Assembly: GCA_964392445.1 (NCBI GenBank) | Contig: CAYMPD010000001.1 | Coordinates: 32,001-96,000, forward strand | Reading direction: 5' to 3' | DNA length: 64,000 nucleotides | Origin: an uncultured archaeon | GTDB taxonomy: Archaea > Aenigmatarchaeota > Aenigmatarchaeia > CG10238-14 | In this document: positions 1 to 64,000 of the stretch, piece by piece | Position numbering within the stretch: the first letter of the stretch is position 1 | Layout: every line of letters begins with the position of its first letter | Made by a program: the position numbers and the translations under genes | The notes under the pieces: model-generated | The model's input: the letters and a program-made list of their open reading frames with translations, nothing else | Database searches by the model: none | What the model was told of the DNA's origin: nothing

Positions 1-341
1 TCATCAAATGCTAGTTTATCTTGTACATCCAAATACCCAGACGAGCATAAATTATCAAGATCTTCTATTTTCTCTAAGGACACTAAATTGGTTTTATTTT
101 CTCCTTCATAAGACAATCCTATTCTTTCCACGGGATTCCCAGGTTCATTCCAATTAGCCAGATGCCCGTTATCATTCAACAACAATTCAGATAATTGAAA
201 GGCTCTGGATCTACTATCTTCTTTGTCTATTTGTGTGATAAATTGAGGTATATTAGATGTATATTGTAAATAGATGAATACTATAAGTCCTATAAAAGCT
301 GCAAAAGTTATCATATACTCTATTGTAAGTTGTCCTTTCAA
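1..341 (-). CDS. Pilin-like protein with class III signal peptide (runs off the window edge; not in ORF track)
   Basis: Manual translation from TTG at 341: MKG/QLTIEYMITFAAFIGLIVFIYL...; basic-Gly cleavage site, Glu at +5, hydrophobic helix; starts immediately after the stop of 342..1292. Confidence 0.75.
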   Translation of the reverse strand, partial: MKGQLTIEYMITFAAFIGLIVFIYLQYTSNIPQFITQIDKEDSRSRAFQLSELLLNDNGHLANWNEPGNPVERIGLSYEGENKTNLVSLEKIEDLDNLCSSGYLDVQDKLAFD

Positions 342-1292
342 TTAGACACCTATTAATTTAAGTTTTACAAGTATCATGAACGTAGCTACAGAAATAGAAG
401 TCAAGATAAGACTATGTTTAAATCCAGCCCTTAAGGACCCTTCTCCTATCTGTCCTGCAACCAAACCCCCACAAATAGATTGTATCACAGACATACAAAA
501 AAATAATCCTAGATAATAACAGGAAATTGATACTGTATTAACACCAAAAATAGAACATATTCCTGAGTAAATATTGCAAGGTAAACATTCCAATGTTAAA
601 CCATAAATACAAAAAGCACAAGGATTGGTTCCCCCAACTCCCAAGGGACCGCTCGCAATAGGAGCTGAAGTTTCAAATATCGGAACCATAAGCTTGTTTA
701 TCGCAACTATTATTGCAATAAAAACTAAAGAGATAATATACATAGCTAAAACATATTGTTTCAAAGTACTTTTTCTTTCCTCTCTAGTATCTTGAAGGAT
801 TATTAATGTATTCGAAAGTGAATCTAAAATTTCCGAAACTCTTCCACCCGATTTATAAGTCTCAATTATTATTCTTATTGTTTTTACAAGCATTGGACTC
901 CTTCTTAATCTCCTTTTTGATTGTTCCAGAACCTTTATCAAATCCACACTCCATGTTAATTGGTTTGACATCTTTCTAACTTCTCTTGTTAGGGGGCCAT
1001 AATTGTTTTTACCTAAAGATATTATAGCTTTATGTAAAGGTAAACCAGCTTTTGTTGCATCGATCAAGTCTCTTAAAAAATTTGGATAAGCCCGCTCTAT
1101 CTCTCTTAATTTTTTAAAATTCATATAACTGATAATTATTTGTGGTGTAGCTATCAGGAAAATTGAAATGATTATTATATTACCTATAACACCTGTATCT
1201 GCAACTAAAAAACCCACAAGAATTAGAACCCAAGATATCAATATAGTTATAATTAGAATTTTTTTCTCTTTCGTTAAACCTAATCTGAACAT
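342..1292 (-). CDS. Type II secretion/type IV pilus platform membrane protein (T2SSF, TadC/FlaJ-like)
   Basis: N-terminal TM helices, 'IERAYPNFLRDL...AGLPL', 'YGPLTREVRKM', 'KSGGRVSEIL', C-terminal TMs; adjacent to the secretion ATPase. Confidence 0.9.
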   Translation of the reverse strand: MFRLGLTKEKKILIITILISWVLILVGFLVADTGVIGNIIIISIFLIATPQIIISYMNFKKLREIERAYPNFLRDLIDATKAGLPLHKAIISLGKNNYGPLTREVRKMSNQLTWSVDLIKVLEQSKRRLRRSPMLVKTIRIIIETYKSGGRVSEILDSLSNTLIILQDTREERKSTLKQYVLAMYIISLVFIAIIVAINKLMVPIFETSAPIASGPLGVGGTNPCAFCIYGLTLECLPCNIYSGICSIFGVNTVSISCYYLGLFFCMSVIQSICGGLVAGQIGEGSLRAGFKHSLILTSISVATFMILVKLKLIGV

Positions 1293-2165
1293 CTATCCCT
1301 CACCCGGTGAACTTGCCTTAATCAAAATAATAAATCCTGCTGAAACTAACGGAATGAAAATAAAAATCAAGAAAAACTGAATGAATACTATGTTTGATTG
1401 GGTACCACCCCCCATTCCGGACATCAAAGAAGTTAATATTGTGAAGAATATGGCTCCCAGAACTAGGCTTGTTAAATAAATTTCTAAAAATATGGACAAA
1501 GATCTAGCGAATTCTTTTAATTTTCTTTTATAATCATTTAAAAAACTCCTAGATTTTTGGCTTAAAAGAGTCGGCATATCACCTCCAGTCTCCAATATAG
1601 ATAATATAGACCAAAAGAGTTCTCTTAGTTTTTTAGAAGGTGTTCTTTCTATTGATCTCTTAAGACTTTCATTAATATTCAACCCAAATGCCCTCATATC
1701 AGTAACAATATTTTTTGCCTCTTTGGATATTTCACCATACTCATCAAACTTAGAAAATATTTCAAATGTTTTGTGCGGAGGTAGACCTGAACTTGCAATC
1801 GTGGAAAGGTATATCCCGGCAAAAGGTAAAGTGTTATCAATATTTTTAGCCTTGCTTTTCATCAAAAACTTTGGATAATTAAGGAATAATAAAAAAAACA
1901 ATGTGCAAATAGAGAAAGAAACTGTTATTCCTGTAAAAATACTAAAAAATATTCCTAATTTCAAAAGAGAAAATATATAGGAGAATAAGGGTAATTCCAC
2001 CATAAAAAGTATTAGACAAGTTAAGAATGAGACGGAAAGATACTCTTGAATAGATATTTTCATTCTACTCCTTCTCAAATCCTTTTTCAAATCAAAAAAG
2101 AAATGTAGATGAGGCTCAATAGTACTTCCTAAAAACCTCATAGCTATTTTGGTGTAAGTAGACAT
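1293..2165 (-). CDS. Type II secretion/type IV pilus platform membrane protein (T2SSF, TadB-like)
   Basis: 'IDNTLPFAGIYLSTIASSGLPP', 'YGEISKE', 'TPSKKLRELF...TGGD' pattern; multiple TMs. Confidence 0.9.
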   Translation of the reverse strand: MSTYTKIAMRFLGSTIEPHLHFFFDLKKDLRRSRMKISIQEYLSVSFLTCLILFMVELPLFSYIFSLLKLGIFFSIFTGITVSFSICTLFFLLFLNYPKFLMKSKAKNIDNTLPFAGIYLSTIASSGLPPHKTFEIFSKFDEYGEISKEAKNIVTDMRAFGLNINESLKRSIERTPSKKLRELFWSILSILETGGDMPTLLSQKSRSFLNDYKRKLKEFARSLSIFLEIYLTSLVLGAIFFTILTSLMSGMGGGTQSNIVFIQFFLIFIFIPLVSAGFIILIKASSPGEG

Positions 2166-3922
2166 TAAATTTCACCAGTAATAACATCCATAATTCTCTC
2201 CGGGTAATTGTAATAAAGATTTATGATTTTAGAGATGGTTTTATAATTCGTTATATTTCTTTCCTTAAGCCAGTAAAGAATTGCCATTCTCCTTTTTAAT
2301 TCCTCCAGAATCTCCTTTTCGTTTATACCAGTTTTTTTCAAAATATTTCTAAACGTTACACTATCACTCTTTATTTTTATTTTATCTACTTCTGCATCCC
2401 ATTCAAATATTTTATTAGTTATCGGGATATCATTCTTTCTATCGAATCCTGTAATCTCATAAATTCCTTGGACCCTTCTTGTAAATCTTCCTTTGTATTT
2501 TAATTTTGTCAGAAATACTATAAGGTCGAGGCTTTCCACTAAACTGGGAGGTAATTTAATTGGTGGTGTTGTTAACCTATCAACAAGCTTTTCCATTGTA
2601 TCTGCATGTATGGTAGCAAAGGATGGGTGACCAGTAGCCATCTGTTGAAATAAAACATAAGCCTCTTTCCCTCTAACCTCTCCGAGAATTATATAATCTG
2701 GTCTTTGTCTCATACTTTCTTTTAAAAGATCAAATAAGTCTACTTGGCCCTTTTCCCCTTCTTTTGAAATTGGGGTTCTAGCAACATGGGGTATCCAATG
2801 AGGATGAGTCAATTTGAGCTCAGCTGTGTCCTCTATACTAACAATCTTCTTATCTTGTTTTATAAATGAAGAAAGTACATTTAAAAGAACAGTTTTACCT
2901 GTTGCCGTCCCGCCAGATATTAGTATACTAGAACCGTAATCAACTGCCAGCCAAAGAAAAGCTAAAGTTTTGATATCTATAGTACCATAATTTAAAAGAT
3001 GAGTTATTGTAAAGGGATATTTCGTGAATTTTCTTATAGTAAAATTAGAACCTTTCCTCGCTATGTCTGTTGCTAATGTTCCCTGAACTCTTGATCCGTC
3101 AGGTAAAGCTCCTTGTAAGAGTGGATCGACAACTGAAACAGCTTGCCCACACAATTGAGCTAATCTGATCAAATAAGAATCTAGCTTTTCTTTATCCTCA
3201 AAAATTATATTTGTTGGGATAGATCCAAGAAAAGGATTTCGGTGGAAAATATAAATGGGTATATTAACTCCATCGCAACTTATGTCCTCTATGTATGGAT
3301 CATACATTAATGGTTCTAATGGGCCCAGACCCAGGAAATCTCTTTCTATATAATACATCAATACTTCTTTCTCATTCTCAGATAATTTAATTCCAAAGTA
3401 ATCAAGAATTTTTAATGCCTCCCTCCTTAGATAATTCTTTGCCTCTTGTTCTTTCAATTTACTGAAATCTATATCTAATTTTTCCTCTAAAATATCTTTT
3501 AATTTTACGATTAACCTCCTCAACTTTGTAGGTAATTTTGGCTGAATAACTTTGTACTCATGTTCATTTTTTTCCTGGTTCCAGTTTATTTTCGCATACG
3601 CCATTACTGTTTCGTCTTTTTTGGGATTTTCCGGTATTAGGGGATAAGTAGTAGAAATAAATTGGCCTCTCTCTTCATGTTTTATTCCAAACTTAGATAT
3701 TCTTTTTGTATCAAATTCCGGTATTTTTATTGCCTCTAATTTTTCAATCCTTTCTTGCTCTTTCTCCTTTTCTTTTTCCTTTATGGATACTTCTCCCGTA
3801 ATCTCTATTGGTTTGTCTGGAAATCCTGTTATAGAACTAATATTAGGTTTATCCTTTTCACCCCATTTAAGTTTGGTTTTATAACCATCTACTAATTTTT
3901 TGAAAATTAACTTTCTCTTCAT
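2165..3922 (-). CDS. Type IV pilus assembly ATPase (FlaI/TadA/VirB11 family)
   Basis: Walker A GGTATGKT, 'SIEDTAEL', 'RQRPDYIILGEVRGKEA', 'TGH...TIHA', 'EDISCDG'. Confidence 0.95.
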   Translation of the reverse strand: MKRKLIFKKLVDGYKTKLKWGEKDKPNISSITGFPDKPIEITGEVSIKEKEKEKEQERIEKLEAIKIPEFDTKRISKFGIKHEERGQFISTTYPLIPENPKKDETVMAYAKINWNQEKNEHEYKVIQPKLPTKLRRLIVKLKDILEEKLDIDFSKLKEQEAKNYLRREALKILDYFGIKLSENEKEVLMYYIERDFLGLGPLEPLMYDPYIEDISCDGVNIPIYIFHRNPFLGSIPTNIIFEDKEKLDSYLIRLAQLCGQAVSVVDPLLQGALPDGSRVQGTLATDIARKGSNFTIRKFTKYPFTITHLLNYGTIDIKTLAFLWLAVDYGSSILISGGTATGKTVLLNVLSSFIKQDKKIVSIEDTAELKLTHPHWIPHVARTPISKEGEKGQVDLFDLLKESMRQRPDYIILGEVRGKEAYVLFQQMATGHPSFATIHADTMEKLVDRLTTPPIKLPPSLVESLDLIVFLTKLKYKGRFTRRVQGIYEITGFDRKNDIPITNKIFEWDAEVDKIKIKSDSVTFRNILKKTGINEKEILEELKRRMAILYWLKERNITNYKTISKIINLYYNYPERIMDVITGEI

Positions 3923-4353
3923 CAGCCAACCTCTATCTCATTATTTACATTATTAATTTGTATTTCTACTATTTTATTTTCGCTCCTTGACTCTGAATCT
4001 TGAAACGTAAAAGTTTTATTTAAATTAAATAATGAACTTTCTCTCGAATATATTTTACTCGATCTTAAGGTTGTGTTTAATCCTTCTTGATCTAGTATAA
4101 TCTCATAATAATAACCACCTATTTTTGAAGGTATTTCTCCTTGGACTTTAAATGAATCGCAGGATTTACAACCGATTCCCCTTATAATATGGTTTACCAC
4201 AAGATCATTAACTATATCTGTGAGTCTATCACCTACTCTTTCCTTGAAAAAATCATTCTGTCTAGTGAAAAAAGAACTAATTACCGCAAATATACTAAAG
4301 GATATCAGGAAAAATAATATGAATTCAATAACAAGGGATTGTCCTTTTTTCAT
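3922..4353 (-). CDS. Pilin-like protein, class III signal peptide
   Basis: MKKG/QSLVIEFILFFLISFSIFAVI N-terminus; inside the pilus operon. Confidence 0.8.
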   Translation of the reverse strand: MKKGQSLVIEFILFFLISFSIFAVISSFFTRQNDFFKERVGDRLTDIVNDLVVNHIIRGIGCKSCDSFKVQGEIPSKIGGYYYEIILDQEGLNTTLRSSKIYSRESSLFNLNKTFTFQDSESRSENKIVEIQINNVNNEIEVG

Positions 4354-4958
4354 TAAACAATAATATTGACTTGTGTTTTAATATCATTTGTTCCGGTCGA
4401 ACCCAATCTTTGAATCCGCAAGAAACCTTGAGTTGATTCTACATCATTATCCCCAGAAGTTTTAAGGGCTATCTTGTAACTCTTACCCGTGGTTCTGTCC
4501 TCTAATTCCCGGAACCACATTCTATACCACACCGTTATATATTCATCTCCCAATCTTGCTTTACCTGAAATGACACCCGGTTTATCTATACCTAGAGTTG
4601 CAGTTGAATTAGTATTTGGTGTGTTTAAAGGAATCCATTCTGAACTTTCAGCCACATTTGAAACTTTAGATTCAAAGGTAAAAACAATACTATTATTTAA
4701 TTCATCCGTAGAAGACTCTGGGTAAACATATAATTTACCAGGTACATCTAATTCCAAAGATTCTTCTCCACCATTTCTGGCGACATCAACTATTGATTTT
4801 TCCAACTCTCCAAAAAAATTATAGGTATCTTCCATACTTTTTGAATCCTTTTTCTTTTGAATAACAGACTGGGCCCAAGGATAAACAGTCCCAACTATGG
4901 ACAAACCTACAAGAACTATTATTATTGCCGATACTACCTGTGATTGTCCTTTTCTCAT
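4353..4958 (-). CDS. Pilin-like protein, class III signal peptide
   Basis: MRKG/QSQVVSAIIIVLVGLSIVG N-terminus; inside the pilus operon. Confidence 0.8.
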   Translation of the reverse strand: MRKGQSQVVSAIIIVLVGLSIVGTVYPWAQSVIQKKKDSKSMEDTYNFFGELEKSIVDVARNGGEESLELDVPGKLYVYPESSTDELNNSIVFTFESKVSNVAESSEWIPLNTPNTNSTATLGIDKPGVISGKARLGDEYITVWYRMWFRELEDRTTGKSYKIALKTSGDNDVESTQGFLRIQRLGSTGTNDIKTQVNIIV

Positions 4959-5004
4959 ATATATCTAATCATAATTAACATAAACAAAAGAAATAATTAA
5001 CCCA

Positions 5005-5373
5005 TTAACAATATACTACCTGTCTTACTGCGTTACTTGGAGATACTACCAGGACTGTATTAGCCCCAGAAGTCCCCGTGACATCTGTGACGGCTGTATT
5101 GTGAGGTTCAATTGTACTAAGACTAAAAGCTGTGTTTTCAACATTTTCAACAAAAATTTTGATATCACTACTCGTCACGTCAACTGTCCCATCATTCGAA
5201 ATAACCAAAGTTATGATGTTACTACTACATGAAGCGTCTAACACGGAAATAGTTTTAGATGTTCTCCCTGAAATCATCCCAGACATGTAAATATAAGCAG
5301 TTCCTGCCAATGCAATAGTAATCATAAGTAATAAAATAGTTGCTATTATTGCAGAAACGCCTTTATCCTTCAT
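5005..5373 (-). CDS. Archaeal type IV pilin (Pilin_N/DUF1628-type, likely major pilin)
   Basis: MKDKG/VSAIIATILLLMITIALAGTAY, the typical archaeal pilin N-terminus. Confidence 0.9.
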   Translation of the reverse strand: MKDKGVSAIIATILLLMITIALAGTAYIYMSGMISGRTSKTISVLDASCSSNIITLVISNDGTVDVTSSDIKIFVENVENTAFSLSTIEPHNTAVTDVTGTSGANTVLVVSPSNAVRQVVYC

Positions 5374-5384
5374 CCCATCCTCTC

Positions 5385-5885
5385 TTACAACTTCAATGGT
5401 AATGGTTTTTGTTGTTGTGCTGGTGGTCTCGGTCTCGGTCTTGATCTTGATCTCCTCAATTTTTTCCCAACATCATCAAGTAATTCAAGCATTGTATCAT
5501 TTTTACTAGTTATTTTTTTGTTTTCCTGTACTAATTCCTCAAGTTTATCAACAACGGGCTTCATAGTTTCTGGACCTAAACCTGAAACCTCCTGCTCACC
5601 AGTAGCTTTTATAAATGAAACTAATTCTTTCATATTTGTTATTAAATCGTCCATTCTTCCAGGTAATTTTGAAATTTCTATTCTTAAAGCATCATTTGAC
5701 TTTGCTAATTCATCGACAAGCATTTGATTCATTCTAACAATATCAACAATATCGTCCAAAAGATCTTTAGGATAATTCCCAGGACCAGAAGTCTTCTCCA
5801 CCCTATCAAGCCTTCTTTCAATCCTTCTTATAGGAGACATAGGGACAAGTTCATATTCTCCTCTGTCATCTTCGGTAATTACCAT
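5385..5885 (-). CDS. Hypothetical coiled-coil protein with basic Arg/Pro-rich tail
   Basis: Heptad-like helices; C-terminal RSRSRPRPRPP. Confidence 0.7.
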   Translation of the reverse strand: MVITEDDRGEYELVPMSPIRRIERRLDRVEKTSGPGNYPKDLLDDIVDIVRMNQMLVDELAKSNDALRIEISKLPGRMDDLITNMKELVSFIKATGEQEVSGLGPETMKPVVDKLEELVQENKKITSKNDTMLELLDDVGKKLRRSRSRPRPRPPAQQQKPLPLKL

Positions 5886-5980
5886 TTCTTCACCTAAGAT
5901 AATTGTATCGTTCTATGCTTAAATTATTTTGTTTTGAGTATTAAAAAATTTGCTTTGAGAAAAAGTAATGTTCTAATAAT

Positions 5981-6000
5981 AAAAAAGAAGAAAAAAAGAA
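5981..6000 (-). terminator. Oligo-T terminator downstream of the thermosome gene
   Basis: + strand aaaaaagaagaaaaaaagaa reads as T-tracts on the - strand, about 10 nt after the ths stop. Confidence 0.5.
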
Positions 6001-6009
6001 TTTATATGA

Positions 6010-7683
6010 CTACATTCCTGGCATTCCACCCATTCCTCCTGGTGGCATTCCACCCATTCCTCCTGGTGGCATTCCTGCTCCTCCGCCTTTATTGAGCTTT
6101 GATGCGGATATCACATCGTCTATTCTTAGAATCATTTCTGCTGCTTCTGTTGCTGATTTAATTGCTTGTGTTTTAACTTTTACTGGTTCAAGTACTCCCT
6201 GTTTAACCATATCTGTAATTCCTCCATTCAAAACATTCACACCAACTTCTAGTTTGTTTTTATCGTGTTCTGATCTTAACGAAACTAATATATCTATTGG
6301 ATCTAAACCACCGTTCTCTGCAAGGCTTCTAGGTATTACTTCCATCGCATCTGCAAATGCAATAATAGCGAGCTGTTCTCTTCCTGAAAATCCTTCTGAA
6401 TATTTTCTGAGTTCTTTTGCAACTGCTGCTTCTGGTGATCCCCCTCCAGGTACCATCTTTCCTACTTCTATTGCTGATGAAACTGCCCCGATTGCATCTT
6501 CAATCGCACGATCTATTTCATCAACTACATGTTCTGTTCCTCCTCTTACAAGGATCGTTACTGCTTTTGGGTTTTTACAATCTCTGACAAAGACCATTTC
6601 CTCGTCTCCTATTCTCTGCTCTTCAACTAATTTGGCATTTCCCAAATCCTCTTTAGATAAATCACTCAAATTTGTAACCACTTTCCCATCTGTTGCCTTT
6701 GCTAGTTTTTTCATGTCTGATTTCTTTACTCTCCTCACTGCAAGAACTCCTTTCTTTGAAAGATAATGTTGAGCCATGTCATCAATTCCTTTTTGACAGA
6801 ACAAAACATTTGCTCCTGATTTAACGACTTTATCAACCATCTTTTTGAGTTCTTTTTCTTCTTGTTCAACAAAAGCTTGAAGTTTACTTGGGTCTGTAAT
6901 TTGAATTTGAGTATCTGTCTCTGCTGATTTCACTTCTAATGCTGTATCAAGCAAAGCTATCTTTGCTTTCTCAATATTTCTTGGCATTCCTGAATGAACT
7001 ACTTCTTTATCCACAACTATTCCTCTGATCAATTCTGTGTCTTCGGATGAACCACCTTGTTTTTTTTCTCTTTTGATGTTTTCTATATCAACCACTACTT
7101 TGTTACCTTTTTTCTCGGCAACTTGAGTTACTGCTTCAACTACTATATCTGCAAGTTTATCTCCAAACCCATATCCAGATTTTCCACTCATACTTGTTAA
7201 TGCAATCTTTTTTAGATCTCCCTTATCTTTCACTGAAACATTTTTGGAAATCTTATCAAGAACCTTTAAACTCTCATTTCTCGCAAGGTTATATCCATTT
7301 ATAATTACTGTGGGATGTATATCCTGTTCCAAAAGATCATTCGCTTTTTTGAGAAGTTCGCCTGCTATTACCACTGCTGTTGTTGTTCCATCACCTACTT
7401 CCTCGTTCTGTGTTTTTGAAATCTCAACCATCATTTTTGCGGCTGGATGTTCTATCTCCATTTCTTCAAGAATTGTTACTCCATCATTTGTAACAACTAT
7501 ATCTCCTATTGAGTCAACCAACATTTTATCCATTCCTTTTGGTCCAAGGGTTGTTCTTACTGCATCTGCTACAGCTCTTGCTGCGGCTATGTTGTTTTCC
7601 TGCGCATTTCTTCCTCTATTTCTTAATGTACCTTCGGGAAGGATTAAAACTGGTTGTCCTCCTATTTGTCCTACACTTACCAT
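6010..7683 (-). CDS. ths: Thermosome subunit (group II chaperonin)
   Basis: '[12 protein letters not shown]', 'TNDGVTIL', 'GDGTTT', C-terminal GGM repeats. Confidence 0.98.
6020..6075. repeat. 24-nt tandem repeat (about 2.3 copies) encoding the chaperonin GGM tail
   Basis: GGCATTCCACCCATTCCTCCTGGT twice, then GGCATTCC. Confidence 0.85.
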
Positions 7684-7780
7684 AATTCTACACCTCCGTT
7701 TTTAATTAGAATTCATCATAATGTTTGTTATTGAAATTTAAATATGTATACCCGCATGCACATGTTAGAATAAGGGTACT

Positions 7781-8689
7781 TTAAGTTTTTCTTTCCTTAA
7801 TCAACCCAGAAAAATCTCTATAATTATCTAACTCATCAATCTCACTATCAAAAATAACTGGTATACCGTCAATATTTTGATCCTTAGAATCTTTGGTAAT
7901 AAAAACAGAAATTGTATTTGTTAAAGAAGATATGTTCTTGAGAACTTCGGATTTTTTATCAATATTTTCTCTACACTCAGACAGTCCAGTCAAAAATACT
8001 TCTTTTTTTCTCCCAACTATCTCAAAAGGTGAAGATGACAAACAACTGGATTTTATTTTTAACTCGGAAAATTTGGTTTTTATCCTATCCTGAAATTTTG
8101 TTTTCGGGGCTATCTCATCATATTCTCTGGTCATAGTTATCTCATAATTTTTTGAAATTTTTATCCCAAAGAAATCTTCTAATTTCTCGACAGCTTCCTC
8201 TGTTGGATTTACTCTTTCATTTTCTATTTCATACAATGACTTTTTTGAAACATCTATCCTTTTACCTAATTCTTCTAAAGATAAATTCGTCCTCTCCCGA
8301 GATTTCCTTAGCAATTTTGCATCTATGTCAACCACATGCTTACCTTTTATCGCAAAAACAGAAGGCATCCAATCATTAGTAACAATATTCTCAAATGATC
8401 CAATTGTCATGGTTGGTACCCCAAACCTGGAATAGATAACATTATCAGAAAGTTTCCCTCTATTACACCTCACAGAAATAGTCAAAGTTTTACTTGAAAG
8501 AAAATCAGACATAATTTTCAGGTTGTTGGCATGTTCTCTGGAAAGTGAATCTATGTTTGTAAGTACTTTTATCAGTAAGGTATCATCTCTCCTTGTTAAA
8601 ACGTCAAAACATCCCCTAAAAACAACAGTACGAAACTCATTTAAATCTAAAATTTCTAAAACTTCATTCAATAAGTCAGCTTTAAACAT
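7781..8689 (-). CDS. Archaeal HTH transcriptional regulator (COG1395-like, XRE HTH)
   Basis: 'CFDVLTRR...LLIKVLTNIDSL', HTH 'LSLEELGKRIDVSKKSLYEIE'; usual neighbour of the thermosome gene. Confidence 0.85.
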   Translation of the reverse strand: MFKADLLNEVLEILDLNEFRTVVFRGCFDVLTRRDDTLLIKVLTNIDSLSREHANNLKIMSDFLSSKTLTISVRCNRGKLSDNVIYSRFGVPTMTIGSFENIVTNDWMPSVFAIKGKHVVDIDAKLLRKSRERTNLSLEELGKRIDVSKKSLYEIENERVNPTEEAVEKLEDFFGIKISKNYEITMTREYDEIAPKTKFQDRIKTKFSELKIKSSCLSSSPFEIVGRKKEVFLTGLSECRENIDKKSEVLKNISSLTNTISVFITKDSKDQNIDGIPVIFDSEIDELDNYRDFSGLIKERKT

Positions 8690-8730
8690 AAATTATATTT
8701 GAGTACGAAAAACTTAATAAGTTAATGGTG

Positions 8731-8840
8731 GGGCCCGTAGCTCAGCCTGGTTAGACCCTTTTTGGGGACTGAAGCGCTTGTCTTATAAGGCAACTGAGCG
8801 TAAAAGCAAGTGGTCCTGGGTTCAAATCCCAGCGGGCCCA
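8731..8840 (+). tRNA. tRNA-Ile(TAT) with two introns (about 8755-8772 in the D-arm and 8788-8804 at 37/38)
   Basis: Acceptor GGGCCCG/CGGGCCC+A; D-stem GCTC/GAGC after intron removal; anticodon stem CTTGT/GCAAG with loop CT-TAT-AA; T-arm CTGGG-TTCAAAT-CCCAG. Confidence 0.85.
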
Positions 8841-8847
8841 TTAATTT

Positions 8848-9027
8848 TTACTTTCTCGGCTTTTCAACACCATACACAATAAGAAGAATCCCTATTAGAA
8901 TTACAATAATCCTGCCTACTAAATGCGAACTTAACCATAAAATAATTCCATCCAAAACCAAAACTCTAGAACTAGTTATTAAAAAGAACATTATTACCCA
9001 CCAAGTAAGAGATAAAGAGAGATTCAA
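8848..9027 (-). CDS. Small two-TM membrane protein (59 aa; not in ORF track)
   Basis: TTG start; MNLSLSLTWWVIMFFLITSS...GRIIVILIGILLIVYGVEKPRK; fills the gap between the tRNA and the rhomboid gene. Confidence 0.55.
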   Translation of the reverse strand: MNLSLSLTWWVIMFFLITSSRVLVLDGIILWLSSHLVGRIIVILIGILLIVYGVEKPRK

Positions 9028-9103
9028 AATTTTACTTAACCGAAAATAATTTTAATATACTGGTCACTAAATACCATTAATTATTATTTTTGAAAAACGA
9101 TAA

Positions 9104-9748
9104 GTGATTGGTATGAGAAGAGTTGTTTTTGGTCATCGAAGGAGAAGAAGTTTTTGGGATACTATTACCGCTAAAATATTAGCTATAAATATAGTTGTTT
9201 TTCTTCTGACTAGTTTTAGTCAATCGACGTTTGATCTTCTCGCATTAACCCCTACTATCGCTGTTCAGGAAGGAATGTTCTGGCAATTCTTTACGTTTAT
9301 GTTTGTACATGCTAACTTTGCTCATATATTCTTTAACATGTTCTCGTTACTGATGTTTGGTCCGACTATTGAAGAAAGAATGGGTACTAAGAATTATTTG
9401 ATATTTTACCTACTCTGCGGGCTTGGGTCAGGTGTATTCCATATTTTAATCACCGGTTTAGGTATTATTCCTCTTGTTGGTGCTTCTGGTGCGATATTCG
9501 GTGTGGTCACTGCTTATGGTTTATTTTTCCCAAGACATGTTATATATGTTTATTTTATCCCTATGCCTGCAATTGTCGCGATTGGGTTGTTTGCGATGAT
9601 TGAGTTGTTCTCTGGAATATCGGGTGTTCAGTCAGGAGTAGCTAATTTCGGACATCTTGGTGGAATGATTGTTGGTTTTATTCTAGTGAAATTTTTTGGG
9701 TTTGGGAAAAAGAAGAACCATGTTTATTTTTGGGAAAGCGATTGGTAA
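9104..9748 (+). CDS. Rhomboid family intramembrane serine protease
   Basis: 'WQFFTFMFVHANFAHIFFNM', catalytic 'GASG', 'HLGG'. Confidence 0.95.
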   Translation: MIGMRRVVFGHRRRRSFWDTITAKILAINIVVFLLTSFSQSTFDLLALTPTIAVQEGMFWQFFTFMFVHANFAHIFFNMFSLLMFGPTIEERMGTKNYLIFYLLCGLGSGVFHILITGLGIIPLVGASGAIFGVVTAYGLFFPRHVIYVYFIPMPAIVAIGLFAMIELFSGISGVQSGVANFGHLGGMIVGFILVKFFGFGKKKNHVYFWESDW

Positions 9749-10993
9749 TTAATTTGGAGTGGTCAAAACTACATCAACTATATCTTCTTGTAAAGGTCGG
9801 GTAAGATTTCTTGTATTGGTTCCAAAATCAACTGATGCATTTATCTCCGCAACATAAAAAGACATATTTTCTCTAAGATAAGTACTAATTCTTCTTTGAA
9901 GTTCTTTATATTCTTCACTTGACCTATATTCTCCAAAAATCCTATCGAGATTTGCTAGGTCTCCCTCAAATTTTTCATCATATAAAATACCCAATAAATC
10001 AGTACCAAATCTCTCTACACGTGAATCTAATGTCGCCCTCATCTTATCTTTAGCCCCTTCAATCTCTGAATCCTTATAATCCGATACTCCTCTCACAACT
10101 TCATAAATTCCTCTTCTGACCTCTAAATCGTCACAAACAGGTATTATATCCACTCCTACTATTAAAGGACCTTGATCATTTTCTATATAGGAAAGCATTG
10201 CTCTTACAGAACTTAAGGATATGTCCTCTACTATTTGTGGAGAATCTATGCCGCCCACAGGAATTGCTCCAAGTGCTGTATTTTTAGCTTCCTCTTCATC
10301 ACTTCTACCAACTCTAGCCAGACACCCTAAATATTCAGGTTTTCTCCCCCTTTTCATAGAAACTAGACATCTTAAATCAAGTGGATGAGGTAAAAATTCT
10401 TCAAGAAAAAGTCCCCCCGGATTTATACTATTTCTATAGAATGCACTAGGGACTTCTCCTCTTGGTTTACCCCGCTGAGAACTACAAAAATCAATGAAGT
10501 CTTCTTTTCCGTTTACTTTAATTATAGATTTTCCTCTGCTCCCAGAAGTCGGTTTTACTGCTACCGGAAAACCTAACTCTTCCTGTATAGAATCTGCTAT
10601 TTCTTCTATATTTTCTTCATTTCCTCTAATTGTTCCACCAACAATTTTCAAAGGATGTTTTGTTAAGTGATAAGGAGCAGTTGGTATTTCTTGATCCTTA
10701 AATACTTCTTTCATGGCCGGTTTATATCTACAAAACCCTTCCACCGAATAAGAACTTAAAACTGTTATTCCAGACTCTTCCAACTCTTGAGCGAAATTAA
10801 CTCTTCCTCTCCTATGCACCAATCTATTCACGACTTTATCTAGATCTTCTAGAAACTCTTTCTCTATTCCCGTTCTATGAGAATAATGCATTATAGTAGG
10901 TATAACTCCCCTATTTAGAAAAGCTTGGAGTATTAAAATTTCATCTACATAAAGTTCTGTATCAAGATAATCAACGGCAAGTCCTATTGTCAT
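9749..10993 (-). CDS. LysX/RimK-like ATP-grasp amide ligase with a long helical insertion
   Basis: 'VNRLVHRR', 'VAVKPTSGSRGK', 'LEEFLPHPLDLRCLV', 'KNTALGA', 'GVDII', 'AEINASVDF'. Confidence 0.75.
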   Translation of the reverse strand: MTIGLAVDYLDTELYVDEILILQAFLNRGVIPTIMHYSHRTGIEKEFLEDLDKVVNRLVHRRGRVNFAQELEESGITVLSSYSVEGFCRYKPAMKEVFKDQEIPTAPYHLTKHPLKIVGGTIRGNEENIEEIADSIQEELGFPVAVKPTSGSRGKSIIKVNGKEDFIDFCSSQRGKPRGEVPSAFYRNSINPGGLFLEEFLPHPLDLRCLVSMKRGRKPEYLGCLARVGRSDEEEAKNTALGAIPVGGIDSPQIVEDISLSSVRAMLSYIENDQGPLIVGVDIIPVCDDLEVRRGIYEVVRGVSDYKDSEIEGAKDKMRATLDSRVERFGTDLLGILYDEKFEGDLANLDRIFGEYRSSEEYKELQRRISTYLRENMSFYVAEINASVDFGTNTRNLTRPLQEDIVDVVLTTPN

Positions 10994-11058
10994 ATCAAAA
11001 CAAATTAAAATATAACTTTTAAATATCTGACCCTATAAATTGTGTAAAGGTGTAATAA

Positions 11059-11145
11059 ATGAATGAACTAGACTTTTTTTGTGTTTTCCGAGTTTTATCT
11101 AGTTCGATCACTGTTTCTAAGAAGAAGTTAAAGAAGAGACGATAA
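11059..11145 (+). CDS. Putative 28-aa leader or small peptide MNELDFFCVFRVLSSSITVSKKKLKKRR
   Basis: ATG preceded by the SD-like AAGGTG; stop 16 nt before tRNA-like element 1. Confidence 0.35.
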   Translation: MNELDFFCVFRVLSSSITVSKKKLKKRR

Positions 11146-11161
11146 TCGGTCATTGTTTTTT

Positions 11162-11210
11162 GGACTGTGCGTCTCATGGGCTATCAGGTTCGAATCCTAA
11201 CAGTTCTTTC
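11162..11210 (+). ncRNA. tRNA-like mini-element 1 (acceptor stem plus T-arm only)
   Basis: GGACTG(11162-67)/CAGTTC(11201-06) stem; TCAGG-TTCGAAT-CCTAA T-arm; 16-nt connector. Confidence 0.55.
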
Positions 11211-11213
11211 TAG

Positions 11214-11807
11214 ATGGATGATAAAATGGCACCAAGAATAATACTAATAGATAATAATACTCAATACTTGAGTGAATTGACTGGATATTTAAATGATCTC
11301 GGGACAGAAGTAGATTTAACAAGCCCATTGTGTAATTTCCAGATCGATGAGTACGATGGTGCAATTGTTTCTGGAGGAAGAATGCCTCCAGGTAATCATA
11401 AACCTATTTATGACTGGTATTCTGAACTCTTTGAAGAAGCCGGGAAAAGTGGGATTCCTGTACTTGCAATATGTTTTGGTCACTTGATCTTTGGATTAAC
11501 ACAAGGAGGTAGTATTAAAAGGATGGATCTAGGAGAAGAAGGTATTATAGAGGTAAATTTTGAAGAAGGTTATCCTCTAGCACCTGACGGACACAGATTA
11601 AGAGTTTTCGTATCCCGTGATAGAATATTGCAAAGAGTACCTCCTTCTTCAAATGTATGGGGGGTTTCTTCTAAGTCTAGTGCTGAGGCGTTGAGTTATG
11701 GGTCTATATTTACTGTAGGTTTTCACCCAGAAGTACGCGAATCTAGGAATCAAGGTCAGATGATACTAGATGGATTTTATCAAATATGTGGAGGAAGTGA
11801 AAGATAA
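11214..11807 (+). CDS. Class I glutamine amidotransferase-fold protein (start possibly 11226)
   Basis: 'IILIDNN', 'GAIVSGG', nucleophile elbow 'LAICFGH', 'GFHPEV'. Confidence 0.85.
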   Translation: MDDKMAPRIILIDNNTQYLSELTGYLNDLGTEVDLTSPLCNFQIDEYDGAIVSGGRMPPGNHKPIYDWYSELFEEAGKSGIPVLAICFGHLIFGLTQGGSIKRMDLGEEGIIEVNFEEGYPLAPDGHRLRVFVSRDRILQRVPPSSNVWGVSSKSSAEALSYGSIFTVGFHPEVRESRNQGQMILDGFYQICGGSER

Positions 11808-12646
11808 TGTATGAGAGGCCCTTATTAGTAGTAAAAATAGGTGGGAGTTTAATTCCCCCATGTGGTGAGTTACAAGACACTGAACAACTCAGAGGTATCG
11901 CGAAAGATATAGCGGGGTTGTATCCAAGGAACGATTTCGTAATTTTACATGGTGGTGGAAATAGGGTTACTTATAGAATGAAAGAAATGGGTAAAGAACC
12001 TCAATTTATAACATCTAGAAATGGTATGAGAAGTAGATACACTGACAGAGGAACTATGGATATTTTCGCTGACGTGATGGGAGATATAAACCAAGAGTTA
12101 GTCGATTTACTAACTACCCAAGGTCTAAGTTCAAGGGGGTTTTATAATGGTAGTAGCCCATTAATGGGTAGAAGAAAAAAGGCCCTTAGAGATTACCGTG
12201 ATGGTAAGGTCCTTCTAGTTAGAGATGATTACAGTGGTAGATTATATGGTTTAGATAGAAATTGTTTGTTAGATTCTCTTGAAAGGGAAGAAATGCCGGT
12301 TATCTCGCCTGTGGCTGTTGGTGAAGAAGAAGAATTTTTAAATGTAGATGGGGATACTGCTGCTGCATATACAGCCTCTGAACTTGGAGCAAGAACATTA
12401 ATTCTTATTACTGATGTTACAGGCGTTTTAGATGGTGATAATGAGTTAGTAAGAAGAGTACCATATCAGGATTTAGATAGTTGGATTAGTAGAGTTGATG
12501 GTGGTATGAAAAGAAAATTAATGGCGAGCAAAGAGGCTATAGAAAGGGGCTTAGAGAAAGTTTTAATTTGTGGTGGACGGGAGGATCGTCCTTTATCAAG
12601 AGCTTTGAGATATGAAAATGGTACTGTAATAAAAGGTGATAATTAA
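11807..12646 (+). CDS. lysZ: [LysW]-aminoadipate/glutamate kinase-like (LysZ/ArgB)
   Basis: 'VVKIGGS', 'LHGGG', 'SRYTD', 'RKK...DGK...DDYSG', 'PVISPVA', 'LNVDGDTAAA', 'GGMKRKL'. Confidence 0.85.
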   Translation: MYERPLLVVKIGGSLIPPCGELQDTEQLRGIAKDIAGLYPRNDFVILHGGGNRVTYRMKEMGKEPQFITSRNGMRSRYTDRGTMDIFADVMGDINQELVDLLTTQGLSSRGFYNGSSPLMGRRKKALRDYRDGKVLLVRDDYSGRLYGLDRNCLLDSLEREEMPVISPVAVGEEEEFLNVDGDTAAAYTASELGARTLILITDVTGVLDGDNELVRRVPYQDLDSWISRVDGGMKRKLMASKEAIERGLEKVLICGGREDRPLSRALRYENGTVIKGDN

Positions 12647-12652
12647 TGTTAG

Positions 12653-13894
12653 GTGAACATCAAAAGATATGATAATTTGAGGGGTAGAGAAGTACCTATA
12701 TCAATAGTATTAAGAGAGTTCACTCAAGGTTATCCATTATATTTTGGTTATAGAGGGGATAAATCTTTCCAAGAACTTCTCTCTTTATTATTTGCAACAG
12801 GTGTCCATTCAATAGAGATAGACAATCCTTATCAGGGGGACTTTTCCGATGGCCATGTACCGATTAAAACAGGACATGTACAATTAGCAGGAAAATTGTA
12901 TGGTGACAGAGTATTATCACATCTTAGGTTAGGGCCAGGTATACCTGATATAAAATACTACTTAGAATATATGGAAGAGATTCAGAAAACTGGTGTTGGA
13001 TTATTCACAACACTTGACTACGAAAAAATAGGTTATGAATCTCAAGAAGATCAATTGAAAGATGTGGAGAACGGAATAGGAAGGTTAATAGAATCCGGAG
13101 TTCAAACAGTTAGATTTAGTGTTGAAAATGGTGTTTACTATTTCCAAAACGGTGAAAGAAATGAGATAGAAAATCTAATAAGAGTAGCAATTGAAGCCGG
13201 CGCCAATACTATAGGACTCCCTAAAACCAATGGAAAAAATAGTGTTGATATGTACAGATTTGGTCAAGAAGTAGGGACTTTGGTCCCAGACGATATTAGT
13301 ATTCGCTTACACTGTCATGGAACCCCCCCCTATCTTTTTGTTCTGAATGGATTGGCAGGGTTGTTAACTTCAGGCCATGAAAATGTAGTTGTAGAGACCA
13401 CACTTGAAAGATCTTCCCATCCTAATAGCGTTGAGATACCAGGTATAGTTGAAATGAATGATAGATTGAGAGAAGGAGGTGTAAAAACTGGGGTAGAACC
13501 TAATTTTCTTGTAAGAATCGTTAGTGATGCTTTAGATATGATTTATCGACCGTCTCATTTACCACCTTATGAATTGGCAATTGGAGGACACGCAGCGAAA
13601 AAAATGAATGGTTCTAAAGACTATGATGGTCAAATTCAAAGAAATAATCATAAGAGAATTTTTTCTCACACGACAGGAAAAAATATCTTAAGAGATTTAC
13701 TAGAACAGTATGGTATACAGGTACATCCTAAGAATATCCCAAAAGTAGCAACTGAAATCAGAAGGCTTATGTCAGGGGATTATCCAGATATTAATCCTAG
13801 GATATATTTAGATGAAGATGGGGTTCCTAGATTGGATAATATTCTAACGAAAATTTCAGAATTAAGGGGTATCCCAATCAATGGGGGTGATTAA
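12653..13894 (+). CDS. Divergent DRE-TIM metallolyase (homocitrate/isopropylmalate synthase-like)
   Basis: 'VLREFTQG' (cf. TLRDGEQ), 'SIEIDNP', 'TIGLPKTNG', HxH 'LHCHG', 'HTTGK'. Confidence 0.6.
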   Translation: MNIKRYDNLRGREVPISIVLREFTQGYPLYFGYRGDKSFQELLSLLFATGVHSIEIDNPYQGDFSDGHVPIKTGHVQLAGKLYGDRVLSHLRLGPGIPDIKYYLEYMEEIQKTGVGLFTTLDYEKIGYESQEDQLKDVENGIGRLIESGVQTVRFSVENGVYYFQNGERNEIENLIRVAIEAGANTIGLPKTNGKNSVDMYRFGQEVGTLVPDDISIRLHCHGTPPYLFVLNGLAGLLTSGHENVVVETTLERSSHPNSVEIPGIVEMNDRLREGGVKTGVEPNFLVRIVSDALDMIYRPSHLPPYELAIGGHAAKKMNGSKDYDGQIQRNNHKRIFSHTTGKNILRDLLEQYGIQVHPKNIPKVATEIRRLMSGDYPDINPRIYLDEDGVPRLDNILTKISELRGIPINGGD

Positions 13895-13918
13895 AATACC
13901 ATAAATTCAGTTGACTGT

Positions 13919-13970
13919 AGAATTGTGCATTATTTGTGGCCTATCAGGTTCAAATCCTGACAATTCTTTC
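13919..13970 (+). ncRNA. tRNA-like mini-element 2 (acceptor stem plus T-arm only)
   Basis: AGAATTG(13919-25)/CAATTCT(13961-67) 7-bp stem; perfect TCAGG-TTCAAAT-CCTGA T-arm; 18-nt connector; 27/30 identity with element 1 over the last 30 nt. Confidence 0.6.
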
Positions 13971-13981
13971 AAAAATTAGAG

Positions 13982-14278
13982 GTGGAGAAAATGGAAGATA
14001 TCTATGAAAATAATGGATTATCTATATCAGTGGTTGATTTAGATGGTTTTAGAAATTCATTAAGGACTTTAGGGAATAGAACAACGTTAGAAAGAGTAAT
14101 AATAGAAAGTTTTCTTATCTACGGATATCAACCACAAATTGAAATTACTGGGATCCGAGTCGGTGATAGATACTTTTGGGGAGAAGAAACCCCAAAAGCA
14201 GAACCTATCTATCACGGAGTAGTACAAGGGTGTAGTTTATATGGACAAGAAATTGTAGTGGAGGGGGGGTTGGTATGA
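13982..14278 (+). CDS. Hypothetical protein (start possibly ATG 13991)
   Basis: Open frame with SD-like GAGGTG; Lys-poor like its neighbours. Confidence 0.6.
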   Translation: MEKMEDIYENNGLSISVVDLDGFRNSLRTLGNRTTLERVIIESFLIYGYQPQIEITGIRVGDRYFWGEETPKAEPIYHGVVQGCSLYGQEIVVEGGLV

Positions 14279-14334
14279 AAATACTAGTAGGAATATGCTT
14301 AATTTACTCCAAAGAAAAGGTGATTATATCTTAG

Positions 14335-14655
14335 GTGTTGACCGGAAGGATTGTTAGTGGATTAGACTGTAGTGGATATTACAGGGGATTCTTAGTTTAT
14401 ACCTTAGGGACCAATTGCGAAGAAATATTACACCTTCATTGTATCCCAGAACAGGAAATTAAAGAGGGAATTGATGAAAAGAAAGTTATAGATCGATTGG
14501 GCTACGAAAAGGAAGTTACAGAATTCGAGGGTAGTTACACATTAACTCTCTCTGGTAAAAAAATTGGTGCCCTACATGTAGATACCCCGTCAAATTTAAC
14601 CAGCAAATCCGATGTTCAAACTTTATTAAGAAAAAGTGGATATCAGTTCAGCTAA
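14335..14655 (+). CDS. Hypothetical protein
   Basis: 106-aa ORF co-directional with its neighbours. Confidence 0.55.
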   Translation: MLTGRIVSGLDCSGYYRGFLVYTLGTNCEEILHLHCIPEQEIKEGIDEKKVIDRLGYEKEVTEFEGSYTLTLSGKKIGALHVDTPSNLTSKSDVQTLLRKSGYQFS

Positions 14656-14670
14656 ACCATAAAAACTTGG

Positions 14671-16368
14671 GTGACTAAAATGAGAAGTATGAAAGAAGAT
14701 GAGACTATGTTCTGGTCAGACAGAATTGCGAATTTATTGATAGAAAGAAAAAAATATAACTACATAGACAAAAACACTCAAAAACCAGAGAAATTTCAAG
14801 TAAAAAGTAGTACTTCTATATCAGGTGTTCCACACATAGGTAATGCTTCTGATGTGATAAGACATGATGCCGTGGTCAGATCTCTAAAAGAAATGGGAGA
14901 GAAAGTACATTTTATCTGGGTATCTGAGGATATGGATCCTTTAAGGAAAGTACCTGCCGGAATTCCTAAAGAATTTAGTAAATATTTGGGTATGCCTGTA
15001 TCAGATTTACCTTGCCCAGAGGGTTGTTGTGAGAGTTATGTCAAGCACTTCACTAGATTATTCATAGAAAGTCTTCATAAGCATTTTGGAACTGAACCGG
15101 AATTAATTTCAACCACAGATGCTTACAAAAATGGGAAATTTTATCCTTATGTTAAATTGTCTTTGGAAAAGATTGATATAATAAAAAAGATACTTAACAA
15201 ACATAGAACCAATCCTCTACCTAAAGTTTGGAGTCCCTTAAAACCAGTTTGTGATAATTGCGGGAAGATAATAACTACCAAGATAGATGATGTAAATAAA
15301 GATGTTGTTAGTTACAGATGTGAAGATTACTCCTTTAAAGAATTTGGTCAGAAAGCCTACACTAAAGTTGAGGGTTGTGAACATAAAGGCGGATGTGACA
15401 TTACTAAAGGTAATTATAAATTGTTATGGAAGATCGAATGGGCAGCTGAGTGGCCTTTGTGGAAGATTAATTTCGAAGGTGCGGGAAAAGAACACTATAT
15501 GCCAGGTGGTTCCTTCTGGAATGCTGGCGAAATTTGTGAAAAAGTGTTTGATTGGCCTGAACCTTATCCTGGAGAAAATGAAATCCAGCCTTATGAGTAC
15601 ATTTTAGTAGACGGAGAAAAAATGTCTGCATCTAAAGGTAATGTGGTCGCAACATGGGAATGGCCTGAATTTGCTCCGCCTGAAATACTTAGAATGCTCC
15701 TTTTAAAGAGACCAAATAAGACAAGAGGATTCTCCTATGAAAAAATACCCGAAATGGTTGATGAATTTGATGAATTAAAGGAAATCTATTATGGCCATAA
15801 AAAGATTGAAAATGAAAAGGAATTAAGAAATTTGAAAAAACTTTACGAAGTTTCTAGGATCGAAGAAAAATATCATTATACCCCTAGCGTTTCGTTCAGT
15901 TACTTGGCTTTAATAAGTCAGATGATTCCTGAATCTACTACAAGTAATTTTGATAGAGTAATTCAAGTTCTCAAAAAAACCGAACATATTACAGAAGATA
16001 ATGAAGAGATTAGAACTCATGTAAAGAAGAGACTGGAAATGGCTGGAGAGTGGATGAAAAGATATGGTCCCGAAGAGGATAGGATAAAATTATTGAAAAA
16101 GGTACCAAAAGAAATAGTTGGGAAATTGAGTGAAGAACAGAAATCGTCCTTGAAAGAACTTTCGGGATTTATCCAAAAAGACTTTACAAGAAAAGAAATG
16201 TGGGATGAAATAAAATCAACAGCGGAAAAGTACGGAATAAAACCCGGAAAAATATTCCAAGCAGCTTATCTAGTTCTAATTGGAAGAAAAAGAGGACCAA
16301 GAATGATACCTTTTATTCAACTATTGGATAGAGATTTCGTGATTAAGAGATTTAGTTTGGAAGATTAA
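14671..16368 (+). CDS. lysS: Class I lysyl-tRNA synthetase (start possibly 14707)
   Basis: 'SISGVPHIGN', 'EDMDPLRKVP', 'WKIEWAAEW', 'GAGKEH', 'KMSASKGN', 'GPRM'. Confidence 0.97.
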   Translation: MTKMRSMKEDETMFWSDRIANLLIERKKYNYIDKNTQKPEKFQVKSSTSISGVPHIGNASDVIRHDAVVRSLKEMGEKVHFIWVSEDMDPLRKVPAGIPKEFSKYLGMPVSDLPCPEGCCESYVKHFTRLFIESLHKHFGTEPELISTTDAYKNGKFYPYVKLSLEKIDIIKKILNKHRTNPLPKVWSPLKPVCDNCGKIITTKIDDVNKDVVSYRCEDYSFKEFGQKAYTKVEGCEHKGGCDITKGNYKLLWKIEWAAEWPLWKINFEGAGKEHYMPGGSFWNAGEICEKVFDWPEPYPGENEIQPYEYILVDGEKMSASKGNVVATWEWPEFAPPEILRMLLLKRPNKTRGFSYEKIPEMVDEFDELKEIYYGHKKIENEKELRNLKKLYEVSRIEEKYHYTPSVSFSYLALISQMIPESTTSNFDRVIQVLKKTEHITEDNEEIRTHVKKRLEMAGEWMKRYGPEEDRIKLLKKVPKEIVGKLSEEQKSSLKELSGFIQKDFTRKEMWDEIKSTAEKYGIKPGKIFQAAYLVLIGRKRGPRMIPFIQLLDRDFVIKRFSLED

Positions 16369-16405
16369 ATAAAACGTTAAGTAAATTAATTCATAATCTA
16401 TTGTC

Positions 16406-17497
16406 ATGAGTGTCTTTGAAAATCTTCAACAATCCAGAATCTACAAAAACGAGGAAGCATTATCAACAGAATTCTTGCCAAATTTTCTTCCGCATAGAGA
16501 AACACAAATACAAGAGATAGCAAGGAATTTAAACCCGCTCACAAAAGGTAGAAAACCACAAAACACATTCATCTTCGGACCACCAGGAATAGGTAAGACT
16601 TGTGTGACCAGATTCGTACTTAGAGAATTACAAGATTTTGCAAGCGATAATGTAGATACTGTTTTTATCAACACTTGGGATTATAATACTGCTCCCGCGT
16701 TACTGACCAAGATTGTGGTTGAGTTAGGTTACCCTTTACCAAGGCGAGGACTATCAAAAGATGAAATAATGGAAAAATTAATTGAAGTTTTAAAAAGAAA
16801 GAACAAAAGCTTGGTTGTTGGCCTGGATGAAATTGATCAATTAGTGAAAAAAGATGATTCTGCACTTTATGATTTACTAAGGATTAATCAGTATGTTAAG
16901 ACACCTGTAGGTCTTGTAATGATTTCAAACTATGGTAATATTTTTGCTAAAGTTGAACCAAGGATTAAGAGTAGTTTAGACACCCAACAAATAGAATTTA
17001 AAGGTTATTCGATTCAAGAAATGAAGGATATTATCAAGGAAAGATGTAAAGAAGCTTTTAGAACAGGGATTGTTCAAGAAGGGGTAACACTACTATGTGC
17101 TAATCATGCTGTTAACCGGGGAGGAGATGTTAGAGTAGGACTGGAATGTCTTAGAAAGGCTGCAAGAGCTTGTGAACAAGAAGACGGGGAAAAGATTCTC
17201 GTAAAACACGTGAAACAAATACTTCCTAGCGTTAAAACAGTTAAATTAAGATTGATGAGAGATAGGCTAGAAGGAGTTGACAAAAATATTGTTGAATTAC
17301 TAAAAACCAAGAAGAAGATAATCTTTTCCAAATTTATGAAGGATTACAATAAGAATTATGAAGCATTGTCAGATACTTCTCTTAAACAACATCTGGATTA
17401 CCTTGAAGGAGCAGGATTAGTAAGAACAGAGGAAACGAGAAGTGGTGGAAGAGGAAGAAAGTGTTACATTAGTTTGGTTAAGAGGAAGAAGTTCTAG
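16406..17497 (+). CDS. cdc6: Cdc6/Orc1 replication initiator AAA+ ATPase
   Basis: 'LPHRETQI', Walker A GPPGIGKT, Walker B 'GLDEID', 'GDVRVGL', C-terminal winged helix. Confidence 0.95.
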   Translation: MSVFENLQQSRIYKNEEALSTEFLPNFLPHRETQIQEIARNLNPLTKGRKPQNTFIFGPPGIGKTCVTRFVLRELQDFASDNVDTVFINTWDYNTAPALLTKIVVELGYPLPRRGLSKDEIMEKLIEVLKRKNKSLVVGLDEIDQLVKKDDSALYDLLRINQYVKTPVGLVMISNYGNIFAKVEPRIKSSLDTQQIEFKGYSIQEMKDIIKERCKEAFRTGIVQEGVTLLCANHAVNRGGDVRVGLECLRKAARACEQEDGEKILVKHVKQILPSVKTVKLRLMRDRLEGVDKNIVELLKTKKKIIFSKFMKDYNKNYEALSDTSLKQHLDYLEGAGLVRTEETRSGGRGRKCYISLVKRKKF

Positions 17498-17562
17498 GTT
17501 AAAATTTATATGTGTGATTCTAACATAATAAGTTAGCGAGGTTAAATCTTAAAGGTTTTAAG

Positions 17563-17637
17563 AGCGAGATGGAGCAGCCTGGAGTGCTCGCGGGGCTCAT
17601 AACCCCGAGGTCGGAAGTTCAAATCTTCCTCTCGCTA
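17563..17637 (+). tRNA. Initiator tRNA-Met(CAT)
   Basis: A1-U72 acceptor AGCGAGA/TCTCGCT; anticodon stem CGGGG/CCCCG with consecutive G-C pairs; loop CT-CAT-AA; T-arm GGAAG-TTCAAAT-CTTCC. Confidence 0.95.
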
Positions 17638-17698
17638 TCGGCCTATGCTTTTTTTCTGAATTCATTAATTATTTCACTACAAATCCCAAACTATAACC

Positions 17699-18538
17699 AT
17701 GTGGTTCATCTACGCACTACTATCAGCATTACTTCTTTCATCTTATGCCTTGTTAATGAGAAAGACTCTCAAGGATAAAGGTAATCCAATAGTGTTCACG
17801 GTAATTCTACAGTTTGTCATTTCCTTAGTTCTAATCTCACTCCTCCCTTTTGAAAATATTAGTTATCTCTTCACTACCAATAACCTCATCGTCTTAGTTT
17901 TAGTAATCATAGGGACCGCTATTCTCGCGATATTATTCACCAAAGGTAGACAACTTGAAGAAGCTTCGAATGTTTCTATTGGCGTTCAAGTAGGACGTGT
18001 TTGGAATCTGATTGGGGCAGCATTAATACTGGGAGAAGATGTAACTGGTTACAAGATAATTGGTGTGGGATTGATTATTCTTGGAAATATTTTGATTTCG
18101 TGGAAAGGCCAAAAACTGAAATTGACTAGAGGTATGATATTCATAATTACTGGAGCTTTATTATTTGCAACTGTTAATTTTGGTGATAAGTTCCTTTTAA
18201 AAACATTTTCTACAGCCTTTTATAACCTCCTACTTTATTCCATTTCTTCAATTATCTTATTCGGATTTATTGGATTCAACTTCAAAAAACTAAAGAAAGA
18301 GTTAAAATTACATGGGTCAGTGGTGTTTCTAATCGGAATTGTTTTTGGACTAGGAATGTATTTTTTTGAATTAGCTCTTAAATTAGGAGAGGTTTCCAGG
18401 GTTTCTCCCGTCCATAGTTCTTCAATGGTTTTCACAATATTAGCGGGTATAATCTTTCTAGGAGAAAGGGATCATCTGTTAAAGAAACTAGTAGCTGGTA
18501 TAATCGTCTTTCTAGGAGTCTACTTACTTATTATCTGA
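17699..18538 (+). CDS. EamA/DMT family transporter
   Basis: About 10 TM helices with internal duplication; 'GEVSRVSPV', 'IFLGER'. Confidence 0.9.
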   Translation: MWFIYALLSALLLSSYALLMRKTLKDKGNPIVFTVILQFVISLVLISLLPFENISYLFTTNNLIVLVLVIIGTAILAILFTKGRQLEEASNVSIGVQVGRVWNLIGAALILGEDVTGYKIIGVGLIILGNILISWKGQKLKLTRGMIFIITGALLFATVNFGDKFLLKTFSTAFYNLLLYSISSIILFGFIGFNFKKLKKELKLHGSVVFLIGIVFGLGMYFFELALKLGEVSRVSPVHSSSMVFTILAGIIFLGERDHLLKKLVAGIIVFLGVYLLII

Positions 18539-18865
18539 TCAAATAGCCTGTGTTCTATCATCAGCCAAATCCACATCAGGAGAAACTATTTCTAAATGAT
18601 CAATCTTCTTTTTTAAAAAATTAATTCTTCCTTCGATATCATCAAGTGTTTTGTCGTAAGTCATCGCATCATCAATTGTTTTATCGAACTTCTGGGAAAG
18701 ATAAGAAAGATATTTTGAAATTAGATTGATTTGACTGGTAATTGTATTGACTTTCTCAATTATCTCTTCCATTTCGGGTAGCCCTTTAGGGATTTCTTTC
18801 ACTTTTTTTTCTTTCTTTGGTAAAAAGTCGAATGTTTCTTCTTGTTTTCTACTATTTCCGAACAT
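18539..18865 (-). CDS. Hypothetical coiled-coil protein
   Basis: 108-aa ORF with heptad pattern. Confidence 0.65.
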   Translation of the reverse strand: MFGNSRKQEETFDFLPKKEKKVKEIPKGLPEMEEIIEKVNTITSQINLISKYLSYLSQKFDKTIDDAMTYDKTLDDIEGRINFLKKKIDHLEIVSPDVDLADDRTQAI

Positions 18866-18939
18866 AATAAGATTATTGTTGGTTAAAGATTTAAATGGAA
18901 ATGAAGCAAATTAAATGAAATCTAAATTAAATCCTGAAA

Positions 18940-20343
18940 TTATGTAAATGGATCATCCAAATCAGGGGACTCTTCGAAAAGAAATAATCCACTCTTTTTA
19001 TCCATCCAAACATTTCGGTATTTATTCGTTCCTAATATTTGTCTGAACAGGGTAGTAGAGGCAACTCTAAACCCTCTTCTAAGATTAACAGGTGGTAAAA
19101 TGAATCCATTACCAACTACCGAAAATGGCTCTAATGTAGATACATTATCACCTTCGCGCTCAACAAAAGAACTATAGCCAATAACCGCAGCTTCCATCCT
19201 ACCACCAAAAACACCGGAATTGTTCAAAATAACTGAAGGATATAATATATCATCATCTCTTAATCCAGTAATTTCAGTATCTTGACCTATAGAAACTCCA
19301 TGGCCTATAATTGAATTGCTTATGTAGATATCTCCATCACCTCTCCCAGGATTAAAATCTGATCCTATCAGAACATGGCCACCAAATTGGATTTTAGCTC
19401 TCTCTACCTCTTCTAATGATTTTTCGTGAACTAAAACTCTCCCAGACGAAGTATCAAGTCTTTCATAATCATCAAAATCCAACCAATCATAATCACCAGT
19501 AATCGCTTTACCATTAGCACGTAAATAAGCCTTGATAGTTCCAAAGTCCTCCCAATCTTCAATCCTTCCTACCCCTTGTTGCCTTTGACCATAAGCATAC
19601 ATTGAAACACCCTGATCAAGGAAATAAGGGAATATATCTCCTCCCATATCATCAAGTTTTACTCCATCCTCAATACCCTCTTCTAATATGTCTAAAATAG
19701 TTGGAGAGAACATTACAATAGCTGTATTTATATAATCTGATGCGGGATCGGGTGATTTTTCTCTGAAATCCAATATACGGCCAGATTCATCGAATTTAAC
19801 TGTTCCAAATTGATCTATCCCTGGCATTGAACCCCAATAAGTTACGCCTATGGTTACTCCTGGTGCATCTTCGTGTACTCTTTGATGGTATTTAGCCATA
19901 TCAATTGGATCAAAATTTGCAAAATTATCAGCATTTAATACCAGAATCAAATTATCCTGGATTTTTTCTCTATTGTTTCTTAAAAAATGGATAAAAGCGT
20001 CACCACTGCCTTCTGTTACACTTCTTCTCTCAAGAGATTTTTCTGGATCATAATAAGTTGAATATCTAATAGATAAATTATCTGCAATATTTCTACCGTC
20101 CTTCAAATCAGCAGGTACAAAAATATCATTAGCTAATCCATGTGTTGTAATATAACCTCTAAGTTCCTCCTGGTGATCCTGGAGAGATAGATATAACATT
20201 TCAACTACAGCCCTTAAGGGTGTTCTATTAGCTATATCTAACCAACCCTTTGATATTCCCATCTCAACTCCACCTATGGTCAGAGGATATAATCTAGTAG
20301 CTTCTCCACCTACAGGCACATAAAATACTAATTCTTTAAGCAT
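18940..20343 (-). CDS. Sugar-phosphate nucleotidyltransferase (GlgC/mannose-1-P guanylyltransferase-like) with C-terminal beta-helix
   Basis: 'VPVGGEATRLYPLT', 'SKGWL', 'VLNADN', 'FGTV', 'FREKSP', 'WEDFGT'. Confidence 0.85.
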   Translation of the reverse strand: MLKELVFYVPVGGEATRLYPLTIGGVEMGISKGWLDIANRTPLRAVVEMLYLSLQDHQEELRGYITTHGLANDIFVPADLKDGRNIADNLSIRYSTYYDPEKSLERRSVTEGSGDAFIHFLRNNREKIQDNLILVLNADNFANFDPIDMAKYHQRVHEDAPGVTIGVTYWGSMPGIDQFGTVKFDESGRILDFREKSPDPASDYINTAIVMFSPTILDILEEGIEDGVKLDDMGGDIFPYFLDQGVSMYAYGQRQQGVGRIEDWEDFGTIKAYLRANGKAITGDYDWLDFDDYERLDTSSGRVLVHEKSLEEVERAKIQFGGHVLIGSDFNPGRGDGDIYISNSIIGHGVSIGQDTEITGLRDDDILYPSVILNNSGVFGGRMEAAVIGYSSFVEREGDNVSTLEPFSVVGNGFILPPVNLRRGFRVASTTLFRQILGTNKYRNVWMDKKSGLFLFEESPDLDDPFT

Positions 20344-20440
20344 ATTAACTCCTAATTTTTCATTTTAATGGATGTATAGGTGGTTATTCTTTTATAGTGA
20401 TATCCTCTTCTTTTTTATAAGAAATGAAAAAACAGAAAAG

Positions 20441-20545
20441 TGGGCCGACCCAGAATCGAACTGAGCTTTTCGCCTATCCTGGTCATACCTGTAAGGGTTC
20501 CGCGATCAAAAGACCTCGACGTCCTAACCGATAGACTATCGGCCC
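20441..20545 (-). tRNA. tRNA-Val(TAC) with two introns (29/30: 20498-20516; 37/38: 20476-20489)
   Basis: Acceptor GGGCCGA/TCGGCCC+A; D-stem GTCT/GGAC; spliced anticodon stem TCGCC/GGCGA with loop CT-TAC-AA; T-arm CTCAG-TTCGATT-CTGGG. Confidence 0.85.
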
Positions 20546-20628
20546 TCAGTTAATTAATTGGATAAATTAGATTTAAAAATATATTGATAACGAAAGAAAT
20601 CAAAATTAATAAAAGAAAAAAACCTGAA

Positions 20629-21357
20629 TCAGGAAGGAAAAGTATTCCTAACATTCATCATCATATCAATGAATTGCTTTATCTCTTCTCTTGGTTTACC
20701 TCTGTATGAACCATCGTACATCTTAATCGTTCCTCTTTCTCCATCAAAGGTTACTGTGTATTTGCTTCCATTAACCCAATCAATCTTGGGAATTACTGAG
20801 ACTAATCTTAAGGAATTCGGGTTTGAAGAAATGTACTCAAGATATTTTTGATTCTTTTCTAATCTTTTTCCTCTCAAGATCTGATACCACATCCCATGGA
20901 TATACTTGAACATTGCTTTCTTGACCTCCTCACTGTTCTTGTTGACTATTGTTAGTAATTGTTGGGAAGTAAGGTCCACTTGTTCTAATCTCACTTTTAA
21001 CAGTCCTTCGAAAAATTTCTTTATTTTTGCTGTTATGTGATCTTTTCCACGATATATCTCTAGTATTCCTGAAACCGTATTCAAATAACATAGGATATCC
21101 CTACTAATCTTTTCCTCACCATTTTCTCTTAGATAATTCGCTAATTTCTCAGCTCTATCTGAAAATACTCTCTTCATCCCCGTTTCCAAGTCTTCCTCAT
21201 AAGTCACTACTATCTCAATTTCCTTATCATTTTCTCTGGATCTTGTTGCTTCAAACTTACATTTTCCTAGATCTACCCCAGTCAAATTATAGAGTATATC
21301 TAATCTTTTAGGTATATGCGCCAATTTAAATACCGACACCGTTACCATTCTAATCAC
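20629..21357 (-). CDS. Hypothetical protein
   Basis: 242-aa ORF with host-like composition; no motif recognised. Confidence 0.75.
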   Translation of the reverse strand: MIRMVTVSVFKLAHIPKRLDILYNLTGVDLGKCKFEATRSRENDKEIEIVVTYEEDLETGMKRVFSDRAEKLANYLRENGEEKISRDILCYLNTVSGILEIYRGKDHITAKIKKFFEGLLKVRLEQVDLTSQQLLTIVNKNSEEVKKAMFKYIHGMWYQILRGKRLEKNQKYLEYISSNPNSLRLVSVIPKIDWVNGSKYTVTFDGERGTIKMYDGSYRGKPREEIKQFIDMMMNVRNTFPS

Positions 21358-21449
21358 CTCGTTTCTATTCTCCAGTGTCTATACATTATATTGTAATAAA
21401 TATTTTTATATTAGTAGTATTTAAATAATACTGGAGGGGTGATGTTGGA

Positions 21450-21920
21450 ATGAACAAGAAAAAAACGTCCAAATCAGAGGAATACGATACCAAAAACACC
21501 AGGAGAATACTCAAAACTTTGGCTGAGAATCCTAGAGGTCTTACAATAACTGATGTAGCCTCAAAACTGGATTTAAACAGGCATACTGTTACCAAAATCC
21601 TTGATAGGTTGTTAATAGAGAAGAGAGTGGATTATGACGAAAAAGGGCCTGCTAAAATCTTTTATTCCACAGGTACTAGTAGGTTTGTTGGGAGAGTCGA
21701 TCAAGGTAAGTTTGATAAATTATGGATAGATGTGTTTAAGCCTAAGTATGAGGGTGAACAAGAATTTATAAGAATCAACCAGACCAAACATGATCACTTG
21801 ATTAGAACTCCAAGTAAGTTCAGAAGTGTTGGTGCAGTGGCTGTTAAGAGGAAGAATGTGATTAATCTGATTAGGATATTGAAGGATGTTGCAAGGGACG
21901 AGTTGAATTTGAAGGTCTGA
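21450..21920 (+). CDS. Winged-helix DNA-binding protein with uncharacterised C-terminal domain
   Basis: 'RILKTLAENPRGLTITDVASKLDLNRHTVTKILDRL'. Confidence 0.8.
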   Translation: MNKKKTSKSEEYDTKNTRRILKTLAENPRGLTITDVASKLDLNRHTVTKILDRLLIEKRVDYDEKGPAKIFYSTGTSRFVGRVDQGKFDKLWIDVFKPKYEGEQEFIRINQTKHDHLIRTPSKFRSVGAVAVKRKNVINLIRILKDVARDELNLKV

Positions 21921-21974
21921 TGATTATAGGGACTTAAAACGATAGATATTTAAAGCTTAGGATAGAATTAGGGC

Positions 21975-22247
21975 TTGAGAAACATGTATGGCGTTCATAT
22001 ATCCAGCACATTTAGTAGAGAATATGTAGGAAGGACTGCGATAGTACCTGCTCCTTCAGATAACGGAGCTCTTTTTCATTGTTATGAAATAGGTTTTGAT
22101 GGGGGATTACGTCCTAGAAACTCGAGTCTACCCATAGGACTAAGTGATGTACTAACCAAATATCCAAATTCTGATTTGACAGAAACTGGACTAAAAGTAG
22201 CATGGCAAAAACGTGAAAAAATAATAATCAAACAAAGTCCTAACTAA
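21975..22247 (+). CDS. Hypothetical protein
   Basis: 90-aa ORF filling the intergenic gap. Confidence 0.5.
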   Translation: MRNMYGVHISSTFSREYVGRTAIVPAPSDNGALFHCYEIGFDGGLRPRNSSLPIGLSDVLTKYPNSDLTETGLKVAWQKREKIIIKQSPN

Positions 22248-22302
22248 TTTCTAAATTACAATCAAATTTAAACATTAACCTACCAATAATAAAGGAGATT
22301 AT

Positions 22303-22725
22303 ATGCCACAAAAACAATTACAAGAAAAAATGCTTCAGTATCAGACTCTAGAAGAAACACTCAAACAATTGAATGAACGTCGAGAGTTATTTGGAAATAG
22401 ATTAATGGAAATAGATCAAACCAAACAAGCAATTCAAGAAGTAGAAAAATCAAAAGAAGATGATGTTTTTGTTCCTCTGGGATCAAGTGTGTTCTTACCA
22501 GGAAAATTAAATAAAAAAGAAAAGATGATTGTAGGTTTAGGAGCAGATGTTGCATTAGAAAAGGATCCCGATGAGGTTAGAAAGATACTCGATGAAAGGA
22601 AAAAAATACTTGAAAAAGGAATTGAAGACTTGCAAAATAAAATGATTGAAGTTGTAGGTCAAATAAGAGAACTAGAACCAGAAATCCAAAAATTACTCTC
22701 AGAATCACAATTAAAAACGGGTTAA
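22303..22725 (+). CDS. pfdA: Prefoldin alpha subunit
   Basis: Coiled coil-beta hairpin-coiled coil; 'FVPLGSSVFLPG...IVGLGADVALEK'. Confidence 0.93.
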   Translation: MPQKQLQEKMLQYQTLEETLKQLNERRELFGNRLMEIDQTKQAIQEVEKSKEDDVFVPLGSSVFLPGKLNKKEKMIVGLGADVALEKDPDEVRKILDERKKILEKGIEDLQNKMIEVVGQIRELEPEIQKLLSESQLKTG

Positions 22726-22728
22726 AGT

Positions 22729-23649
22729 ATGTTTGGTATTCTGAAAAAGAAATTACAAAACGTAGTTCAATCAGTGACAAAGACTGCGGAAAAGGCCCCA
22801 AAGAAAATTATTAAAAAAAAGATTTCCGAAAAAGATTTATCGCAAGTTCTGGAAGATTTAGAACTGAGTTTACTCCAGGCGGATGTAGCTTTTGAAGTTT
22901 CTGAAAAGATAAAAAAAGACCTTAAAGATGCTCTAGTCGGAAAGCAGGTTAAAAGGGGAAAAGTAAAGAAAATAGTGGAAAAAACTATTAGAAAGAGTTT
23001 ACTTGAAATCTTGGATGTCCCTAAACTTGATCTGGAAAAGAAAATTAAAGGAAATAAACCTTACCTTGTTTTGTTTCTAGGATTTAATGGTTCAGGGAAG
23101 ACTACTACACTCGCTAAAATTGGTCATAGATTAAAAAAGAAGGGGTATTCATGTGTATTTGCGGCCGGAGATTCTTTTAGGGCAGCGGCAATAGAACAAT
23201 TAGAAGAGCACGGAGAGAAATTAGGGATAAAAACAATCAAACATAAGATGGGGGCAGACTCTGCGGCAGTTATTTACGATGCAGTTGAACATGCTAAATC
23301 AAAGGGAATAGATGTTGTTCTTGCTGACAGTGCGGGAAGAATGCATACCAATCAAAATCTTATGGATGAACTCAAAAAAATAGTTAGAGTTAATAAACCT
23401 GATTTGAAAATACTTGTTATTGATTCTTTAACTGGGAATGATGCTATTGAGCAGGCTAAGAGATTTGATGAGGTTGTCGGGATTGATGGGGCAATTTTGA
23501 CTAAGGTTGATGTTAATCCTAAGGGCGGTGCTATACTTAGTGTTTGTAAGATTCTTGGTAAACCTGTTGTTGGACTGGGTATGGGTCAGAATTATGAGGA
23601 CTTGAAAAAGTTTGATAGAGAAGAGTTTGTTGGGAATTTGTTGGGTTAA
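22729..23649 (+). CDS. ftsY: SRP receptor FtsY
   Basis: 'GFNGSGKTTT', 'DSFRAAAIEQL', 'DSAGR', 'TKVD...KGG'. Confidence 0.97.
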   Translation: MFGILKKKLQNVVQSVTKTAEKAPKKIIKKKISEKDLSQVLEDLELSLLQADVAFEVSEKIKKDLKDALVGKQVKRGKVKKIVEKTIRKSLLEILDVPKLDLEKKIKGNKPYLVLFLGFNGSGKTTTLAKIGHRLKKKGYSCVFAAGDSFRAAAIEQLEEHGEKLGIKTIKHKMGADSAAVIYDAVEHAKSKGIDVVLADSAGRMHTNQNLMDELKKIVRVNKPDLKILVIDSLTGNDAIEQAKRFDEVVGIDGAILTKVDVNPKGGAILSVCKILGKPVVGLGMGQNYEDLKKFDREEFVGNLLG

Positions 23650-23653
23650 ATTT

Positions 23654-23931
23654 CTAACGATCGAATAATTCCCCATAAACTTGGTCGAATTTGTCTGAAG
23701 AAGTTATATCAGTCGGTCTTAAAATTATATTATCATGAACATCAAAAAGCACTAAAGATATCCTTCCACCAAAAGCGTATTCTATAAGGCTTCCATAAAT
23801 TTTACAACAGTCTGAAGGGTCAACGATTTTTCCGTTGGATAATTTTAAAAGAGTATGTCCCTCGAATCTGCCCCCTCCATTTCTATATCTAAAATTGATT
23901 CACAATATATCTTTGAGCCATATTTATTCAC
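23654..23931 (-). pseudogene. Possible frameshifted small gene
   Basis: GTG-started frame MNKYGSKIYCESILDIEMEGAD... overlaps a start-less frame ...EGHTLLKLSNGKIVDPSDCC...GELFDR*. Confidence 0.25.
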
Positions 23932-24057
23932 TGCTTTTTAATAATAATTACTATATAAACATTTCTATATTTTACTCACTAAATTGTAGTAACTTATTCG
24001 ACCAAAAATCAATTTAAGTCTACATCCTTCTAATTAACTAATACTAGGTGGATAATC

Positions 24058-25383
24058 ATGGCACTCAAAGACATGGGAAAGAGTATAAGCGACTTAATGA
24101 GGAGAGTACTAACCAAAACAACGGTTGACAGGGACTCTGTAGAGGCTTTAGTAAAGGGTCTTCAAAAAATCCTTCTAAAAGCGGATGTTGACCTTAAACT
24201 AGTTTATGATCTCTCCCAAAGAATAAGAGACAGATCACTCAAGGAAAAACCACCAGAAGGGTTAACACTCAGAGAACATGTAAGTAAGGTAATCTACGAG
24301 GAACTGGTAAACTTGCTCGGAGAAAGTCAAGAAACACTGATTGGAAAGAAAAGGATAATGCTTGTCGGTCTCTTCGGATCGGGGAAAACTACTAGTTCAG
24401 CTAAAATAGCAAAACACCTGAAAAAACAAGGTTTAAGAGTAGGAATGATCGCTGCAGATTATCACCGTCCCGCTGCCCCACAACAATTACAACAATTAGG
24501 AAATAAAATAGATGTTCCTGTTTATTACTCAGATACTAAAAGCCCTTTGGAGGCTTTAAGGTCGGGATTAGCCAAATTTCATAAATTAGATAGTATTATA
24601 ATCGACACTGCAGGTAGAGATGCTTTAGACGAAGAACTAGCCGAAGAGCTAAAAAAAATGTACGAAATTGTTAAACCAGACGAAGTTCTATTAGTTATAC
24701 CTGCGGATATAGGGCGTATAGCAGGAAAACAGGCTAGAGAGTTCCATAAGCTCGCTAAAATAACCGGGATTATTGTTACTAAAACAGATGGTACTGCAAA
24801 AGGAGGAGGCGCACTCTCGGCTTGTTCTAACACGGCGGCAAAGGTTAAGTTTATTGGTACTGGGGAGAAGTTGGATGATTTTGAACCTTATGATCCTGTT
24901 AGGTTTGTTTCCCGACTTTTAGGTATGGGGGACCTTGAAGGGCTTCTGGAAAAAGCAAAGGATGCTGAATTTAAAGAAGAAGATATGCAAAAAATACTCT
25001 CTGGTAAGTTCAGTCTTCAAGATTTCTATGACCAAATATCGGGAATGGACAAGATGGGACCACTGGATCAAGTGATGGACATGATTCCTGGAATGGGGCA
25101 CATGGTACCGGATGATATGATAAAAACTCAGAAAAAAAAGATGAAGAAGTGGAAATATATTATGGATTCTATGACTAAGAAAGAAAGAGAGGGTGAAGAT
25201 GATATTCATGCATCGAGGATTAAAAGGATCGCTAAAGGTTCTGGAACACAAGAAAGTGATGTTAGGGAATTATTAAAACAGTATAGACAAAGTAAGAAAA
25301 TGATTAAAAAACTTGGTGGGATGAAAGGTATGAAAAGAGGTAATCTTGCTAAGATGGCTAAGAAATTGGGTATGAAGTTATGA
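24058..25383 (+). CDS. srp54: Signal recognition particle protein SRP54
   Basis: 'GLFGSGKTTS', 'DYHRPAA', 'DTAGR', 'TKTDGTAKGGG', 'RFVSRLLGMGD', Met-rich M domain. Confidence 0.97.
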   Translation: MALKDMGKSISDLMRRVLTKTTVDRDSVEALVKGLQKILLKADVDLKLVYDLSQRIRDRSLKEKPPEGLTLREHVSKVIYEELVNLLGESQETLIGKKRIMLVGLFGSGKTTSSAKIAKHLKKQGLRVGMIAADYHRPAAPQQLQQLGNKIDVPVYYSDTKSPLEALRSGLAKFHKLDSIIIDTAGRDALDEELAEELKKMYEIVKPDEVLLVIPADIGRIAGKQAREFHKLAKITGIIVTKTDGTAKGGGALSACSNTAAKVKFIGTGEKLDDFEPYDPVRFVSRLLGMGDLEGLLEKAKDAEFKEEDMQKILSGKFSLQDFYDQISGMDKMGPLDQVMDMIPGMGHMVPDDMIKTQKKKMKKWKYIMDSMTKKEREGEDDIHASRIKRIAKGSGTQESDVRELLKQYRQSKKMIKKLGGMKGMKRGNLAKMAKKLGMKL

Positions 25384-26597
25384 AAGTAAAAGAAAAACTA
25401 ATCAAAGTCCTGGAAGATGAATACGTCTGCAATAGATGTTTAGGAAGACAGTTTGCTAATCTACTTTCAGGCTACACAAACGAAGAAAGGGGTGAAATAC
25501 TCAGACAATACCTAGCCATGCTAATCGACTCAGGAGAGAAAATAGAGATTAACAAAACCAATTTCTACGAAATAAAATTTCATCTAAAGACTATAAAACC
25601 CAAAAAACCAGGAAAATGTTCTGTTTGCGGGGATTTATTCCCGAAACTTAAAAAAAAAGTGAAAAAAATAGTTAAGAAATTGGGAAATTACGATTATGGT
25701 ACATTTCTAGTAGGTTCTAGGCCTTCTTCTGAATTGCTCAATAAAGAACAAAGACTCTGGGAAAAAGTAGGCATAGAATGGTGCGAAACCATAAAATCAG
25801 AGATTAATCGGGTAATTGGAAAGGAAATTGAATCATCTACAGGAAAAGTTATGAAAAGAAAGCTTCCGGATATAACCATACTTTATGACATGACTACAGA
25901 CGAAATAAAACTCAACGTCCGCTCAATCTTTGTTTACGGAAAGTATCAAAAACTGGTTAGAGATATGCCTCAAACAACCTGGAAAACAAGAATTTACCCT
26001 GTTGCTGTTGAAGATATTGTAGCAGAGCCTTTTATGAAGCAAACTAAAGCCGAAGATCATACGCTTCACGGCTGTGGGAGGGAAGACGTAGATGTTAAAT
26101 GTCTGGGTTGGAGGCCTTTTGTTTTGGAACTACATAATCCTCAAAAAAGAGAGATTGATCTTAAGAAAGCAGAAAAAAAGGTAAACAAGTCCAAAAAAGT
26201 GAATGTAAAAGACTTAGAAATAACCAATCACAGGAGAGTGACCAGAATCAAATCAATGAGACCGGACAAAACTTATCTAGCAGAAGTAGAATTCAAAGAA
26301 CCATTAAAAAACCTGGAAGAATTAGAAGCTCTCAATGGAACAGTAATATCCCAGAAAACACCTACAAGAGTGATGACAAGAAGAGCAAACAAGACCCGAA
26401 AAAGACGGGTAAAGGATATAAAATATAAATCCCTAAACAAAAAGAAGTTGGAATTGACGGTAAAAACAGAAGCAGGAACATATATCAAAGAACTGATTCA
26501 TGGAGACGAGGGTAGAACCCAACCCAACATATCAGAATTAATAAACAATAAAGTTAAAAGTATAAAGTTAGATGTAATAAAAGTACATTGTGATTGA
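25380..26597 (+). CDS. pus10: tRNA pseudouridine(54/55) synthase Pus10
   Basis: N-terminal 'CNRCLGRQF', THUMP-like region, 'HGCGREDVDV', 'GTYIKELIHGDEGRT'. Confidence 0.95.
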   Translation: MKVKEKLIKVLEDEYVCNRCLGRQFANLLSGYTNEERGEILRQYLAMLIDSGEKIEINKTNFYEIKFHLKTIKPKKPGKCSVCGDLFPKLKKKVKKIVKKLGNYDYGTFLVGSRPSSELLNKEQRLWEKVGIEWCETIKSEINRVIGKEIESSTGKVMKRKLPDITILYDMTTDEIKLNVRSIFVYGKYQKLVRDMPQTTWKTRIYPVAVEDIVAEPFMKQTKAEDHTLHGCGREDVDVKCLGWRPFVLELHNPQKREIDLKKAEKKVNKSKKVNVKDLEITNHRRVTRIKSMRPDKTYLAEVEFKEPLKNLEELEALNGTVISQKTPTRVMTRRANKTRKRRVKDIKYKSLNKKKLELTVKTEAGTYIKELIHGDEGRTQPNISELINNKVKSIKLDVIKVHCD

Positions 26598-26598
26598 A

Positions 26599-26883
26599 AT
26601 GACACATAAAGCAAGAGGACCAAGGAGCAAAACAAGAAAATTGCTAAGGAGAGGTATTAGGGATAAAACTAGTGTTAATAAGAGACTCAAAGAATTCAAG
26701 ATAGGTTCCAAAGTGGTGATTAAACCAGACCCTTCTATAAGTAAAGGAAGACCATTTAAAAGATTCTATGGCAAAGCAGGAGTAGTTACCGATAAAAGGG
26801 GAAGATCCTATATAATTAAAATAAAAGATGGTGGAAAGGAAAAAGAAATAATAACCCCTCCAGTTCATCTAAAAGGTGTTTAA
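26599..26883 (+). CDS. rpl21e: 50S ribosomal protein L21e
   Basis: 'GPRSKTRKLL', 'PFKRFYGKAGVV', 'PVHLK'. Confidence 0.95.
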   Translation: MTHKARGPRSKTRKLLRRGIRDKTSVNKRLKEFKIGSKVVIKPDPSISKGRPFKRFYGKAGVVTDKRGRSYIIKIKDGGKEKEIITPPVHLKGV

Positions 26884-27216
26884 ATGCAAGAAATAGTTAC
26901 AGAAAAAATAATTACAAATACAAGAGCAAAGGAAATACTGAAAAAGAGAGATAAAGAAATAGAACTGGGTTATGATCAAAAAAACTCACTGGATTATCTG
27001 AAGAAATACGATCAATTGACCAAAACAAAAGCAAAAAAAATGATGGAAGAACTGAGTGAGAAGATCCCAAAATTAAGAAACAGACAGATAATATCAATTG
27101 TAAATGTTCTACCTCAAGATTTGGATGATCTAAGAGTAGTTATGGAAAAAAATTACACTAGTTTAGATGAAGATGAAAAGAAACTTATTCTTAAAACTGT
27201 AAAAGATAATATGTAA
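26884..27216 (+). CDS. rpoF: RNA polymerase subunit F (Rpo4)
   Basis: 'LGYDQKNSLDY', 'IVNVLPQDLDDLR'; conserved L21e-RpoF-DUF655 order. Confidence 0.9.
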   Translation: MQEIVTEKIITNTRAKEILKKRDKEIELGYDQKNSLDYLKKYDQLTKTKAKKMMEELSEKIPKLRNRQIISIVNVLPQDLDDLRVVMEKNYTSLDEDEKKLILKTVKDNM

Positions 27217-27223
27217 GGAGAGG

Positions 27224-27766
27224 GTGATTCTGATGAAAGATGAATATGTAGTAGTGCTAGATTTCTTAGCCAGAGGTCACTCTCACAGTCGAAAGTCAGA
27301 ACCTGTTGCTCAAGGCGTAGGAGAGAAGTTCTTAAACCTTCTAGAAGTGGTTATAAAAGATGGTGTTGAAGTAAAAAGTGGGGATAGATTGTACATTGGT
27401 GAAAAGGAAAGGGACAAAGTCAAGTATATCAAAGGAAGGATGAAATACGATGAATTAACAAGTTATGCGAAAAAGGAATTAGAGTATGTTCTTGAAAAAA
27501 TAATTGAAGATCATGAGGAGAATTTTGTGAAATTCTTTAACAAGGCTAGACCCGTTTCTACGAGATTACATAGTCTAGAATTACTTCAGGGTATAGGAAA
27601 AAAGCATATGTGGGCGATAATTAGGGGGAGAAGAAGGAAGAAATTTGAAAGTTTGAAAGAATTGAAGGATAGGGTTGATATGCTACCTGAACCCAAAAGA
27701 ATGATCAAGAAAAGAATTATTGATGAACTGAAAGGGAAAGATAGGCATAAATTGTTCGTGAGATAG
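27224..27766 (+). CDS. DUF655 putative RNA-binding protein
   Basis: 'VVLDFL', 'QGVGE...LLE', 'RLHSLELLQGIGKK'. Confidence 0.92.
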   Translation: MILMKDEYVVVLDFLARGHSHSRKSEPVAQGVGEKFLNLLEVVIKDGVEVKSGDRLYIGEKERDKVKYIKGRMKYDELTSYAKKELEYVLEKIIEDHEENFVKFFNKARPVSTRLHSLELLQGIGKKHMWAIIRGRRRKKFESLKELKDRVDMLPEPKRMIKKRIIDELKGKDRHKLFVR

Positions 27767-28030
27767 TTACCAACTTCTAGCAACATTAGTTACTTCTACT
27801 TCTTTAACACCAGAAATTGATCTTATTTGCTTTTCTACTCTTTCCATTTCTCCGTCTTTTTCCGGGATTACTTTAACTATTACTAATGATTTGAGCCCAA
27901 ATGCTATTGGGATTATTTGTGACTTGGATGGGTTGACTTTTTCTTTTACTTTTTCTTGAAGTGCTTCCATATCTGTTTCTACGCCCTCAGGCATGATTTT
28001 GAATGTTACCATAACTGATCCTTCACCCAT
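27767..28030 (-). CDS. ef1b: Translation elongation factor 1-beta
   Basis: 'FKIMPEGVETDME', 'PIAFGLKSL', 'GVKEVEV'. Confidence 0.93.
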   Translation of the reverse strand: MGEGSVMVTFKIMPEGVETDMEALQEKVKEKVNPSKSQIIPIAFGLKSLVIVKVIPEKDGEMERVEKQIRSISGVKEVEVTNVARSW

Positions 28031-28039
28031 TTAATCACC

Positions 28040-28210
28040 TCAAGGTCCTACAAAACCACATTTACTGCAAGTGTAATCGTTGGAAAGTCTTCTGCACTTA
28101 GAACATCTGAAAATTGTTTCCTCTCCACAATTAGGACATTTAAACTGAACAAAATTGTCATCTCCTAACAAGTTTACACCGCAACTGTTACATTTCATTT
28201 TCTTTGCCAT
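28040..28210 (-). CDS. Double zinc-ribbon protein (DUF1610 / HVO_2753-like; not in ORF track)
   Basis: MAKKMKCNSCG...FKCPNCGEETIFRCSKCRRLSNDYTCSKCGFVGP; usual upstream partner of EF-1beta. Confidence 0.92.
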   Translation of the reverse strand: MAKKMKCNSCGVNLLGDDNFVQFKCPNCGEETIFRCSKCRRLSNDYTCSKCGFVGP

Positions 28211-28268
28211 GATTACCACTTACTTTCTTATTGATTAAGTATGTTAATATTTATAACTGTTGCTGTAA

Positions 28269-28340
28269 GCCCTTGTAGTTTAATGGATAGAATATCTCCC
28301 TGCGGAGGAGGCGATCCGAGTTCGAATCTCGGCAAGGGCA
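28269..28340 (+). tRNA. tRNA-Arg(GCG)
   Basis: Acceptor GCCCTTG/CAAGGGC+A; anticodon stem TCTCC/GGAGG with loop CT-GCG-GA; T-arm CCGAG-TTCGAAT-CTCGG. Confidence 0.95.
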
Positions 28341-28363
28341 TTGCTAGCGAATTTATTTTTTCC

Positions 28364-28666
28364 TTACTCCAATACATAAAACATATTCTTCAACATTCTA
28401 ACTGCTTTCTCACAGACCTCTTTTCCTTTTTCTGTTATCCTGTAAACCTTTCTCTTTCTTTTACCTTGAAATTCCTCGTAAAATTCAACCAATCCCTTCT
28501 CTTCCATCCTAGCTAACAAGGGATAAATCTGTCCTGGACTTAATTTCTTTTCTAGTCTGCGCATGAACTCTTCCATTATCTCGTATCCATGCATGTCTCT
28601 TTCGAAGAGCAAAAGTAGTGTGAATAGCTTGGTTGGATTAGTTATGGTATCTTCTTCTGTTTTCAT
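28364..28666 (-). CDS. PadR family transcriptional regulator
   Basis: 'HGYEIM', 'SPGQIYPLLARMEEKGLV', 'RKVYRITEKG'. Confidence 0.92.
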   Translation of the reverse strand: MKTEEDTITNPTKLFTLLLLFERDMHGYEIMEEFMRRLEKKLSPGQIYPLLARMEEKGLVEFYEEFQGKRKRKVYRITEKGKEVCEKAVRMLKNMFYVLE

Positions 28667-28746
28667 AGGTCATTATTTGATAGTTATAATATATATATAT
28701 TATTGATATATTAATAGAAAATAAAAAGCTAGTATTTTATCAACTT

Positions 28747-29187
28747 CTATTGGGAAGCATTGTATCTAATTGCGTCAGTTATTAACTCAGCTAAAATTGC
28801 ACTTCCTCCACCTAAAACCATCGATCTTTCATCCCCACTAAGAGCATAAGCAGTCAATGCTGTGACAACTGGAGAAAATATATAATCCCTAAAAAAGGGC
28901 TCACTCCATAGTCCTCTTCCTATAGGAGTATCAGAAAGATTATAATTTAAAGCGTCATGAAGTATAGATGAACCCATTCTTCCTATTGCTGCACCTCTAA
29001 CGCTAGGGTCCAGACCTTGATCTTGTTGGGTAAGGGTATCTAAAGCCCAGTCACCTGAGAAAGCCGCTAAATAAGTAAATATTGGATCCATAAACCATCT
29101 ATTTAAAAATCCGTCTTTCTTTCCCATTATTTTTTTAATAGGTCTTCCTAAAGTTCTTTTTTGAGTACTGTATCCTTCTGATTCCAT
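28747..29187 (-). CDS. Hypothetical, possibly membrane-associated protein
   Basis: 146-aa ORF with Ala/Gly-rich amphipathic helices. Confidence 0.6.
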   Translation of the reverse strand: MESEGYSTQKRTLGRPIKKIMGKKDGFLNRWFMDPIFTYLAAFSGDWALDTLTQQDQGLDPSVRGAAIGRMGSSILHDALNYNLSDTPIGRGLWSEPFFRDYIFSPVVTALTAYALSGDERSMVLGGGSAILAELITDAIRYNASQ

Positions 29188-29351
29188 TGAATTTACCTCT
29201 TTCTATTAAATTAAATTTTTTTCTTAGTTAATATGGTAAGTTAAAAAATATAAATATTACTATTAATAAGTGAGAAATTCTAATTTATATTTAATCCTTA
29301 ATTTTACTTATAAGAAAAAAGGAGGGTCTCTAATAAATATATTTATTGAAA

Positions 29352-31454
29352 TTACTCATCCACAAATTCCACAGAGCAAGTACTAAGATTTTCCCCTATT
29401 TCTTTAGGTCCTAACACATAAACCATGAAATTTATCTCAGTTTCATAACTATACTTTCCCAAAGATTGTATCAATTTCCTCTTAACACGTTTTGAAGAAC
29501 AAACAAAAACTAAATCCCCATCAACTTTTTCCAAGTACTTATCAATATCATATCCAATAACCGATGTTTTGAATACAACCCTATTCCTCAAATCTTTCTT
29601 CTGGAAAACCAAATCATCTTTATCTTCAACTAATTCCCATCCTCTAGATCCATAATCCTCCTTAACCATCTCCTTCAAGTTCTCAACCGATTCCTCATCC
29701 TCTCTGTTAATTATCTCCCCATACTTTGAAATGTAAACCAACCTTCCCTTCTTAGTCAAAAAGTAGTAATAAGCATAATTTCTATGCAACTTGACCTTTT
29801 TCCGGTTTATTATACCCTTATCCATTAACTCCTCAGCCCTATTCCTAAAAGTAGTCCCAGAAACACCCAGTCTTCTCTGTATTTGAGAGCTAGATATCCC
29901 CTTTCCTGGAGCAAGAATTTTCAAAACATTCCAAAGAGACCTGTCCAAACTTTTAGCCATAGAAGCTATATCCTGTTTTTTGTGAAGCATATCTATAGCC
30001 TTTTCTGGGTCTTTTGGGATTTTAATATCCAATTCATCCTTCTTTTTCTCTTTATAGAGCTTTACTATCCTCTTTCCCATTATATCTCTAACTAAATCGT
30101 CTTTAATCACTGAATTATCAATTCTAAGAAGTGGAAACTTAACCAAGAAAGGATTTCTGAAATCCATTCTCCTGGCAACAATATAACCATGTCCTGTTGG
30201 TAACTTCCTAATATATTCTATTTCCTCATTTGTTTTTAAACCAAGCATGTGTGATGCATCCATAATATCTGAAGAGGATTTAGTATCCAAACCCAGATTC
30301 ATGTAAATATGAGTACTAGTATTACCCAAAGCAGGATAACTTATCAAAGAAGGGTGCTGATCTAAATAAACCAAACCTACTCCTAACTCACGAACCTCAC
30401 GAAATATAAGATCAACCACACCTTCCATTCCCGACCTAATCGTCTTCTCCCTATTCAGAATATTATGAGCTTCTTCAATGATTATTACACCATTCAATTC
30501 GTTCCTCTTATCACTTACAAGCAACCAATCTCTTATCCACTGGAGCATTATTTCAATCATAAAAGTCTTGTCAGCGGTCGCAAGAGGGTCCAGTTCCAGA
30601 ATCGTTATCTTTCCTTTTTCAAAGAATTTATCTGGAGTTATACCTTCTTCTGTATCAAATATATGTCCAACCTCACGAAATGTCAATGATTCCAATGGTC
30701 TTTGTGCGGTTGCAATCCAGTTTTTCTCTCTTGATGTCTTAGTTGATTTCAATGCTTCTTCAACACCTTTTTTCAGGTCTTTGATCTTTGGATATCCAGC
30801 TCCATCATCATAAACCTTATCCAGGGCTTTAAGTATAACGTGCCTACCTCCACCCAGCAACCAATAGGCGTGATCGAATATCTCTGCAAATTCCTTAGCC
30901 CATTGAGAAATTGGTATATTTTCAGGAGGTTTTAATGGATTGAATCTGAAGGGTGATACACTTCTACCAACCGTGTAAATACTAACTTTGTCTTTTAACT
31001 CAGGATCTTTTAACAAATTCCTATAGTTTCTCTTTGAGAAGTCGAATATTAGAACCGGGATATCTTTCTCCGATAGTTTTTTCGTGAGCGATCTCGCCAG
31101 ATTAGTTTTACCAGAACCCGAAGAACCAAATATTCCTATATGTGTCAAAAAATCTTCCTCGCTGAGCATTAGTGGATACAAACCTTGTTTATCATAAAGT
31201 ACCGTTCCTAATTCCACGTTTCCTTTTAATGCAGCATGTTCTGAAGGAGGTTCCATAACTGGTATATTTTCAAATCTATCCTCTGAGAAAACTGCAGCCT
31301 TGATTGCGTCTATGGTTTCCTGGATTCTTTGTCTTGTTAATTCATCTCCGAGAAGATAAGCTGCTCTGATTTTTTTTGTGGACTTTTTCCCAACTATAGG
31401 TGCTAGTCTATTGATATCATCAACTATCAATTCTTCATCAGTCCTGTAAACCAT
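29352..31454 (-). CDS. HerA/VirB4-like (DUF87) ATPase with C-terminal winged-helix region
   Basis: 'HIGIFGSSGSGKT', 'LIFD', 'IIIEEAHN', 'REVRELGVGLVYLDQHPS', HTH 'ISSSQIQRRLGVSGTTFRNRAEELMDKG'. Confidence 0.85.
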   Translation of the reverse strand: MVYRTDEELIVDDINRLAPIVGKKSTKKIRAAYLLGDELTRQRIQETIDAIKAAVFSEDRFENIPVMEPPSEHAALKGNVELGTVLYDKQGLYPLMLSEEDFLTHIGIFGSSGSGKTNLARSLTKKLSEKDIPVLIFDFSKRNYRNLLKDPELKDKVSIYTVGRSVSPFRFNPLKPPENIPISQWAKEFAEIFDHAYWLLGGGRHVILKALDKVYDDGAGYPKIKDLKKGVEEALKSTKTSREKNWIATAQRPLESLTFREVGHIFDTEEGITPDKFFEKGKITILELDPLATADKTFMIEIMLQWIRDWLLVSDKRNELNGVIIIEEAHNILNREKTIRSGMEGVVDLIFREVRELGVGLVYLDQHPSLISYPALGNTSTHIYMNLGLDTKSSSDIMDASHMLGLKTNEEIEYIRKLPTGHGYIVARRMDFRNPFLVKFPLLRIDNSVIKDDLVRDIMGKRIVKLYKEKKKDELDIKIPKDPEKAIDMLHKKQDIASMAKSLDRSLWNVLKILAPGKGISSSQIQRRLGVSGTTFRNRAEELMDKGIINRKKVKLHRNYAYYYFLTKKGRLVYISKYGEIINREDEESVENLKEMVKEDYGSRGWELVEDKDDLVFQKKDLRNRVVFKTSVIGYDIDKYLEKVDGDLVFVCSSKRVKRKLIQSLGKYSYETEINFMVYVLGPKEIGENLSTCSVEFVDE

Positions 31455-31998
31455 CTTCTCTCAACTCCTCGAATAATTCAGCTACTTTACTCTCTATAGC
31501 CAACTGTTCTTCTAATTGGTGAAGCTCTCTTTGGACTTCAAGTCTATCCTTCCAGAACAAAAGATTCTCTCTTCTCCTTTCCATCTTAAGATTAGTTAGA
31601 TCTAATTGTAAGTCTCGGATTCTTTCAGGATCATTCAAAGTTTTTATTTGACTTTCTTTTTCATCAATGTCTTGTGTTATTTCAGCTATTGAGTTTTTAT
31701 TAATGGTTTGTCTTGCTTGAGCTGCTAATTTCAAATCAGATACTCTAATCTCTAAGAACTTGACTCTTTCAAAAATATTACCTATTAATTCCCCACCAAG
31801 TAATCTTAATGACCTCAGTCTTTCTTCCTTTATTTTTTGCCATCTTTTTTCTTGTTTTGTAACTACTTCTCTAACTATCCTTTCTCTTTCTTCGTACAAT
31901 TCTTGTCTTTCAAAACCTGGCGAAAGTCTCTCATCCTCTTCGTAAGGTCTTCTATCTCTAGGCGTTATATAAGGTGCACGTGGTACTCCGTCTTTCAT
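31438..31998 (-). CDS. Coiled-coil protein overlapping the ATPase start
   Basis: Long Glu/Arg/Leu heptads; 17-nt overlap with the ATPase gene. Confidence 0.75.
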   Translation of the reverse strand: MKDGVPRAPYITPRDRRPYEEDERLSPGFERQELYEERERIVREVVTKQEKRWQKIKEERLRSLRLLGGELIGNIFERVKFLEIRVSDLKLAAQARQTINKNSIAEITQDIDEKESQIKTLNDPERIRDLQLDLTNLKMERRRENLLFWKDRLEVQRELHQLEEQLAIESKVAELFEELREDGLQD

Positions 31999-32116
31999 CC
32001 AAATCCCATCTGTCTTAATATGTCTTACATGGATGGTAAGATTTAAATACCTATCGGTAGTGACAGATTGCTCGATATAAAATTTATTAGGATTATTAAG
32101 ACCTATAATCAGTCTT

Positions 32117-32518
32117 TTACCATCTCTTTAACTTTACTTTTTCCTTTTTACAGAATTTCTCATAATGTTTATCATTACTTAGAATATCATGACAATTCAT
32201 GTGTTTCGCGGTTGAAGCAATTATAGAATCTATCAACGGTATTCCAAAAGTATGTGATATTTTACCGGCTTCTATGGTTATTTCATTTGTGGTCTGCACT
32301 ATTTCTATCTTTGGCTTAACTTTTAACCCATTCACAAAAGATTCAACTTTCTTTATAATTTTACCTTTTTTCAAGTAATTCCTAGTATATTCGCCTAAAA
32401 CAATGGAAGGGATTATTAAATGATCTTTACCAGATACCGACTTCCTTAATATATTTAATGCCTTTTCATCCTTATCTGAAAGTAGTAGTAAAAACCAAGT
32501 ATCGGCACAATGTCTCAT
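32117..32518 (-). CDS. vapC: PIN-domain toxin (VapC)
   Basis: 'ADTWF', 'SIVLGE', 'DSIIASTA', 'SNDKHY'. Confidence 0.9.
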   Translation of the reverse strand: MRHCADTWFLLLLSDKDEKALNILRKSVSGKDHLIIPSIVLGEYTRNYLKKGKIIKKVESFVNGLKVKPKIEIVQTTNEITIEAGKISHTFGIPLIDSIIASTAKHMNCHDILSNDKHYEKFCKKEKVKLKRW

Positions 32519-32760
32519 CTCTCAGATTCCTCTCTTTCTTCTTGTATTCTCTTCCAGTCTTTCTTACCTAAACCTGAAGATGAAAAAAAGTCCACAATAT
32601 CTCTGAAATCTGGTTCTCGTGTTATTTTATCTACAAATATCATACTAGGCACGTAACTAACTTTAACCATGTCCATTGGACATATCCCCTCTTTTTCTCT
32701 AATCGATTTGGGTATTGTTATCTGCCCTTTTTGATTGACTTTAACTATTTTATTTAACAT
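32515..32760 (-). CDS. vapB: AbrB/MazE-type antitoxin (VapB)
   Basis: 'KVNQKGQITIPKSIREKEGI'; 4-nt overlap with vapC. Confidence 0.88.
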   Translation of the reverse strand: MLNKIVKVNQKGQITIPKSIREKEGICPMDMVKVSYVPSMIFVDKITREPDFRDIVDFFSSSGLGKKDWKRIQEEREESER

Positions 32761-32854
32761 GTATTATTTTAAGAATTTCCTACTTTTATACTTTACTATT
32801 CAGATACCCCCATAATTAACAAAAATGGAAAGAATAACAGGAAATTCCCAAAAT

Positions 32855-33790
32855 TTAATCTTTCTTCAACTTAATCTTCATCATATCTCTAGCAACAACA
32901 GCATCAGGAAGAACTTCTCTTGCTTGGTCTTCCAGTTCTTTAGGATCAGTATATCTTCGGCTAATATGAGTGAGAATAAGTTTCTTAACACCAGCTTTCT
33001 TTGCCAATCTTGCGGCTTCTTTAACATCAGCATGAGCCTTAGAACCAACATCTTCCTCGAGGAAAGTCCCGTCATGTATCAGAAGATCCGCGTTCTTAGA
33101 AATTTTAATAATATTATCACAGGGAGCAGTGTCCCCAGAATAAACAACCTTCAAACCTTCCTTCACATAACCAACATCCTCTATCCTAATCTCCTTATCT
33201 TCCCAAACCATCTTATCTTCCTTTTTCAATTTTTTAAGCCATGGTCCTCTATTTATCCCCATCTCCTCAAGCTTATCCTCATAAATATTCCATTTATCTT
33301 TCTCCTTAAAACAAAAACCAACAGTAGGAACAGAGTGAAGAACAGGTATTGAACTTATCTCGTAGTTCTCATCCTCGTCTATTTTAGTAATCTCACTACC
33401 TTCAAACGGGACATTCACTGCTTTAACTGGGAATCTTAATCCAAAGTAACCCATGTCAAGGATGTTTGATACAAATCTTTCAGCCTCGGGAGCAAATATG
33501 GTCAAAGGTTTGTCTCTTTTTTCCAGGTTCATAGTTTGTATAAGTGGTATTAATCCCGCAAAATGATCAGCATGCCAATGACTGATAAAAATCTTGTCAA
33601 TCGCCATAAAACTTACATCCGACTTCATCAGTTGTTTTTGGGTTCCCTCCCCACAGTCGAAAAGAAATACCTGTCTTTCATTTGTAAAATGTTCTAGAAC
33701 TATTGCTGGGTGATTCCTATGAAGACTAGGTATGCCTGACACTGTACCAAGGAATGTTATTGTTATCATAAGTAATTCTTTTAACCTCAA
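32855..33790 (-). CDS. rnz: Ribonuclease Z
   Basis: 'FLGTVSGIP', 'DCGEGTQ', 'SHWHADH', 'YSGDT', 'HDGTF', 'LTHISRRY'. Confidence 0.96.
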   Translation of the reverse strand: MRLKELLMITITFLGTVSGIPSLHRNHPAIVLEHFTNERQVFLFDCGEGTQKQLMKSDVSFMAIDKIFISHWHADHFAGLIPLIQTMNLEKRDKPLTIFAPEAERFVSNILDMGYFGLRFPVKAVNVPFEGSEITKIDEDENYEISSIPVLHSVPTVGFCFKEKDKWNIYEDKLEEMGINRGPWLKKLKKEDKMVWEDKEIRIEDVGYVKEGLKVVYSGDTAPCDNIIKISKNADLLIHDGTFLEEDVGSKAHADVKEAARLAKKAGVKKLILTHISRRYTDPKELEDQAREVLPDAVVARDMMKIKLKKD

Positions 33791-33807
33791 ATTAATTATA
33801 GTTATTC

Positions 33808-34293
33808 ATGCCACCCAAAATCTGGAGAAGTGTAATGTATGGACTTTTCATTGGTACTACTATCTCTTCAGTAGTTCTTTTTGTTTTCAGAATTATTCCT
33901 ATTTCTACAATTGGTATGATAATGATACTTTATCTTTATGCTGCTGTTGGTGGGATCACGGGTTATATTGCTCATAGGAAATTTGAGGATAGTTCTAATG
34001 TCCCCAGGGAAATAGAAAAGAAACCTGAAGAAAACCCTGATAACCCACCTCCAAAAGAAAAAGTTAATCCCACCCCAGTAAAACAGGAGATAATTAAAAT
34101 CGAGAACTACAGACAAAAATTAGATGAAATTAAAAACCTCAAAAGAACTTCTCTTATTCTTAAAGGGTTAGTAAATACTCGAAAAAGGTTAGAAGAGTTA
34201 AAAAAAGAAAGTAACTCTATTCTTGAAGATAGTGTAGAAATAATGGACAATAAAAGTGCTGATTTGACTAAGAGTTATTTGAAGACTAGTTAG
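33808..34293 (+). CDS. Two-TM membrane protein with cytoplasmic coiled coil
   Basis: Hydrophobic N-terminus, Pro-rich linker, helical tail. Confidence 0.7.
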   Translation: MPPKIWRSVMYGLFIGTTISSVVLFVFRIIPISTIGMIMILYLYAAVGGITGYIAHRKFEDSSNVPREIEKKPEENPDNPPPKEKVNPTPVKQEIIKIENYRQKLDEIKNLKRTSLILKGLVNTRKRLEELKKESNSILEDSVEIMDNKSADLTKSYLKTS

Positions 34294-35312
34294 CTGTTTG
34301 TCGCTCCTGGGGTTGGTGTATCATCTACTTCGAAATCATTTGTATCACTATCCGTATCTATTCCATTAGATATCCTTGCGGTCGATCTACCGTCCTCAGG
34401 AATGGGTGCATTATCTGATGCATCACCATCATCAAAATCTCCATATGCTACTTGGTCTACAACCTCTGATAGCTCTCTTAGTATTATAACATCTCCGCCA
34501 TCGTTTAAACCAAAACTGAAATCATCTCCTTTCACAAGTACCAAATACCCATTTTCCGGAATAACCATGCCATCTAAAGTGGTATTTCCACCCCCGCTAC
34601 CATAAGTGGATCCTGTATTATCTTCAATTGTCCAACCAGTCAAATTAACCTCAGAACTTCCCTTATTGTATAATTCAATCCATTCATCTTCACCAGTGTT
34701 AGGATCTGAGACAAACTCATTAATTACCACTCCTTTATTGCTCTCATAGCCTTTTTTCTTTGTAGATGGAAATTCAGACTCAGATTTTATTTGCTCCATT
34801 TTTTCGACTTCTTCTTGGAGTTCTTGTTCTACTCCGGCACAAACTTCCACAACATTCTCCTGATTTACACCCTCAAAGGTTTCGGTAACCTCACCCTTTT
34901 CCAAAACTTTAGTCAACTCTCCATTTGGAGTTGTACAAATCTGCTCAATATAACCTAAACTTCTTGTGATTTTAAATCGGTATTCATTTGTTGTTATTTT
35001 CCAAACCGTTTTTTCGGTATCTTCTTTGACCACTGTTACTTTACCTGGTTTAGAGAGTTCCTGAAATACCTCCCCAGCAGAAATACGCATAGTAAATTTA
35101 CCAAAGGGTGTTTCATAAGTCTTTTCGAATTTTTCCGAACTAAAAATCTTTGACATTTTACTAGGAACACTTTCAACCTCACTTTCATCAGCCATATCCA
35201 AAACTAATTTACCCGTAGGAACAGAATCACTTAACGGACCAGTGACAAGGAAAGGTATCGAAATAAGACCAGTTATAATCGAACTGATGATGACAATATC
35301 ACTCAATGTCAT
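34290..35312 (-). CDS. Membrane-anchored protein with C-terminal lamin-tail domain
   Basis: N-terminal TM; 'VVINEF', 'EWIELYN', 'VNLTGWTIED', 'LNDGGDVIIL', 'PTPG'; ATG 35312 preferred over the track start at 35396. Confidence 0.85.
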   Translation of the reverse strand: MTLSDIVIISSIITGLISIPFLVTGPLSDSVPTGKLVLDMADESEVESVPSKMSKIFSSEKFEKTYETPFGKFTMRISAGEVFQELSKPGKVTVVKEDTEKTVWKITTNEYRFKITRSLGYIEQICTTPNGELTKVLEKGEVTETFEGVNQENVVEVCAGVEQELQEEVEKMEQIKSESEFPSTKKKGYESNKGVVINEFVSDPNTGEDEWIELYNKGSSEVNLTGWTIEDNTGSTYGSGGGNTTLDGMVIPENGYLVLVKGDDFSFGLNDGGDVIILRELSEVVDQVAYGDFDDGDASDNAPIPEDGRSTARISNGIDTDSDTNDFEVDDTPTPGATNS

Positions 35313-35577
35313 GCTAATAATTGAAAATGTTCCCTTATATAATTTTCTATCTAATATAAAATTTTTTAATATGTTATATCCTAATGTAAAATACATTAAC
35401 TCCCTAAATCCCTAAAAAGTCGATTTTGAAGTCCTATTAGGAGTCCATATCTTTTAACCACTTTAAAGTAGCATTCAATTTAGCCCGTACCCCACTCTAT
35501 CTCACACTCACTTTCAATCCGTGAGAGTTGTTCTATATTATATATTTTTTAAAACATATTTTACTTCTATCATATTT

Positions 35578-35603
35578 TTATTATATAATATAAAACATAT
35601 TTT
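35578..35603. repeat. Left arm of a 26-bp inverted repeat (partner 37257-37282)
   Basis: TTATTATATAATATAAAACATATTTT; 25/26 match to the reverse complement of the right arm. Confidence 0.6.
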
Positions 35604-35702
35604 CTGATTATAGTTTAAGTTAACTTATTTTAAAATCTATATATTTTGATTAAACCGCCTGAACATATAAATACTTGGGAAAACTAATAATTATTGGATT
35701 GT

Positions 35703-36002
35703 ATGGCGGTAAAAGAAACTGAATTAACAAAGCTCTTCTTAAGGACTAAGCCTGTTAGAATGCTAATTGCTTTGAAGAAAGGTCCCAAATATTGTACCCA
35801 AATTTCAAAGGAAATAGACTGTACCTATTCTCATACAATAAAACTTTTGGACGAGTTGGAAACATTGAATCTAGTCACATTCAAAAAACAAGGAAGGATC
35901 AAAATTGTCAACCTAACAGAAAACGGCGAAGATCTTGCACATTCTATTGAAGGTACATTGATGAAATTGGCTAGAATCCGAGAGCAAAATAAGGAAGAGT
36001 GA
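35703..36002 (+). CDS. Winged-helix (MarR-like) DNA-binding protein
   Basis: 'KYCTQISKEIDCTYSHTIKLLDELETLNLVTFKKQGRIKIVNLTENG'. Confidence 0.85.
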   Translation: MAVKETELTKLFLRTKPVRMLIALKKGPKYCTQISKEIDCTYSHTIKLLDELETLNLVTFKKQGRIKIVNLTENGEDLAHSIEGTLMKLARIREQNKEE

Positions 36003-36017
36003 CACTAAATAGTGTCA
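36000..36017. promoter_or_regulatory. 18-bp palindrome TGACACTA-AA-TAGTGTCA (operator-like)
   Basis: Perfect 8-bp arms with a 2-nt spacer, overlapping the wHTH stop codon. Confidence 0.4.
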
Positions 36018-36153
36018 TAAATGAGGGTTCTTGGTCTAACTGATAGTCTTTTGTTGTGTTATAGGGGGGTTTTTTCTCTTATTTAAAAGTAGTCAATATA
36101 TGATGACATATTTATTTACTAGAAAAGGGGTATAATATAACAGGTATCATTAT

Positions 36154-36730
36154 ATGATGACGGATAATACATCAGAAGTAAAATGCCCTACATGTCGAAA
36201 AACATTCAAAAAGACTAGATATAGAAAAAAATACTGTTCTAGAGAATGTGCTCAAATAGGGATTGCTAATAGACCAAGAACAGAGGCGCTTAAATATAAG
36301 GATAGATACTGTAAGTTTTGTGGAAATTTGTTTAGATCATCAAGAAGAGATCAAAAATTTTGTTCTAAAAGCTGCTATTATGATTATGTTAAACATACCA
36401 ATAAGTTGAGAAGACGTAAAGGACCTAACAAAGCGGAAAACATCTTATTAGGATAATAAAAGGACATGGTCTCCCTTTCAAATTTGTAGGGAATGGAGAA
36501 TTCCATGTTGGGAAGAAAAATCCTGATTTTATCGGGATTGGTAAGCAAAAGTACAAAATAATAGAACTCTTCGGCGATTATTGGCATAAAAAGAAAAATA
36601 TAAGATATCACAGAACAGAAGAGGGAAGACAACTATATTATTGGAAAAGTGGTTATGATTGCTTAATAATATGGGAATCAGAATTAGAAAATGAAAAAAA
36701 GATTGTGAATAAAATTAAAAATTATCTAAG
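36154..36730 (+). pseudogene. Zn-finger (two CxxC..CSxxC units) plus Vsr/DUF559-like endonuclease, split by a -1 frameshift near 36450
   Basis: Frame 1 ends ...PNKAENILLG* (36456). The -1 frame, open from 36429, reads IIKGHGLPFKFVGNGEFHVGKKNPDF...IIELFGDYWH...GYDCLIIWESEL. Confidence 0.75.
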
Positions 36731-36740
36731 AGGTGATAAC

Positions 36741-37094
36741 GTGCAAATTAAAACTTGGGTGATAAATAAAATAGACTATGATGAGTTTGACTGGAATGAC
36801 TTTATGGATACATTATTTCCAGGGAAAAAGGAGAAAACTAGAGAAGCTGCAAGTAAAATTTTGAAATATTTGAAAGAAAACCCAGCGACATTAAATGAAA
36901 TTATTAAAAATAAGAATTTAGTTAGAGGGACAGCTTATAACGCATTTGACTATCTTAGAAAATCTGGACTTATATACAGAAAAGATAAGTATTCGAAAAT
37001 AATAATCTCTGAGCAATTTGGAAGGGCACTTGAAAGGCTTGCTAAGTACTGGTATTTGTGGTGTAGAGGAGTTAAAGAAAAAAGAACTAGATAA
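36741..37094 (+). CDS. Winged-helix DNA-binding protein
   Basis: GTG 36741 after a strong SD GAGGTGAT; 'ILKYLKENPATLNEII...RGTAYNAFDYLRKSGLI'. Confidence 0.8.
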   Translation: MQIKTWVINKIDYDEFDWNDFMDTLFPGKKEKTREAASKILKYLKENPATLNEIIKNKNLVRGTAYNAFDYLRKSGLIYRKDKYSKIIISEQFGRALERLAKYWYLWCRGVKEKRTR

Positions 37095-37256
37095 TATAGG
37101 GTAAGGGAACAATTTTTATGTCCGAAAAGGGGGTGTTTTTACCTTAAATTATATACTAATTTATAATAAATTTTGATATAAGTTTAGTTAAATAATAATT
37201 GAAAAGTATATTATTCATAATAACTAATTTTTGATACTTCCTAACATATTTACTAA

Positions 37257-37282
37257 AAAATATGTTTTATTTTATATAATAA
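37257..37282. repeat. Right arm of the 26-bp inverted repeat
   Basis: AAAATATGTTTTATTTTATATAATAA. Confidence 0.6.
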
Positions 37283-37387
37283 GTATTCACACACAAAAGT
37301 GAGAGTTAAATTTTGGAAAGTAGAAATAAGTTTTAGTCGGAAAACACGAGGAGAAGGGTTATAAGCACATAAAATCTTAATTTAGTT

Positions 37388-37813
37388 ATGAAAATTCCTG
37401 AAAGTGTTGGCTGGGATAGAATAAACGAAGGATTGAAAAAACTAGATGTAGTTGGGATAAACCATTTCAGTCTTGGGTTACCTAAGGAAAGTGAGGGAAC
37501 AAATCCTGAAAAGGTAGAACTTTTCTTCGAGGAAATGGGAAAAATTATTGGAATAGAGAATCCTAAAGAGGTGAAATCGACTGAGTGGTTCATCTACCCT
37601 GATGGTAAAACTCCAGGATATGAGCATCTACTTTGGCCTGGTAAAAAAGTTTTTTATCATATTGAAATCGATGTTAAGGATTCTAATGAAAGAATAATGG
37701 AGGTTTTTCCTGAAGCATTTGAAGAAAGGCCCGGAATGTTTTGGTTAACAGTAGATAAGGGTTTCTTGGGAATACTGTGGGCGGTCATTATAACTAACAA
37801 GAGAGAAAAGTGA
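37388..37813 (+). CDS. Hypothetical protein
   Basis: 141-aa ORF with host-like composition. Confidence 0.7.
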   Translation: MKIPESVGWDRINEGLKKLDVVGINHFSLGLPKESEGTNPEKVELFFEEMGKIIGIENPKEVKSTEWFIYPDGKTPGYEHLLWPGKKVFYHIEIDVKDSNERIMEVFPEAFEERPGMFWLTVDKGFLGILWAVIITNKREK

Positions 37814-37817
37814 GGGT

Positions 37818-38195
37818 ATGAAGCTAATAAACAAGACCAAAAATAAAGTAATCGCAACAAAAATAATAGTAAGGAAGAGCAGGATAGGGTTAATGTTAGG
37901 ACTGATCCCATACAAAACCAAAAACGAATACATCTACGATTATTTGAAGTTCAAAAAGTTCGGTAGAAAAGATGCTATGCTATTCAAAGTGAGAGGTAAA
38001 GGTGGGATTCATACATGGTTTATGAGTTTTCCGATAAGTGTTTTCTTCCTGGATAAGGATATGAAAGTAATTGATAAGGTTCAACTATATCCTTTTGAGA
38101 GATATAAACCAAAGAAAAGATATGAGTGTTTTGTTGAATTGGATGGTTCCTGGATAAATAAGATAAGGATTGGAGAGGAATTAGAACTAAAGTGA
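37818..38195 (+). CDS. DUF192 family protein
   Basis: 'GLMLGL', 'AMLF', 'IHTWFMSFPISVFFLD', 'FVEL'. Confidence 0.85.
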   Translation: MKLINKTKNKVIATKIIVRKSRIGLMLGLIPYKTKNEYIYDYLKFKKFGRKDAMLFKVRGKGGIHTWFMSFPISVFFLDKDMKVIDKVQLYPFERYKPKKRYECFVELDGSWINKIRIGEELELK

Positions 38196-38198
38196 GAG

Positions 38199-38417
38199 TT
38201 AATCCTTCAAACTTGGGAATCCTTCTAGGTTCTTTATATCGTAAATTTCGATTAGTTTTTTTCTGCCTTCCTTTGTTTTCGATAATTCCTTGTAAACTCT
38301 TTGGTGGTTTTGGAAAAGTGAGTTAATGAATTGGGTGTGAATCTTTCTCCACTTATCTGGGTTATTTCTAACAAATTCTGCCCATCTTTCTATTTGATCT
38401 TGATGTGTTTCCCTCAT
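38199..38417 (-). CDS. Small helical protein coupled to the nucleotidyltransferase-like gene
   Basis: 72 aa; 4-nt overlap with 38414..38971. Confidence 0.7.
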   Translation of the reverse strand: MRETHQDQIERWAEFVRNNPDKWRKIHTQFINSLFQNHQRVYKELSKTKEGRKKLIEIYDIKNLEGFPSLKD

Positions 38418-38971
38418 AATCTCAACTTCTTAATCATTTGTTTGATCTTTTTTACTTCTTCTTCTTTTACTTTATCCTTGTATACCCTCCTCAAATACTC
38501 GGCGTCTTCCAAGTCTTTGGGGGATTTTAATAAGTCTTCCTTAAAGGCTATATTCATGTTAATGGAACTAAACCATACATCTAAACCAGTTAAAGGTAAT
38601 TTTTCTTTTGTTTCGAATTGATAGTTATCAAGTTCATCCTTCGCGAATTTAAGTTCAATTTCGGGTAAAGGGTTATCTTCACGGGCATACCTCACAGGGA
38701 TATTACTATCCAAATAATCATAAATTTCTTCTAAATCAGGGCTTTGTATACAAGTAAATCCTTCTTCTACTAAATCTTTGTGTAATTTCTTAAAATTCTC
38801 ATAGCCCATTCTCCGTATTATTATGTCTATATCTTCTGTTCCCCGAGTTCTACCTGAGGCTATCACAACAAACCCAGACACTACTATGTACTCTACATGC
38901 TCCTCAAGTATTTCACAAAAATCGGAACAAAACTCATTCAATACATTCTTATCTGATATCTGCCTTTCCAT
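38414..38971 (-). CDS. Nucleotidyltransferase-fold protein
   Basis: 'YIVVSGFVVIASGRTRGTEDIDII' and C-terminal 'KDLED'. Confidence 0.75.
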   Translation of the reverse strand: MERQISDKNVLNEFCSDFCEILEEHVEYIVVSGFVVIASGRTRGTEDIDIIIRRMGYENFKKLHKDLVEEGFTCIQSPDLEEIYDYLDSNIPVRYAREDNPLPEIELKFAKDELDNYQFETKEKLPLTGLDVWFSSINMNIAFKEDLLKSPKDLEDAEYLRRVYKDKVKEEEVKKIKQMIKKLRL

Positions 38972-39015
38972 GATTATTACTAGAATTCCAGAAATTTATT
39001 CTTGAAAAGTGAGAG

Positions 39016-39642
39016 TTATTTCACTACTTTAACACTCTTAATTACAACATCTTCAGCAGGAACATTCCCGTACATACCTACATTGTGAGTTTTTACCTTA
39101 GCTATAGAATCAACAACGTCCATACCTTCAATCACTTTACCAAAAACAGCATAACCATAAGGATCATTACCTCCTGGATTAAGAAAATCATTATCAACTA
39201 GGTTAATGAAAAACTGGGAAGTTGCGGAATCAGGGTTGTTTGTCCTTGCCATTGCTATAGTGCCTCTTTCATTTGTTAGTCCACTGTCCTTGGCTTCGTT
39301 CTTGATAGTTGAGTATTTCGTTTCTTTTTCAGTCATTCCAGGTTCAAATCCTCCGCCCTGTATCATAAATCCATCTATCACTCTGTGAAAGATTAGTCCA
39401 TCATAAAACCTATTCTCGACATACTTGAGGAAATTCTCGGTTGTTTTAGGTGCTCTTTGTCCATCTAACTCCAAAACGATTGTCCCCTTATTCGTTACCA
39501 TCTCGACATTGACCATACCCGAAACTTTGTTGTTAGAAATATTAATTAGTTTGTAACCGAAAAATGTAAGAACCACCAAAATTGTTATTAAACCTAGTAT
39601 CAAATATTTTCTCTCTATCTGAATTTCCACTGACATGAACAA
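39016..39642 (-). CDS. Cyclophilin-type peptidyl-prolyl isomerase with N-terminal membrane anchor
   Basis: 'APKTTENF', '[13 protein letters not shown]', 'GTIAMART', 'SATSQFFIN', 'YAVFGKV'. Confidence 0.96.
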
Positions 39643-39676
39643 TATTTGAAAAATAGATTATTATTTTTTACCGAAA

Positions 39677-39778
39677 GTGAGAGTTAAACTAACAATTTTA
39701 GATTTAATTATTGCCTCTATAGGTCTTATTTTATTAGGACTAGGATATATAGACCAATGTAATTGTGTGAGTATTTGA
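39677..39778 (+). CDS. Putative 33-aa single-TM peptide starting inside the 13-mer motif
   Basis: GTG start; MRVKLTILDLIIASIGLILLGLGYIDQCNCVSI. Confidence 0.4.
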   Translation: MRVKLTILDLIIASIGLILLGLGYIDQCNCVSI

Positions 39779-39896
39779 TCAGGTGATAGACTGAAGGAAC
39801 CCAGATAGATTCCTTTTCAGGTCCCTGAAAAGGGGATTTATATAGTTTCATCACCACCAAAATGCTTAATTTAGAGGTCATGTATATATTTCTTGT

Positions 39897-40778
39897 ATGA
39901 AAATTGTTATTTTAGGCTCCCCAGAAAGGAGAAAAAAAGACTTAGAACTCCTGAAAGACGCAAAAGGGGTTTTTGATAAAGCTTTATATGTTTCAATAGA
40001 TTCCGTTAAGTTGGAGGTATCAGACGAAATGAAAGTATCCTTCGAAAAGACTGATCTTTCAGATTTCGACGTAATTCTCCCTGTGCCCACATATGAACAC
40101 AAAGAAACCTATTATATGTGTCTGAAAATTCTTGAAAAAAGTTGTTATGTTCCATACAAGAGCGATGATTTCTTTTTACTCTGGAACAAACCACTTTTAA
40201 TAAAGAAACTTCAAGAGAGTGATATTAACGTGAGGAAAACAGTTGTAGTCGCATCTAATTATATACCCGAAAATGCTGTAAAAGAATTGAAATTGCCTAT
40301 CATTGTTAATTCATATAAGGGGAAAGTTTTGGTCACCGACAAAAATACCCTTAAGGATGTTATGGATTTATTTAAAAAAGGTATAATGAATAGACTTGAG
40401 AAGCCTATATCGGCTAATAAGAGTATCTGGTGCTTTATTGTCGGTGACGAAGTTATTGGTTGTTATGAAAAAGTAGGTGATGAGAGAAAAAGAATGACTA
40501 AAGCCAGTTCGGATATTACTAAATTATCTAAAAGGATAAAATCCATTGTCAATACTGATTTCTGCATAATTAATTTCCTAGAAACTAAAGACAAAATAAT
40601 CGTAAAAAATATTAGTGTGACACCAGATTTCCCGTTGTTTGAAAAAATCACAGGTAAAAACCTAGGCTTGAGTTTACTAATTTATGTTAAAAGCCAGATT
40701 GAAGAAGAAAAACTTCCTTTTATAACGAAATTCATAATAGACGTTATGGATTTATTGAAAAGGTTGGTGAAACAATGA
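39897..40778 (+). CDS. Degenerate RimK-like ATP-grasp protein (probable pseudoenzyme)
   Basis: Paralogous to the downstream gene ('DLSDFD.ILP', 'NK'); lacks the GSxG loop and the ExN motif. Confidence 0.7.
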   Translation: MKIVILGSPERRKKDLELLKDAKGVFDKALYVSIDSVKLEVSDEMKVSFEKTDLSDFDVILPVPTYEHKETYYMCLKILEKSCYVPYKSDDFFLLWNKPLLIKKLQESDINVRKTVVVASNYIPENAVKELKLPIIVNSYKGKVLVTDKNTLKDVMDLFKKGIMNRLEKPISANKSIWCFIVGDEVIGCYEKVGDERKRMTKASSDITKLSKRIKSIVNTDFCIINFLETKDKIIVKNISVTPDFPLFEKITGKNLGLSLLIYVKSQIEEEKLPFITKFIIDVMDLLKRLVKQ

Positions 40779-41641
40779 AAATAGCGATATTGGGTAAAGT
40801 AAAAAGGAGTTACGAAGAAATAAAGATCATAAAAGAAGCGAAGAAAGTTTTTAACTCTGTTTTATATTTACCTATACCAGAAGCGAGGATAGAGATAAAT
40901 TCCGACTTCAGTGTTAAATTTAAGAACGAAGATTTGTCGGACTTTGACTGTATATTACCAAGGATTCCCCGAAGTTATAGGACATATGGATTCACGTTAT
41001 TGTCAGCTCTTAAAGGCAAAACATTTGTGCCAATAGAGCCAATGTCCTTGTTCAACTGTCATAATAAATTCCTAACCCTCATGATACTGAATGAAGAGGG
41101 TTTACCTGTACCTAAAACATTACTATCCGAAAAGAGAAAAATCATCGAGGATTCCTTGGATGAAATAGGTTATCCAGTTGTAATGAAACTTCTCTACGGT
41201 TCCATGGGGAAAGGTGTAATGTTTGCAGACGGCAAACAATCTGCTATAAGTTTCATGGACACACTTGAAAGATTCGACGAACCAATTTTCGTCGAGGAAT
41301 TTGTTCCAAATAATGGAGAGGATATTAGAATTTACATGGTAGATCATGAACCCATTGCTTGTATGAAGAGAGTGGCAAAAGAAGGGGAAAAAAGGTCTAA
41401 TATTGGGATTGGGGGAAAAGGGGAAAAGTACATATTGCCTGAAAAATACGAAGATCTGGTCCACAGTGCATCCAAGTCACTTGAAGCCAGGATTTGTGGC
41501 TTGGATTTGATGGAATCCAAGAAAGGACCCGTTTTTATTGAAGCTAATATCAACGCCCAATTCAAGGGACTAGAAGAAGCTACCAAAATCAACGTTGCAA
41601 AAATTATAATAGAATTTATGAAGAGCTGTGTGAAAGAGTGA
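40775..41641 (+). CDS. rimK: RimK family alpha-L-glutamate ligase
   Basis: 'NKFLTL..L...GLPVPKT', 'PVVMKLLYGSMGKGV', 'EEFVPNNGEDIR', 'RSNIGIGG', 'GLDLM', 'EANINAQF'. Confidence 0.9.
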   Translation: MKIAILGKVKRSYEEIKIIKEAKKVFNSVLYLPIPEARIEINSDFSVKFKNEDLSDFDCILPRIPRSYRTYGFTLLSALKGKTFVPIEPMSLFNCHNKFLTLMILNEEGLPVPKTLLSEKRKIIEDSLDEIGYPVVMKLLYGSMGKGVMFADGKQSAISFMDTLERFDEPIFVEEFVPNNGEDIRIYMVDHEPIACMKRVAKEGEKRSNIGIGGKGEKYILPEKYEDLVHSASKSLEARICGLDLMESKKGPVFIEANINAQFKGLEEATKINVAKIIIEFMKSCVKE

Positions 41642-41645
41642 AAGA

Positions 41646-42482
41646 ATGGATTTTCTTAGATTTAGTGACTTAAAATCAATGGATAGTTTTCTAGAGGAGA
41701 TTAGTGTCAAAAGAGAAGACAAAATGGAGTATTACAAATTTAGCAAGTTCGAGGAGAACAGAATTCTTTTTACAGCCGAGCACAGCAAAATCGTGAAATT
41801 TCAGACCTCTAAATTCCCAAGACCCAATTGTATCGAATTAGGTGATAGAAATACTGACAAAATCGCTAAACTGATGTCCTACAAACTTAAATCTGGGTAT
41901 CTTATTTTCGGGTACCCGAGAACGGAAGTTGATGCATCAAGATCTTTCAGAACTTTGGGTGGAGATGAAAAAATAAAGGCTGCAGTTACAAGAAAAAAAG
42001 AATTATTAGGAAAAGTGGATGTAAAGATACACCAAAATGAGAAATATTTGTCAAACCTTCAGAAATACCATTCTATAGTTGAAAAATCGAACCCTAAGAT
42101 AATAGCGTCCATCCATGGTATACAGAGGAGACACAAAAATGATGTAGTTTTTGGGTTAGGTGAGAATTCTGAGTATGTGGGTGGGGCGAAGGAAGAGAAA
42201 AGGTTAATGAATATACTCGAAAAAAATCTTGAAGAAAATGGTCAATCAGACTTGAAATTCAGAGTTTCAAAAAAATATTATACTGGTAAAAGGAATTTTG
42301 TTTTACATCGAAATATCCTCGAGTTCAATAGAAGTAATCCAGAAAAAAGGTACGGCATGCAGATAGAATTTAATAGGAGAACCAGAGTGGGAGATAAATC
42401 CAAAGAGTTCATAAAAAAGAAATATCAAATTGTATGTCAAATAATAGCGGATTCAATTTTAGAGTGGGGAAAACCTAAATGA
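41646..42482 (+). CDS. N-formylglutamate amidohydrolase / poly-gamma-glutamate hydrolase-like Zn-exopeptidase-fold protein
   Basis: 'LFTAEH', 'GDRNT', 'RTEVDASR', 'ASIHG', 'MQIEF' motif series. Confidence 0.5.
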   Translation: MDFLRFSDLKSMDSFLEEISVKREDKMEYYKFSKFEENRILFTAEHSKIVKFQTSKFPRPNCIELGDRNTDKIAKLMSYKLKSGYLIFGYPRTEVDASRSFRTLGGDEKIKAAVTRKKELLGKVDVKIHQNEKYLSNLQKYHSIVEKSNPKIIASIHGIQRRHKNDVVFGLGENSEYVGGAKEEKRLMNILEKNLEENGQSDLKFRVSKKYYTGKRNFVLHRNILEFNRSNPEKRYGMQIEFNRRTRVGDKSKEFIKKKYQIVCQIIADSILEWGKPK

Positions 42483-42667
42483 GTCGATCCAAATAGATTC
42501 CTATTCAGGTAAGGGACCCAAAGAAGCCTAGATGCTCAGAAATGATGGGATTATTTCAATGGAGGGTGTGAAAAAGTATTATGATAAAAAACCATGAGTA
42601 TCAAAAAAGTGAGAGTTAAATACAAAAAATTTAACTGATAAAACCAAATTAATTCAGAGGTGAGTTC

Positions 42668-43264
42668 ATGGGAGATGTATGGCAAAGGACATTATTTATG
42701 GTTAAACCTGATGGTGTTAAAAGAGGGTTAGTGGGAGAGTGTTTTAGAAGAGCAGAGAACGCTGGATTAAGTGTTATAGCAATGAAAATGATCCATCCAA
42801 CAAGAGAACAGGCGGATAGACATTATCCAAGTGAGGAAGATGATAAAGACTGGTTCCTAAAGGTAGCCGAGAAAGGAAGAAAAGGATACGAGAAAAGAGG
42901 TTTAGAATTTCCTTACGATGATATGGAATATGCCAGAAACATCAAAAAATGGTTAGTTGATTACTTATCTTCTGGTCCTGTTGTTGCTTCGGTTTTAGAA
43001 GGTCCAAATGCGATTAGTATGGTTAGGAAGATTTGTGGAGCAACGGAGCCTGCTCAAGCGGAAATAGGTACAATAAGGGGAGATTTCTCGGTTGATAGTT
43101 ACAAACTGGCAAATAAACTAGAAAGACCACTCAAGAACATAGTTCATGCAGCATCCAGTCCTAAAGACGCGGAGAAAGAGATTAAAGTTTGGTTTAGTGA
43201 AGATGAAATAATGGAATATAAGAGAGCGGAAGAAGGTGTGATGTTCGATCCAATCGAAAAGTGA
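42668..43264 (+). CDS. ndk: Nucleoside diphosphate kinase
   Basis: 'RTLFMVKPDGVKRGLVGE', 'GTIRGDF', 'NIVHAASS'. Confidence 0.96.
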   Translation: MGDVWQRTLFMVKPDGVKRGLVGECFRRAENAGLSVIAMKMIHPTREQADRHYPSEEDDKDWFLKVAEKGRKGYEKRGLEFPYDDMEYARNIKKWLVDYLSSGPVVASVLEGPNAISMVRKICGATEPAQAEIGTIRGDFSVDSYKLANKLERPLKNIVHAASSPKDAEKEIKVWFSEDEIMEYKRAEEGVMFDPIEK

Positions 43265-43274
43265 GACTTCACAG

Positions 43275-44195
43275 GGTAAAATCCTCGTCACTAGTTACAA
43301 AAATCCAGACTTAGACGGAACTGCATGTATGGTTGGTTATTCTGAATTGCTTAGAAAGAAAGGTGAGGATGCTAGTCCAGGTTATTTTGGAAATCTTCAA
43401 AGGGAGACTAAGTATCTTCTTAAGAAATTCCGTATCTCTAGACCTAAGAAGGGTGAGGATCTAATCGAAAAGTGTGATAAGGTTGTAGTAGTTGACAATG
43501 TTAACCCCATTGGTTTATCGGAAAAAATAGACCTTGAAAAGGTCGTGGAAGTTATCGATCACCATTATTCTGAAAAGAGACTTTTGAAAGAATATCCTAA
43601 TGCTAAAGGGGAGATAGAAGAGGTTGGAGCGGCAGCAACATTAATAGTTGAAAAGTATATGGAATCTGAAATACCGATCGACAGAGATCCTGCAATCTTG
43701 CTTTACAGTGGCATTATTTCCAATACCTTGAATTTCCAATCAAATACAACAACTGAAAGGGATAAGAAAGCTGCGAAATGGTTGAGAAAGTTAATTGATA
43801 TCCCTAAAACTTTTGCAAGAGATATGTTCGCCTCGAAATCGGATCTAAGTGATAAGAAAATTTATGATGTGTTAACTGGTGATTTGAAAGAACTGAAAGA
43901 TGATTCTCTTTATATTGCACAACTAGAGATAATTGATTTAGAAAAAACAGTGAGAGAAGGGAAAGAGGAAATAACCAAAGCGCTCAAGACGATTAAAAAA
44001 GAAAAAAGTGGAAAATATGTCTTCCTAACGGGAATGGATCTCGAGAAAGGATTCAATCTCTTTTTGGTAGTGGATGATAAAAGTAAGGAACTTCTTGAGA
44101 AAGCTCTAAATGTTAAATTTGTTAATAATATAGCCAGGCGAGAAGGATTAATCATGAGAAAGGAAATAATACCAATAATTGAAAAATACTTGTGA
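43275..44195 (+). CDS. ppaC: DHH-family (Mn-dependent) inorganic pyrophosphatase; N-terminus lacks a canonical start codon
   Basis: In-frame GKILVTSYKNPDLDG upstream of the track start at 43329; 'VVVVD', 'IDHH', 'GAAAT', 'GIISNTLNF', 'RK.IIP'. Confidence 0.85.
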   Translation, partial: GKILVTSYKNPDLDGTACMVGYSELLRKKGEDASPGYFGNLQRETKYLLKKFRISRPKKGEDLIEKCDKVVVVDNVNPIGLSEKIDLEKVVEVIDHHYSEKRLLKEYPNAKGEIEEVGAAATLIVEKYMESEIPIDRDPAILLYSGIISNTLNFQSNTTTERDKKAAKWLRKLIDIPKTFARDMFASKSDLSDKKIYDVLTGDLKELKDDSLYIAQLEIIDLEKTVREGKEEITKALKTIKKEKSGKYVFLTGMDLEKGFNLFLVVDDKSKELLEKALNVKFVNNIARREGLIMRKEIIPIIEKYL

Positions 44196-44198
44196 AAA

Positions 44199-44684
44199 GT
44201 GAGAGTTATGAAACCAGGTAAAGACTTCATTGGCTTAGGAGTAGGAGCAATAATACAAAACGAAAAGGACCAAGTCCTACTTCTTAAAAGACCAGATACA
44301 ATAACCCCTGATAGAACAACATCTGGAATGTGGTCAGTTCCTGGGGGTGAAGTTAAGTTTATGGAAAAAGTTGAAGATGCACTCAAACGAGAAGTGAGAG
44401 AAGAGATAGGAGTGGAAGTTGAAATAATTAAACCTATAGAATATCATGATCAGATACTAGATGAATCCCAAGTACACTGGCATTGTCAATCATTTCTTTG
44501 CAAAATTAAAGAGGGTAAACCTGAAATACATGAACCAAGTAAATGTGAGGATTTGAAGTGGTTTGATACTGATATTCTCCCCGAGAAGTGTGGTATAGCC
44601 CATATTGTTGTTCCTCTGTACAAGCTTGGCTGGATTAGTAAGAGTGAGTATGAAAGGAGATTAAGAAACACCCCCGAGAGTTGA
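44199..44684 (+). CDS. NUDIX hydrolase (start GTG 44199 or ATG 44208)
   Basis: Nudix box 'PGGEVKFMEKVEDALKREVREEIG'. Confidence 0.93.
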   Translation: MRVMKPGKDFIGLGVGAIIQNEKDQVLLLKRPDTITPDRTTSGMWSVPGGEVKFMEKVEDALKREVREEIGVEVEIIKPIEYHDQILDESQVHWHCQSFLCKIKEGKPEIHEPSKCEDLKWFDTDILPEKCGIAHIVVPLYKLGWISKSEYERRLRNTPES

Positions 44685-45223
44685 TTAGTATGGATATAGA
44701 AATTTTCAAGAAAAATAAAAAGTCTCTCCTAGTCATGGGAATTGGTATTATAATAGGGATGATCGGGCTTTTTCTGTTCCCAACTTTTCTAATCTTTACT
44801 ATTTTTCTTGTAGGTACTGGAATCTTAAACTTCGTACAGAGTAGGATGGAACTTCCATTTGACCTGACACCCTCCTTAGCTATCTTGATTCTCTTCTCGA
44901 TAAAATTAGGATTTCTTGAGGGGATGATATTTCTGATATTGGGTTCTATAATACCCGGGATACTGGGAGGGGGATTTAATCACATGACTTTATTTTTCTT
45001 CCTTTTAGCTATGGGTATAAGTTATCTGGGATCATCATCTTTAATTGGGGACTTGAGAATCTATGGTATTGTCCTTATTGTGATTCAAGGCGTCTTTAGT
45101 TATCTAATCATAAAGCTCTTTTCGGTTGATCCTACGGATATTTTATCTGTTTTTCTAGGGTTCTTTGTAAACATTAGTTATTTTTTAGTTTTAAGTGAGT
45201 TAATAGCGAGCGTATTGGTTTGA
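44681..45223 (+). CDS. Multi-TM membrane protein
   Basis: About six hydrophobic segments. Confidence 0.75.
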   Translation: MISMDIEIFKKNKKSLLVMGIGIIIGMIGLFLFPTFLIFTIFLVGTGILNFVQSRMELPFDLTPSLAILILFSIKLGFLEGMIFLILGSIIPGILGGGFNHMTLFFFLLAMGISYLGSSSLIGDLRIYGIVLIVIQGVFSYLIIKLFSVDPTDILSVFLGFFVNISYFLVLSELIASVLV

Positions 45224-45260
45224 ATGATACTTATTTCTTTATTTTCCTAAAAAGTGAGAC

Positions 45261-45446
45261 ATGAGTTATTGGTATTGTTTGGATTGCAGAAAAGTCGTGG
45301 ATACTTATATGGATATTTTCAAAGCTTTCTCGCTTTGCTGTAAAGAGTGTGGGAGTACTAGGTTGTTGAAATTGAATAAGATGGATGAGAAAGAGTTTGA
45401 TAAATTTGTTGAAGAATTCAAAAGGAAGACTGGGGAGGTTGAGTGA
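45261..45446 (+). CDS. Small zinc-ribbon protein
   Basis: 'YCLDCR...CCKECGSTRL'. Confidence 0.7.
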   Translation: MSYWYCLDCRKVVDTYMDIFKAFSLCCKECGSTRLLKLNKMDEKEFDKFVEEFKRKTGEVE

Positions 45447-45447
45447 A

Positions 45448-45852
45448 GTGAAGGTTTATGTTGCGTCTAGATTTAATAATCAGCAAAAAGTCAAAGAAAT
45501 TTATAGGGAACTGATTGAAAATGGGTTTGAAATAACTGTTGATTGGACCAAACATAAAAAAGTGAAGCCTTATGAAAAGAATCCTAAAATGTCTGAGAAA
45601 TATTCAAAGGAAGATATCGAGGGGGTAAAAGATTCTGATATTTTAATTTTGTTGACTACTGAAAACCCTGGTAAAGGCATGTTTGTAGAAATGGGGGCTG
45701 CTATAATAGTAAATATACTTACAGGAAAACCAAAGATTTACATAATTGGAGATTATAATAAACAATCCCTATTTTACTTTCATCCGAACGTTAAGCGCCT
45801 AAACACGATAGAAGATGTTATTGAAGACTTGAAGAAAAGTGAGGTTTCATGA
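45448..45852 (+). CDS. Nucleoside 2-deoxyribosyltransferase-like protein
   Basis: GTG 45448 gives MKVYVASRF; 'DIEGVKDSDILI', 'GKGMFVEMGAA'. Confidence 0.8.
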   Translation: MKVYVASRFNNQQKVKEIYRELIENGFEITVDWTKHKKVKPYEKNPKMSEKYSKEDIEGVKDSDILILLTTENPGKGMFVEMGAAIIVNILTGKPKIYIIGDYNKQSLFYFHPNVKRLNTIEDVIEDLKKSEVS

Positions 45853-46214
45853 CCAAAGAAATGACCTTAAAAGAACTCCAAAAGGTTCAGAAAGAGTTCG
45901 ATGAAAAATACTTTAGTAAATACTGGATTGATAAGGAAGATATAGATCAGAAGATTAACTTTCTCAAAGACATGGCCATAGCCTTAACAGGAGAATTAGG
46001 TGAATTCGCAAACATCATCAAAAAAGTGAGTAGGGACAGAAAGAATCTTGGTAAAGAACCTAATAAGGAAAATATCCAGAAACTCAAGGAGGAATTGACG
46101 GATTGTTTTATTTACCTTATAATCCTATCCAACATACTCGAAATGGACATAGAAAAACAGTATCTAAAGAAGACAAATCTAAATCACAAAAGATTTCAGA
46201 AGTACTTAAAATAG
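45849..46214 (+). CDS. MazG-like NTP pyrophosphohydrolase
   Basis: 'LTGELGEFANIIKK', 'EELTDCFIYL'. Confidence 0.9.
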   Translation: MTKEMTLKELQKVQKEFDEKYFSKYWIDKEDIDQKINFLKDMAIALTGELGEFANIIKKVSRDRKNLGKEPNKENIQKLKEELTDCFIYLIILSNILEMDIEKQYLKKTNLNHKRFQKYLK

Positions 46215-46232
46215 AAGTGGAAAAAGAAAAAA

Positions 46233-46343
46233 CTACTTACTAAATATCATACTTCCTATTAATGGTATTAGAGCTGCTCCGAAGAGTAAGCCCATTACCA
46301 ATAATGTTCCACCAACTTGAGTGCTGGCAAATTGTAATGACAT
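46233..46343 (-). CDS. Putative 36-aa single-TM peptide
   Basis: MSLQFASTQVGGTLLVMGLLFGAALIPLIGSMIFSK; followed by a T-tract. Confidence 0.5.
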   Translation of the reverse strand: MSLQFASTQVGGTLLVMGLLFGAALIPLIGSMIFSK

Positions 46344-46527
46344 AACTAATTACTTTCATAGTATGATTTAAAAGCTTTGGAGGTATTTTATTACAGAAAT
46401 ACTTAAATTACCCTTCTAAAAACCACTTTTGTTGGTATTTAATATATGTTAAAATGAAGTGAAAATTAAATTGAAATTTGGGAAAAGTTAAATATTTATA
46501 TTACAAAATCCTATATAGTAAGATTAT

Positions 46528-46698
46528 ATGGAAGAAAATTTTATCAGAAGGGTGAGAAAAAGTGGTTCAAGCCACTGTATTAATATTCCAGTAGAGATAG
46601 TAAATTTACTCAACCTGGATGATGGAGAATTAGTAAAAGTTACAATTAAAAAAATACGAAAGGAGGTGAGTGATGATGCCGAAACACAAAGTGATTGA
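46528..46698 (+). CDS. AbrB/MazE-like swapped-hairpin DNA-binding protein (56 aa; not in ORF track)
   Basis: 'RRVRKSGSSHCINIPVEIVNLLNLDDGELVKVTIKK'. Confidence 0.75.
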   Translation: MEENFIRRVRKSGSSHCINIPVEIVNLLNLDDGELVKVTIKKIRKEVSDDAETQSD

Positions 46699-46915
46699 AT
46701 ACGGGACTGAAACGTGCCCCTGGTGTCATAGAGCAAGAGAATTCTTTGAGGAGAATGAGATTAAGTACAAGTACATAGATGTGGGGAAGGACAGAAAAGC
46801 AGCAAAAGAAATGATTGAGAAGACAGGTCAAAGAGGAGTACCAGTGATTGAAATAGATGGGGAATTTATTGTTGGGTTTGATGAGAAAAAGATTAGGGAG
46901 AAGTTAGGTCTGTAA
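46670..46915 (+). CDS. Glutaredoxin / NrdH-redoxin
   Basis: 'TCPWCHRAREFF', 'GQRGVPVI', 'GFDE'. Confidence 0.95.
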   Translation: MMMPKHKVIEYGTETCPWCHRAREFFEENEIKYKYIDVGKDRKAAKEMIEKTGQRGVPVIEIDGEFIVGFDEKKIREKLGL

Positions 46916-46929
46916 AAATATCCTTTATT

Positions 46930-47625
46930 TTAACCTAAAACCCGCCTAAGAATTTTAGAAAGACTATAGCAAAGAAAAGGTTCCACTAATAAATAACTTT
47001 TTCCAATTTTTCGAACAGCTTTTTTTGTACCCTTTCTTTCACTATTCCCAACGAAAATTACTGGAGTTCCTCTATTAGGTCCCCTTTGCCTTATTCTTTC
47101 TGCAACATAAAACCCAGAAGTCCAGTATAATCTTTGCATATGCATTTTTCTTGCTACATCTAAAGAGAGATTAGGAACGTCCCTTTCTACTAATTCTGCA
47201 ATTCTTCTTTGTATTGGCCGGGTATCTGCGTATCTTTCGTTCTCCCTAAAAAGTCTTTTTAATTCTCTCCTTGTTTCTGGAGAAAATTCGCTTGAATCCA
47301 GTTCGGAGTCTGGCCCAAGAGTTAAAGACATCATTAAAAGATCGAATGGGGGTTCCGCCTTTGGGAAATGTGTTTTTCCGAAAGCATAAGCTTCGAAAGG
47401 GTATACAGTTTCTGATATATCTCCTCCAGATTCTAATTCTGGTTTCCAACAAATTCCCAGAATGATGAGGTCCCAGGGTTCTTTCCATAGTCTTTGAACT
47501 GTGTCTGGGTACATTGAATAATCCAAGCTAGAATATCTTGATATTGTATTTTTATATTCATCCAACCTTTCTTCATCTCTCAATAAACCTACTTCATAGT
47601 CTGCCCAAAAGGTTCTAGGGGACAT
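46930..47625 (-). CDS. Hypothetical protein
   Basis: 231-aa Arg/Glu-rich ORF; no family recognised. Confidence 0.7.
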   Translation of the reverse strand: MSPRTFWADYEVGLLRDEERLDEYKNTISRYSSLDYSMYPDTVQRLWKEPWDLIILGICWKPELESGGDISETVYPFEAYAFGKTHFPKAEPPFDLLMMSLTLGPDSELDSSEFSPETRRELKRLFRENERYADTRPIQRRIAELVERDVPNLSLDVARKMHMQRLYWTSGFYVAERIRQRGPNRGTPVIFVGNSERKGTKKAVRKIGKSYLLVEPFLCYSLSKILRRVLG

Positions 47626-47734
47626 ACTATGAAAAACTGGAAAATTAAATATTTAAACCCAATCTTTATAAGATAAACACCCAACCCACAAAAAATAAGT
47701 CTATCCTTACCAATAATTATATCTTAGGTGAACA

Positions 47735-48709
47735 TTGATGTATGACGTAATAATAATTGGGGGAGGACCTGCGGGTCTAACGGCTGGTATTTATGCTATA
47801 AGAAGAACATTGAAAACTTTAATTATAAGTGAAGAATTTGGTGGTGTGGTTGCCACTGTCCCCTCGATTGAAAATTATCCTGGGTTCAAGGAGATTAGTG
47901 GAAGGGATCTGATGAAAAGAATGGTGGAGCAAACCAAAAATTTAGGAGTGGAAACTGTTAGCAGTGAGTCCGCAAGAGAGATAATTGAAAAGAAAGATAA
48001 ATTTATAATAAAAACAGAAGTGAGTGAGTATGAAGCCAAAGCTGTTATACTTGCATTTGGGAGATCGCCTAGACACTTAGATGTTCCGGGGGAAGATGAA
48101 TTTGAAAATAAAGGTGTCTCTTACTGTGTTAACTGTGATGGCCCGCTTTTCAAGGACGAAGTTGTTTGTACTGTTGGAGGTGGAAATGCTGCTTTGGACG
48201 CTGCTTTAATGATGAGTGAGATTGCAAAGAAAGTTTATGTAATCCACAGGAGAGATGAGTTCCGTGGGTTTGAAGCGTTTGTAAATAAGATAAAAAATAA
48301 AGACAATGTGGAATTTGTTCTGGATTCGGTTGTTAAGGAATTCAAAGGGGATAAGATGTTGAAATCAGTAATAGTTGAGAATGTTAAAACCAAAGAGACA
48401 AGAGAGTTAGAAGTAGCAGGATCTTTCATCGAGATAGGTTCTGTGGTAGAGAGTGATTTTGTTAAGCATCTGGTTAAAGTTAATGATAGTAGACTCATAG
48501 TAGTTAATAAGAATTGTCAGACTTTTTACCCAGATTCAGATAAAGTGAGGCCTGGAATATTTGCTGCAGGAGATGTTACAGATAATCCCTTCAAACAAAT
48601 CGTGGTTGCTACTGGACAAGGAGCTATTGCCGCATTAGAAGCTTACAATTATGTTCAAGGTAGAGAAGGAGAACTTTATGCTGATTGGGGACATAAAAAG
48701 GAAAAATAA
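47735..48709 (+). CDS. trxB: Thioredoxin reductase
   Basis: 'IIGGGPAG', 'IENYPG', 'GVSYCVNCDG', 'GGGNAA', 'FAAGDV'. Confidence 0.96.
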   Translation: MMYDVIIIGGGPAGLTAGIYAIRRTLKTLIISEEFGGVVATVPSIENYPGFKEISGRDLMKRMVEQTKNLGVETVSSESAREIIEKKDKFIIKTEVSEYEAKAVILAFGRSPRHLDVPGEDEFENKGVSYCVNCDGPLFKDEVVCTVGGGNAALDAALMMSEIAKKVYVIHRRDEFRGFEAFVNKIKNKDNVEFVLDSVVKEFKGDKMLKSVIVENVKTKETRELEVAGSFIEIGSVVESDFVKHLVKVNDSRLIVVNKNCQTFYPDSDKVRPGIFAAGDVTDNPFKQIVVATGQGAIAALEAYNYVQGREGELYADWGHKKEK

Positions 48710-48725
48710 AGGAGGTTGTTGGATT

Positions 48726-49826
48726 ATGATGAAATTAGAAGTTAAACAAGATGAATGGGGGCCTGAAAAGATTCTGTCAGTTTACGATCCTAAAACTGGG
48801 ATGAAAGGATTTACGGTCATAGATAACACTGTCAGAGGGCCTGGTAAAGGAGGAATAAGAATGGTTTCTGATGTTACTGTGGGTGAAGTGTTTAAATTAG
48901 CAAGAGCAATGACTTGGAAAAATGCTTTAGCGGACTTACCATTTGGCGGTGCAAAGTCGGGGATAATTTGGGACGGAAAACAAGACAAAAAAGTTTTAAT
49001 GAGAGCTTTCGCCCGTGCAATCAAACCAGTAGTTCCAAGTGAATATGTTGCTGGACCTGATATGAATACTACTGAAAAGGAGATGGCCGCATTTGCAGAT
49101 GAGATAGGAAATATGAAAGCTTCAACGGGAAAACCGTCAGAAATGGGTGGTTTACCACATGAATTGGGTTCAACGGGGTTTGGAGTTGCTGAATCAACTG
49201 AGGTAACTGTTGAACATCTTGGTTGGGATATGGATGATTTAACTGTGGCAATAGAAGGGTTTGGGAATGTAGGGACTTTTACAGCGAAATTTTTATCAGA
49301 GAAAGGAGCAAAAATAGTTGCTGTTTCTGATTCCAAGGGGACAATATATAATAAAGATGGGATGGATGCTGAAAAACTAATCAAAGTAAAAACTGAGACT
49401 AAGGCTGTAAAGAATTATGGTGATGGTAAAGTATTGCCCCCAGAAAAATTGTTTGAACTTCCTGTGGATATTCTAATCCCAGGCGCAAGACCAAATGTTA
49501 TAACAGATAAAAACAAAGAAAAAGTCCAAGCAAAAATAATCGTAGAAGCAGCAAACATACCAATTCCCGAGTCGGTCGAAGAATGGTTTCACCAAAAAGG
49601 TGTTCTAGTAGTTCCAGATTTTGTGGTCAATGCTGGTGGAGTGATATCAAGTTATGTGGAGTTTATTGGTGGTAATGAAGAGAAGATGTTTAAAACAATC
49701 AGAGAAAAAGTGAGACGTAATAGTGAATTGGTTCTGAAGAGATCTAGAAAAGAGGGAGAAGTTCCAAGAGAATCTGCGTTAGCTATTGCTCAGGAAAGAG
49801 TCAGACAAGCGATGGAAAATAGATAG
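48726..49826 (+). CDS. gdhA: Glu/Leu/Phe/Val dehydrogenase (likely glutamate dehydrogenase)
   Basis: 'GPGKGGIR', 'MTWK', 'GGAKSG', 'AGPDMNT', 'EGFGNVG', 'EAAN', 'PDFVVNAGGV'; ATG 48726 preferred. Confidence 0.93.
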   Translation: MMKLEVKQDEWGPEKILSVYDPKTGMKGFTVIDNTVRGPGKGGIRMVSDVTVGEVFKLARAMTWKNALADLPFGGAKSGIIWDGKQDKKVLMRAFARAIKPVVPSEYVAGPDMNTTEKEMAAFADEIGNMKASTGKPSEMGGLPHELGSTGFGVAESTEVTVEHLGWDMDDLTVAIEGFGNVGTFTAKFLSEKGAKIVAVSDSKGTIYNKDGMDAEKLIKVKTETKAVKNYGDGKVLPPEKLFELPVDILIPGARPNVITDKNKEKVQAKIIVEAANIPIPESVEEWFHQKGVLVVPDFVVNAGGVISSYVEFIGGNEEKMFKTIREKVRRNSELVLKRSRKEGEVPRESALAIAQERVRQAMENR

Positions 49827-49880
49827 TCCTCAAATTACCAAGAATAAAAATCCAAAAAACAAATACTAGTAAGAATTCAA

Positions 49881-50561
49881 ATGAAACTAGTATTATTTTC
49901 AAAAACAGAAATTGAAGAAGAACTTAAGCAAGAAATTAAAGATTATGGTTTTGAATATTCTGAAAAAAACCCAAATTTTGTAATAAGTATGGGTGGTGAT
50001 GGGACTTATTTAAGATCTGAAAGACAGTGGCCTGGTATTCCTAAGTTAATTGTAAAACAAAATAGTATCTGCAGGAAGTGTGAGACCGATACGTTAGAGA
50101 AAGCACTTGAGAAATTAAAGAAAGGTAAGTTTGAGATAAAAGAAAACATCAAACTAGAAGCTAGGATAAGAAGAAAAAAAGTAACCTGTGTGAACGAATT
50201 CTCGATCAGAAACATGTACGCGACAACCGCTATAAGGTTCTATTTGTGGATAAATGAAGAAAGAACAGACGAAATAATTGGAGATGGGGTAATAATTGCA
50301 ACGCCATTCGGTTCAACAGGTTATTACAAATCAGTGGGTGGAAAAGAGTTTAAAGAAGGGATAGGAATAAGTTTTAACAACCCAACAGAAAAAATGAAGC
50401 ATTTAGTAGTTCCAGAGGACTCAGAAATAAAAGTAAAGGTAATAAGGGAAGATGCCGTTTTTAATTCGGATAATGACCCAAGAGTTATTCTTCTTAAAAA
50501 AGATGAGGTTGTTAAAATTAAAAAAAGTAAAAAGGTTGCAAAGCTCGTTGATATAAGATAG
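49881..50561 (+). CDS. nadK: NAD kinase
   Basis: 'GGDGTYL', 'VNE', 'GDGVIIATPFGSTGY'. Confidence 0.93.
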   Translation: MKLVLFSKTEIEEELKQEIKDYGFEYSEKNPNFVISMGGDGTYLRSERQWPGIPKLIVKQNSICRKCETDTLEKALEKLKKGKFEIKENIKLEARIRRKKVTCVNEFSIRNMYATTAIRFYLWINEERTDEIIGDGVIIATPFGSTGYYKSVGGKEFKEGIGISFNNPTEKMKHLVVPEDSEIKVKVIREDAVFNSDNDPRVILLKKDEVVKIKKSKKVAKLVDIR

Positions 50562-50600
50562 AAAAGCAATCGATAAATAATTAAAGAATAATTCTTTGGT

Positions 50601-50825
50601 ATGAACTTGCGTTTGATTGGGTTTGGGGGTTTATTAGGCGTAGTTGTATTTTTATTTAGTCAGCTTTTATTGATTTCCTGGACTGGAGAGGCGATTTTCA
50701 CTGAACCACACAGTGGTATATTAATGGGAGAATTGATTCTATTGGTACTTTTAATGGTATTTACCTCATTTCTGCTAGTAGAAGAGCTTAAAAACGGGGG
50801 AAGGAGTTTAAAAAGGTTGAAATAA
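50601..50825 (+). CDS. Small two-TM membrane protein
   Basis: Two hydrophobic helices. Confidence 0.6.
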   Translation: MNLRLIGFGGLLGVVVFLFSQLLLISWTGEAIFTEPHSGILMGELILLVLLMVFTSFLLVEELKNGGRSLKRLK

Positions 50826-50869
50826 AAGACTTAAATATGTTTTTAGTGATAATAGTAGTAAATCTGTGA

Positions 50870-51931
50870 TTGAAAATGGCCAAGAAAAAATCTAAAGAAG
50901 ATAAAAAGGTCTTTACAATTAAAATTCCTTCTTTTAGCTTAAAGCACGTTATCATTGTACTTGGTATTTTACTTGCTGTTAGCGCATTTTTCAATTTTAG
51001 AGGAGGTTGTTTTGGTACAGGTGCTTTAGTTAAGCCATCTCCTCTTGAAGGTAAACTAACAGAAAAGGAGGTAAGTGATAAGGCTGTTGATTATATAAAC
51101 AATAATCTAGTGGCAACAGGTGAAGTTACATTGGTTTCTATGGAGGAAACTAATGGCATGTATAAACTAACTACTTCTTATCAAGGTCAAGAAATTCCTA
51201 TTTATGCTACTTTGGATGGTAATTACATGTTCTTGCCTCAAGGTACAATTAACCTGGAAGAAACACCTGAAACCACGGAACCTGAAGAGCAGGAACCACC
51301 TGAGGTACCAAAACAAGATGAAGTTGTAGCTAATGCGTTTATTATGAGTTATTGTCCTTATGGTTTACAATTTTTGAAAGCTTATGTTCCAGTTATGGAA
51401 TTACTTGGTGATAAAGCCGATATACAAGTGAATTTTGTTGATTATGCCATGCACGATAAACAGGAACTCGATGAAAATAGCAGGATGTATTGTATACAAA
51501 AAGAACAGGAAGATAAATTTACTGAATATCTTAGATGTTTTATCGTTGAAGGCGATTATGAAGGGTGTATTGAAGAAGTTGGAATAGAAGAAGCCACTTT
51601 GAATGAATGTATAATTTCACTTGACGAGGAATATAAAATCACAGAACTTTATGAAGATAGAAGTACCTGGTCAAACGGCCAATTCCCAATGTACCCAGTA
51701 GAAACAGAACTTAATGAACTATACGGTGTCAGAGGATCACCAACATTTGTTGTTAATGGTCAAGCTGTAAGTGTTAACAGATCACCAGAAGCGATAAAAG
51801 ATGCTATTTGTGCAGGATTTAATACACCACCAGAAGAATGTGAACAGGAATTGAGTACAACTGCAGAACAACCAAGCTTTGGTGCCATTGGTTCAGGAAG
51901 TGGAGGCAGTGATTCCACAGCCCAATGCTAA
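50870..51931 (+). CDS. Membrane-anchored thioredoxin-fold (DsbA/DsbG-like) protein
   Basis: N-terminal TM; 'MSYCPYG', 'MH...E', 'GVRGSPTFVVNG'. Confidence 0.75.
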   Translation: MKMAKKKSKEDKKVFTIKIPSFSLKHVIIVLGILLAVSAFFNFRGGCFGTGALVKPSPLEGKLTEKEVSDKAVDYINNNLVATGEVTLVSMEETNGMYKLTTSYQGQEIPIYATLDGNYMFLPQGTINLEETPETTEPEEQEPPEVPKQDEVVANAFIMSYCPYGLQFLKAYVPVMELLGDKADIQVNFVDYAMHDKQELDENSRMYCIQKEQEDKFTEYLRCFIVEGDYEGCIEEVGIEEATLNECIISLDEEYKITELYEDRSTWSNGQFPMYPVETELNELYGVRGSPTFVVNGQAVSVNRSPEAIKDAICAGFNTPPEECEQELSTTAEQPSFGAIGSGSGGSDSTAQC

Positions 51932-51965
51932 AACTAATTAATTTCTGATTGTAATTATTCTAATT

Positions 51966-52241
51966 ATGAAGTCAAGGCTACATTGTTTTATCTCAGGTAG
52001 GGTTCAAGGAGTACGTTTTAGATCTTATACAAAAAAGAGTGCTGAGAGATTGGGGCTGAAAGGTTGGGTTAAGAATTTGTCCGACGGAAGAGTGGAAAGT
52101 GTAGCTGAAGGAGAAAAGAAGAAGTTAGAGAAATTTATTAAACTTCTGGAGAGGGGTTCTATGTTATCTAGGGTAGATGAAGTAAAAGTTGATTGGGGGG
52201 ATTATACCGGTTCTTTCTCAAAATTTAGGATAGTTTACTAA
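51966..52241 (+). CDS. acyP: Acylphosphatase
   Basis: 'GRVQGVRFR', 'GWVKNLSDGRVE'. Confidence 0.96.
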   Translation: MKSRLHCFISGRVQGVRFRSYTKKSAERLGLKGWVKNLSDGRVESVAEGEKKKLEKFIKLLERGSMLSRVDEVKVDWGDYTGSFSKFRIVY

Positions 52242-52259
52242 TTTTATAACTACTTAACA

Positions 52260-52982
52260 GTGGTATTTAAATTTCTAACTGGTTATTTTACCCATATGGG
52301 AAAACTTTTGTTGCTCTTAAAAGCTACTTTAATTGTTTTAATCCCTCTTTTAGTCGCGATTCTGTATGGAATTTTTATAGGAAATGTAAATGTTAACAGC
52401 CAAGAAACTTATGAGGTTGAAGAGAATTTATGTGAGATACCAGAAGATGCTCCTGAAGATCAGGTAATAATAGATTTTTTAGAGAAGAGTTATGAAAGTG
52501 TTATTAATCAAAAAGATGGGAATATTCCTATGGTAGTTTTTGAGCAAAGACTAGAGTATGCTACTGATTATAGACCTGAAATTAGTGATTACCTAGAAAC
52601 TAGGGGTTATCGATATCAGTTGCCAACAGAAGCGCAAAAAACCCTGGAAGGATTAGTCGAAGAAGATAGTTATTCTAAGACCGTTAATAACATTCACAAT
52701 TGGATAATTGAAAATATAGACTATAACTACAACAGAAACTGGTATACAGCAGAATCAACTTGGGAGGAGAAGGCAGCTAACTGTAACGGGATTAGTTTTT
52801 TGAGTTGTGGGATGATGAGGGAAGTGGGGATACCTTGTATAGTTGTTGCTAACCATGACCACGCTTGGACTGAATATTTGTATGTGGATGATCAAGGAAG
52901 ATTGGTTTGGAACGTGTGGGACCAAGGGTTAGAAGGTTATCCTGTTCTTGGTAATAATGTTTATGAGTATGATTTGGATTAG
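52260..52982 (+). CDS. Membrane-anchored transglutaminase-like protein
   Basis: 'WIIENIDY', 'ANCNGIS', 'HAWTE', 'WDQ' (Cys-His-Asp triad). Confidence 0.8.
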   Translation: MVFKFLTGYFTHMGKLLLLLKATLIVLIPLLVAILYGIFIGNVNVNSQETYEVEENLCEIPEDAPEDQVIIDFLEKSYESVINQKDGNIPMVVFEQRLEYATDYRPEISDYLETRGYRYQLPTEAQKTLEGLVEEDSYSKTVNNIHNWIIENIDYNYNRNWYTAESTWEEKAANCNGISFLSCGMMREVGIPCIVVANHDHAWTEYLYVDDQGRLVWNVWDQGLEGYPVLGNNVYEYDLD

Positions 52983-52984
52983 AA

Positions 52985-53875
52985 TTATTTAGTCGTCACA
53001 ATAGGTTTATCCTGAACAATAACGGTTTCTTCGTGTTGTGCAACCTTGGCTTCGGATTTTTCACGTAGAGGTGGGTATCCTCTTATTACTCCACGATTTT
53101 CAAGTTCTCTTAAAGCTAGGTGAAGTCTTAATGGGGTTGTGACATCTTTTAACCATCTCTTTGCAAAAGGTAGAGTCTTGTATTCTTCTCCTATTTTTTC
53201 GATTATTTTTCTTGATTCTCTTAATCTAACTGGAGCTAGTTGGTTGAACATGTAAATTAGGGTGGGAGATGATTCTTTTACCATTCCTTCTCCTCGGGTG
53301 GTAAACACTTCCATTCCTAGAACACTATCTTCGGGGATTAGTTGATCACTTGGGATTTTGCCATTGGGGATTGATAGTTCACCATGCTGCAGATATTGTC
53401 CGACACTGTGTCCTGCAAGATTACGGATTGGTTTAACTCCATGAGAAAGAACTACTTCCTCTATCAACTCAGAAATCTCACCAACTGTCTTACCCGGTCT
53501 TATTTCTTTTGTGACCTGATCTACTGCGTCCTTTGAAGCTTCAATTAAATCATTGTCCTGTCCACCAATACTAACTGTTGTAGCAGCATCAGCAATATAA
53601 CCATCAACATGAACACCTATGTCAACCTTCACCAAATCTCCATCCTTGAGAGTGAGGGTATCATCAATATCAGGAGTATAGTGGGCGGCTATGTCATTGA
53701 TTGAAAGATTAATTGGAAATGCTATTCCTGCTCCTTTGTCCTTAATCATTTTTTCTATTTTTTCTCCTAATTCCAGAACACTTACTCCCTCCTTGACTTG
53801 TTTCAGTGTTAATTTCCTGACTTCTTTATGTATTTCTCCAGCCTTTCTATAATTTTTAAGAACTTCTTTTTCCAC
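52985..53875 (-). CDS. map: Methionine aminopeptidase type II
   Basis: 'AAHYTP', 'KVDIGVHVDGYIADAA', 'NLAGH', 'AQHEET'. Confidence 0.96.
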   Translation of the reverse strand: MEKEVLKNYRKAGEIHKEVRKLTLKQVKEGVSVLELGEKIEKMIKDKGAGIAFPINLSINDIAAHYTPDIDDTLTLKDGDLVKVDIGVHVDGYIADAATTVSIGGQDNDLIEASKDAVDQVTKEIRPGKTVGEISELIEEVVLSHGVKPIRNLAGHSVGQYLQHGELSIPNGKIPSDQLIPEDSVLGMEVFTTRGEGMVKESSPTLIYMFNQLAPVRLRESRKIIEKIGEEYKTLPFAKRWLKDVTTPLRLHLALRELENRGVIRGYPPLREKSEAKVAQHEETVIVQDKPIVTTK

Positions 53876-53950
53876 TATATCAACTCCATGACTATTTAGT
53901 TACTAATATTGAAATAATAATAATAATAATAATAAACGATGTATAATTAA

Positions 53951-54880
53951 TTGTTAGGTGTGGTAATGGGAAAAGGTCAGATGTCGATTCAAATGATTGT
54001 TGCCCTTGTTATACTTCTTGTTGTAGCTGTTGTCACGATTAGAGTGTTTCTTAAAAAAATGGGGGAAGCAGAACAGCCCCAACAAAATATGAAGGAGATT
54101 ATTCGGGATATAGGCTTTGAAGGTCAGTGTGAGAGACTTTGTAACGAGTATAAACTCGACGAATCAACAGCTGCTCTGGCCAAATACTGTTATACTAAGT
54201 TGGAAGGGGATACTGATCTAAACAATAATGGATTAGTGGACAGTTTTAATGCTAATACCAAGGTTCTTCCGATTTGTGAGGACGGAGTTTATTGTTTTCA
54301 TGTGGTTGAATGCAAGACCAATACTGGCGTTGTTGACTGGGAGGATTGTAGGAAGACTGTTTGTGATGAGTACTCGAAGATTGATGGCGTTGATGTTGAT
54401 GGTAAGGTGAAAGAATTGTTTCCAAGTGAAGGGAGTTGTGATTTACCTAGAGGTGAGAATTGGTGGGATATGTACTTTGGACCGATACCATGTAGTTTTC
54501 CTCCTGGGATTCTTGGGTTGAAGGATTGTTCTTATGATAGTGATACTGATGAGTTAATTTGTACGACTAATTGTGGTTCTGATCCAGATCCAGAGATTGT
54601 GGTTGTTTTGACGGATACCGATGCTGATCCTGTTTGGAGTGCTGTTATGAATGTGACTCACCAATTTTTAATGGGTCCCGATGGGGAAGAAGATTTTTCG
54701 GGCGGAGAGATAATAACATTTGATGAAGATGAGAATGAAATAAAAGTGGAGAATCTTGTTAGTAATTGTAGTAAAGATGTTAATTTTGATTTTACTGATC
54801 GGGATGATTGGTTTGTTTTTCTTGTTTCTACTGGTTTTCCACCGGAGTATGATATTGCTTATGTACAGGGAGTTGAGTGA
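53951..54880 (+). CDS. Cys-rich surface protein with class III signal peptide
   Basis: MGKG/QMSIQMIVALVILLVVAVV (ATG 53966 likely start); many Cys. Confidence 0.8.
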   Translation: MLGVVMGKGQMSIQMIVALVILLVVAVVTIRVFLKKMGEAEQPQQNMKEIIRDIGFEGQCERLCNEYKLDESTAALAKYCYTKLEGDTDLNNNGLVDSFNANTKVLPICEDGVYCFHVVECKTNTGVVDWEDCRKTVCDEYSKIDGVDVDGKVKELFPSEGSCDLPRGENWWDMYFGPIPCSFPPGILGLKDCSYDSDTDELICTTNCGSDPDPEIVVVLTDTDADPVWSAVMNVTHQFLMGPDGEEDFSGGEIITFDEDENEIKVENLVSNCSKDVNFDFTDRDDWFVFLVSTGFPPEYDIAYVQGVE

Positions 54881-54891
54881 AGTGAGGTTTA

Positions 54892-56844
54892 ATGGAAATA
54901 TATAAGAAAAGAATTTCCTTACTCTTTATTTTATTCTTATCTTTTATGATATTTTCTATAAATATTATTAATGCGGATACTTGGGAAGATACATGCGAAA
55001 GTGACGAAGATTGTACTGAATATATAGATGAAAATACTGGAAACCCCATCGACACATGTAAAGATAATACTAAATGGTTTTGTGCTGTAGATTGGGGAAC
55101 TTCAGAATGTGATCATCCTATTAAAAATTGCAGATTAAAATGTTTAGAAGGTTGTTGTTGGGTTGCTGACGGGAGTACTAATTGTGATAGTGGTTACAGT
55201 TATTGTTATTGTCCGGATGGTCCTCCTCCTGAGGACGATGTTGGTTGTGAAAATATACCAAAAGACCATGTCCCAGAAAGTTGTCCTAAATGTAAAAATT
55301 GTGAAGACTGTATATACCATTGGTGGACACCAGGAGGAAATTCATGCGGTTGGTGTGGTGATGATAATACATGTAAATATGGAAGTCTTTCTGGACCTGA
55401 AGAGGGAGAGTGTAATGATTGGTACTGGGTTAATTGTGAAGGAGCTGCGGAACCTCAAGAATGTTCACAAGGTTCACAGGAATCGACTGATTGGGATTGG
55501 ACACCAGACGGATGTATAACGTCACAATGGAACTGTGAAAATTGCGGTACAGCAGATGAATGCTGTGAGATTTGGGGAGATCCAGGATGTGAGTCTGGAT
55601 TATATGTAAAAGGAACTAAGGGTTATATTTACGTTGTAGATCCTTCTATAAGTCAGGTTGCATGTGAAGAATATGAGCCTCCTAATGAAGCTCGTATTGA
55701 AATTAGTCTTGATCCTGAACAGGAATGTTATGAACCAGGTGATGAAATGAACTATATAACACTTAAATTCTATTTAAATGACGTTTTAACAGATCCTAGC
55801 GAAAAGACCCTAAAAATAAAATATCATGAAGAAGATTTAATTAATGATTATACTGATCAGCTTTCTAAAAACAAAATAGGTGAATATAAATTCACTTGGG
55901 ATTTGACTATAGAGGAGGAGGATGCTACGGGACTCAGAAAAATAACCGCAACAGCAACTTTTCCAGGAGGAGAAACAACAGAAGCAACTAAAGAATACGA
56001 AATTCAAGAGACTTGTGATGGTAGTAGTGATGATGCTATCCCAATAACCGACTGTCAAGAAATAACTGAACCAGGGAATTACGTTTTAGCGAATGATATT
56101 ACTATGACTGGTCAAAATAAAGTTAGTTATGATAAATCCAGTGGAGGTACTTATTACGCTTGTATAGTTATTAGTACTTCGAATGTTAATATAGAAGGTA
56201 ATGGAAAGAGTATAGAAGGTTACCGAGAATATTTAGGTATAGCCATTTTAGGAGATAACAATAAGATTGAAAATTTAAAATTAAAAAATTTCTGGACAGG
56301 CATTAGGATATATAGTGGAAAAAATGATAATACAATAACTGATACCGTAATTACAAATATGGACGAAGATGGTATATTTGTTGATTCAAATTCCAATATA
56401 ATAAAAAACAATATATTTGAAAATAATGGGAGAAACGGAGTTTTTATCACTACGATCACTACGGATACAGAAGACAATACAATAGAAGGGAATGTTATTA
56501 AAAAGAGTGGAGTTAATGGGATTGTGATTTTTGGGGGTACTCATAAAATTAATGGAAATACTGTCTGTGAAAACACTAATAATGATATAATGTTATCAGC
56601 GAGATCAACAACCTCTGAACTTTCCAATAACGTTTGTAACATTCTATCATACCCTTTGGGCCCAGGACGATGTGGAAGATTATGTCCCGGTACCAGTACT
56701 CAATATTCTACCGAAACCCCCGAAGCAGGAGAATCACTCCAATTATCTTTTTACGGGCAAGATATATATCAAGGAGGACTAGCAATAATAACAGACCACT
56801 TCAACGACCAATCATCCAACGAATCGAACACGGCTCAGAGGTAG
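54892..56844 (+). CDS. Large secreted protein: Cys-rich region with PSI-like module, Ig-like domain and NosD-like parallel beta-helix
   Basis: Signal peptide; 'CEDC...CGWC...C...W...C'; 'PITDCQEITEPGNYVLANDI'; repeated 'N.I..N.I.....GI'. Confidence 0.8.
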   Translation: MEIYKKRISLLFILFLSFMIFSINIINADTWEDTCESDEDCTEYIDENTGNPIDTCKDNTKWFCAVDWGTSECDHPIKNCRLKCLEGCCWVADGSTNCDSGYSYCYCPDGPPPEDDVGCENIPKDHVPESCPKCKNCEDCIYHWWTPGGNSCGWCGDDNTCKYGSLSGPEEGECNDWYWVNCEGAAEPQECSQGSQESTDWDWTPDGCITSQWNCENCGTADECCEIWGDPGCESGLYVKGTKGYIYVVDPSISQVACEEYEPPNEARIEISLDPEQECYEPGDEMNYITLKFYLNDVLTDPSEKTLKIKYHEEDLINDYTDQLSKNKIGEYKFTWDLTIEEEDATGLRKITATATFPGGETTEATKEYEIQETCDGSSDDAIPITDCQEITEPGNYVLANDITMTGQNKVSYDKSSGGTYYACIVISTSNVNIEGNGKSIEGYREYLGIAILGDNNKIENLKLKNFWTGIRIYSGKNDNTITDTVITNMDEDGIFVDSNSNIIKNNIFENNGRNGVFITTITTDTEDNTIEGNVIKKSGVNGIVIFGGTHKINGNTVCENTNNDIMLSARSTTSELSNNVCNILSYPLGPGRCGRLCPGTSTQYSTETPEAGESLQLSFYGQDIYQGGLAIITDHFNDQSSNESNTAQR

Positions 56845-56981
56845 AAATAACACCCCAATCACCAGGACAACTAGTAACGAGAGCAATATCGTTCGACCCT
56901 GAAGTCAAAGTCACCAATCTTGTTCAGGAAGTGGAGGAGTAACAATCAACCTTTTTTACCCAGTATTCCTAATTTGTTATT

Positions 56982-59339
56982 ATGAACAAAACATTCATCC
57001 TCGTCGTGATCATTCTTCTACTAATACCTGTAATCCGAGCTGGGGGTGTACCTGGTACCAAAATAGCCACTTTTGTCTCGAAATATTCATCTAGAAGTAT
57101 GGACCCTGATACATATGAATACTACCAAAAAATAAAAGAAAATTATAATGTTTACATTGTCCAAGACTCTTCTGTTGCAGGTGATAGTCATGATTGGAAA
57201 ACCGCTTCCCAAATTTCAGATCTAGTTTTCGTTACCGCCCTCAGTCACAAAATGTTAAATGAAAGTAAAGATGCGTTCTGTGAGAATTTGGGTCACATAT
57301 TAACAGAATCTGTTGGTTTAATTTTCGCAGGTAACTCTCTAATCTTCTATAGTAATAACACACCAGATGGAACTATTAATACTTCAAGTTGTATTTATAC
57401 TGATTATTTTGATTTTGGTCACGCCGCTCCTAATACAGAAATAACTGACAATAAAATCAAGATATCAGAGTATCATGAAATAACAGAAGGATATGAAACA
57501 AAAGAATATAATTTAGCTCAATCTAACAAAATTTACCCTATAGTCTCTCCTAAGAATGGCCTGAACTTAGCCACTGTCTATGGGGACCCAGATGGTTCTG
57601 GGTCGATGGTAATAGGTCCAGATGATTATCCAACAGTGGTTTTATGGCAAGGAATTCGTCACAACACCCTAGTTTGGGGACTAACAACATCCGAAATGGA
57701 GGGTTGTACGGATTGTCTTGGATGGGATTTATTTGAACAAATAATAGACTGGATATCAGACGAAGAAAACATGGGATTTGAGATTTACACGGATAAAGAG
57801 GTATATTTTTTGGATGAAACCATTAACATTGATGTCCAATCTCATGTTGATATCGAAGATATTAAGGGGAAAATAATCTACCCAACTGGCAGAGAAGAAG
57901 AATTATATTTCACTGGCTCGGGAAAATTTTGGAGTAGTATGTATCCTTTTGAAGTTGGTGATCCTCCTGGTAATTATACTATATCCACTACAATAGATAC
58001 ATTGAATATAAGAAAAGAAGTCATTGTTAAGACAATGGAGATTGACATAGATGTCATTAATAATACAAAAGAAGTTGAAATTTATGTTGATCTAAAAGAC
58101 AAATACAATGATCTCTTGGAAAACGGTAATATGAATATAACTATAACTAAGCCTTCTGGCATCCAAAGCAGTTACAATTTTGAAGATACTAGTTCTGCTC
58201 ATCTTATATATAACGTCACCGAGAGTGGTATTCATGTTGTTTATATTTCTGCTCAAGGGAATGGTGGTTCACAATCTAAAACTGAAAGTTTCTATTTCAA
58301 ACTAAAACCAAAACTGACTTTTATACCTGAAAATATCACTGAAACGGTTAACTATCCTCAAAACCTGACAAGAAGTATAACTATAAGTAACGATGGTAAT
58401 GAGAGTGTTGCTAATGTTGTACCTAAAAGCGGGGGAGAGATTGGTGATTGGATTGATTTTAACGATACCCCCTTTAGTCTAGGAAAAGGGAACTCTACCT
58501 ACTTATCCTTGGAAATATCTGTACCTGAAGTGGGTGAAGGTGAACACAAAGGATTTATCAACTTCAGTTCAAGTGAGGGGTCTGATATATTTCCTATAAC
58601 TGTCGAAATTGATTATTTAGGTCAATTATCTGTAAAACCTCAATCATATCAAGAAGTGTTTTCAACGGGTGAAATACGAGAACTAGAATATCAATTAGAA
58701 AATATTGGTAAAGGAAGTTTAGAAATAAAATCAATAACACCTAGCCAACAAATAGAAGAATGGGTTCATGTCTCCAACCAACCTAGACTAATTCCATCAG
58801 GAGGAAGAGCATCATTAAAAGTTCTAGTGTCGACTCAGGGTGTAGATGTTGAGGGAATGTTAAAGACGATAAGTGGGAATCTCGAAATAGTCACTGATTT
58901 AGGTACATATGATTCTCCTCCCAGTTTGAGTTTTAAGGTCTACTCTGATATCTCTAAAAAGGCTGAAGGATTTTACCCAGATTTAGTTGAAATTGAGAGA
59001 AAATTGGAAGACCTAAAAGAGAAAACAGATGTGACAGAATTCCAAGAAGAAGTTGATAATATAAGGCTGAAAATAATGCAAGTTCAGGAACTTTATAATA
59101 ACGAACAGTTAGAAAGTGCTTATGAAAAATATAACTCGATTCAATCAGAAATTGACAATCTGGAATCAAAGGTTGATCAAAAGGAGACTGAACTGGAACA
59201 AAGAAAACAAAAAACTATAACTATTGCTATTATCGCCGTGGGAGTTTTAGTTGGAATAATAATTCTTTACATAATCATCAAGAAACTTAAAGGGAAATCC
59301 GAGTATGGGTGGTTATATCAGAAATGGAAAAATCGTTAA
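56982..59339 (+). CDS. Large surface protein with Ig-like domains, coiled coil and C-terminal TM anchor
   Basis: N-terminal signal peptide, 'TDKEVY', many N-x-S/T sequons, C-terminal 'IAIIAVGVLVGIIILYIII'. Confidence 0.8.
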   Translation: MNKTFILVVIILLLIPVIRAGGVPGTKIATFVSKYSSRSMDPDTYEYYQKIKENYNVYIVQDSSVAGDSHDWKTASQISDLVFVTALSHKMLNESKDAFCENLGHILTESVGLIFAGNSLIFYSNNTPDGTINTSSCIYTDYFDFGHAAPNTEITDNKIKISEYHEITEGYETKEYNLAQSNKIYPIVSPKNGLNLATVYGDPDGSGSMVIGPDDYPTVVLWQGIRHNTLVWGLTTSEMEGCTDCLGWDLFEQIIDWISDEENMGFEIYTDKEVYFLDETINIDVQSHVDIEDIKGKIIYPTGREEELYFTGSGKFWSSMYPFEVGDPPGNYTISTTIDTLNIRKEVIVKTMEIDIDVINNTKEVEIYVDLKDKYNDLLENGNMNITITKPSGIQSSYNFEDTSSAHLIYNVTESGIHVVYISAQGNGGSQSKTESFYFKLKPKLTFIPENITETVNYPQNLTRSITISNDGNESVANVVPKSGGEIGDWIDFNDTPFSLGKGNSTYLSLEISVPEVGEGEHKGFINFSSSEGSDIFPITVEIDYLGQLSVKPQSYQEVFSTGEIRELEYQLENIGKGSLEIKSITPSQQIEEWVHVSNQPRLIPSGGRASLKVLVSTQGVDVEGMLKTISGNLEIVTDLGTYDSPPSLSFKVYSDISKKAEGFYPDLVEIERKLEDLKEKTDVTEFQEEVDNIRLKIMQVQELYNNEQLESAYEKYNSIQSEIDNLESKVDQKETELEQRKQKTITIAIIAVGVLVGIIILYIIIKKLKGKSEYGWLYQKWKNR

Positions 59340-59665
59340 CCTTTGAGTTTAATTTGAATATGAACTCCCTGTGGGACCTGAATCCTCAGAACCTTTCTTA
59401 AAGCCCTATCATCAGCCTGCATATCGATTATTCTTTTGTGTACTCTCATTTCCCATCTATCGTAAGTTGTGTTTCCGTGCCCTGTACCGTCCCCGCAAGG
59501 TGTTTTCATAGTTGTTACCTTTAACTTTTTGGTAGGTAGGGGTATAGGACCTTTCCAATTAACTCCTAACTTCTTGGCAACTCCAGTTATCTCTGTACAA
59601 ATCTCTTTTAATTTTTCTGGGTCTTTGCTTGAAAGCTTAATTCTTGCCATCTGCATAAGTATCAA
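59336..59665 (-). CDS. rps10: 30S ribosomal protein S10 (uS10)
   Basis: 'ARIKLSS', 'GPIPLPTK', 'TPCG', 'DRWEMRVHKRIID'. Confidence 0.96.
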   Translation of the reverse strand: MILMQMARIKLSSKDPEKLKEICTEITGVAKKLGVNWKGPIPLPTKKLKVTTMKTPCGDGTGHGNTTYDRWEMRVHKRIIDMQADDRALRKVLRIQVPQGVHIQIKLKG

Positions 59666-59704
59666 ATACTAAATGTGATGTTAATGCATTTAAATCTTTT
59701 GTTC

Positions 59705-60958
59705 TCAGGTTCCTTCTTTCCAGGAATTCAAATATTTTTTCTGTTTTTTAGTTAATTTATCGATTTTTATTCCCATTGAATCTAATTTCAGAGAAGCGAT
59801 TCTTTTATCAATCTCGGGAGGTACATCATAAACTTTATTTTTTAGTTTCTTTTGATTTTTAACAACATATTCCGCAGATAAAGCATGATTACTGAAAGAC
59901 ATATCCATCACATTACAAGGATGTCCTTCTGCACCTGCTAGATTAACTAGTCTTCCTTCTGCAAGTAAATAGATTTTTTTACCGTTTTTCAGGGTATATT
60001 CAACCGTGTTTTCTCGGATTTTTTTCTTGTTTTTAGCAATTTTTTCAAGTCCCTTTACATCTACTTCCACATTAAAGTGTCCAGAATTAGCAACTATAGC
60101 ACCATTCTTCATTAACCCGAAGTGTTTCTCTGTGATAATATCTCTGTCACCTGTAGAAGTAACGAAAATATCTCCTAACTTTGCGGCTTCATTCATAGGC
60201 ATTACCCGATAACCATCCATAACCGCTCTTAAGGCACGAAGAGGATTAACCTCTGTTATTATAACATTTGCACCCATTCCTCTAGCCCTTTTTGCTATTC
60301 CACTCCCACAGTCCCCATAACCACCCATAACAAAGGTTTTTCCAGCGAACATAATATTAGTTGATCTAAGAATCCCATCAATTGTACTTTGAGCCGTTCC
60401 GAGATGATTATCAAACATGTGCTTAGTGGGTGTATCATTGACAGCAATGATCGGGTATTTCAACGCCCCATCTCTCTCCATGGCTCTAAGTCTTATTACA
60501 CCCGTCGTAGTCTCTTCCTGTCCCGCATAAACATCCTTGATTAGCTCCTGTCGGTCGCTGTGGATGGTTGAAATAAGGTCTGCACCATCATCTATAGTAA
60601 TACTTGGCTTAAGATCTAGGGCTTTGTTAAGACACCAGTAATATTCCTTGTTAGTACATCCTCTCCAAGCGTAAACGTGAATTCCTTCCTTAGCAAGAGC
60701 TGCAGCGACATCATCTTGGGTAGATAAAGGGTTGGATTGACATAAACCTACTTTTGCTCCGCCCAATTTCAAGGTTTTAACTAGAACTGCGGTTTCTTTT
60801 GTGACGTGTAAACAGCAACCTATGGTTAATCCTTTGAATGGTTTATTTTTCTTGAATTCTTCTCTTATTTTCATCAGAACAGGCATATGATCTTCTGCCC
60901 ATTCTATTTTTAATTTTCCTTGCTTAGTCAATTTAATATCTTTTACCTTATAATCCAA
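59705..60958 (-). CDS. ahcY: Adenosylhomocysteinase
   Basis: 'WAEDHMPVL', 'CLHVTKET', 'SNPLSTQDD', 'EETTTG', 'KHMFDN', 'GRLVNL...GHP'. Confidence 0.98.
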   Translation of the reverse strand: MDYKVKDIKLTKQGKLKIEWAEDHMPVLMKIREEFKKNKPFKGLTIGCCLHVTKETAVLVKTLKLGGAKVGLCQSNPLSTQDDVAAALAKEGIHVYAWRGCTNKEYYWCLNKALDLKPSITIDDGADLISTIHSDRQELIKDVYAGQEETTTGVIRLRAMERDGALKYPIIAVNDTPTKHMFDNHLGTAQSTIDGILRSTNIMFAGKTFVMGGYGDCGSGIAKRARGMGANVIITEVNPLRALRAVMDGYRVMPMNEAAKLGDIFVTSTGDRDIITEKHFGLMKNGAIVANSGHFNVEVDVKGLEKIAKNKKKIRENTVEYTLKNGKKIYLLAEGRLVNLAGAEGHPCNVMDMSFSNHALSAEYVVKNQKKLKNKVYDVPPEIDKRIASLKLDSMGIKIDKLTKKQKKYLNSWKEGT

Positions 60959-61043
60959 ATTATCTACCTCCCTAAAAGTTACTATTTAATTTTCTCGGTT
61001 CATTGATAAATAGGTTTAAATATTTCAGAAATATTATTTTTGC

Positions 61044-61265
61044 ATGGTATTAACAAATTTGCCTCAAGATATTAGAATTATAAACGAATACCAATTACCT
61101 TCTGATGTAAAATTTGTTGATCTCTCCCATCCAGAGGTTGAAACTCGCCCATTTGATACCGTATATTCAGTTTTAGTTAAAGATAGAGTAGTGGGTGAAT
61201 TAATACCCAAATACGGGAGATTATGTGAAGTTGAATATGAAGGTCATATATACTCATCAAGATAA
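61044..61265 (+). CDS. Hypothetical protein
   Basis: 73-aa ORF between ahcY and the kinase gene. Confidence 0.55.
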   Translation: MVLTNLPQDIRIINEYQLPSDVKFVDLSHPEVETRPFDTVYSVLVKDRVVGELIPKYGRLCEVEYEGHIYSSR

Positions 61266-62162
61266 TTAAAATCTAACAATTTCCCTAAATTTCTGGTATC
61301 TTTGCTCAATATCTTCCATTTTCAACGATAAAAATTTACCCACACTAAAATCCTCAACAGCAAAAGAACCCATAACATTACCATAAACAATTGCTTCTTT
61401 GAGTATTTTTTCGTCTAATTTTCCTTTTCTTGAGATATGCCCCAGAAAACCACCAGCAAACGAGTCCCCAGCACCAGTAGGGTCAACAATATCCTCCATT
61501 GGGTAAGCAGGTGCAGGGAAAACAGTATCATTAGAAACTAATAGAGAACCATGTTCCCCTTTTTTGACAACGACATAATCTGGTCCCCATGAAAGAATCT
61601 TTTTAGCCGCTTTAATCAGATTAGGTTCCTTACACATCATTCTTATTTCATCATCATTTAACACAACAACATCCACCGAGGACATCATCTCTTTGACCTT
61701 ATTTCTCTTGTTTTTTATCCAGTATTCGATTGTATCACACACTGACAAGACGGGATTATCAACTTGTTTCAAAACTTTAAGATTCTGAACAGGATCATTA
61801 TTCGCTAAGTAAACATAATCAGCTTTTTTGTAATAATCAGGCAATTCTGGGTTAAAATTCTCAATCACATTCAACTCAGTTTTGTTCTCCTCTCTTTTGC
61901 TGAATCCGTAGTCAAACGCTGAGTCATAAAAGAATGTTTTGCCTTTTTTGTCTACTTTTACCCCAGACAAGTCTAGTCTTTTCTTCAGAATTTTATAGTA
62001 TTTATCGGGAAAATCTCCGCCGATTATCCCAACTATACCTGTTTTCGAGAAGAAACTTGCTGATAAGCCTGTGTAAACTGCTGCTCCACCTAGGATTCTT
62101 TCCATGGTTTTAAAGGGTGTTCTTGTCGTATCCAAAGCAACTGTACCAACGCAGATAATCAT
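61266..62162 (-). CDS. PfkB family sugar/nucleoside kinase
   Basis: 'LGGAAVY', 'VVKKGEHG', 'DPTGAGDSFAGGF'. Confidence 0.95.
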   Translation of the reverse strand: MIICVGTVALDTTRTPFKTMERILGGAAVYTGLSASFFSKTGIVGIIGGDFPDKYYKILKKRLDLSGVKVDKKGKTFFYDSAFDYGFSKREENKTELNVIENFNPELPDYYKKADYVYLANNDPVQNLKVLKQVDNPVLSVCDTIEYWIKNKRNKVKEMMSSVDVVVLNDDEIRMMCKEPNLIKAAKKILSWGPDYVVVKKGEHGSLLVSNDTVFPAPAYPMEDIVDPTGAGDSFAGGFLGHISRKGKLDEKILKEAIVYGNVMGSFAVEDFSVGKFLSLKMEDIEQRYQKFREIVRF

Positions 62163-62193
62163 AGTTAGAAATAGTTTTTTAGAATTAAGTGTT

Positions 62194-63480
62194 TTAATTG
62201 GAAATAAAATTTTCCATTATTTTCCCAGCTTTGTCAAATACTTCCTCCTCGTCAATCCCAAGAATATCCTTATCCTTCATCAAAAATTTACCATTAACAA
62301 TAGTACTATCAACATCCCAACCCCGACAAGAATAAACCAGACTAGAGACAACGGTACTCTTACCATGAACAGGTTGGAGATGGGGTTTCTTAAAGTCAAC
62401 AAGAATTAAATCCGCACTTTTACCTTCCTCCACACTTCCAACTTTATCGTCAATTCTAAAAACACTAGCACCATCAATAGTAGCCAAATCCAAAGCCTTC
62501 TGAGCGGGAATAAATGTAGGATCTCTGTTATAAAACTTGTTAACCAATGAACAATTCTTCATCTCTTCGAACATATCCAGATTATTGTTAGAAGCACAAC
62601 CATCTGTACCTAAACCTACTCTAATATTTTTGCTAAAAATCTCTCTCAGGGGCGGCATTCGACCATTAGCAAGTTTCATATTAGAAGTGGGGCAATGAAC
62701 AACACTACAATTCCTTTTAGAAAATATATCAACATCCTTATTAGTCAACCAATTGCAATGGACAGCTATTAGTTTGTCGTTTAAAATTCCAATCTCATCC
62801 AAGTGTTCCACAGGTGTTTTTTTCTTAGTTTTCTGAAAATCTTTAACCTCTTTCTCTGTTTCTGAAACATGCGTGTGCATAAGAATATCGTATTTGTCTG
62901 AACTTTCTTTTAATTTAAGTAATGTTTCTTCAGAACAGGAATAGGGAGCGTGCATGTTGACTAATGGAGTTATTAACTCATCTCCTAACCATTTTTTCGT
63001 AAATCTATCAGAGTAAGGAAGTTGTTTTCCAATATTCCAATCAAATATTACTTCACCTAAGAAGCACCTTAAACCCGTTTCTTCAACGGCTTTCGCTATA
63101 TCATCTACATGAATGTACATGTCGTTAAAACAAGTAACCCCAAATCTTATCATTTCCAAACAGGCAAGAAGAGAACCTAAATAGCAGTCTTCTGGTTTTA
63201 ACTTTGCTTCTAATGGCCATATCTTCTCCTCCAACCAAGGTTTGAGCTCCATATCATCCGCATACCCGCGAAAAAGAGTCATGGATGAGTGAGTGTGAGC
63301 GTTGATTAGCCCTGGTAAAAGAACTTTTCCTTTTCCGTCAATTACATGATCTGCTTCTACTTTGGGATTTCCTATTTCTACTATTTTACCGTCTTCAATG
63401 TAAACTGATTTATTTCTAAGGATTTCTCTTTTGGAATTTTGGGTTACTATCCAATCGGGATTTTTGAGTAGGATTGACAT
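62194..63480 (-). CDS. mtaD: MTA/SAH deaminase-like amidohydrolase
   Basis: 'PGLINAHTH', 'HAPYSC', 'HTHVSET', 'HCPTSNMKL', 'GTDG.ASNN.LDMF'. Confidence 0.9.
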   Translation of the reverse strand: MSILLKNPDWIVTQNSKREILRNKSVYIEDGKIVEIGNPKVEADHVIDGKGKVLLPGLINAHTHSSMTLFRGYADDMELKPWLEEKIWPLEAKLKPEDCYLGSLLACLEMIRFGVTCFNDMYIHVDDIAKAVEETGLRCFLGEVIFDWNIGKQLPYSDRFTKKWLGDELITPLVNMHAPYSCSEETLLKLKESSDKYDILMHTHVSETEKEVKDFQKTKKKTPVEHLDEIGILNDKLIAVHCNWLTNKDVDIFSKRNCSVVHCPTSNMKLANGRMPPLREIFSKNIRVGLGTDGCASNNNLDMFEEMKNCSLVNKFYNRDPTFIPAQKALDLATIDGASVFRIDDKVGSVEEGKSADLILVDFKKPHLQPVHGKSTVVSSLVYSCRGWDVDSTIVNGKFLMKDKDILGIDEEEVFDKAGKIMENFISN

Positions 63481-63514
63481 GTTAAGTTTTATTGAATTGA
63501 AAATTTAAATTAGG

Positions 63515-64000
63515 TTAGTGATAAAGGTCTCTAATAAGTTCACGAGATAATATTTCGATTCTAGGTCCAATTTTTTCCATCGCGGCCAATACCTCAGCAT
63601 CATCAGTATTATTAGTAAGTGTATCATGATCAAATTTTTCATCATAAACCTCTTCCATTGTATTTGATATACCGGATATTCCTAAAACTCTTACATCTTC
63701 CAAATCATCTGAGCCCTCCAGGCCCAGAAACCCTCTCATTCCTATAAGTTCTATAATAGTTGACATCCCAACACTACCCAATCCAAATGCTCGAAATCTT
63801 GATGTTTTAGCGGCAGGCTCAAATTCGGAGCCAGCAACATACCTATAAACACCAGTTCTACATGGTATTTCAAGTTTTTCAGCGATGTCTTTTACCCTAT
63901 CTGTGAGCTCTAAGTCATAAATACCACCATAATAAGGTTGTGGGAGATGGTGAACTACACGAACATCAGGAGGTGGACATATTAAAGGGTTCTGATCATG
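63515..64000 (-). CDS. Purine nucleoside phosphorylase / MTAP-like protein (5' end outside the window)
   Basis: The frame stays open to 64000: 'NPL...YD..L...GVY...GSEFEP...VGMSTIIE...LGISGISN'. Confidence 0.7.
   Translation of the reverse strand, partial: HDQNPLICPPPDVRVVHHLPQPYYGGIYDLELTDRVKDIAEKLEIPCRTGVYRYVAGSEFEPAAKTSRFRAFGLGSVGMSTIIELIGMRGFLGLEGSDDLEDVRVLGISGISNTMEEVYDEKFDHDTLTNNTDDAEVLAAMEKIGPRIEILSRELIRDLYH

Follow-up and report, generated by a model that had tools for sequence, protein, structure and literature searches.

The LysW (AmCP)-mediated alpha-aminoadipate pathway of lysine/ornithine synthesis, described in Thermus, Sulfolobus and Thermococcus, employs HCS, LysX/ArgX, LysZ, LysY, LysJ and LysK (PMC12998189), and AmCP-based secondary-metabolite clusters are described in Streptomyces and Serratia, for DADH, ficellomycin and azinomycin (PMC11726168). 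The 64,000-nucleotide stretch analysed here (the window) belongs to an Aenigmatarchaeota MAG (1.2 Mb, 94.9% complete, 54 contigs) of a tiny, symbiotic-type archaeon, and a first-pass annotation had proposed that it carries a repurposed carrier-type cluster. Orphan status and enzyme ancestry uphold that proposal, whereas a conserved module and a carrier candidate do not emerge from our analysis and a release role for the GATase is weakly supported.

Organization of the locus

Re-reading the window placed all ORFs where they had first been annotated (Table 1). Behind a rhomboid gene, the cluster (9749-14655) consists of a minus-strand ligase gene, then the GATase, the kinase, the HCS-derived enzyme (TIM) and the small orfA and orfB, followed by class I lysS. 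The genes form a tight operon with coupled starts; the kinase ATG overlaps the GATase stop (TAATG), indicating translational coupling, and 15 nt separate orfB from lysS, which in relatives overlaps the gene before it. The cluster had been described as inserted directly before lysS: it does lie directly upstream, but it is not a simple insertion, since an HCS-like gene before lysS is common to related lineages.

Table 1. Features of the cluster, in positions of the window
Feature	Position	Strand	Remarks
Ligase, LysX/ArgX-fold ATP-grasp	9749..10993	-	414 aa; rare family
Leader ORF	11059..11145	+	28 codons, C-terminal VSKKKLKKRR
tRNA-like minihelix 1	11162..11207	+	acceptor-like stem and T-arm
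Class I GATase, stand-alone, GuaA-subunit-A-like	11214..11807	+	197 aa; PF00117
LysZ-type amino-acid kinase	11807..12646	+	279 aa; NF010659 best
HCS-derived DRE-TIM enzyme (TIM)	12653..13894	+	413 aa; very rare family
tRNA-like minihelix 2	13919..13967	+	stem and T-arm
orfA	13982..14278	+	98 aa, orphan
orfB	14335..14655	+	105-106 aa; small partner of HCS-like gene, conserved
lysS, class I lysyl-tRNA synthetase	14671..16368	+	TIGR00467, 390 bits; last gene of unit

Comparison with relatives showed that the gene set is not fixed. In the congener G002 the order is rhomboid, GATase, kinase (minus strand, in two frames), orfB, TIM and lysS, the kinase frameshift being read from one assembly to which a second contig (L024) is 100% identical; in L021-23 it is rhomboid, TIM, orfB and lysS, with no ligase, kinase or GATase. 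Thus, behind the leader and minihelix, the three related lineages, in which TIM identity is only 53-62%, have no more in common than the HCS-like gene, orfB and lysS, while GATase and kinase occur in two. The ligase stands at this island only here among the compared lineages; elsewhere its rare family stands alone. A conserved four-gene module is therefore not seen: the ligase family is solitary in other Aenigmatarchaeota genomes, and sister lineages either lack the GATase and kinase or carry them in broken form. The HCS-derived enzyme, orfB and lysS make up the selected core; GATase, kinase and ligase are accessory, complete only in this genome and scattered singly as orphans across the phylum.

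Profile searches gave no family match for orfA or orfB. tblastn found no orfA counterpart in the relatives' loci, and the ORF was seen only in this genome. Homologues of orfB adjoin TIM in G002 (L007, 2425-2742) and in L021 (2627-2956), sharing a G-YY-FL N-terminus and a GY..S C-terminus; orfB could be assigned neither to a known family nor to a known fold. All three synteny states keep the leader and minihelix. The purine-rich 3' part of the leader is retained as DNA in two related lineages, and the role of a leader peptide is uncertain because the reading frame is lost in L007 and L021. Minihelix 1 combines a 6-bp acceptor-like stem and a T-arm with GGTTCGAATCC, 6 nt upstream of the GATase start; minihelix 2 has a 7-bp stem (AGAATTG/CAATTCT) and lies 14 nt upstream of orfA. 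Elements homologous to minihelix 2 precede orfB-TIM in L007 and TIM in L021.

Ancestry of the encoded enzymes

The best models of the kinase were those of LysZ (NF010659, 187.3 bits against a cut-off of 223), and it also passed the argB domain model (156.8 vs 151.3). Its motifs K10-G-G, H48-G-G, R77, N179/D183 and K237 are kept. Among the best 120 homologues listed, none was named ArgB, those named by their source were LysZ (35-41% identical), and one unnamed protein was 49% identical. The tree placed it within the LysZ radiation, in a group with kinases of other Aenigmatarchaeota. It had been expected to stand apart from ordinary LysZ, which it does not: it branches among them, with an ordinary branch length (0.83 vs a median of 0.66). 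LysZ-like matches occurred in about 5 of 371 genomes of the phylum; at the 80 nearest LysZ loci elsewhere, LysY and LysJ always lay within 5 kb and a comparable GATase never did.

The ligase matched RimK/LysX models weakly (TIGR00768, 44.5 bits; TIGR02144, 36.1 bits, where the curated LysX cut-off is 275.6), and its family comprises 12 clusters among 5.8 billion proteins, with K147, D282, E383 and N385 invariant. Its AF2 model (pLDDT 87, pTM 0.89) was closest in the PDB to ArgX-LysW (3vpb), LysX/ArgX (5k2m) and LysX (3vpd), with TM 0.82-0.86 on the target, RimK structures ranking lower; a helical hairpin of ~85 residues (~290-375) separates the two Mg-binding strands. The family was found in 5 of the 371 genomes; it adjoins HCS at L004 and HICDH-aconitase at L003. 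G012, G016 and G007 keep the ligase, with no HMGL enzyme, full-length LysW or LysZ-like match.

TIM scored 21.1 bits against the HMGL-like model (cut-off 29), and its family profile matched IPMS/HCS structures (E 2.9e-14). The family has 3 clusters among the 5.8 billion proteins and 7 matches among 1.84 billion representatives. R21, Q25, E55, E158, T192, H220-x-H222 and G311-x-H313 are invariant with canonical enzymes, R-E replaces R-D, and the Arg of 'VRF..E' also occurs in HCS 6ktq, whereas two IPMS structures lack it; the nearest outgroup adjoins true LysX and homoisocitrate dehydrogenase in Thermoproteota MAGs. Taken together, profiles, tree and ligase model confirm that the three enzymes derive from proteins of the LysX, LysZ and HCS types.

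The GATase (PF00117, 52.2 bits; triad C87/H171/E173) found its best PDB relatives in archaeal GMP synthase subunit A (E 5.5e-14), whereas Peptidase_C26, which covers PuuD/C26-type gamma-glutamyl hydrolases, was reached exactly at the cut-off (20.5 bits). PuuD-type enzymes are thus much more distant from it than GuaA subunit A, an ammonia-donating subunit. A search of the genome found no GMP synthase C domain, and CTP synthase is its sole other GATase.

Pathway partners in the genome and phylum

We searched the whole 1.2 Mb assembly, beyond the window, for the missing partners. LysW was recovered neither by two HMM searches nor by a motif scan, and no ORF of the assembly ended in EDWGE; ArgC/LysY, canonical HMGL enzyme/HCS, aconitase/homoaconitase and HICDH were likewise not found in it, and tblastn gave no LysK/ArgE-like match. 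Another contig encodes a class III aminotransferase with 34% identity to ArgD, which adjoins no pathway gene. The cluster is thus truly an orphan, as the first-pass annotation had it: the rest of the genome yielded no complete lysWXYZJK/aconitase set. Across the 371 phylum genomes, full-length LysW occurred in five and clear LysY/ArgC-type matches in three (a bacterial-type arg operon in G004 and two stand-alone genes), and the full set in none.

Interpretation

On our best reading, the cluster is what remains of a carrier-type lysine cluster, re-tooled and partly eroding, its catalytic residues intact: a lineage-specific operon of diverged LysW-pathway parts that ends in lysS and is neither a working lysine/ornithine pathway nor one conserved four-gene machine (probability roughly 0.45). 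Because all its catalytic residues are kept, the HCS-like enzyme would still bind a divalent metal and a 2-oxoglutarate-type 2-oxo-dicarboxylate and condense the latter with acetyl-CoA. The kinase would phosphorylate the distal carboxylate of N-blocked glutamate or aminoadipate, and the GuaA-type GATase would most likely supply ammonia to the resulting acyl phosphate, or to the ligase. With LysW, LysY, LysJ, LysK, homoaconitase and homoisocitrate dehydrogenase missing, no route leads from the products to lysine; the enzymes would therefore have been co-opted for something else, probably tied to lysine supply, or be on their way out. Against this reading, four intact enzymes and GATase-kinase coupling are more readily explained by a working joint function than by decay, the survival of orphans in deep branches speaks for selected roles, and the ~5% of the genome left unassembled could conceal lysW.

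A coherent new, LysW-free pathway is possible, if unproven, and we consider it unlikely. In it the ligase would make N-acyl-glutamate or -aminoadipate, possibly from a tricarboxylate of the HCS-like enzyme by analogy with RIMKLB and citrate, the kinase would phosphorylate the distal carboxylate, and the GATase would turn the acyl phosphate into an amide. We know of no AAK-GATase enzyme. The intact active sites, the translational coupling of a pair special in that no ordinary LysZ locus shows it, and an ammonia-donor-type GATase lacking its GMP synthase partner favour such a route, as do the N-blocked Glu/AAA substrates of ArgB/LysZ (PMC12998189), the beta-citrylglutamate made by RimK relatives (PMC7907349, citing Collard 2010), and GatD/MurT, a small GATase with an ATP-dependent carboxylate activator (PMC3266927). 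However, the full set exists only in this genome, three genomes hold the ligase family without any HMGL enzyme, and no product can be named.

Quite improbable is the model first proposed, a short amino-group-carrier route with a non-canonical carrier in which a GATase-fold enzyme replaces LysK. The bond cleaved by LysK is a gamma-glutamyl amide, and GATase-fold hydrolases share such chemistry, which makes the substitution chemically sensible; the Peptidase_C26 match and a ligase model closest to LysW-bound ArgX point the same way. However, the GATase's nearness to GuaA subunit A leaves the release role weakly supported, and with LysY and LysJ not linked there is nothing new to release. Nor is there a carrier candidate: orfA and orfB have neither a zinc ribbon or CxxC pairs nor an acidic C-terminus, the congener's LysW is ordinary, and of the five Aenigmatarchaeota genomes in which the ligase family occurs, four have no full-length LysW.

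We give little credence to a lysW hidden in the unassembled part and running a truncated route of loading, phosphorylation, and amidation or release. The incomplete, fragmented assembly and the ordinary LysZ character of the kinase would allow it, and the island-bearing G002 has a true, unlinked LysW ending EDEDWGE; but the genes flanking that lysW are adjacent here with nothing between, all LysW searches were negative, and neither the ligase family nor LysY is present in G002 itself. That the accessory genes are all neutral relics soon to be lost is equally improbable, for although their patchy presence, the split kinase of G002, a truncated HICDH adjoining HCS in G135 and a LysY-like gene interrupted by an in-frame stop in G166 suggest decay, the ORFs of this genome are intact and their catalytic residues invariant, kinase branch length is normal, the operon is tight with coupled starts, and TIM and orfB persist in three diverged lineages.

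Comparison with known systems

Like the LysW pathway, the cluster groups an HCS-type enzyme, a LysX/ArgX-fold ligase and a LysZ-type kinase that sides with LysZ rather than ArgB, and lysS provides a link to lysine. It differs in lacking LysW, LysY, LysK, homoaconitase and HICDH and the LysY and LysJ neighbours of ordinary LysZ loci, in that its three enzymes all score below the curated LysX, LysZ and HCS cut-offs, and in the helical insertion of the ligase and the class I GATase coupled to the kinase. The Streptomyces and Serratia clusters likewise put LysX/LysZ-type enzymes to use beyond primary lysine synthesis, but they always encode a carrier, a reductase and extra tailoring enzymes, whereas the archaeal cluster is carrier-less and belongs to a symbiont-type genome of 1.2 Mb. 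With the lipid II amidotransferase GatD/MurT (PMC3266927) and other two-part amidotransferases it shares a small stand-alone GATase beside an ATP-dependent activator of a glutamate carboxylate; here, however, the partner has an amino-acid-kinase fold instead of being a Mur ligase, and any activity of the pair is putative. Finally, the ligase belongs to the same ATP-grasp superfamily as the RimK family with the beta-citrylglutamate synthase RIMKLB, although its structural neighbours are LysX/ArgX first; glutamate ligation to a tricarboxylate, as described for RIMKLB (PMC7907349), would connect the HCS-like enzyme with the ligase.

Island enzymes derived from a carrier-protein lysine pathway

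The LysW-type aminoadipate pathway is known from Thermus, Sulfolobus and Thermococcus (PMC12998189). We found that enzymes of the island derive from this pathway, in a genome in which the pathway itself cannot run. The island (Table) lies between a rhomboid protease gene and lysS, and on re-checking its open reading frames matched exactly the positions given in the first-pass annotation. The kinase start overlaps the GATase stop (TAATG), 6 nt separate the kinase from the gene of the homocitrate synthase (HCS)-like enzyme, and 15 nt separate orfB from lysS. A recent foreign insertion was ruled out, since the GC content is unremarkable and a core of the island is common to relatives. Elsewhere in the window, two RimK-family ATP-grasp genes stand in tandem, the second above the rimK_fam model (175.8 bits) and the first divergent (49.5 bits).

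Features of the island and of related loci (L-numbers, related loci or contigs; G-numbers, other Aenigmatarchaeota genomes)
Feature	Location	Strand	Remarks
ATP-grasp ligase, 414 aa	window 9749-10993	minus	
Purine-rich leader segment	window 11059-11145; L007 (G002) about 2300-2335; L021 about 1280-1310		
tRNA-like minihelices	window 11162-11207 and 13919-13967; L007 about 2350-2398; L021 about 1326-1374		
Class I GATase, 197 aa	window 11214-11807	plus	
Amino-acid kinase, 279 aa	window 11807-12646	plus	
HMGL-like (HCS-like) protein, 413 aa	window 12653-13894	plus	
orfA	window 13982-14278	plus	
orfB	window 14335-14655	plus	
Class I lysS	window 14671-16368	plus	followed by orc1/cdc6
Tandem RimK-family genes	window 39897-40778 and 40775-41641		
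Isocitrate/homoisocitrate dehydrogenase fragment	L004 7710-8324		G135
Bacterial-type arginine operon	L020 574-13618		G004, contig C58
LysW ending EDWGQ	L025 1495-1677		Thermoproteota MAG
Orphan LysW-like genes (CxxC..CxxC, (G)EDWGE end)	L029 980-1225 (G002); L027 1477-1677 (G135); L034; L035; L036		unrelated neighbours
RimK-like ligase and GATase	L044 4338-6255 (G002); L045 151-1694 (G004)		
Solitary LysY/ArgC-like genes	L132 4213-5187 (G127); L128 1141-2085 (G166)		amid housekeeping genes

The assembly holding the window comprises 1.2 Mb in 54 contigs (genomes of relatives span 0.3-1.3 Mb) and is 94.9% complete, about 5% of the genome being missing from it. In this genome, LysW was found neither with the curated model TIGR01206 nor with a profile made from LysW proteins of Aenigmatarchaeota and other sources, and neither tblastn nor a scan for EDWGE-type C-termini recovered one. 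Likewise, ArgC/LysY, an ArgE/LysK-like protein and any HMGL enzyme other than that of the island were not found in the genome, and tblastn with archaeal queries gave no match to aconitase (homoaconitase) or homoisocitrate dehydrogenase (HICDH). One class III aminotransferase is encoded elsewhere in the genome and adjoins no pathway gene. A search of the literature for LysW-pathway genes in Aenigmatarchaeota found nothing.

The kinase scored 130.9 bits against PF00696, and its catalytic motifs are kept and invariant (K10, HGG 48-50, R77, N179, D183 and K237). It stayed under the cut-offs of NF010659 (187.3, cut-off 223) and NF010662 (170.2, cut-off 194) and exceeded that of the argB domain model (156.8, cut-off 151.3). 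The name ArgB appears on none of the 120 homologues listed; all those named by their source are LysZ, with 35-41% identity to the kinase, and one unnamed exception, the homologue P0032, reaches 49%. In a phylogenetic tree, the kinase fell within the LysZ radiation, together with those of two further Aenigmatarchaeota genomes (support 87/82), on a branch of normal length and far from true ArgB; the sole ArgB row of this tree, from the congener G004, sits on a branch of 3.9, and the deep forks are weakly supported. Thus, by sequence, the kinase groups with LysZ and apart from ArgB. That it is the ArgB of an arginine pathway was ruled out, because the genome lacks ArgC and because G004 has its true ArgB in an operon of another, bacterial type, with a kinase that is 25% identical. 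The G004 operon, which is unrelated to the island and is an unusual find in DPANN, contains argG, argC, argD, an N-acetylornithine carbamoyltransferase gene, argB, argH and an ArgE-like gene; an ORF of 1042 aa just upstream matches GATase and is putatively carA/carB-like.

The family of the ligase comprises 12 clusters in a set of 5.8 billion proteins and is present in 5 of 371 genomes of the phylum. RimK and LysX models matched it weakly and in its N-terminal part only; with the LysX model TIGR02144 it reached 36.1 bits, below the cut-off of 275.6, in a match confined to the N-terminal 150 residues. An AlphaFold model built on its family (pLDDT 87, pTM 0.89) gave 3vpb, 5k2m and 3vpd as best Foldseek matches (target TM 0.82-0.86), the best structural relatives being ArgX bound to LysW, a bifunctional LysX/ArgX and LysX, with D-Ala-D-Ala ligases and RimK ranked below them. 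The predicted fold is thus closest to the LysX/ArgX ATP-grasp. A helical hairpin (about residues 290-375) accounts for the extra length of the protein; it separates the D282 strand from the E383/N385 strand, and these three residues are invariant. The Aenigmatarchaeota genome G135 encodes a family member next to HCS, a Methanomethylicia MAG (L003) has one beside HICDH and aconitase subunits, and at two further loci the neighbour is gatB. Next to the G135 HCS lies a 204-aa isocitrate/homoisocitrate dehydrogenase fragment, probably a decaying gene. LysW is absent from four of the five Aenigmatarchaeota genomes carrying the ligase family, and three genomes retain the ligase without any HMGL enzyme, a full-length LysW or a LysZ-like match.

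The family of the HCS-like enzyme is among the rarest we have seen: a word-indexed search of 5.8 billion proteins recovered 3 clusters, and 7 matches were found among 1.84 billion representatives. Its family profile matched the isopropylmalate synthase (IPMS) structure 6e1j (E 2.9e-14) and also the HCS structures 6ktq and 3ivs, covering the barrel and the following subdomain I, and a bridging family (P0016) passed the Pfam HMGL-like threshold with 61 bits. The enzyme itself is under the curated cut-offs (PF00682, 21.1 versus 29; TIGR02146, 20.6 versus 413.6). Residues R21, Q25, E55, E158, T192, H220, H222, G311 and H313 are invariant with the canonical enzymes, and from the alignment and the solved HCS and IPMS structures we take them to have metal-binding and catalytic roles (R-D/E, Q, E, E, T, HxH, GxH). 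An R-E stands in place of R-D, and the Arg of VRF..E is common to the enzyme and HCS 6ktq; both are marks of 2-oxoglutarate users. The nearest outgroup, about 28% identical, adjoins genuine LysX and HICDH in two Thermoproteota MAGs, which also carry two canonical HMGL enzymes. The neighbours of this outgroup and of the ligase family (LysX, HCS, HICDH and aconitase) argue for a lysine-pathway ancestry of the pieces. In a Thermoproteota MAG, the LysW gene adjoins lysY and its product ends in EDWGQ, not EDWGE.

The island GATase is probably of the ammonia-donor type

The GATase scored 52.2 bits against PF00117 (cut-off 22.8), and its triad of C87, H171 and E173 is intact when aligned to GuaA subunit A. 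Its nearest relative is the archaeal GMP synthase subunit A, for which it did not reach the equivalog cut-off (68.2 bits, cut-off 198). It was ruled out as the missing subunit A, since no GMP_synt_C domain (subunit B) was detected in the whole genome, where CTP synthase is the sole other GATase. With PF07722 (PuuD/Peptidase C26) it scored 20.5 bits, exactly the cut-off, over 77 residues, and a gamma-glutamyl peptidase structure matched with an E value of 0.0095. Earlier, the GATase had been proposed to replace LysK as the release enzyme; the idea makes chemical sense, yet the enzyme is probably of the ammonia-donor kind, and it would have no carrier and no modified product to act on. In the same genus a second ATP-grasp and GATase pairing exists, in which a RimK-like ligase faces a convergent 193-aa GuaA-like GATase in G002 and G004, accompanied by a retropepsin-like protein in G002 only; no such module was detected in the present genome.

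From their sequences, both orfA and orfB were ruled out as carrier, having no zinc ribbon or acidic tail, and the idea that orfB is a lysine-binding RAM domain split off from HCS was also rejected (hhalign probability 0.2%). For orfB, no relative was found in the PDB, and matches in the ESM Atlas were to unnamed clusters only.

Three states of the rhomboid-lysS site share a core

Three states occur between the rhomboid gene and lysS, with flanking genes that are 68-81% identical from one to another. The present genome has the full set. The congener G002 has a GATase, a kinase gene on the opposite strand that is broken into two frames, a homologue of orfB, the HCS-like enzyme and lysS; this locus is the same sequence as a metagenome contig (L024), and the kinase frameshift rests on one assembly. 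A third lineage (L021-L023) has the HCS-like enzyme, orfB and lysS only. Identity of the HCS-like protein is 53-62% among the three lineages, a level at which divergence is saturated, and that of the GATase and the kinase is about 30% between the present genome and G002, whose kinase forms a very long branch in the tree. Because the HCS-like enzyme, orfB and lysS persist in all three states while the GATase and kinase differ, we regard these three genes as the core; the four-gene set is not a conserved unit. In three related genomes (G003, G007 and G012, one of them 97% complete), no class I LysRS of this kind turned up at E 1e-30, and the synthetase type may vary within this family of related genomes.

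In the three lineages, a putative tRNA-like minihelix immediately precedes the first gene of the core unit; the present genome has two copies, one before the GATase gene and one before orfA. It is made up of an acceptor-like stem and a T-arm with GGTTCRAATCC, the D and anticodon arms being absent. The pairing was read by eye and includes a compensatory change in one stem pair (T-A versus C-G); RNAalifold did not recover the minihelix. Judging from sequence, the minihelices may serve as processing signals for RNase P/tRNase Z or as an operator bound by LysRS. A purine-rich stretch (GTTTCTAAGAAG..TTAAAGAAG..CGATAR) precedes the minihelix by about 20 nt and is likewise conserved in the three lineages. 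In the window it is the end of a 28-codon ORF (..VSKKKLKKRR); this frame is not kept in the relatives, which have a 9-codon ORF (MIGELEKLC/V) upstream instead, so that a lysine-sensing leader peptide is uncertain. From this arrangement, the gene of the HCS-like enzyme is predicted to share its transcript with lysS in every case, downstream of a tRNA-like element; synthetase expression in archaea may thereby be tied to a lysine-pathway enzyme and to tRNA mimicry, a connection that can be tested.

Pathway pieces are scattered across the phylum

Among the 371 genomes of the phylum, a full-length LysW ending in (G)EDWGE occurs in five, including G002 and G135, is always unlinked, and in all five LysY is absent. 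Some LysW-bearing Aenigmatarchaeota genomes are also without a LysZ-like kinase. LysZ-like kinases occur in about 5 of the 371 genomes, two of them solitary amid housekeeping genes, and clear LysY/ArgC-type matches in three, one being in the G004 arginine operon and two solitary; the solitary gene of G166 has an in-frame TAA.

Discussion

The prevailing view is that DPANN archaea have lost amino-acid biosynthesis. Here, parts of the carrier-protein lysine pathway persist in intact form in the absence of their partners, and such orphan pieces would represent either enzyme co-option, possibly with new chemistry such as amidation by a kinase and a glutaminase, or a rare snapshot of pathway erosion. 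Our tentative reading, with a probability of about 0.45, is that the island is a re-tooled, partly eroding remnant.

It is rather unlikely that the kinase and GATase amidate an N-blocked glutamate or alpha-aminoadipate made by the ligase. Such an amidation would follow the same logic as GatD/MurT (PMC3266927), and the RimK-family precedent of beta-citrylglutamate synthase (PMC7907349) could tie the HCS-like product to the ligase. We consider still less probable a specific form, in which the four enzymes would constitute a carrier-free pathway with a new two-part amidotransferase. The HCS-derived enzyme would make a homocitrate-like tricarboxylate, which the LysX-fold ligase would join to glutamate or aminoadipate to give an N-acyl amino acid; the kinase and coupled GATase, an amino-acid-kinase fold with a glutaminase, would then amidate the distal carboxylate, and a lysine-linked leader together with the tRNA-like minihelix would control joint expression of the unit and lysS. 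We do not accept the four genes as one machine, because the set is not a conserved unit. That active sites are intact, that GATase and kinase are coupled and that the operon of the HCS-like enzyme, orfB and lysS is conserved all speak against plain junk.

The findings also carry a caution for annotation, in that matches to 'LysX', 'LysZ' or 'LysW' in reduced genomes do not imply a lysine pathway. At the 80 best LysZ loci of GTDB species representatives, no GATase resembling that of the island lies within 5 kb of LysZ; within the same distance LysW is present at 66-72 loci, LysX at 75, and LysY and LysJ each at all 80. Thus, in contrast to the island kinase, which has neither gene linked and belongs to a genome without LysY, ordinary LysZ loci carry linked LysY and LysJ.

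Follow-up and report, generated by a model that had tools for sequence, protein, structure and literature searches.

Two short tRNA-like elements precede genes of a lysyl-tRNA synthetase (LysRS) operon in the window, as we call the whole 64,000-nucleotide stretch of DNA analysed here. We regard it as about an even call that they are lineage-restricted, cis-acting tRNA-like modules of the t-element type, which would probably be cut by RNase P and RNase Z and may thereby influence expression of the operon. What the analysis established directly was the fold with its covariation, its constant position just ahead of a start codon and its link to LysRS, together with a gene for RNase Z and an RNase P RNA candidate. 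In relatives the fold likewise closes a conserved leader that precedes LysRS, so the elements most likely serve as a signal for RNA processing or control rather than marking an insertion scar.

Element 1 (E1; 11161–11210, + strand) and element 2 (E2; 13919–13970, +) each resemble the top half of a tRNA, with an acceptor-like helix, a linker of 16–18 nt and a T-arm, and have neither a D arm nor an anticodon arm. Two such mini-elements had been described in an earlier note on this DNA, and both were real, with the boundaries now as given here. In E1, the acceptor 5' strand (11161–11167) pairs with 11201–11207, followed by the discriminator U (T at 11208), and a 16-nt linker that carries U8-G9 and a UGG leads to a T-arm with its stem at 11184–11188 and 11196–11200 and the loop TTCGAAT at 11189–11195. 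The same parts of E2 are the acceptor strands 13919–13925 (5') and 13961–13967 (3'), the T-stem at 13944–13948 with 13956–13960, the T-loop at 13949–13955 and the discriminator T at 13968. All 12 stacked pairs of E2 are standard, and this perfect 12-bp stack is confined to E2 because E1 has U.U at 1-72 and C.A at 50-64. Over their final 30 nt the two elements are identical at 27 positions, while pair 5-68 changes from C-G in E1 to U-A in E2 and pair 3-70 from G.U to A-U, which reproduces both the match and the paired changes noted earlier. An independent Logan DNA assembly of the source microbial-mat sample bridged both the E1 and the E2 junctions.

E1 ends 3 nt before the ATG (11214) of a class-I GATase gene. 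E2 begins 24 nt past the stop codon of an HMGL-like gene, with a possible TATA box of its own (TTAAAATA, 13891–13898, +), and ends 20 nt before the likelier ATG (13991) of the next gene, which is preceded by GAGGTGG. The earlier statement that the elements end 3–11 nt before a gene thus held for E1 but not for E2, where 11 nt separates the element from a GTG.

Neither element is a full tRNA, as had been claimed. ARAGORN, including its intron mode, did not call E1 or E2 as a tRNA, and Rfam searches at permissive thresholds, run on 3.4-kb, 186-nt and 81-nt queries, returned matches at chance level only, none of them to a tRNA, tmRNA, T-box or riboswitch family. On these negative results and the missing D and anticodon arms, a canonical, intron-containing or split tRNA gene was rejected; a split or permuted tRNA was ruled out because the 5' strand of each element pairs with the element's own 3' strand. 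Two other candidates were also discarded. A C/D-box sRNA (UGAUAGG with CUGA) would have its D-box-like CUGA in just 3 of 7 leaders, and the T-box features UGGU/UGGN and an anticodon-loop-like UUCUUAU occurred in only four and two of the seven leaders, respectively, again with no Rfam match.

The family was rare within the genome and confined to one place in it. A degenerate 23-nt core matched twice in the window, compared to 0.01 matches expected from shuffles, and E1 and E2 were its sole matches in the 1.2-Mb Aenigmarchaeota genome (94.9% complete); the whole genome contained no further orphan T-arm that had a good stem. Element-bearing loci numbered one per genome, which excludes a general role in operon punctuation and means that a dedicated regulatory role may outweigh cleavage. 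The earlier description of the elements as punctuating the operon does not extend to operons in general.

The comparison covered eight distinct copies, which came from four genomes and three metagenome contigs, and included six further leader variants from two genera and from metagenomes. A search that spanned the order (118 genomes) and 185,579 species genomes found homologues in two genera only, with three further variants from metagenomes, and extra loci sought through the HMGL-like protein yielded just three clusters among 5.8 billion proteins. In the closest relative, G001, contigs break just past the rhomboid gene and within LysRS. Weaker covariance-model matches in G012, G016 and G021 were class II tRNAs, and the other weak matches were tRNA T-arms, or in G086 an antisense coding segment lacking a T-loop.

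Across the eight copies, the T-loop core GGTTCRAATCC was invariant and the helix comprised 6–7 bp of acceptor and five further layers. Acceptor-helix positions were paired in 85% of cells, compared to at most 51% when the partner strand was slid, and three pairs had changed on both sides; exchanges ran among G-C, A-U and G.U and among C-G, U-A and U.G. These figures come from approximately four independent lineages, so the covariation statistics are thin; they support the earlier proposal of selection on RNA structure, with the acceptor helix kept through compensatory changes. A linker of the form UG...UGG.GCUA was also conserved, and the mismatches U1.U72 and C50.A64 were common to all leader-type copies. 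Conserved mismatches would be unexpected in a simple processing substrate and may reflect an alternative pairing or a specific binder. With a naturally occurring acceptor/T-arm minihelix maintained by selection, the family is informative about the capabilities of an isolated tRNA top half.

That E1 and E2 are instead a DNA-level recombination site or scar, namely attL/attR-like repeats arising from insertion of a GATase-kinase-HMGL cassette at an exchange hot spot, we consider very unlikely. As direct repeats they exactly flank the three-gene block (11214–13894, +), that block is absent (G004, L064) or differently arranged (G002) in relatives, and the genes just 3' of the element differ in almost every genome; direct repeats with a tRNA 3'-end look around a variable gene block are likewise the mark of att sites, which are duplications of tRNA 3' ends. 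However, a parent tRNA is missing: no tRNA in the genome shares the E1/E2 3' end, a pattern allowing two mismatches recovered only E1 and E2 themselves, and the best tRNA agreed at 18 of 25 positions, which amounts to the generic T-loop. Unlike att sites, the elements also have no integrase or mobile-element gene among their neighbours (7781 to 17497), and the whole unit is duplicated, including a covarying 5' strand, whereas a crossover inside the element would scramble strands that are matched within each copy. The single-copy form, moreover, was kept with compensation across genera whose rhomboid proteins share 56% identity. The att remnant offered as an alternative in the earlier note is thus disfavoured by that note's own criterion, with no intact tRNA sharing the repeat and homologous loci retaining the structure.

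The neighbouring genes (7781–17497) encode an HTH protein, a rhomboid, an ATP-grasp protein, the GATase, a kinase, the HMGL-like protein, two small ORFs, LysRS and Cdc6. Between the elements lie the class-I GATase (11214–11807), a LysZ-like amino-acid kinase (11807–12646) and a divergent HMGL/DRE-TIM protein (12653–13894), all on the + strand and assigned by Pfam and NCBIfam. The part downstream of E2 (13979–16368, +) runs from the Shine-Dalgarno site GAGGTGG through ORF95 (13991–14278) and ORF106 (14335–14655) to a class I LysRS (14671–16368). A LysX/RimK-like ATP-grasp gene, with weak NCBIfam and Pfam matches, is divergently transcribed on the other side of the leader (9749–10993, −). Five loci extended far enough for LysRS to be looked for downstream, and it was there in each: a class II enzyme in G008 and a class I enzyme in the window, G002, L064 and G004. 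The gene immediately 3' of the element varied by locus (LysW-like, HMGL-like, small ORFs or GATase): L061 encodes a LysW-like protein with an EDWGE tail directly after the element, while G004 and G008 have only a small ORF, and no enzyme genes, between element and LysRS. Lysine-linked genes downstream of leaders were thus LysRS, the LysZ-like kinase and the LysW-like gene. The longer conserved leader, the tie to LysRS of either class and the locus specificity had all been missed in the earlier reading.

This exclusive association with LysRS operons could also mean that the fold is a tRNA mimic bound by LysRS or by another tRNA-binding protein of the operon, such as a small-ORF product; binding would repress translation from the adjacent start without cleavage, as at thrS in E. 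coli. Copies lie 5–25 nt from a start codon or Shine-Dalgarno site, and the conserved mismatches and linker suggest specific recognition. The thrS operator and T-box leaders are, like E1 and E2, tRNA-related cis elements ahead of an aminoacyl-tRNA synthetase gene; however, the thrS operator mimics an anticodon arm, which E1 and E2 do not have, and T-boxes bind a tRNA rather than resembling one. The anticodon arm is the main identity element of tRNA-Lys, and the acceptor stems of E1 and E2 are AU-rich, unlike any of the 48 predicted tRNAs and unlike the GC-rich tRNA-Lys genes of this genome. The acceptor sequence also varies freely among copies, and a single leader type serves class I and class II LysRS, enzymes that approach the acceptor stem from opposite sides. 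We therefore rate such an operator as unlikely.

Another reading is that RNase P and RNase Z cuts followed by CCA addition release a minihelix of approximately 48 nt that acts in trans, for instance as an aminoacylated RNA carrier serving the ligase, kinase and amidotransferase encoded nearby. Acceptor/T-arm top halves suffice as substrates of RNase P, CCA-adding enzymes and several synthetases, and the LysX-like and LysZ-like neighbours are carrier-dependent enzyme types. Against this, L061 encodes the protein carrier LysW itself right after the element, G004 and G008 have just the small ORF, and no enzyme gene, between element and LysRS, and the acceptor sequence is not conserved. We found nothing in support of the aminoacyl carrier that the earlier note had raised, the AU-rich acceptor stems again being unlike the tRNA-Lys genes, and consider a released small RNA highly improbable.

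The processing-signal reading appeared the best fit to known t-elements. Prior studies showed that t-elements of plant mitochondria, found through the motif GGTTCRANYCC, guide RNase P and RNase Z to generate mRNA ends (PMC1920247), and that t-elements in Haloferax are processed by both enzymes (PMC4326828). Like those upstream of Haloferax volcanii 5S rRNA and in plant mitochondrial mRNAs (PMC4326828, PMC1920247), E1 and E2 have a non-canonical fold with a GGTTCRANYCC T-arm and an acceptor-like stem; in this family GGTTC(G/A)AATCC was present in all eight copies, with the acceptor-like helix stacked on the T-arm. They also appear to be embedded in longer transcripts, as t-elements adjoin mRNA or rRNA ends, and of the two processing enzymes RNase Z is present in the organism and RNase P probable. 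E1 and E2 differ from t-elements in their tie to one operon type, that of LysRS, and to a translated-looking leader, in two mismatches conserved in the family and in having neither D arm nor anticodon arm, and cleavage is here a prediction. The RNase Z gene, a candidate for the 3' processing enzyme, had been placed at 32855 and was confirmed at 32855–33790 (−), with 310 bits against the NCBIfam NF000801 cut-off of 252. The candidate RNase P RNA (C17:25027–25235) scored 68 bits (E 3e-19), below the Rfam gathering score of 84, and this half of the processing machinery is accordingly only probable. The elements also recall mascRNA (the MALAT1 3' end) and the tRNA-like domain of tmRNA, reduced tRNA-like folds within longer RNAs that tRNA enzymes recognise; in tmRNA, too, a linker takes the place of the D-stem. 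However, mascRNA keeps a cloverleaf, tmRNA makes its acceptor from the two ends of the RNA, and these eukaryotic or bacterial RNAs gave no Rfam match on E1 or E2.

As a processing signal, the module would ancestrally have closed a leader of approximately 165 nt, followed by a Shine-Dalgarno site and the first gene. The operon in the window would retain that leader with E1 at its head and carry E2 as a bare second copy between the HMGL-like gene and ORF95-ORF106-LysRS. Transcription would run through the elements; the 3' ends of the copies fall about 5–25 nt ahead of a start codon with no T-run after them, which fits read-through into the genes. RNase P, reading the fold as a tRNA top half, would cut at 11160/11161 and 13918/13919, and RNase Z after the discriminators at 11208 and 13968. 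Such cuts would free the translated leader or the upstream cistrons and define the 5' end of the downstream message, leaving the GATase message nearly leaderless. If the elements are mere processing sites, they broaden the known range of t-elements modestly, to include DPANN archaea.

The tRNA-like fold of E1 forms the final module of the conserved leader. Ahead of it stand, in order, a TATA-like box, a short upstream ORF, a Lys-codon-rich open frame and a U-rich tract. In the window, the TATA-like box TTTTAAATAT (11017–11026, +), a putative promoter element read from the sequence, has a counterpart, TTTAAATA, at the equivalent place in all relatives. It is followed by GGTG (11049–11052, +), which could serve as a Shine-Dalgarno-like site; in relatives it may instead supply the GUG start codon of the first upstream ORF. 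GGTGT was kept in 6 of 7 leaders. A putatively translated leader ORF of 28 codons (11059–11145, +) ends K-K-K-L-K-K-R-R-TAA, and the T6 tract at 11156–11161 (+), between its stop and E1, may act as an archaeal oligo-T termination or pause signal. Relatives have a U-rich tract in the same spacer between leader-frame stop and fold, which measured 15–22 nt. The homologous frame was open in all seven leaders (20–30 codons in the six relatives), compared to one to four stops in the other two frames, and terminates K-L-K-K-K-(R/C)-stop in relatives. Indels in this region were multiples of three, and aligned codons specified Leu as TTA, CTG or TTG and Lys as AAG or AAA, so that the conserved leader looks translated. 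A reduced DPANN lineage thus keeps a dedicated leader of this length, ending in a tRNA top half, before LysRS of class I or II. Bacteria have well-charted cis-regulation of synthetase and amino-acid genes, by T-boxes, leader peptides and tRNA-mimic operators; to our knowledge, almost none is described in Archaea.

A Lys-codon run at this position could reflect ribosome-mediated sensing of lysine, a doubtful alternative in our estimation, in which the run reports the supply of Lys-tRNA. A ribosome at the stop codon would cover the acceptor 5' strand, one stalled on the Lys codons would leave the fold free, and the fold, its cleavage or the U-tract would then set how strongly LysRS and the LysW-pathway-like genes are expressed. 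Such a mechanism would be the archaeal counterpart of leader-peptide attenuators such as those of E. coli pheM-pheST and the Thermus thermophilus lys cluster, which likewise have a short, cognate-codon-rich ORF upstream of synthetase or pathway genes and a stop within ribosome reach of a structure. The GGTG, ATG and KKKLKKRR terminus of the window ORF, the frame open in every leader with its stop at a fixed distance from the fold, the multiple-of-three indels, the synonymous Leu and Lys choices and the lysine-related nature of the regulated genes all favour it. The leader also accompanies LysRS of either class, which fits codon sensing better than binding by one enzyme.

However, although a regular start codon with a ribosome-binding site was present in the window and in G008, the frame in G002 contains no ATG, GTG or TTG anywhere, starts elsewhere vary in place, and the separate upstream ORF of 9–12 codons is the one conserved among leaders. 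In most relatives, ribosomes would therefore have to shift +1 from that upstream ORF at an AAAAG overlap or enter the frame in another way. In the leader frame, the excess at third codon positions was slight (195 vs 159 and 162), and E2 stands without any leader. Unlike the bacterial attenuators, the archaeal leader has a tRNA-like fold as its downstream structure and no evident pair of terminator and antiterminator hairpins, and we know of no demonstration of leader-peptide attenuation in archaea. Apart from the acceptor helix, neither RNAalifold nor an exhaustive stack search revealed a convincing conserved helix in the upstream leader, or conserved alternative hairpins; single-sequence folds differed among relatives.

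A specific form of this idea, which we consider rather unlikely, is an archaeal ribosome-sensing attenuator in which translation of the Lys-rich leader decides both fold formation and the RNase P/Z cut, with a +1 shift at the conserved AAAAG Lys codon of the 9–12-codon upstream ORF in most relatives. If true, it would couple Lys-tRNA supply to expression of LysRS and a LysW-type pathway, and would represent leader-peptide control in Archaea acting via a tRNA-processing site instead of a terminator hairpin. The locus offers a cheap test system, with two short transcripts, one RNase Z gene and one Lys-codon run, that could show whether archaea control operons by tRNA-processing enzymes and leader translation.

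The acceptor helix was the sole long leader helix that was paired in 7 of 7 sequences with compensation, the upstream leader otherwise giving only short purine/pyrimidine helices. One of four short candidates, a 4-bp pairing between the K-L-K codons and the junction of the T-stem and acceptor 3' strand, covaried in all seven sequences.

Re-reading the sequence placed the two tRNA-like elements where the earlier note had put them, E1 at 11161-11210 and E2 at 13919-13970, both on the + strand, and both element junctions were spanned by contigs that had been assembled independently from the same sample. Each element is built of an acceptor-like helix of 6–7 bp, U-G at the U8 and G9 positions, a pyrimidine-rich linker of 14–16 nt with the 3' end UGG-(N)-GCUA, a T-arm whose loop, the canonical TTC(G/A)AAT, is preceded by GG and followed by CC, and a 3' acceptor strand closed by a discriminator U. 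The final 30 nt were identical at 27 positions and the helices differed by one C-G to U-A and one G.U to A-U exchange, both as previously counted. A degenerate 23-mer of the element core matched twice in the window (0.01 expected) and twice in the whole host genome (1.2 Mb, 54 contigs, 94.9% complete), an Aenigmarchaeota (DPANN) MAG with 34.5% G+C, and an orphan T-loop scan of this genome found no further such elements. ARAGORN (with introns) and Rfam made no call on E1 or E2, and the acceptor stems were AU-rich, compared to the GC-rich stems of the genome's real tRNAs.

The elements are embedded in an array comprising, in order, a rhomboid gene (9104-9748), a LysX/RimK-like ATP-grasp gene on the minus strand (9749-10993), a leader with E1, a class-I GATase, a LysZ-like kinase (best NCBIfam model, [LysW]-aminoadipate kinase), a divergent HMGL/DRE-TIM protein (12653-13894), E2, two small ORFs, a class I lysyl-tRNA synthetase (LysRS; 14671-16368) and Cdc6. 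The HMGL/DRE-TIM-like protein was matched only faintly by homocitrate/isopropylmalate synthase models and, in a database of 5.8 billion proteins, had no more than two clusters besides its own, at 61% and 53% identity; each of the three (window 12653-13894, metagenome contig L064 1419-2627 and L005 1910-3052 in genome G002) adjoins the leader and LysRS. Between an HTH gene and the rhomboid gene, ARAGORN in intron mode predicted a 110-nt tRNA at 8731-8840, with Asp-GTC and a 15-nt intron as candidate identity, which was missed without that mode.

Searches of 185,579 species genomes and JGI metagenomes were performed using pattern scans and two covariance models, the first from E1 and E2, as the earlier note had proposed, and the second from eight copies. 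Homologues with the structure kept were recovered from three more genomes, two of the window's genus (G002 and G004) and one of a second genus (G008), and from three additional metagenome contigs, all distinct (L061, L062 and L064); among 118 genomes of the order no element was found besides those in the named genomes. Weaker matches fell on ordinary tRNAs or on a coding segment. In an alignment of eight distinct copies, standard pairs filled 85% of cells, relative to ≤51% with the 3' partners slid, and two-sided changes occurred at three pairs: 3-70 (A-U, G-C or G.U), 5-68 (U-A, C-G or U.G) and 51-63 (A-U or G-C). The covariation score was reached by 3 of 500 column shuffles. These compensated pairs support the proposed selection on RNA structure. 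U1.U72 and C50.A64 were unpaired in all leader-type copies (G.A at 50-64 in G008), and only E2 paired at both 1-72 and 50-64.

E1 and E2 flank a block that is missing or differently arranged in relatives, as would be seen if they were att scars. However, none of the 48 predicted tRNAs had their 3' end in common with them beyond the generic T-loop (best match, 18 of 25 positions), so that no parent tRNA was found in the genome; no integrase lies nearby, the 5' and 3' strands are matched inside each copy, and the single-copy element is conserved in structure between genera, making this reading very improbable. Overall, the analysis shows E1 and E2 to be genuine tRNA-like RNA modules under selection, belonging to a rare leader confined to LysRS operons. 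The observation in the earlier note was thereby confirmed and its interpretation supported in part; its att and aminoacyl-carrier ideas are disfavoured.

E1 is the 3' end of a longer leader that the earlier note had overlooked, as ~115 nt 5' of the fold were also conserved in all seven non-E2 copies. Read 5' to 3', the leader has a box of the TTTAAATA type, then GGTGT and a short upstream ORF with 9–12 codons, M-(L-S/N-V)-I-G-E-L-E-K-L-C (start TTG, GTG or ATG; Gly codon GGG, GGC or GGT). Behind this ORF come a U-rich stretch that varies and a purine-rich block that is strongly conserved, followed by another U-rich tract (T6 in the window, 11156-11161), by the tRNA-like fold and, before the first gene, by a Shine-Dalgarno site (usually GAGGTG). 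The frame containing the purine-rich block was open for 20–30 codons in 7/7 leaders, compared to 1–4 stops in each of the two other frames, and ended in K-(x)-K-L-K-K-K-(R/C)-stop 15–22 nt 5' of the fold. Aligned codons in this Lys-rich frame varied (Leu as TTA, CTG or TTG; Lys as AAG or AAA), and leader indels were multiples of three. In most relatives the frame had no regular start and stood in a +1 relation to the upstream ORF, the two overlapping at a conserved AAAAG that is a possible recoding site. The window has a clean 28-codon ORF (11059-11145) with GGTG ahead, in which, judging by the sequence, the two frames look fused through a 1-nt difference. No conserved secondary structure was established in the leader 5' of the fold, the acceptor helix being the sole long compensated helix; a pairing of the K-L-K codons with the bases where T-stem and acceptor 3' strands meet covaried in 7/7 leaders, is only 4 bp long and is one of four comparable candidates.

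The first gene 3' of the element varied between genomes: a LysW-like carrier with an EDWGE tail in L061, an HMGL-like gene in L064, a 104-aa ORF and then an HMGL-like gene in G002, a 143-aa ORF in G004 and G008, and GATase, kinase and HMGL-like genes after E1 in the window. LysRS ended the same-strand array in every locus long enough to judge, as class I in the window, G002, L064 and G004 and as class II in G008 (L075 1737-3275; NCBIfam lysine--tRNA ligase, 650 bits, above cut-off). In other genera of the family the synthetase directly followed the rhomboid gene after a 40–70-nt spacer without a leader. The leader thus counts as an addition particular to this lineage, accompanying LysRS, whatever its class, and LysW-pathway-like genes, which favours a lysine-related cis function and disfavours recognition by one particular synthetase. 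A protein-bound tRNA mimic is improbable, as the element lacks an anticodon arm and is unlike tRNA-Lys.

Behind the rhomboid gene, the LysRS slot was occupied by a class I enzyme in some of the family's genera and by a class II enzyme in G008; genus-g4 genomes (among loci L037-L042) also carry class II by the look of the N-terminus, and the class I LysRS of G004 was only 36% identical to that of the window, which suggests repeated LysRS replacement at one locus. The cluster in G002 is rearranged and perhaps decaying: the homologue of the amino-acid kinase is reduced there to a fragment of 186 aa, encoded on the opposite strand just 5' of the leader (L005 513-1073 (-), L066 2081-2641 (-)), with the GATase gene between rhomboid and fragment.

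The most likely function, with about an even chance of being right in our analysis, is that of a cis-acting processing module, because the T-arm sequence (a tRNA hallmark), the RNA-level selection on the helix and the position of every copy, 5–25 nt before a start codon and without a trailing T-run, fit known t-elements. These non-canonical tRNA-like folds, found via the GGTTCRANYCC motif that the E1/E2 T-arm shares, guide the RNase P/RNase Z cuts that make plant-mitochondrial mRNA ends (PMC1920247), and those of Haloferax are processed by both enzymes (PMC4326828); new here is a t-element-like module tied to a LysRS-operon leader. The predicted cuts are by RNase P on the 5' side of the fold and by RNase Z after the discriminator. 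Those at E1 would part the leader from the downstream message, leaving the GATase message with a 5-nt, practically leaderless 5' end, and those at E2 would separate the three cistrons ahead of it from the message that follows. The RNase Z gene reported at 32855 was found at 32855-33790, and a ~209-nt RNase P RNA candidate, possibly a reduced form, lies on contig C17 (25027-25235, L068; E 3e-19) with 68 bits, below the Rfam gathering score of 84.

As a second layer, leader translation might modulate folding or cleavage of the tRNA-like fold, since an ORF stop lies 15–24 nt 5' of E1-type copies and of E2, immediately after a Lys-codon run. Analogous attenuators are those of E. coli pheST and Thermus lys. 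However, the Lys-rich frame is without a regular start in several of the relatives, the leader shows no evident alternative hairpins and E2 has no leader; we therefore consider this layer rather unlikely. That the element belongs to an archaeal translation-sensing control device is a less likely, more interesting possibility than the processing module. Least probable is a released, chargeable minihelix, the aminoacyl carrier of the earlier note, as nothing was found in its favour and the lineage has LysW as a protein carrier.

That carrier, a 56-aa LysW/ArgW-type protein with an EDWGE C-terminus, is encoded at L061 1789-1959 immediately after the tRNA-like leader; no LysW was seen in the window's gene cluster. 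Just 5' of E2 (region 13861-13925), AAATTCAG (13903-13910) can by eye pair with the acceptor 5' strand AGAATTG, a hairpin that would compete with the tRNA-like fold of E2.

Follow-up and report, generated by a model that had tools for sequence, protein, structure and literature searches.

What does a 13-base word do that recurs, on one strand, at the boundaries of small genes in an archaeal chromosome? The question arises in a 1.2-Mb Aenigmarchaeota (DPANN) MAG, of which a stretch of 64 kb (the window) was analyzed. The genomes of DPANN archaea are tiny, and little is understood of how genes enter and leave them. At this locus, one defined site in the chromosome, small genes appear to be exchanged among close relatives at a 13-base joint, and that joint is linked to one small DNA-binding protein.

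The word, AAAGTGAGAGTTA, has six exact copies on the + strand, starting at 37296, 38189, 39006, 39674, 42606 and 44196 and spanning 37296–44208, and none on the − strand of the window. Chance would yield 0.01 copies per window, as the original prediction of far less than one per 64 kb had implied, and six copies were reached in 0 of 100 shuffles. A genome-wide map by strand returned the same six copies as the total for the 1,215,121-bp assembly (94.9% complete), clustered in one locus and all +. Three of them continue as GTTAAAY, as first described. The degenerate variants proposed at 37807, 43258, 45251 and 45836 are confirmed and have AAAGTGAG in common. Three more copies were found, one inside the DUF192 gene (37986), one on the − strand (35502–35514) and a + strand core (35521–35529). 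Spacing is irregular, 0.4–2.9 kb, and tracks gene lengths, and the 9-mer core of the motif is not enriched outside the array locus anywhere in the genome.

This distribution bears on two general readings. Being polar and lying beside winged-helix genes, the copies might form a chromosome-scale signal of the parS, KOPS or Ter kind, as had been suggested, or origin iterons. We consider this extremely improbable, as the motif is missing from the rest of the genome with all exact copies within 7 kb, each genome has one 1–9 kb array whose irregular spacing is set by gene lengths, and the word is non-palindromic. Absence outside the locus refutes a KOPS- or Ter-like signal, and parS-like sites fail on the same map. 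No partition (ParA/ParB-type) or replication gene adjoins the array. It is also highly improbable that the motif amounts to nothing more than a common Shine-Dalgarno or translation-initiation variant. The core is Shine-Dalgarno-like and degenerate copies stand directly before ATGs; however, six exact 13-mers occur in 7 kb against none in the other 1.2 Mb, all 13 of 13 positions are conserved where about five could pair with rRNA, and copies lie distant from starts or beside − genes. The 16S tail is GGATCACCTCCTTT, and pairing is therefore possible for GTGA or GAG only; the Shine-Dalgarno site of this genome is AGGTGA at −12 to −6. A general Shine-Dalgarno site was thus rejected on the scant 16S pairing and on a 13-mer and 9-mer core that are unenriched outside the locus. 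Rather than being spread evenly through the genome like a Shine-Dalgarno variant, the six exact copies are confined to one locus, in agreement with the claim that the motif is not just such a site. Six copies in one locus and a core unenriched elsewhere therefore point to a locus-specific factor, not to the ribosome or the general transcription machinery.

Comparison with 33 non-redundant related loci from genomes and metagenomes places the array between a conserved winged-helix pair and TrxR/GDH/NAD-kinase genes in one Aenigmarchaeota family. The motif is restricted to a single 1–9 kb array per genome and is repeated 5–10 times per array in one orientation, mostly off recognizable promoters. 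Strand polarity is nearly complete, with 140 copies + and 2 − in the 33 arrays; a reversed-word control over the same arrays gave 4 copies. Junctions hold 74 of the 91 copies with at most one mismatch (81%, against a 20% background). All 13 positions are conserved across relatives, and the exact 13-mer is retained across genera and families, even in a 47% G+C relative carrying GAAGTGAGRGTT. Across the contexts of 45 internal copies the flanks were not conserved and no TATA stood at a constant spacing; a suitably placed TATA box accompanies the first copy and a few internal copies only. The motif is a strand-polar, locus-specific junction element of a flexible gene array.

The gene most closely linked to the motif is wHTH2 (36741–37094, +), encoding an ArsR/MarR/PadR-like winged-helix protein whose presence tracks the arrays. 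Its start was set by alignment, the frame staying open upstream through a decayed endonuclease remnant, and its modeled likeness to ArsR, MarR and PadR regulators is generic only. A motif copy starts 212–243 nt past the wHTH2 stop in 31 of 33 loci, and in G008 a divergent wHTH2 homologue occupies the same position with the motif spacing unchanged. Sister genus g4 lacks both wHTH2 and the motif and keeps fam15, NDK, ATP-grasp and ThiF as one collinear 7.2-kb block at 70% identity; neither wHTH2 nor the motif was found in genus g10. The 31/33 spacing and the co-absence with wHTH2 in g4 and g10 uphold the proposed tie to the adjacent winged-helix module and, with a TATA box 17 nt before copy 1, are features of an operator.

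That box, TTTATATA (37271–37278, +), precedes the array-proximal copy 1 (37296–37308, +, exact) and predicts a transcription start near G4–G6 of the motif; at least 8 genomes have a TATA box at −25 to −18 relative to the first copy. In the conserved leader that follows copy 1, a degenerate second copy lies about 21 nt farther along, and another TATA-like box is present. Farther upstream lies wHTH1 (35694–36002, +), a small winged-helix protein with weak Pfam matches, whose closest solved relative is AF_1382. It is near-universal and mostly single-copy, being present in 103 of 118 genomes of the order. In the promoter region that wHTH1 shares divergently with the − strand LTD gene, a motif variant, AAAGTGAGTGTGA (35502–35514, −), lies upstream of LTD, about 21 nt past a TATA-like box, and is kept as GAAGTGAGTTTGA or TTTGTGAGTTTTG in two same-genus genomes. 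With the + strand core GTGAGAGTT (35521–35529) it forms an inverted repeat, CTCAC-N9-GTGAG. The order of TATA box, then motif, is comparable at this LTD promoter.

The reading we favor, tentatively and with slightly less than even confidence, is that the motif is a locus-specific site of a protein, probably wHTH2, with its direct repeats serving as joints between cassettes. A protein encoded at the array head, most probably wHTH2, would recognize the 13-mer. Copy 1, on the transcription start of the array promoter, would have a repressor-type placement, through which binding may affect expression, and further copies would mark nearly every cassette boundary. Because they are identical direct repeats, the copies could also serve as gene-exchange joints, and recombination between them, within the motif itself, would replace, delete and reorder genes. 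Neighboring genes would have been packed tightly against a word that is under constraint, taking from it TGA, TTA (read as TAA on the opposite strand), GTG and the Shine-Dalgarno-like AGTGAG.

Archaeal repressors classically act at the transcription start, and operators that overlap it (MDR1, Phr, TrmB family) are usually palindromic and few. The locus shares with them a first copy downstream of TATA and on the predicted start, a small winged-helix gene adjoining the site, and an inverted core pair in the regulator's own promoter region. It differs in having a non-palindromic word in 5–10 co-oriented repeats, mostly off recognizable promoters. A resemblance to T4-type phage promoter repeats that shuffle modules is also proposed. 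Several points weigh against a wHTH2 site. The fold is that of dimeric regulators, usually binders of palindromes, whereas the word is non-palindromic; internal copies, with unconserved flanks and no constantly spaced TATA box, would have a less evident part in regulation; copies at convergent junctions and before − genes lack an obvious promoter; perfect identity across many copies is unusual for operators; and operators do not demand strict co-orientation. Against motif-mediated exchange, 13 bases are short for homologous recombination, and selection against intragenic breaks alone would put surviving breakpoints in tiny spacers.

The cassettes show how closely genes and motif are interlocked. 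The first, u141 (37388–37813, +), belongs to no family and was seen solely in this genome among those compared. It is terminated by the TGA of a degenerate junction copy, AAAGTGAGGGTAT (37807–37819, +), next to which is the ATG of the DUF192 gene (37818–38195, +), which is mostly the first gene of the array and contains a 1-mismatch copy in frame (37986–37998, +). Copy 2 (38189–38201, +) occupies a convergent junction, its TGA (38193–38195) ending DUF192 and its TTA (38199–38201) being the stop of a 72-aa gene. The latter is part of a two-gene cassette (72 aa and 185 aa; 38199–38971, −) that G001 and G003 have in common with differing neighbors; the 72-aa gene is real, since substitutions peak at the − strand wobble position. 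Copy 3 (39006–39018, +) likewise supplies, with its TTA (39016–39018), the stop of an accessory cyclophilin (PPIase) cassette (39016–39642, −), which was not found in four related genomes and occupies another array position in G001 and G012. The stop codons that the original prediction had assigned to the motif, TGA at 38193 and TAA at 38199 and 39016, are therefore correct. Its two GTG starts fared differently. The one at 39677, in copy 4 (39674–39686, +), opens a conserved 33-codon hydrophobic ORF, a small membrane peptide (39677–39778, +), with 90% nucleotide identity to same-genus G001; the one at 44199 is probably not the NUDIX start, which we place at ATG 44208 because the GTG is out of frame in a relative.

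Beyond copy 4, a block of RimK-like, RimK and 278-aa genes (39897–42482, +) is present in this genome alone among those compared, and no motif was found between its genes. Copy 5 (42606–42618, +) lies 49 nt before the start of NDK (42668–43264, +), the most constant array member, which has its own Shine-Dalgarno site, GAGGTGA, and ends on the TGA of the next copy. In that junction copy, AAAGTGAGACTTC (43258–43270, +), the reading frame of the DHH/DHHA2 phosphoesterase gene runs through; the gene is placed at 43329–44195 (+) from its first ATG, and a conserved N-terminal segment lies upstream of that ATG (43263–43328). Copy 6 (44196–44208, +) directly adjoins the DHH stop and ends on the A of the NUDIX ATG. 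NUDIX and a 180-aa gene (44208–45223, +) are followed by degenerate copy AAAGTGAGACATG (45251–45263, +), which holds the ribosome-binding site and ATG of a 61-aa zinc-ribbon gene, and by AAAGTGAGGTTTC (45836–45848, +), directly before the ATG of a MazG/dUTPase-like gene (45849–46214).

Genes between copies are replaced, lost or permuted among close relatives, and homology breaks often fall exactly on motif edges. In G012 and G016, whose flanks are 91% identical, the stretch between two copies is the PPIase unit in one and unrelated DNA in the other. G000 and G001 have the PPIase and two-gene units in opposite order, NUDIX occupies the first array position in G002, and one NUDIX indel begins at the motif 3′ end. 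Comparison of gene order between motifs thus revealed motif-bounded units that are gained, lost, replaced and reordered, which lends support to the original prediction; co-oriented sites separating units of varying content and order are a feature of integrons and CALINs. The functions carried are mixed: nucleotide house-cleaning enzymes, a prolyl isomerase and membrane proteins. In close relatives L103 and L110, some indels lie off motifs.

A further explanation is that an undescribed archaeal system captures genes by site-specific recombination, with the motif as its dedicated site. The layout would be integron-like, with a platform, a promoter, a first site and a co-oriented site after each cassette; the core would be 13 bp with the crossover at G10/T11 (AAAGTGAGAG|TTA), and the recombinase would either have its gene elsewhere or belong to a new kind. 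Co-orientation, 140 against 2, would be a requirement of excision and insertion chemistry, and on either side of swapped units homology stops exactly where the motif begins or ends. Neighboring units have changed order and NUDIX has moved, the PPIase cassette is accessory among cassettes of mixed function, and a GAG|TTA crossover would keep the TGA of + genes and the TTA stops of − genes inside their own cassettes. The promoter stands directly before the first site, like Pc before attI, the copies are identical, as in recombination cores, and two tyrosine recombinases and two Y1 transposases are encoded elsewhere in the genome. However, the window has no recombinase gene and none is linked to the arrays, and inverted binding arms and a hairpin are absent. 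The arrays carry housekeeping genes such as NDK, and much gene order is inherited vertically at normal divergence. The first gene varies at the conserved leader after copy 1 and not at copy 1, the tandem degenerate copies before a wHTH gene in other families resemble binding sites rather than cassettes, and no copy cluster was found on viral contigs. We therefore regard a dedicated recombination site as unlikely.

The flexible array is integron-like, yet without known integron parts. Like integrons and CALINs, it has a conserved platform whose promoter immediately precedes the first site, small and mostly promoter-poor genes in a row, split by co-oriented copies of one site, and content and order that vary among close relatives with breaks at sites, some cassettes being reversed. 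The motif ending GTTA(AAY) is reminiscent of the integron G|TTRRRY core. In contrast, no IntI adjoins the array, arrays keep a constant position in the chromosome and include housekeeping genes (NDK), the products of the platform are two small winged-helix proteins, and the motif is a bare 12–13-mer whose flanks are not conserved. The attC site, an imperfect hairpin of 57–141 bp with R″/L″/L′/R′ boxes, is absent from the motif array. A Pfam scan of ORFs at 28.7–51.9 kb found no IntI, and both PF00589 matches of the genome are on contigs C32 and C7. CALINs also lack IntI, so its absence alone does not exclude integron or CALIN membership. The pairing RYYYAAC-N30–130-GTTRRRY occurs twice in 9.5 kb (window average about 1) and at none of the motifs, and DNA folds of both strands at all six copies gave z from −1.3 to +1.5. 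Merely 12–35 nt separate some − gene starts from the next motif copy. Since the junctions show neither an attC-like hairpin nor RYYYAAC...GTTRRRY pairing, and the window lacks an integrase, the integron relationship raised in the original prediction does not hold. Classical attC sites are known in some Aenigmatarchaeota (Ghaly et al. 2022, PMC9668308), and the motif array would therefore be a separate thing.

There is some chance, though a small one, that the locus is an integron-like capture platform using a bare core, AAAGTGAGAG|TTA, and winged-helix-assisted recognition, without attC hairpins or an integron integrase. On that reading, single-gene cassettes would enter, leave and change order behind a fixed promoter. 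If the recombination reading were true, the problem solved by integrons would have a second and unrelated answer here; passive regulator site or true recombination site, the locus offers a testable model of genome plasticity in uncultured archaea.

Phage PeSLs (promoter-stem-loops), about 50–70 bp long, combine a promoter and a hairpin. These regulatory cassettes of T4-type phages reportedly mediate modular gene shuffling, a finding attributed to Arbiol et al. 2010. Common to both systems are a short repeated expression signal flanking small variable genes in a hyperplastic region and, presumably, a repeat doubling as recombination substrate that moves modules. The present repeat differs in being 13 nt, without a hairpin, with the promoter box at the first copy only and in a cellular archaeal host. 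A promoter and stem-loop at each repeat were not found, TATA boxes occurring at the first and a few internal copies and hairpins at none.

The polarity of the motif, which agrees with the direction of most array genes, could also reflect an RNA-level signal, in which the motif would act as 5′ leader and intercistronic linker of one long + transcript. Such a linker would comprise a stop overlap, the Shine-Dalgarno-like AGTGAG, a spacer and a start, read by the ribosome or a specific RNA-binding regulator, and gene shuffling would be a by-product. Internal copies would then need no promoter, and the first copy lies at the predicted transcript 5′ end. AGTGA and GTGAG are mildly enriched before starts genome-wide, and for a start at position 13 the motif GTGA occupies −9 to −6, where a Shine-Dalgarno site normally sits. 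NUDIX, the zinc-ribbon gene, MazG, DUF192, the small peptide and vapC of G037 start directly after or inside the motif, and the 1-mismatch copy before the ribosomal protein S13 ATG on another contig would suit the same role. The 16S 3′ end, however, is standard and limits pairing to 4–5 bases, and the core is not enriched outside the array locus. NDK and DHH have their own Shine-Dalgarno sites, with the motif 41–56 nt upstream of the NDK start or within DHH codons 2–5, and a + start lies 8–16 nt from the motif start in only 4 of 74 well-matching junction copies. Exact copies stand at convergent junctions or before − genes, with no + cistron following, and genus g4 has the same genes with no motif. 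Neither a conserved RNA fold nor an Rfam match nor complementarity to rRNA emerged; Rfam returned three tRNAs only in the window, and RNAalifold found no consensus structure in 12 aligned leaders. An RNA-level signal thus seems doubtful, and we retain a site of a local protein, probably wHTH2, as the preferred reading.

Motif-like words also appear in other settings. On another contig, a copy with one mismatch stands before the ATG of ribosomal protein S13. In other families, tandem degenerate copies 26–130 nt apart lie before a wHTH gene, and the order of TATA box, then motif, recurs at promoters of another wHTH gene, with tandem GTGAGA repeats.

The 13-mer AAAGTGAGAGTTA occurs six times in the window without mismatch, always on the + strand (37296, 38189, 39006, 39674, 42606 and 44196, numbered 1–6 from the wHTH2 side), as originally predicted; 0.01 copies are expected per window. 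These six are the only exact copies on either strand of the whole assembly (1.215 Mb, 94.9% complete), of which the window covers C1:32001–96000. The four further variants of the original prediction were also recovered and share AAAGTGAG. Three additional sites were found: a copy with one mismatch within DUF192 (37986), a variant on the − strand (35502–35514) and the core GTGAGAGTT on the + strand (35521–35529). The flanks of the copies are unrelated to each other, both in the window and across 45 distinct internal contexts, indicating that the unit is the bare 12–13-mer. Outside the array, the only motif-like site in a promoter or leader position of this genome is a one-mismatch copy, AATGTGAGAGTTAC, on the − strand of contig C6 (~43674), directly 5′ of the ribosomal protein S13 ATG and just past a tRNA gene.

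The head of the locus is composed of a tRNase-Z-like metallo-beta-lactamase gene and an LTD-domain gene (both −), the small winged-helix gene wHTH1 (35694–36002, +), a decayed endonuclease remnant and a second winged-helix gene, wHTH2 (36741–37094, +). The array follows with a 141-aa orphan, DUF192, a two-gene unit (−), a cyclophilin (−), a 33-codon membrane peptide, a block of RimK-like, RimK and 278-aa genes, NDK, a DHH/DHHA2 phosphoesterase, NUDIX with a 180-aa gene, a zinc ribbon, a nucleoside-deoxyribosyltransferase-like gene and a MazG/dUTPase-like gene. TrxR, GDH and NAD kinase form the right flank, here and in relatives. Upstream of this platform, the − strand carries a run of three genes (29355–32521): a HerA/DUF87-type ATPase (702 aa, C-terminal winged helix), a 229-aa gene and a PIN-domain gene. 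An archaeal 16S gene and an intron-bearing tRNA identify the organism as an archaeon; its named relatives are Candidatus Aenigmatarchaeota MAGs, and the G+C content of the assembly is 34%. Genetic code tables 4 and 25 gained little ORF length, and table 11 was kept. A 110-nt tRNA gene at 8731–8840, matched by Rfam and missed by ARAGORN, presumably carries an intron.

Of 40 related genomes, 16 contain the exact 13-mer, again clustered and on one strand; the reversed word gave three hits. Homologues of wHTH2 were collected from eight loci in species-representative genomes, from strong matches in 11 genomes of family f1 and from 36 further loci in a metagenome scan. Of the 33 loci with sufficiently long sequence, 31 have a copy with at most two mismatches that starts 212–243 nt past the wHTH2 stop. 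In 33 non-redundant arrays, the 211 kb downstream of wHTH2 contain 140 copies on the + strand and 2 on the −; the reversed control yields 4. Gene junctions account for 25 of the 27 exact copies and for 49 of the 64 copies with one mismatch, against 20% of positions under the same junction definition. Even a relative of 47% G+C retains GAAGTGAGRGTT at the same places.

Genus g4 of the same order carries wHTH1 and lacks both wHTH2 and the motif. Its fam15–NDK–ATP-grasp–ThiF neighbourhood matches that of the motif-bearing genus g9, contains no copy with up to three mismatches in 10–12 kb, and aligns between two genomes as a single collinear block of 7.2 kb (70% identity). This natural control indicates that the array genes do not need the word, that the word goes with wHTH2 and, from one comparison, that plasticity accompanies it.

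The word must be read by a factor specific to this locus, for which wHTH2 is the obvious candidate from its linkage to and co-loss with the word. Its predicted model is a generic ArsR/MarR/PadR-type winged helix. wHTH1 is an unlikely specific partner, as 103 of the order's 118 genomes have it, motif-less ones included; it belongs to the core of Aenigmarchaeota as a small, uncharacterised DNA-binding protein. In those genomes it is usually single-copy with an invariant recognition helix (DCTYSHT.KLL), and its nearest solved relative is AF_1382. Complex prediction for wHTH1 with wHTH2 scored at the very bottom of the scale and was counted neither for nor against.

Gene boundaries are fitted closely to the word. 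Upstream + genes often stop at its TGA (AAAG-TGA-G) or directly before it, and in 8–9 cases a downstream − gene takes its stop from the last three bases, TTA. At 38189 the stops of the two converging genes lie 3 nt from each other, and the − gene is real, as substitutions across three genomes are highest at its wobble position. Some + genes begin at an ATG or GTG right after base 12, or at the GTG within the word (NUDIX, the zinc-ribbon gene, MazG, DUF192, the small peptide and a vapC), while the majority begin 17 to over 110 nt downstream with their own Shine–Dalgarno site. As a general start (MRV... proteins), the motif GTG was ruled out at 38192, by the periodicity of the − gene, and for NUDIX; it was kept as a start just for the 39677 peptide and in a few relatives. 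In G001 and G004, two same-genus genomes, the DHH gene starts 4 nt 5′ of the word and its frame runs through it, which accounts for position 13 being T or C at that junction. From this usage, including the DHH read-through, the word looks primary, with genes pressed against it.

Several small features accompany these junctions. The TTG start of DHH in G001 and G004 is TCG in the present genome, where, in the region 43242–43340, a conserved DHH/DHHA2 N-terminal segment (GKILVTSYKNPDLDGTAC) lies upstream of the first ATG (43329); the gene may thus lack a canonical start or be impaired. The 33-codon hydrophobic ORF from the GTG of copy 4 (MRVKLTILDLIIASIGLILLGLGY..., 39677–39778), 90% identical to G001 in DNA against a local 70–75%, is likely an unannotated small membrane protein. 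Tiny ORFs from the motif GTG after copy 1 (37299–37364, MRVKFWKVE..., MRVxFEK-like in relatives) and before NDK (42609–42638, MRVKYKKFN, MRVNYKNFN in G001) could be conserved nucleotides or leader peptides.

The blocks between copies vary among genomes of the same genus. The cyclophilin unit precedes the two-gene unit in G001 and follows it here; G001 is without the 141-aa orphan and the RimK block, NUDIX occupies the first array position in G002, and G003 and G004 differ further. Cyclophilin is genuinely accessory: its domain (PF00160) was not found in G003 (97% complete), G004, G016 or G019 and, where present, the gene lies inside the array only. The cassettes encode varied functions (SdpI, epimerase, alpha/beta hydrolase, DUF4405, methyltransferase, RidA, adenylate kinase), with nucleotide enzymes recurring. 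The small genomes G003, G004, G010, G016 and G019 carry very many NUDIX genes (8–15 PF00293 matches each).

Between relatives G012 and G016, whose flanks are 91% identical, a 615-nt cyclophilin unit is exchanged for an unrelated 468 nt; homology extends to the final base of the left copy and restarts with the first base of the right one. Another replacement between them starts at the 3′ end of a copy, as does a NUDIX indel between G012 and G019. Some indels lie away from the motif, for example between loci L103 and L110. The RimK–RimK–278-aa block, carried only by the present genome among those compared, is flanked by a 22-nt direct repeat (20/22 identical; 39801–39822 and 42489–42510), which hints at arrival by a route other than the 13-mer.

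A recombination joint is favoured by the strict polarity of the word, the perfect identity of its copies, their presence at convergent junctions and cassette edges that coincide exactly with the motif. A dedicated recombination system, crossing over at the GAG/TTA boundary (GAG|TTA), is an improbable form of it. No recombinase gene was found linked to the array. The two tyrosine recombinases (contigs C32 and C7) and two Y1 transposases of the genome are on other contigs, and a genome search for serine recombinases was negative. Contig C24 has, at 9318–10387, two identical hits to IS200/IS605-type Y1 transposases, 716 nt apart. The proposed likeness to integron sites was not borne out, attC search and hairpin folds being negative; archaeal integrons described so far have classical attC sites (PMC9668308). 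A KOPS-, Ter- or parS-like array was likewise dismissed, as the word is missing from the rest of the genome and the core is not enriched there. Viral contigs scanned with AAAAGTGAGAGTTA gave single hits per contig among the matches listed, as chance predicts, and the 12-mer had one match in full-text literature, an unrelated human paper.

In at least eight genomes, a strong TATA box lies at −25 to −18 of the first copy of the array, so that transcription is expected to start at ~G4–G6 of the word. Next come a conserved GTTnATTTTGAAAAA, a second, degenerate copy of the word ~21 nt away and, 25–30 nt before the first gene, another TATA-like box. Internal copies are mostly without TATA at that distance, and their 45 distinct contexts show no flank conservation at all, ruling out most of them as promoters of their own. 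An RNA-level linker or leader signal also appears unlikely. The leader after copy 1 has no consensus fold, Rfam returned tRNAs only, with no known RNA family matching the motif, and no rRNA pairing partner was found, the longest 16S run of 9 being typical of shuffled sequence. A general Shine–Dalgarno role was rejected: the 16S tail is standard, the site of this genome is AGGTGA, and outside the locus the core occurs about as often as chance predicts.

On the − strand, TATA followed by a motif variant lies upstream of the LTD gene; in this genus the − variant and the + core form CTCAC-N9-GTGAG in the wHTH1/LTD promoter region. Elsewhere in the order, other families have co-oriented word clusters, each with several GTGAGA(R)TT-like repeats 26–130 nt apart, ahead of a 210–260-aa coiled-coil protein with a C-terminal winged helix. 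A DNA-binding regulatory site is favoured by these tandem repeats before regulator genes and by the position of the first copy on the predicted start site. Taken together, our preferred though still tentative reading, put at a little under even chances, is that the word is a predicted protein-binding site whose direct repeats would serve as joints of cassette turnover. No homology was detected between wHTH2 and the coiled-coil protein. The latter (L039, L027, L042, L043 and L040) has an N-terminal amphipathic helix (MGFFDWLKRKL) and a Q/S-rich coiled coil before its winged helix. A small wHTH gene also precedes it beside the GTGAGA(R)TT clusters, and in G037 such a cluster also spans a vapBC pair.
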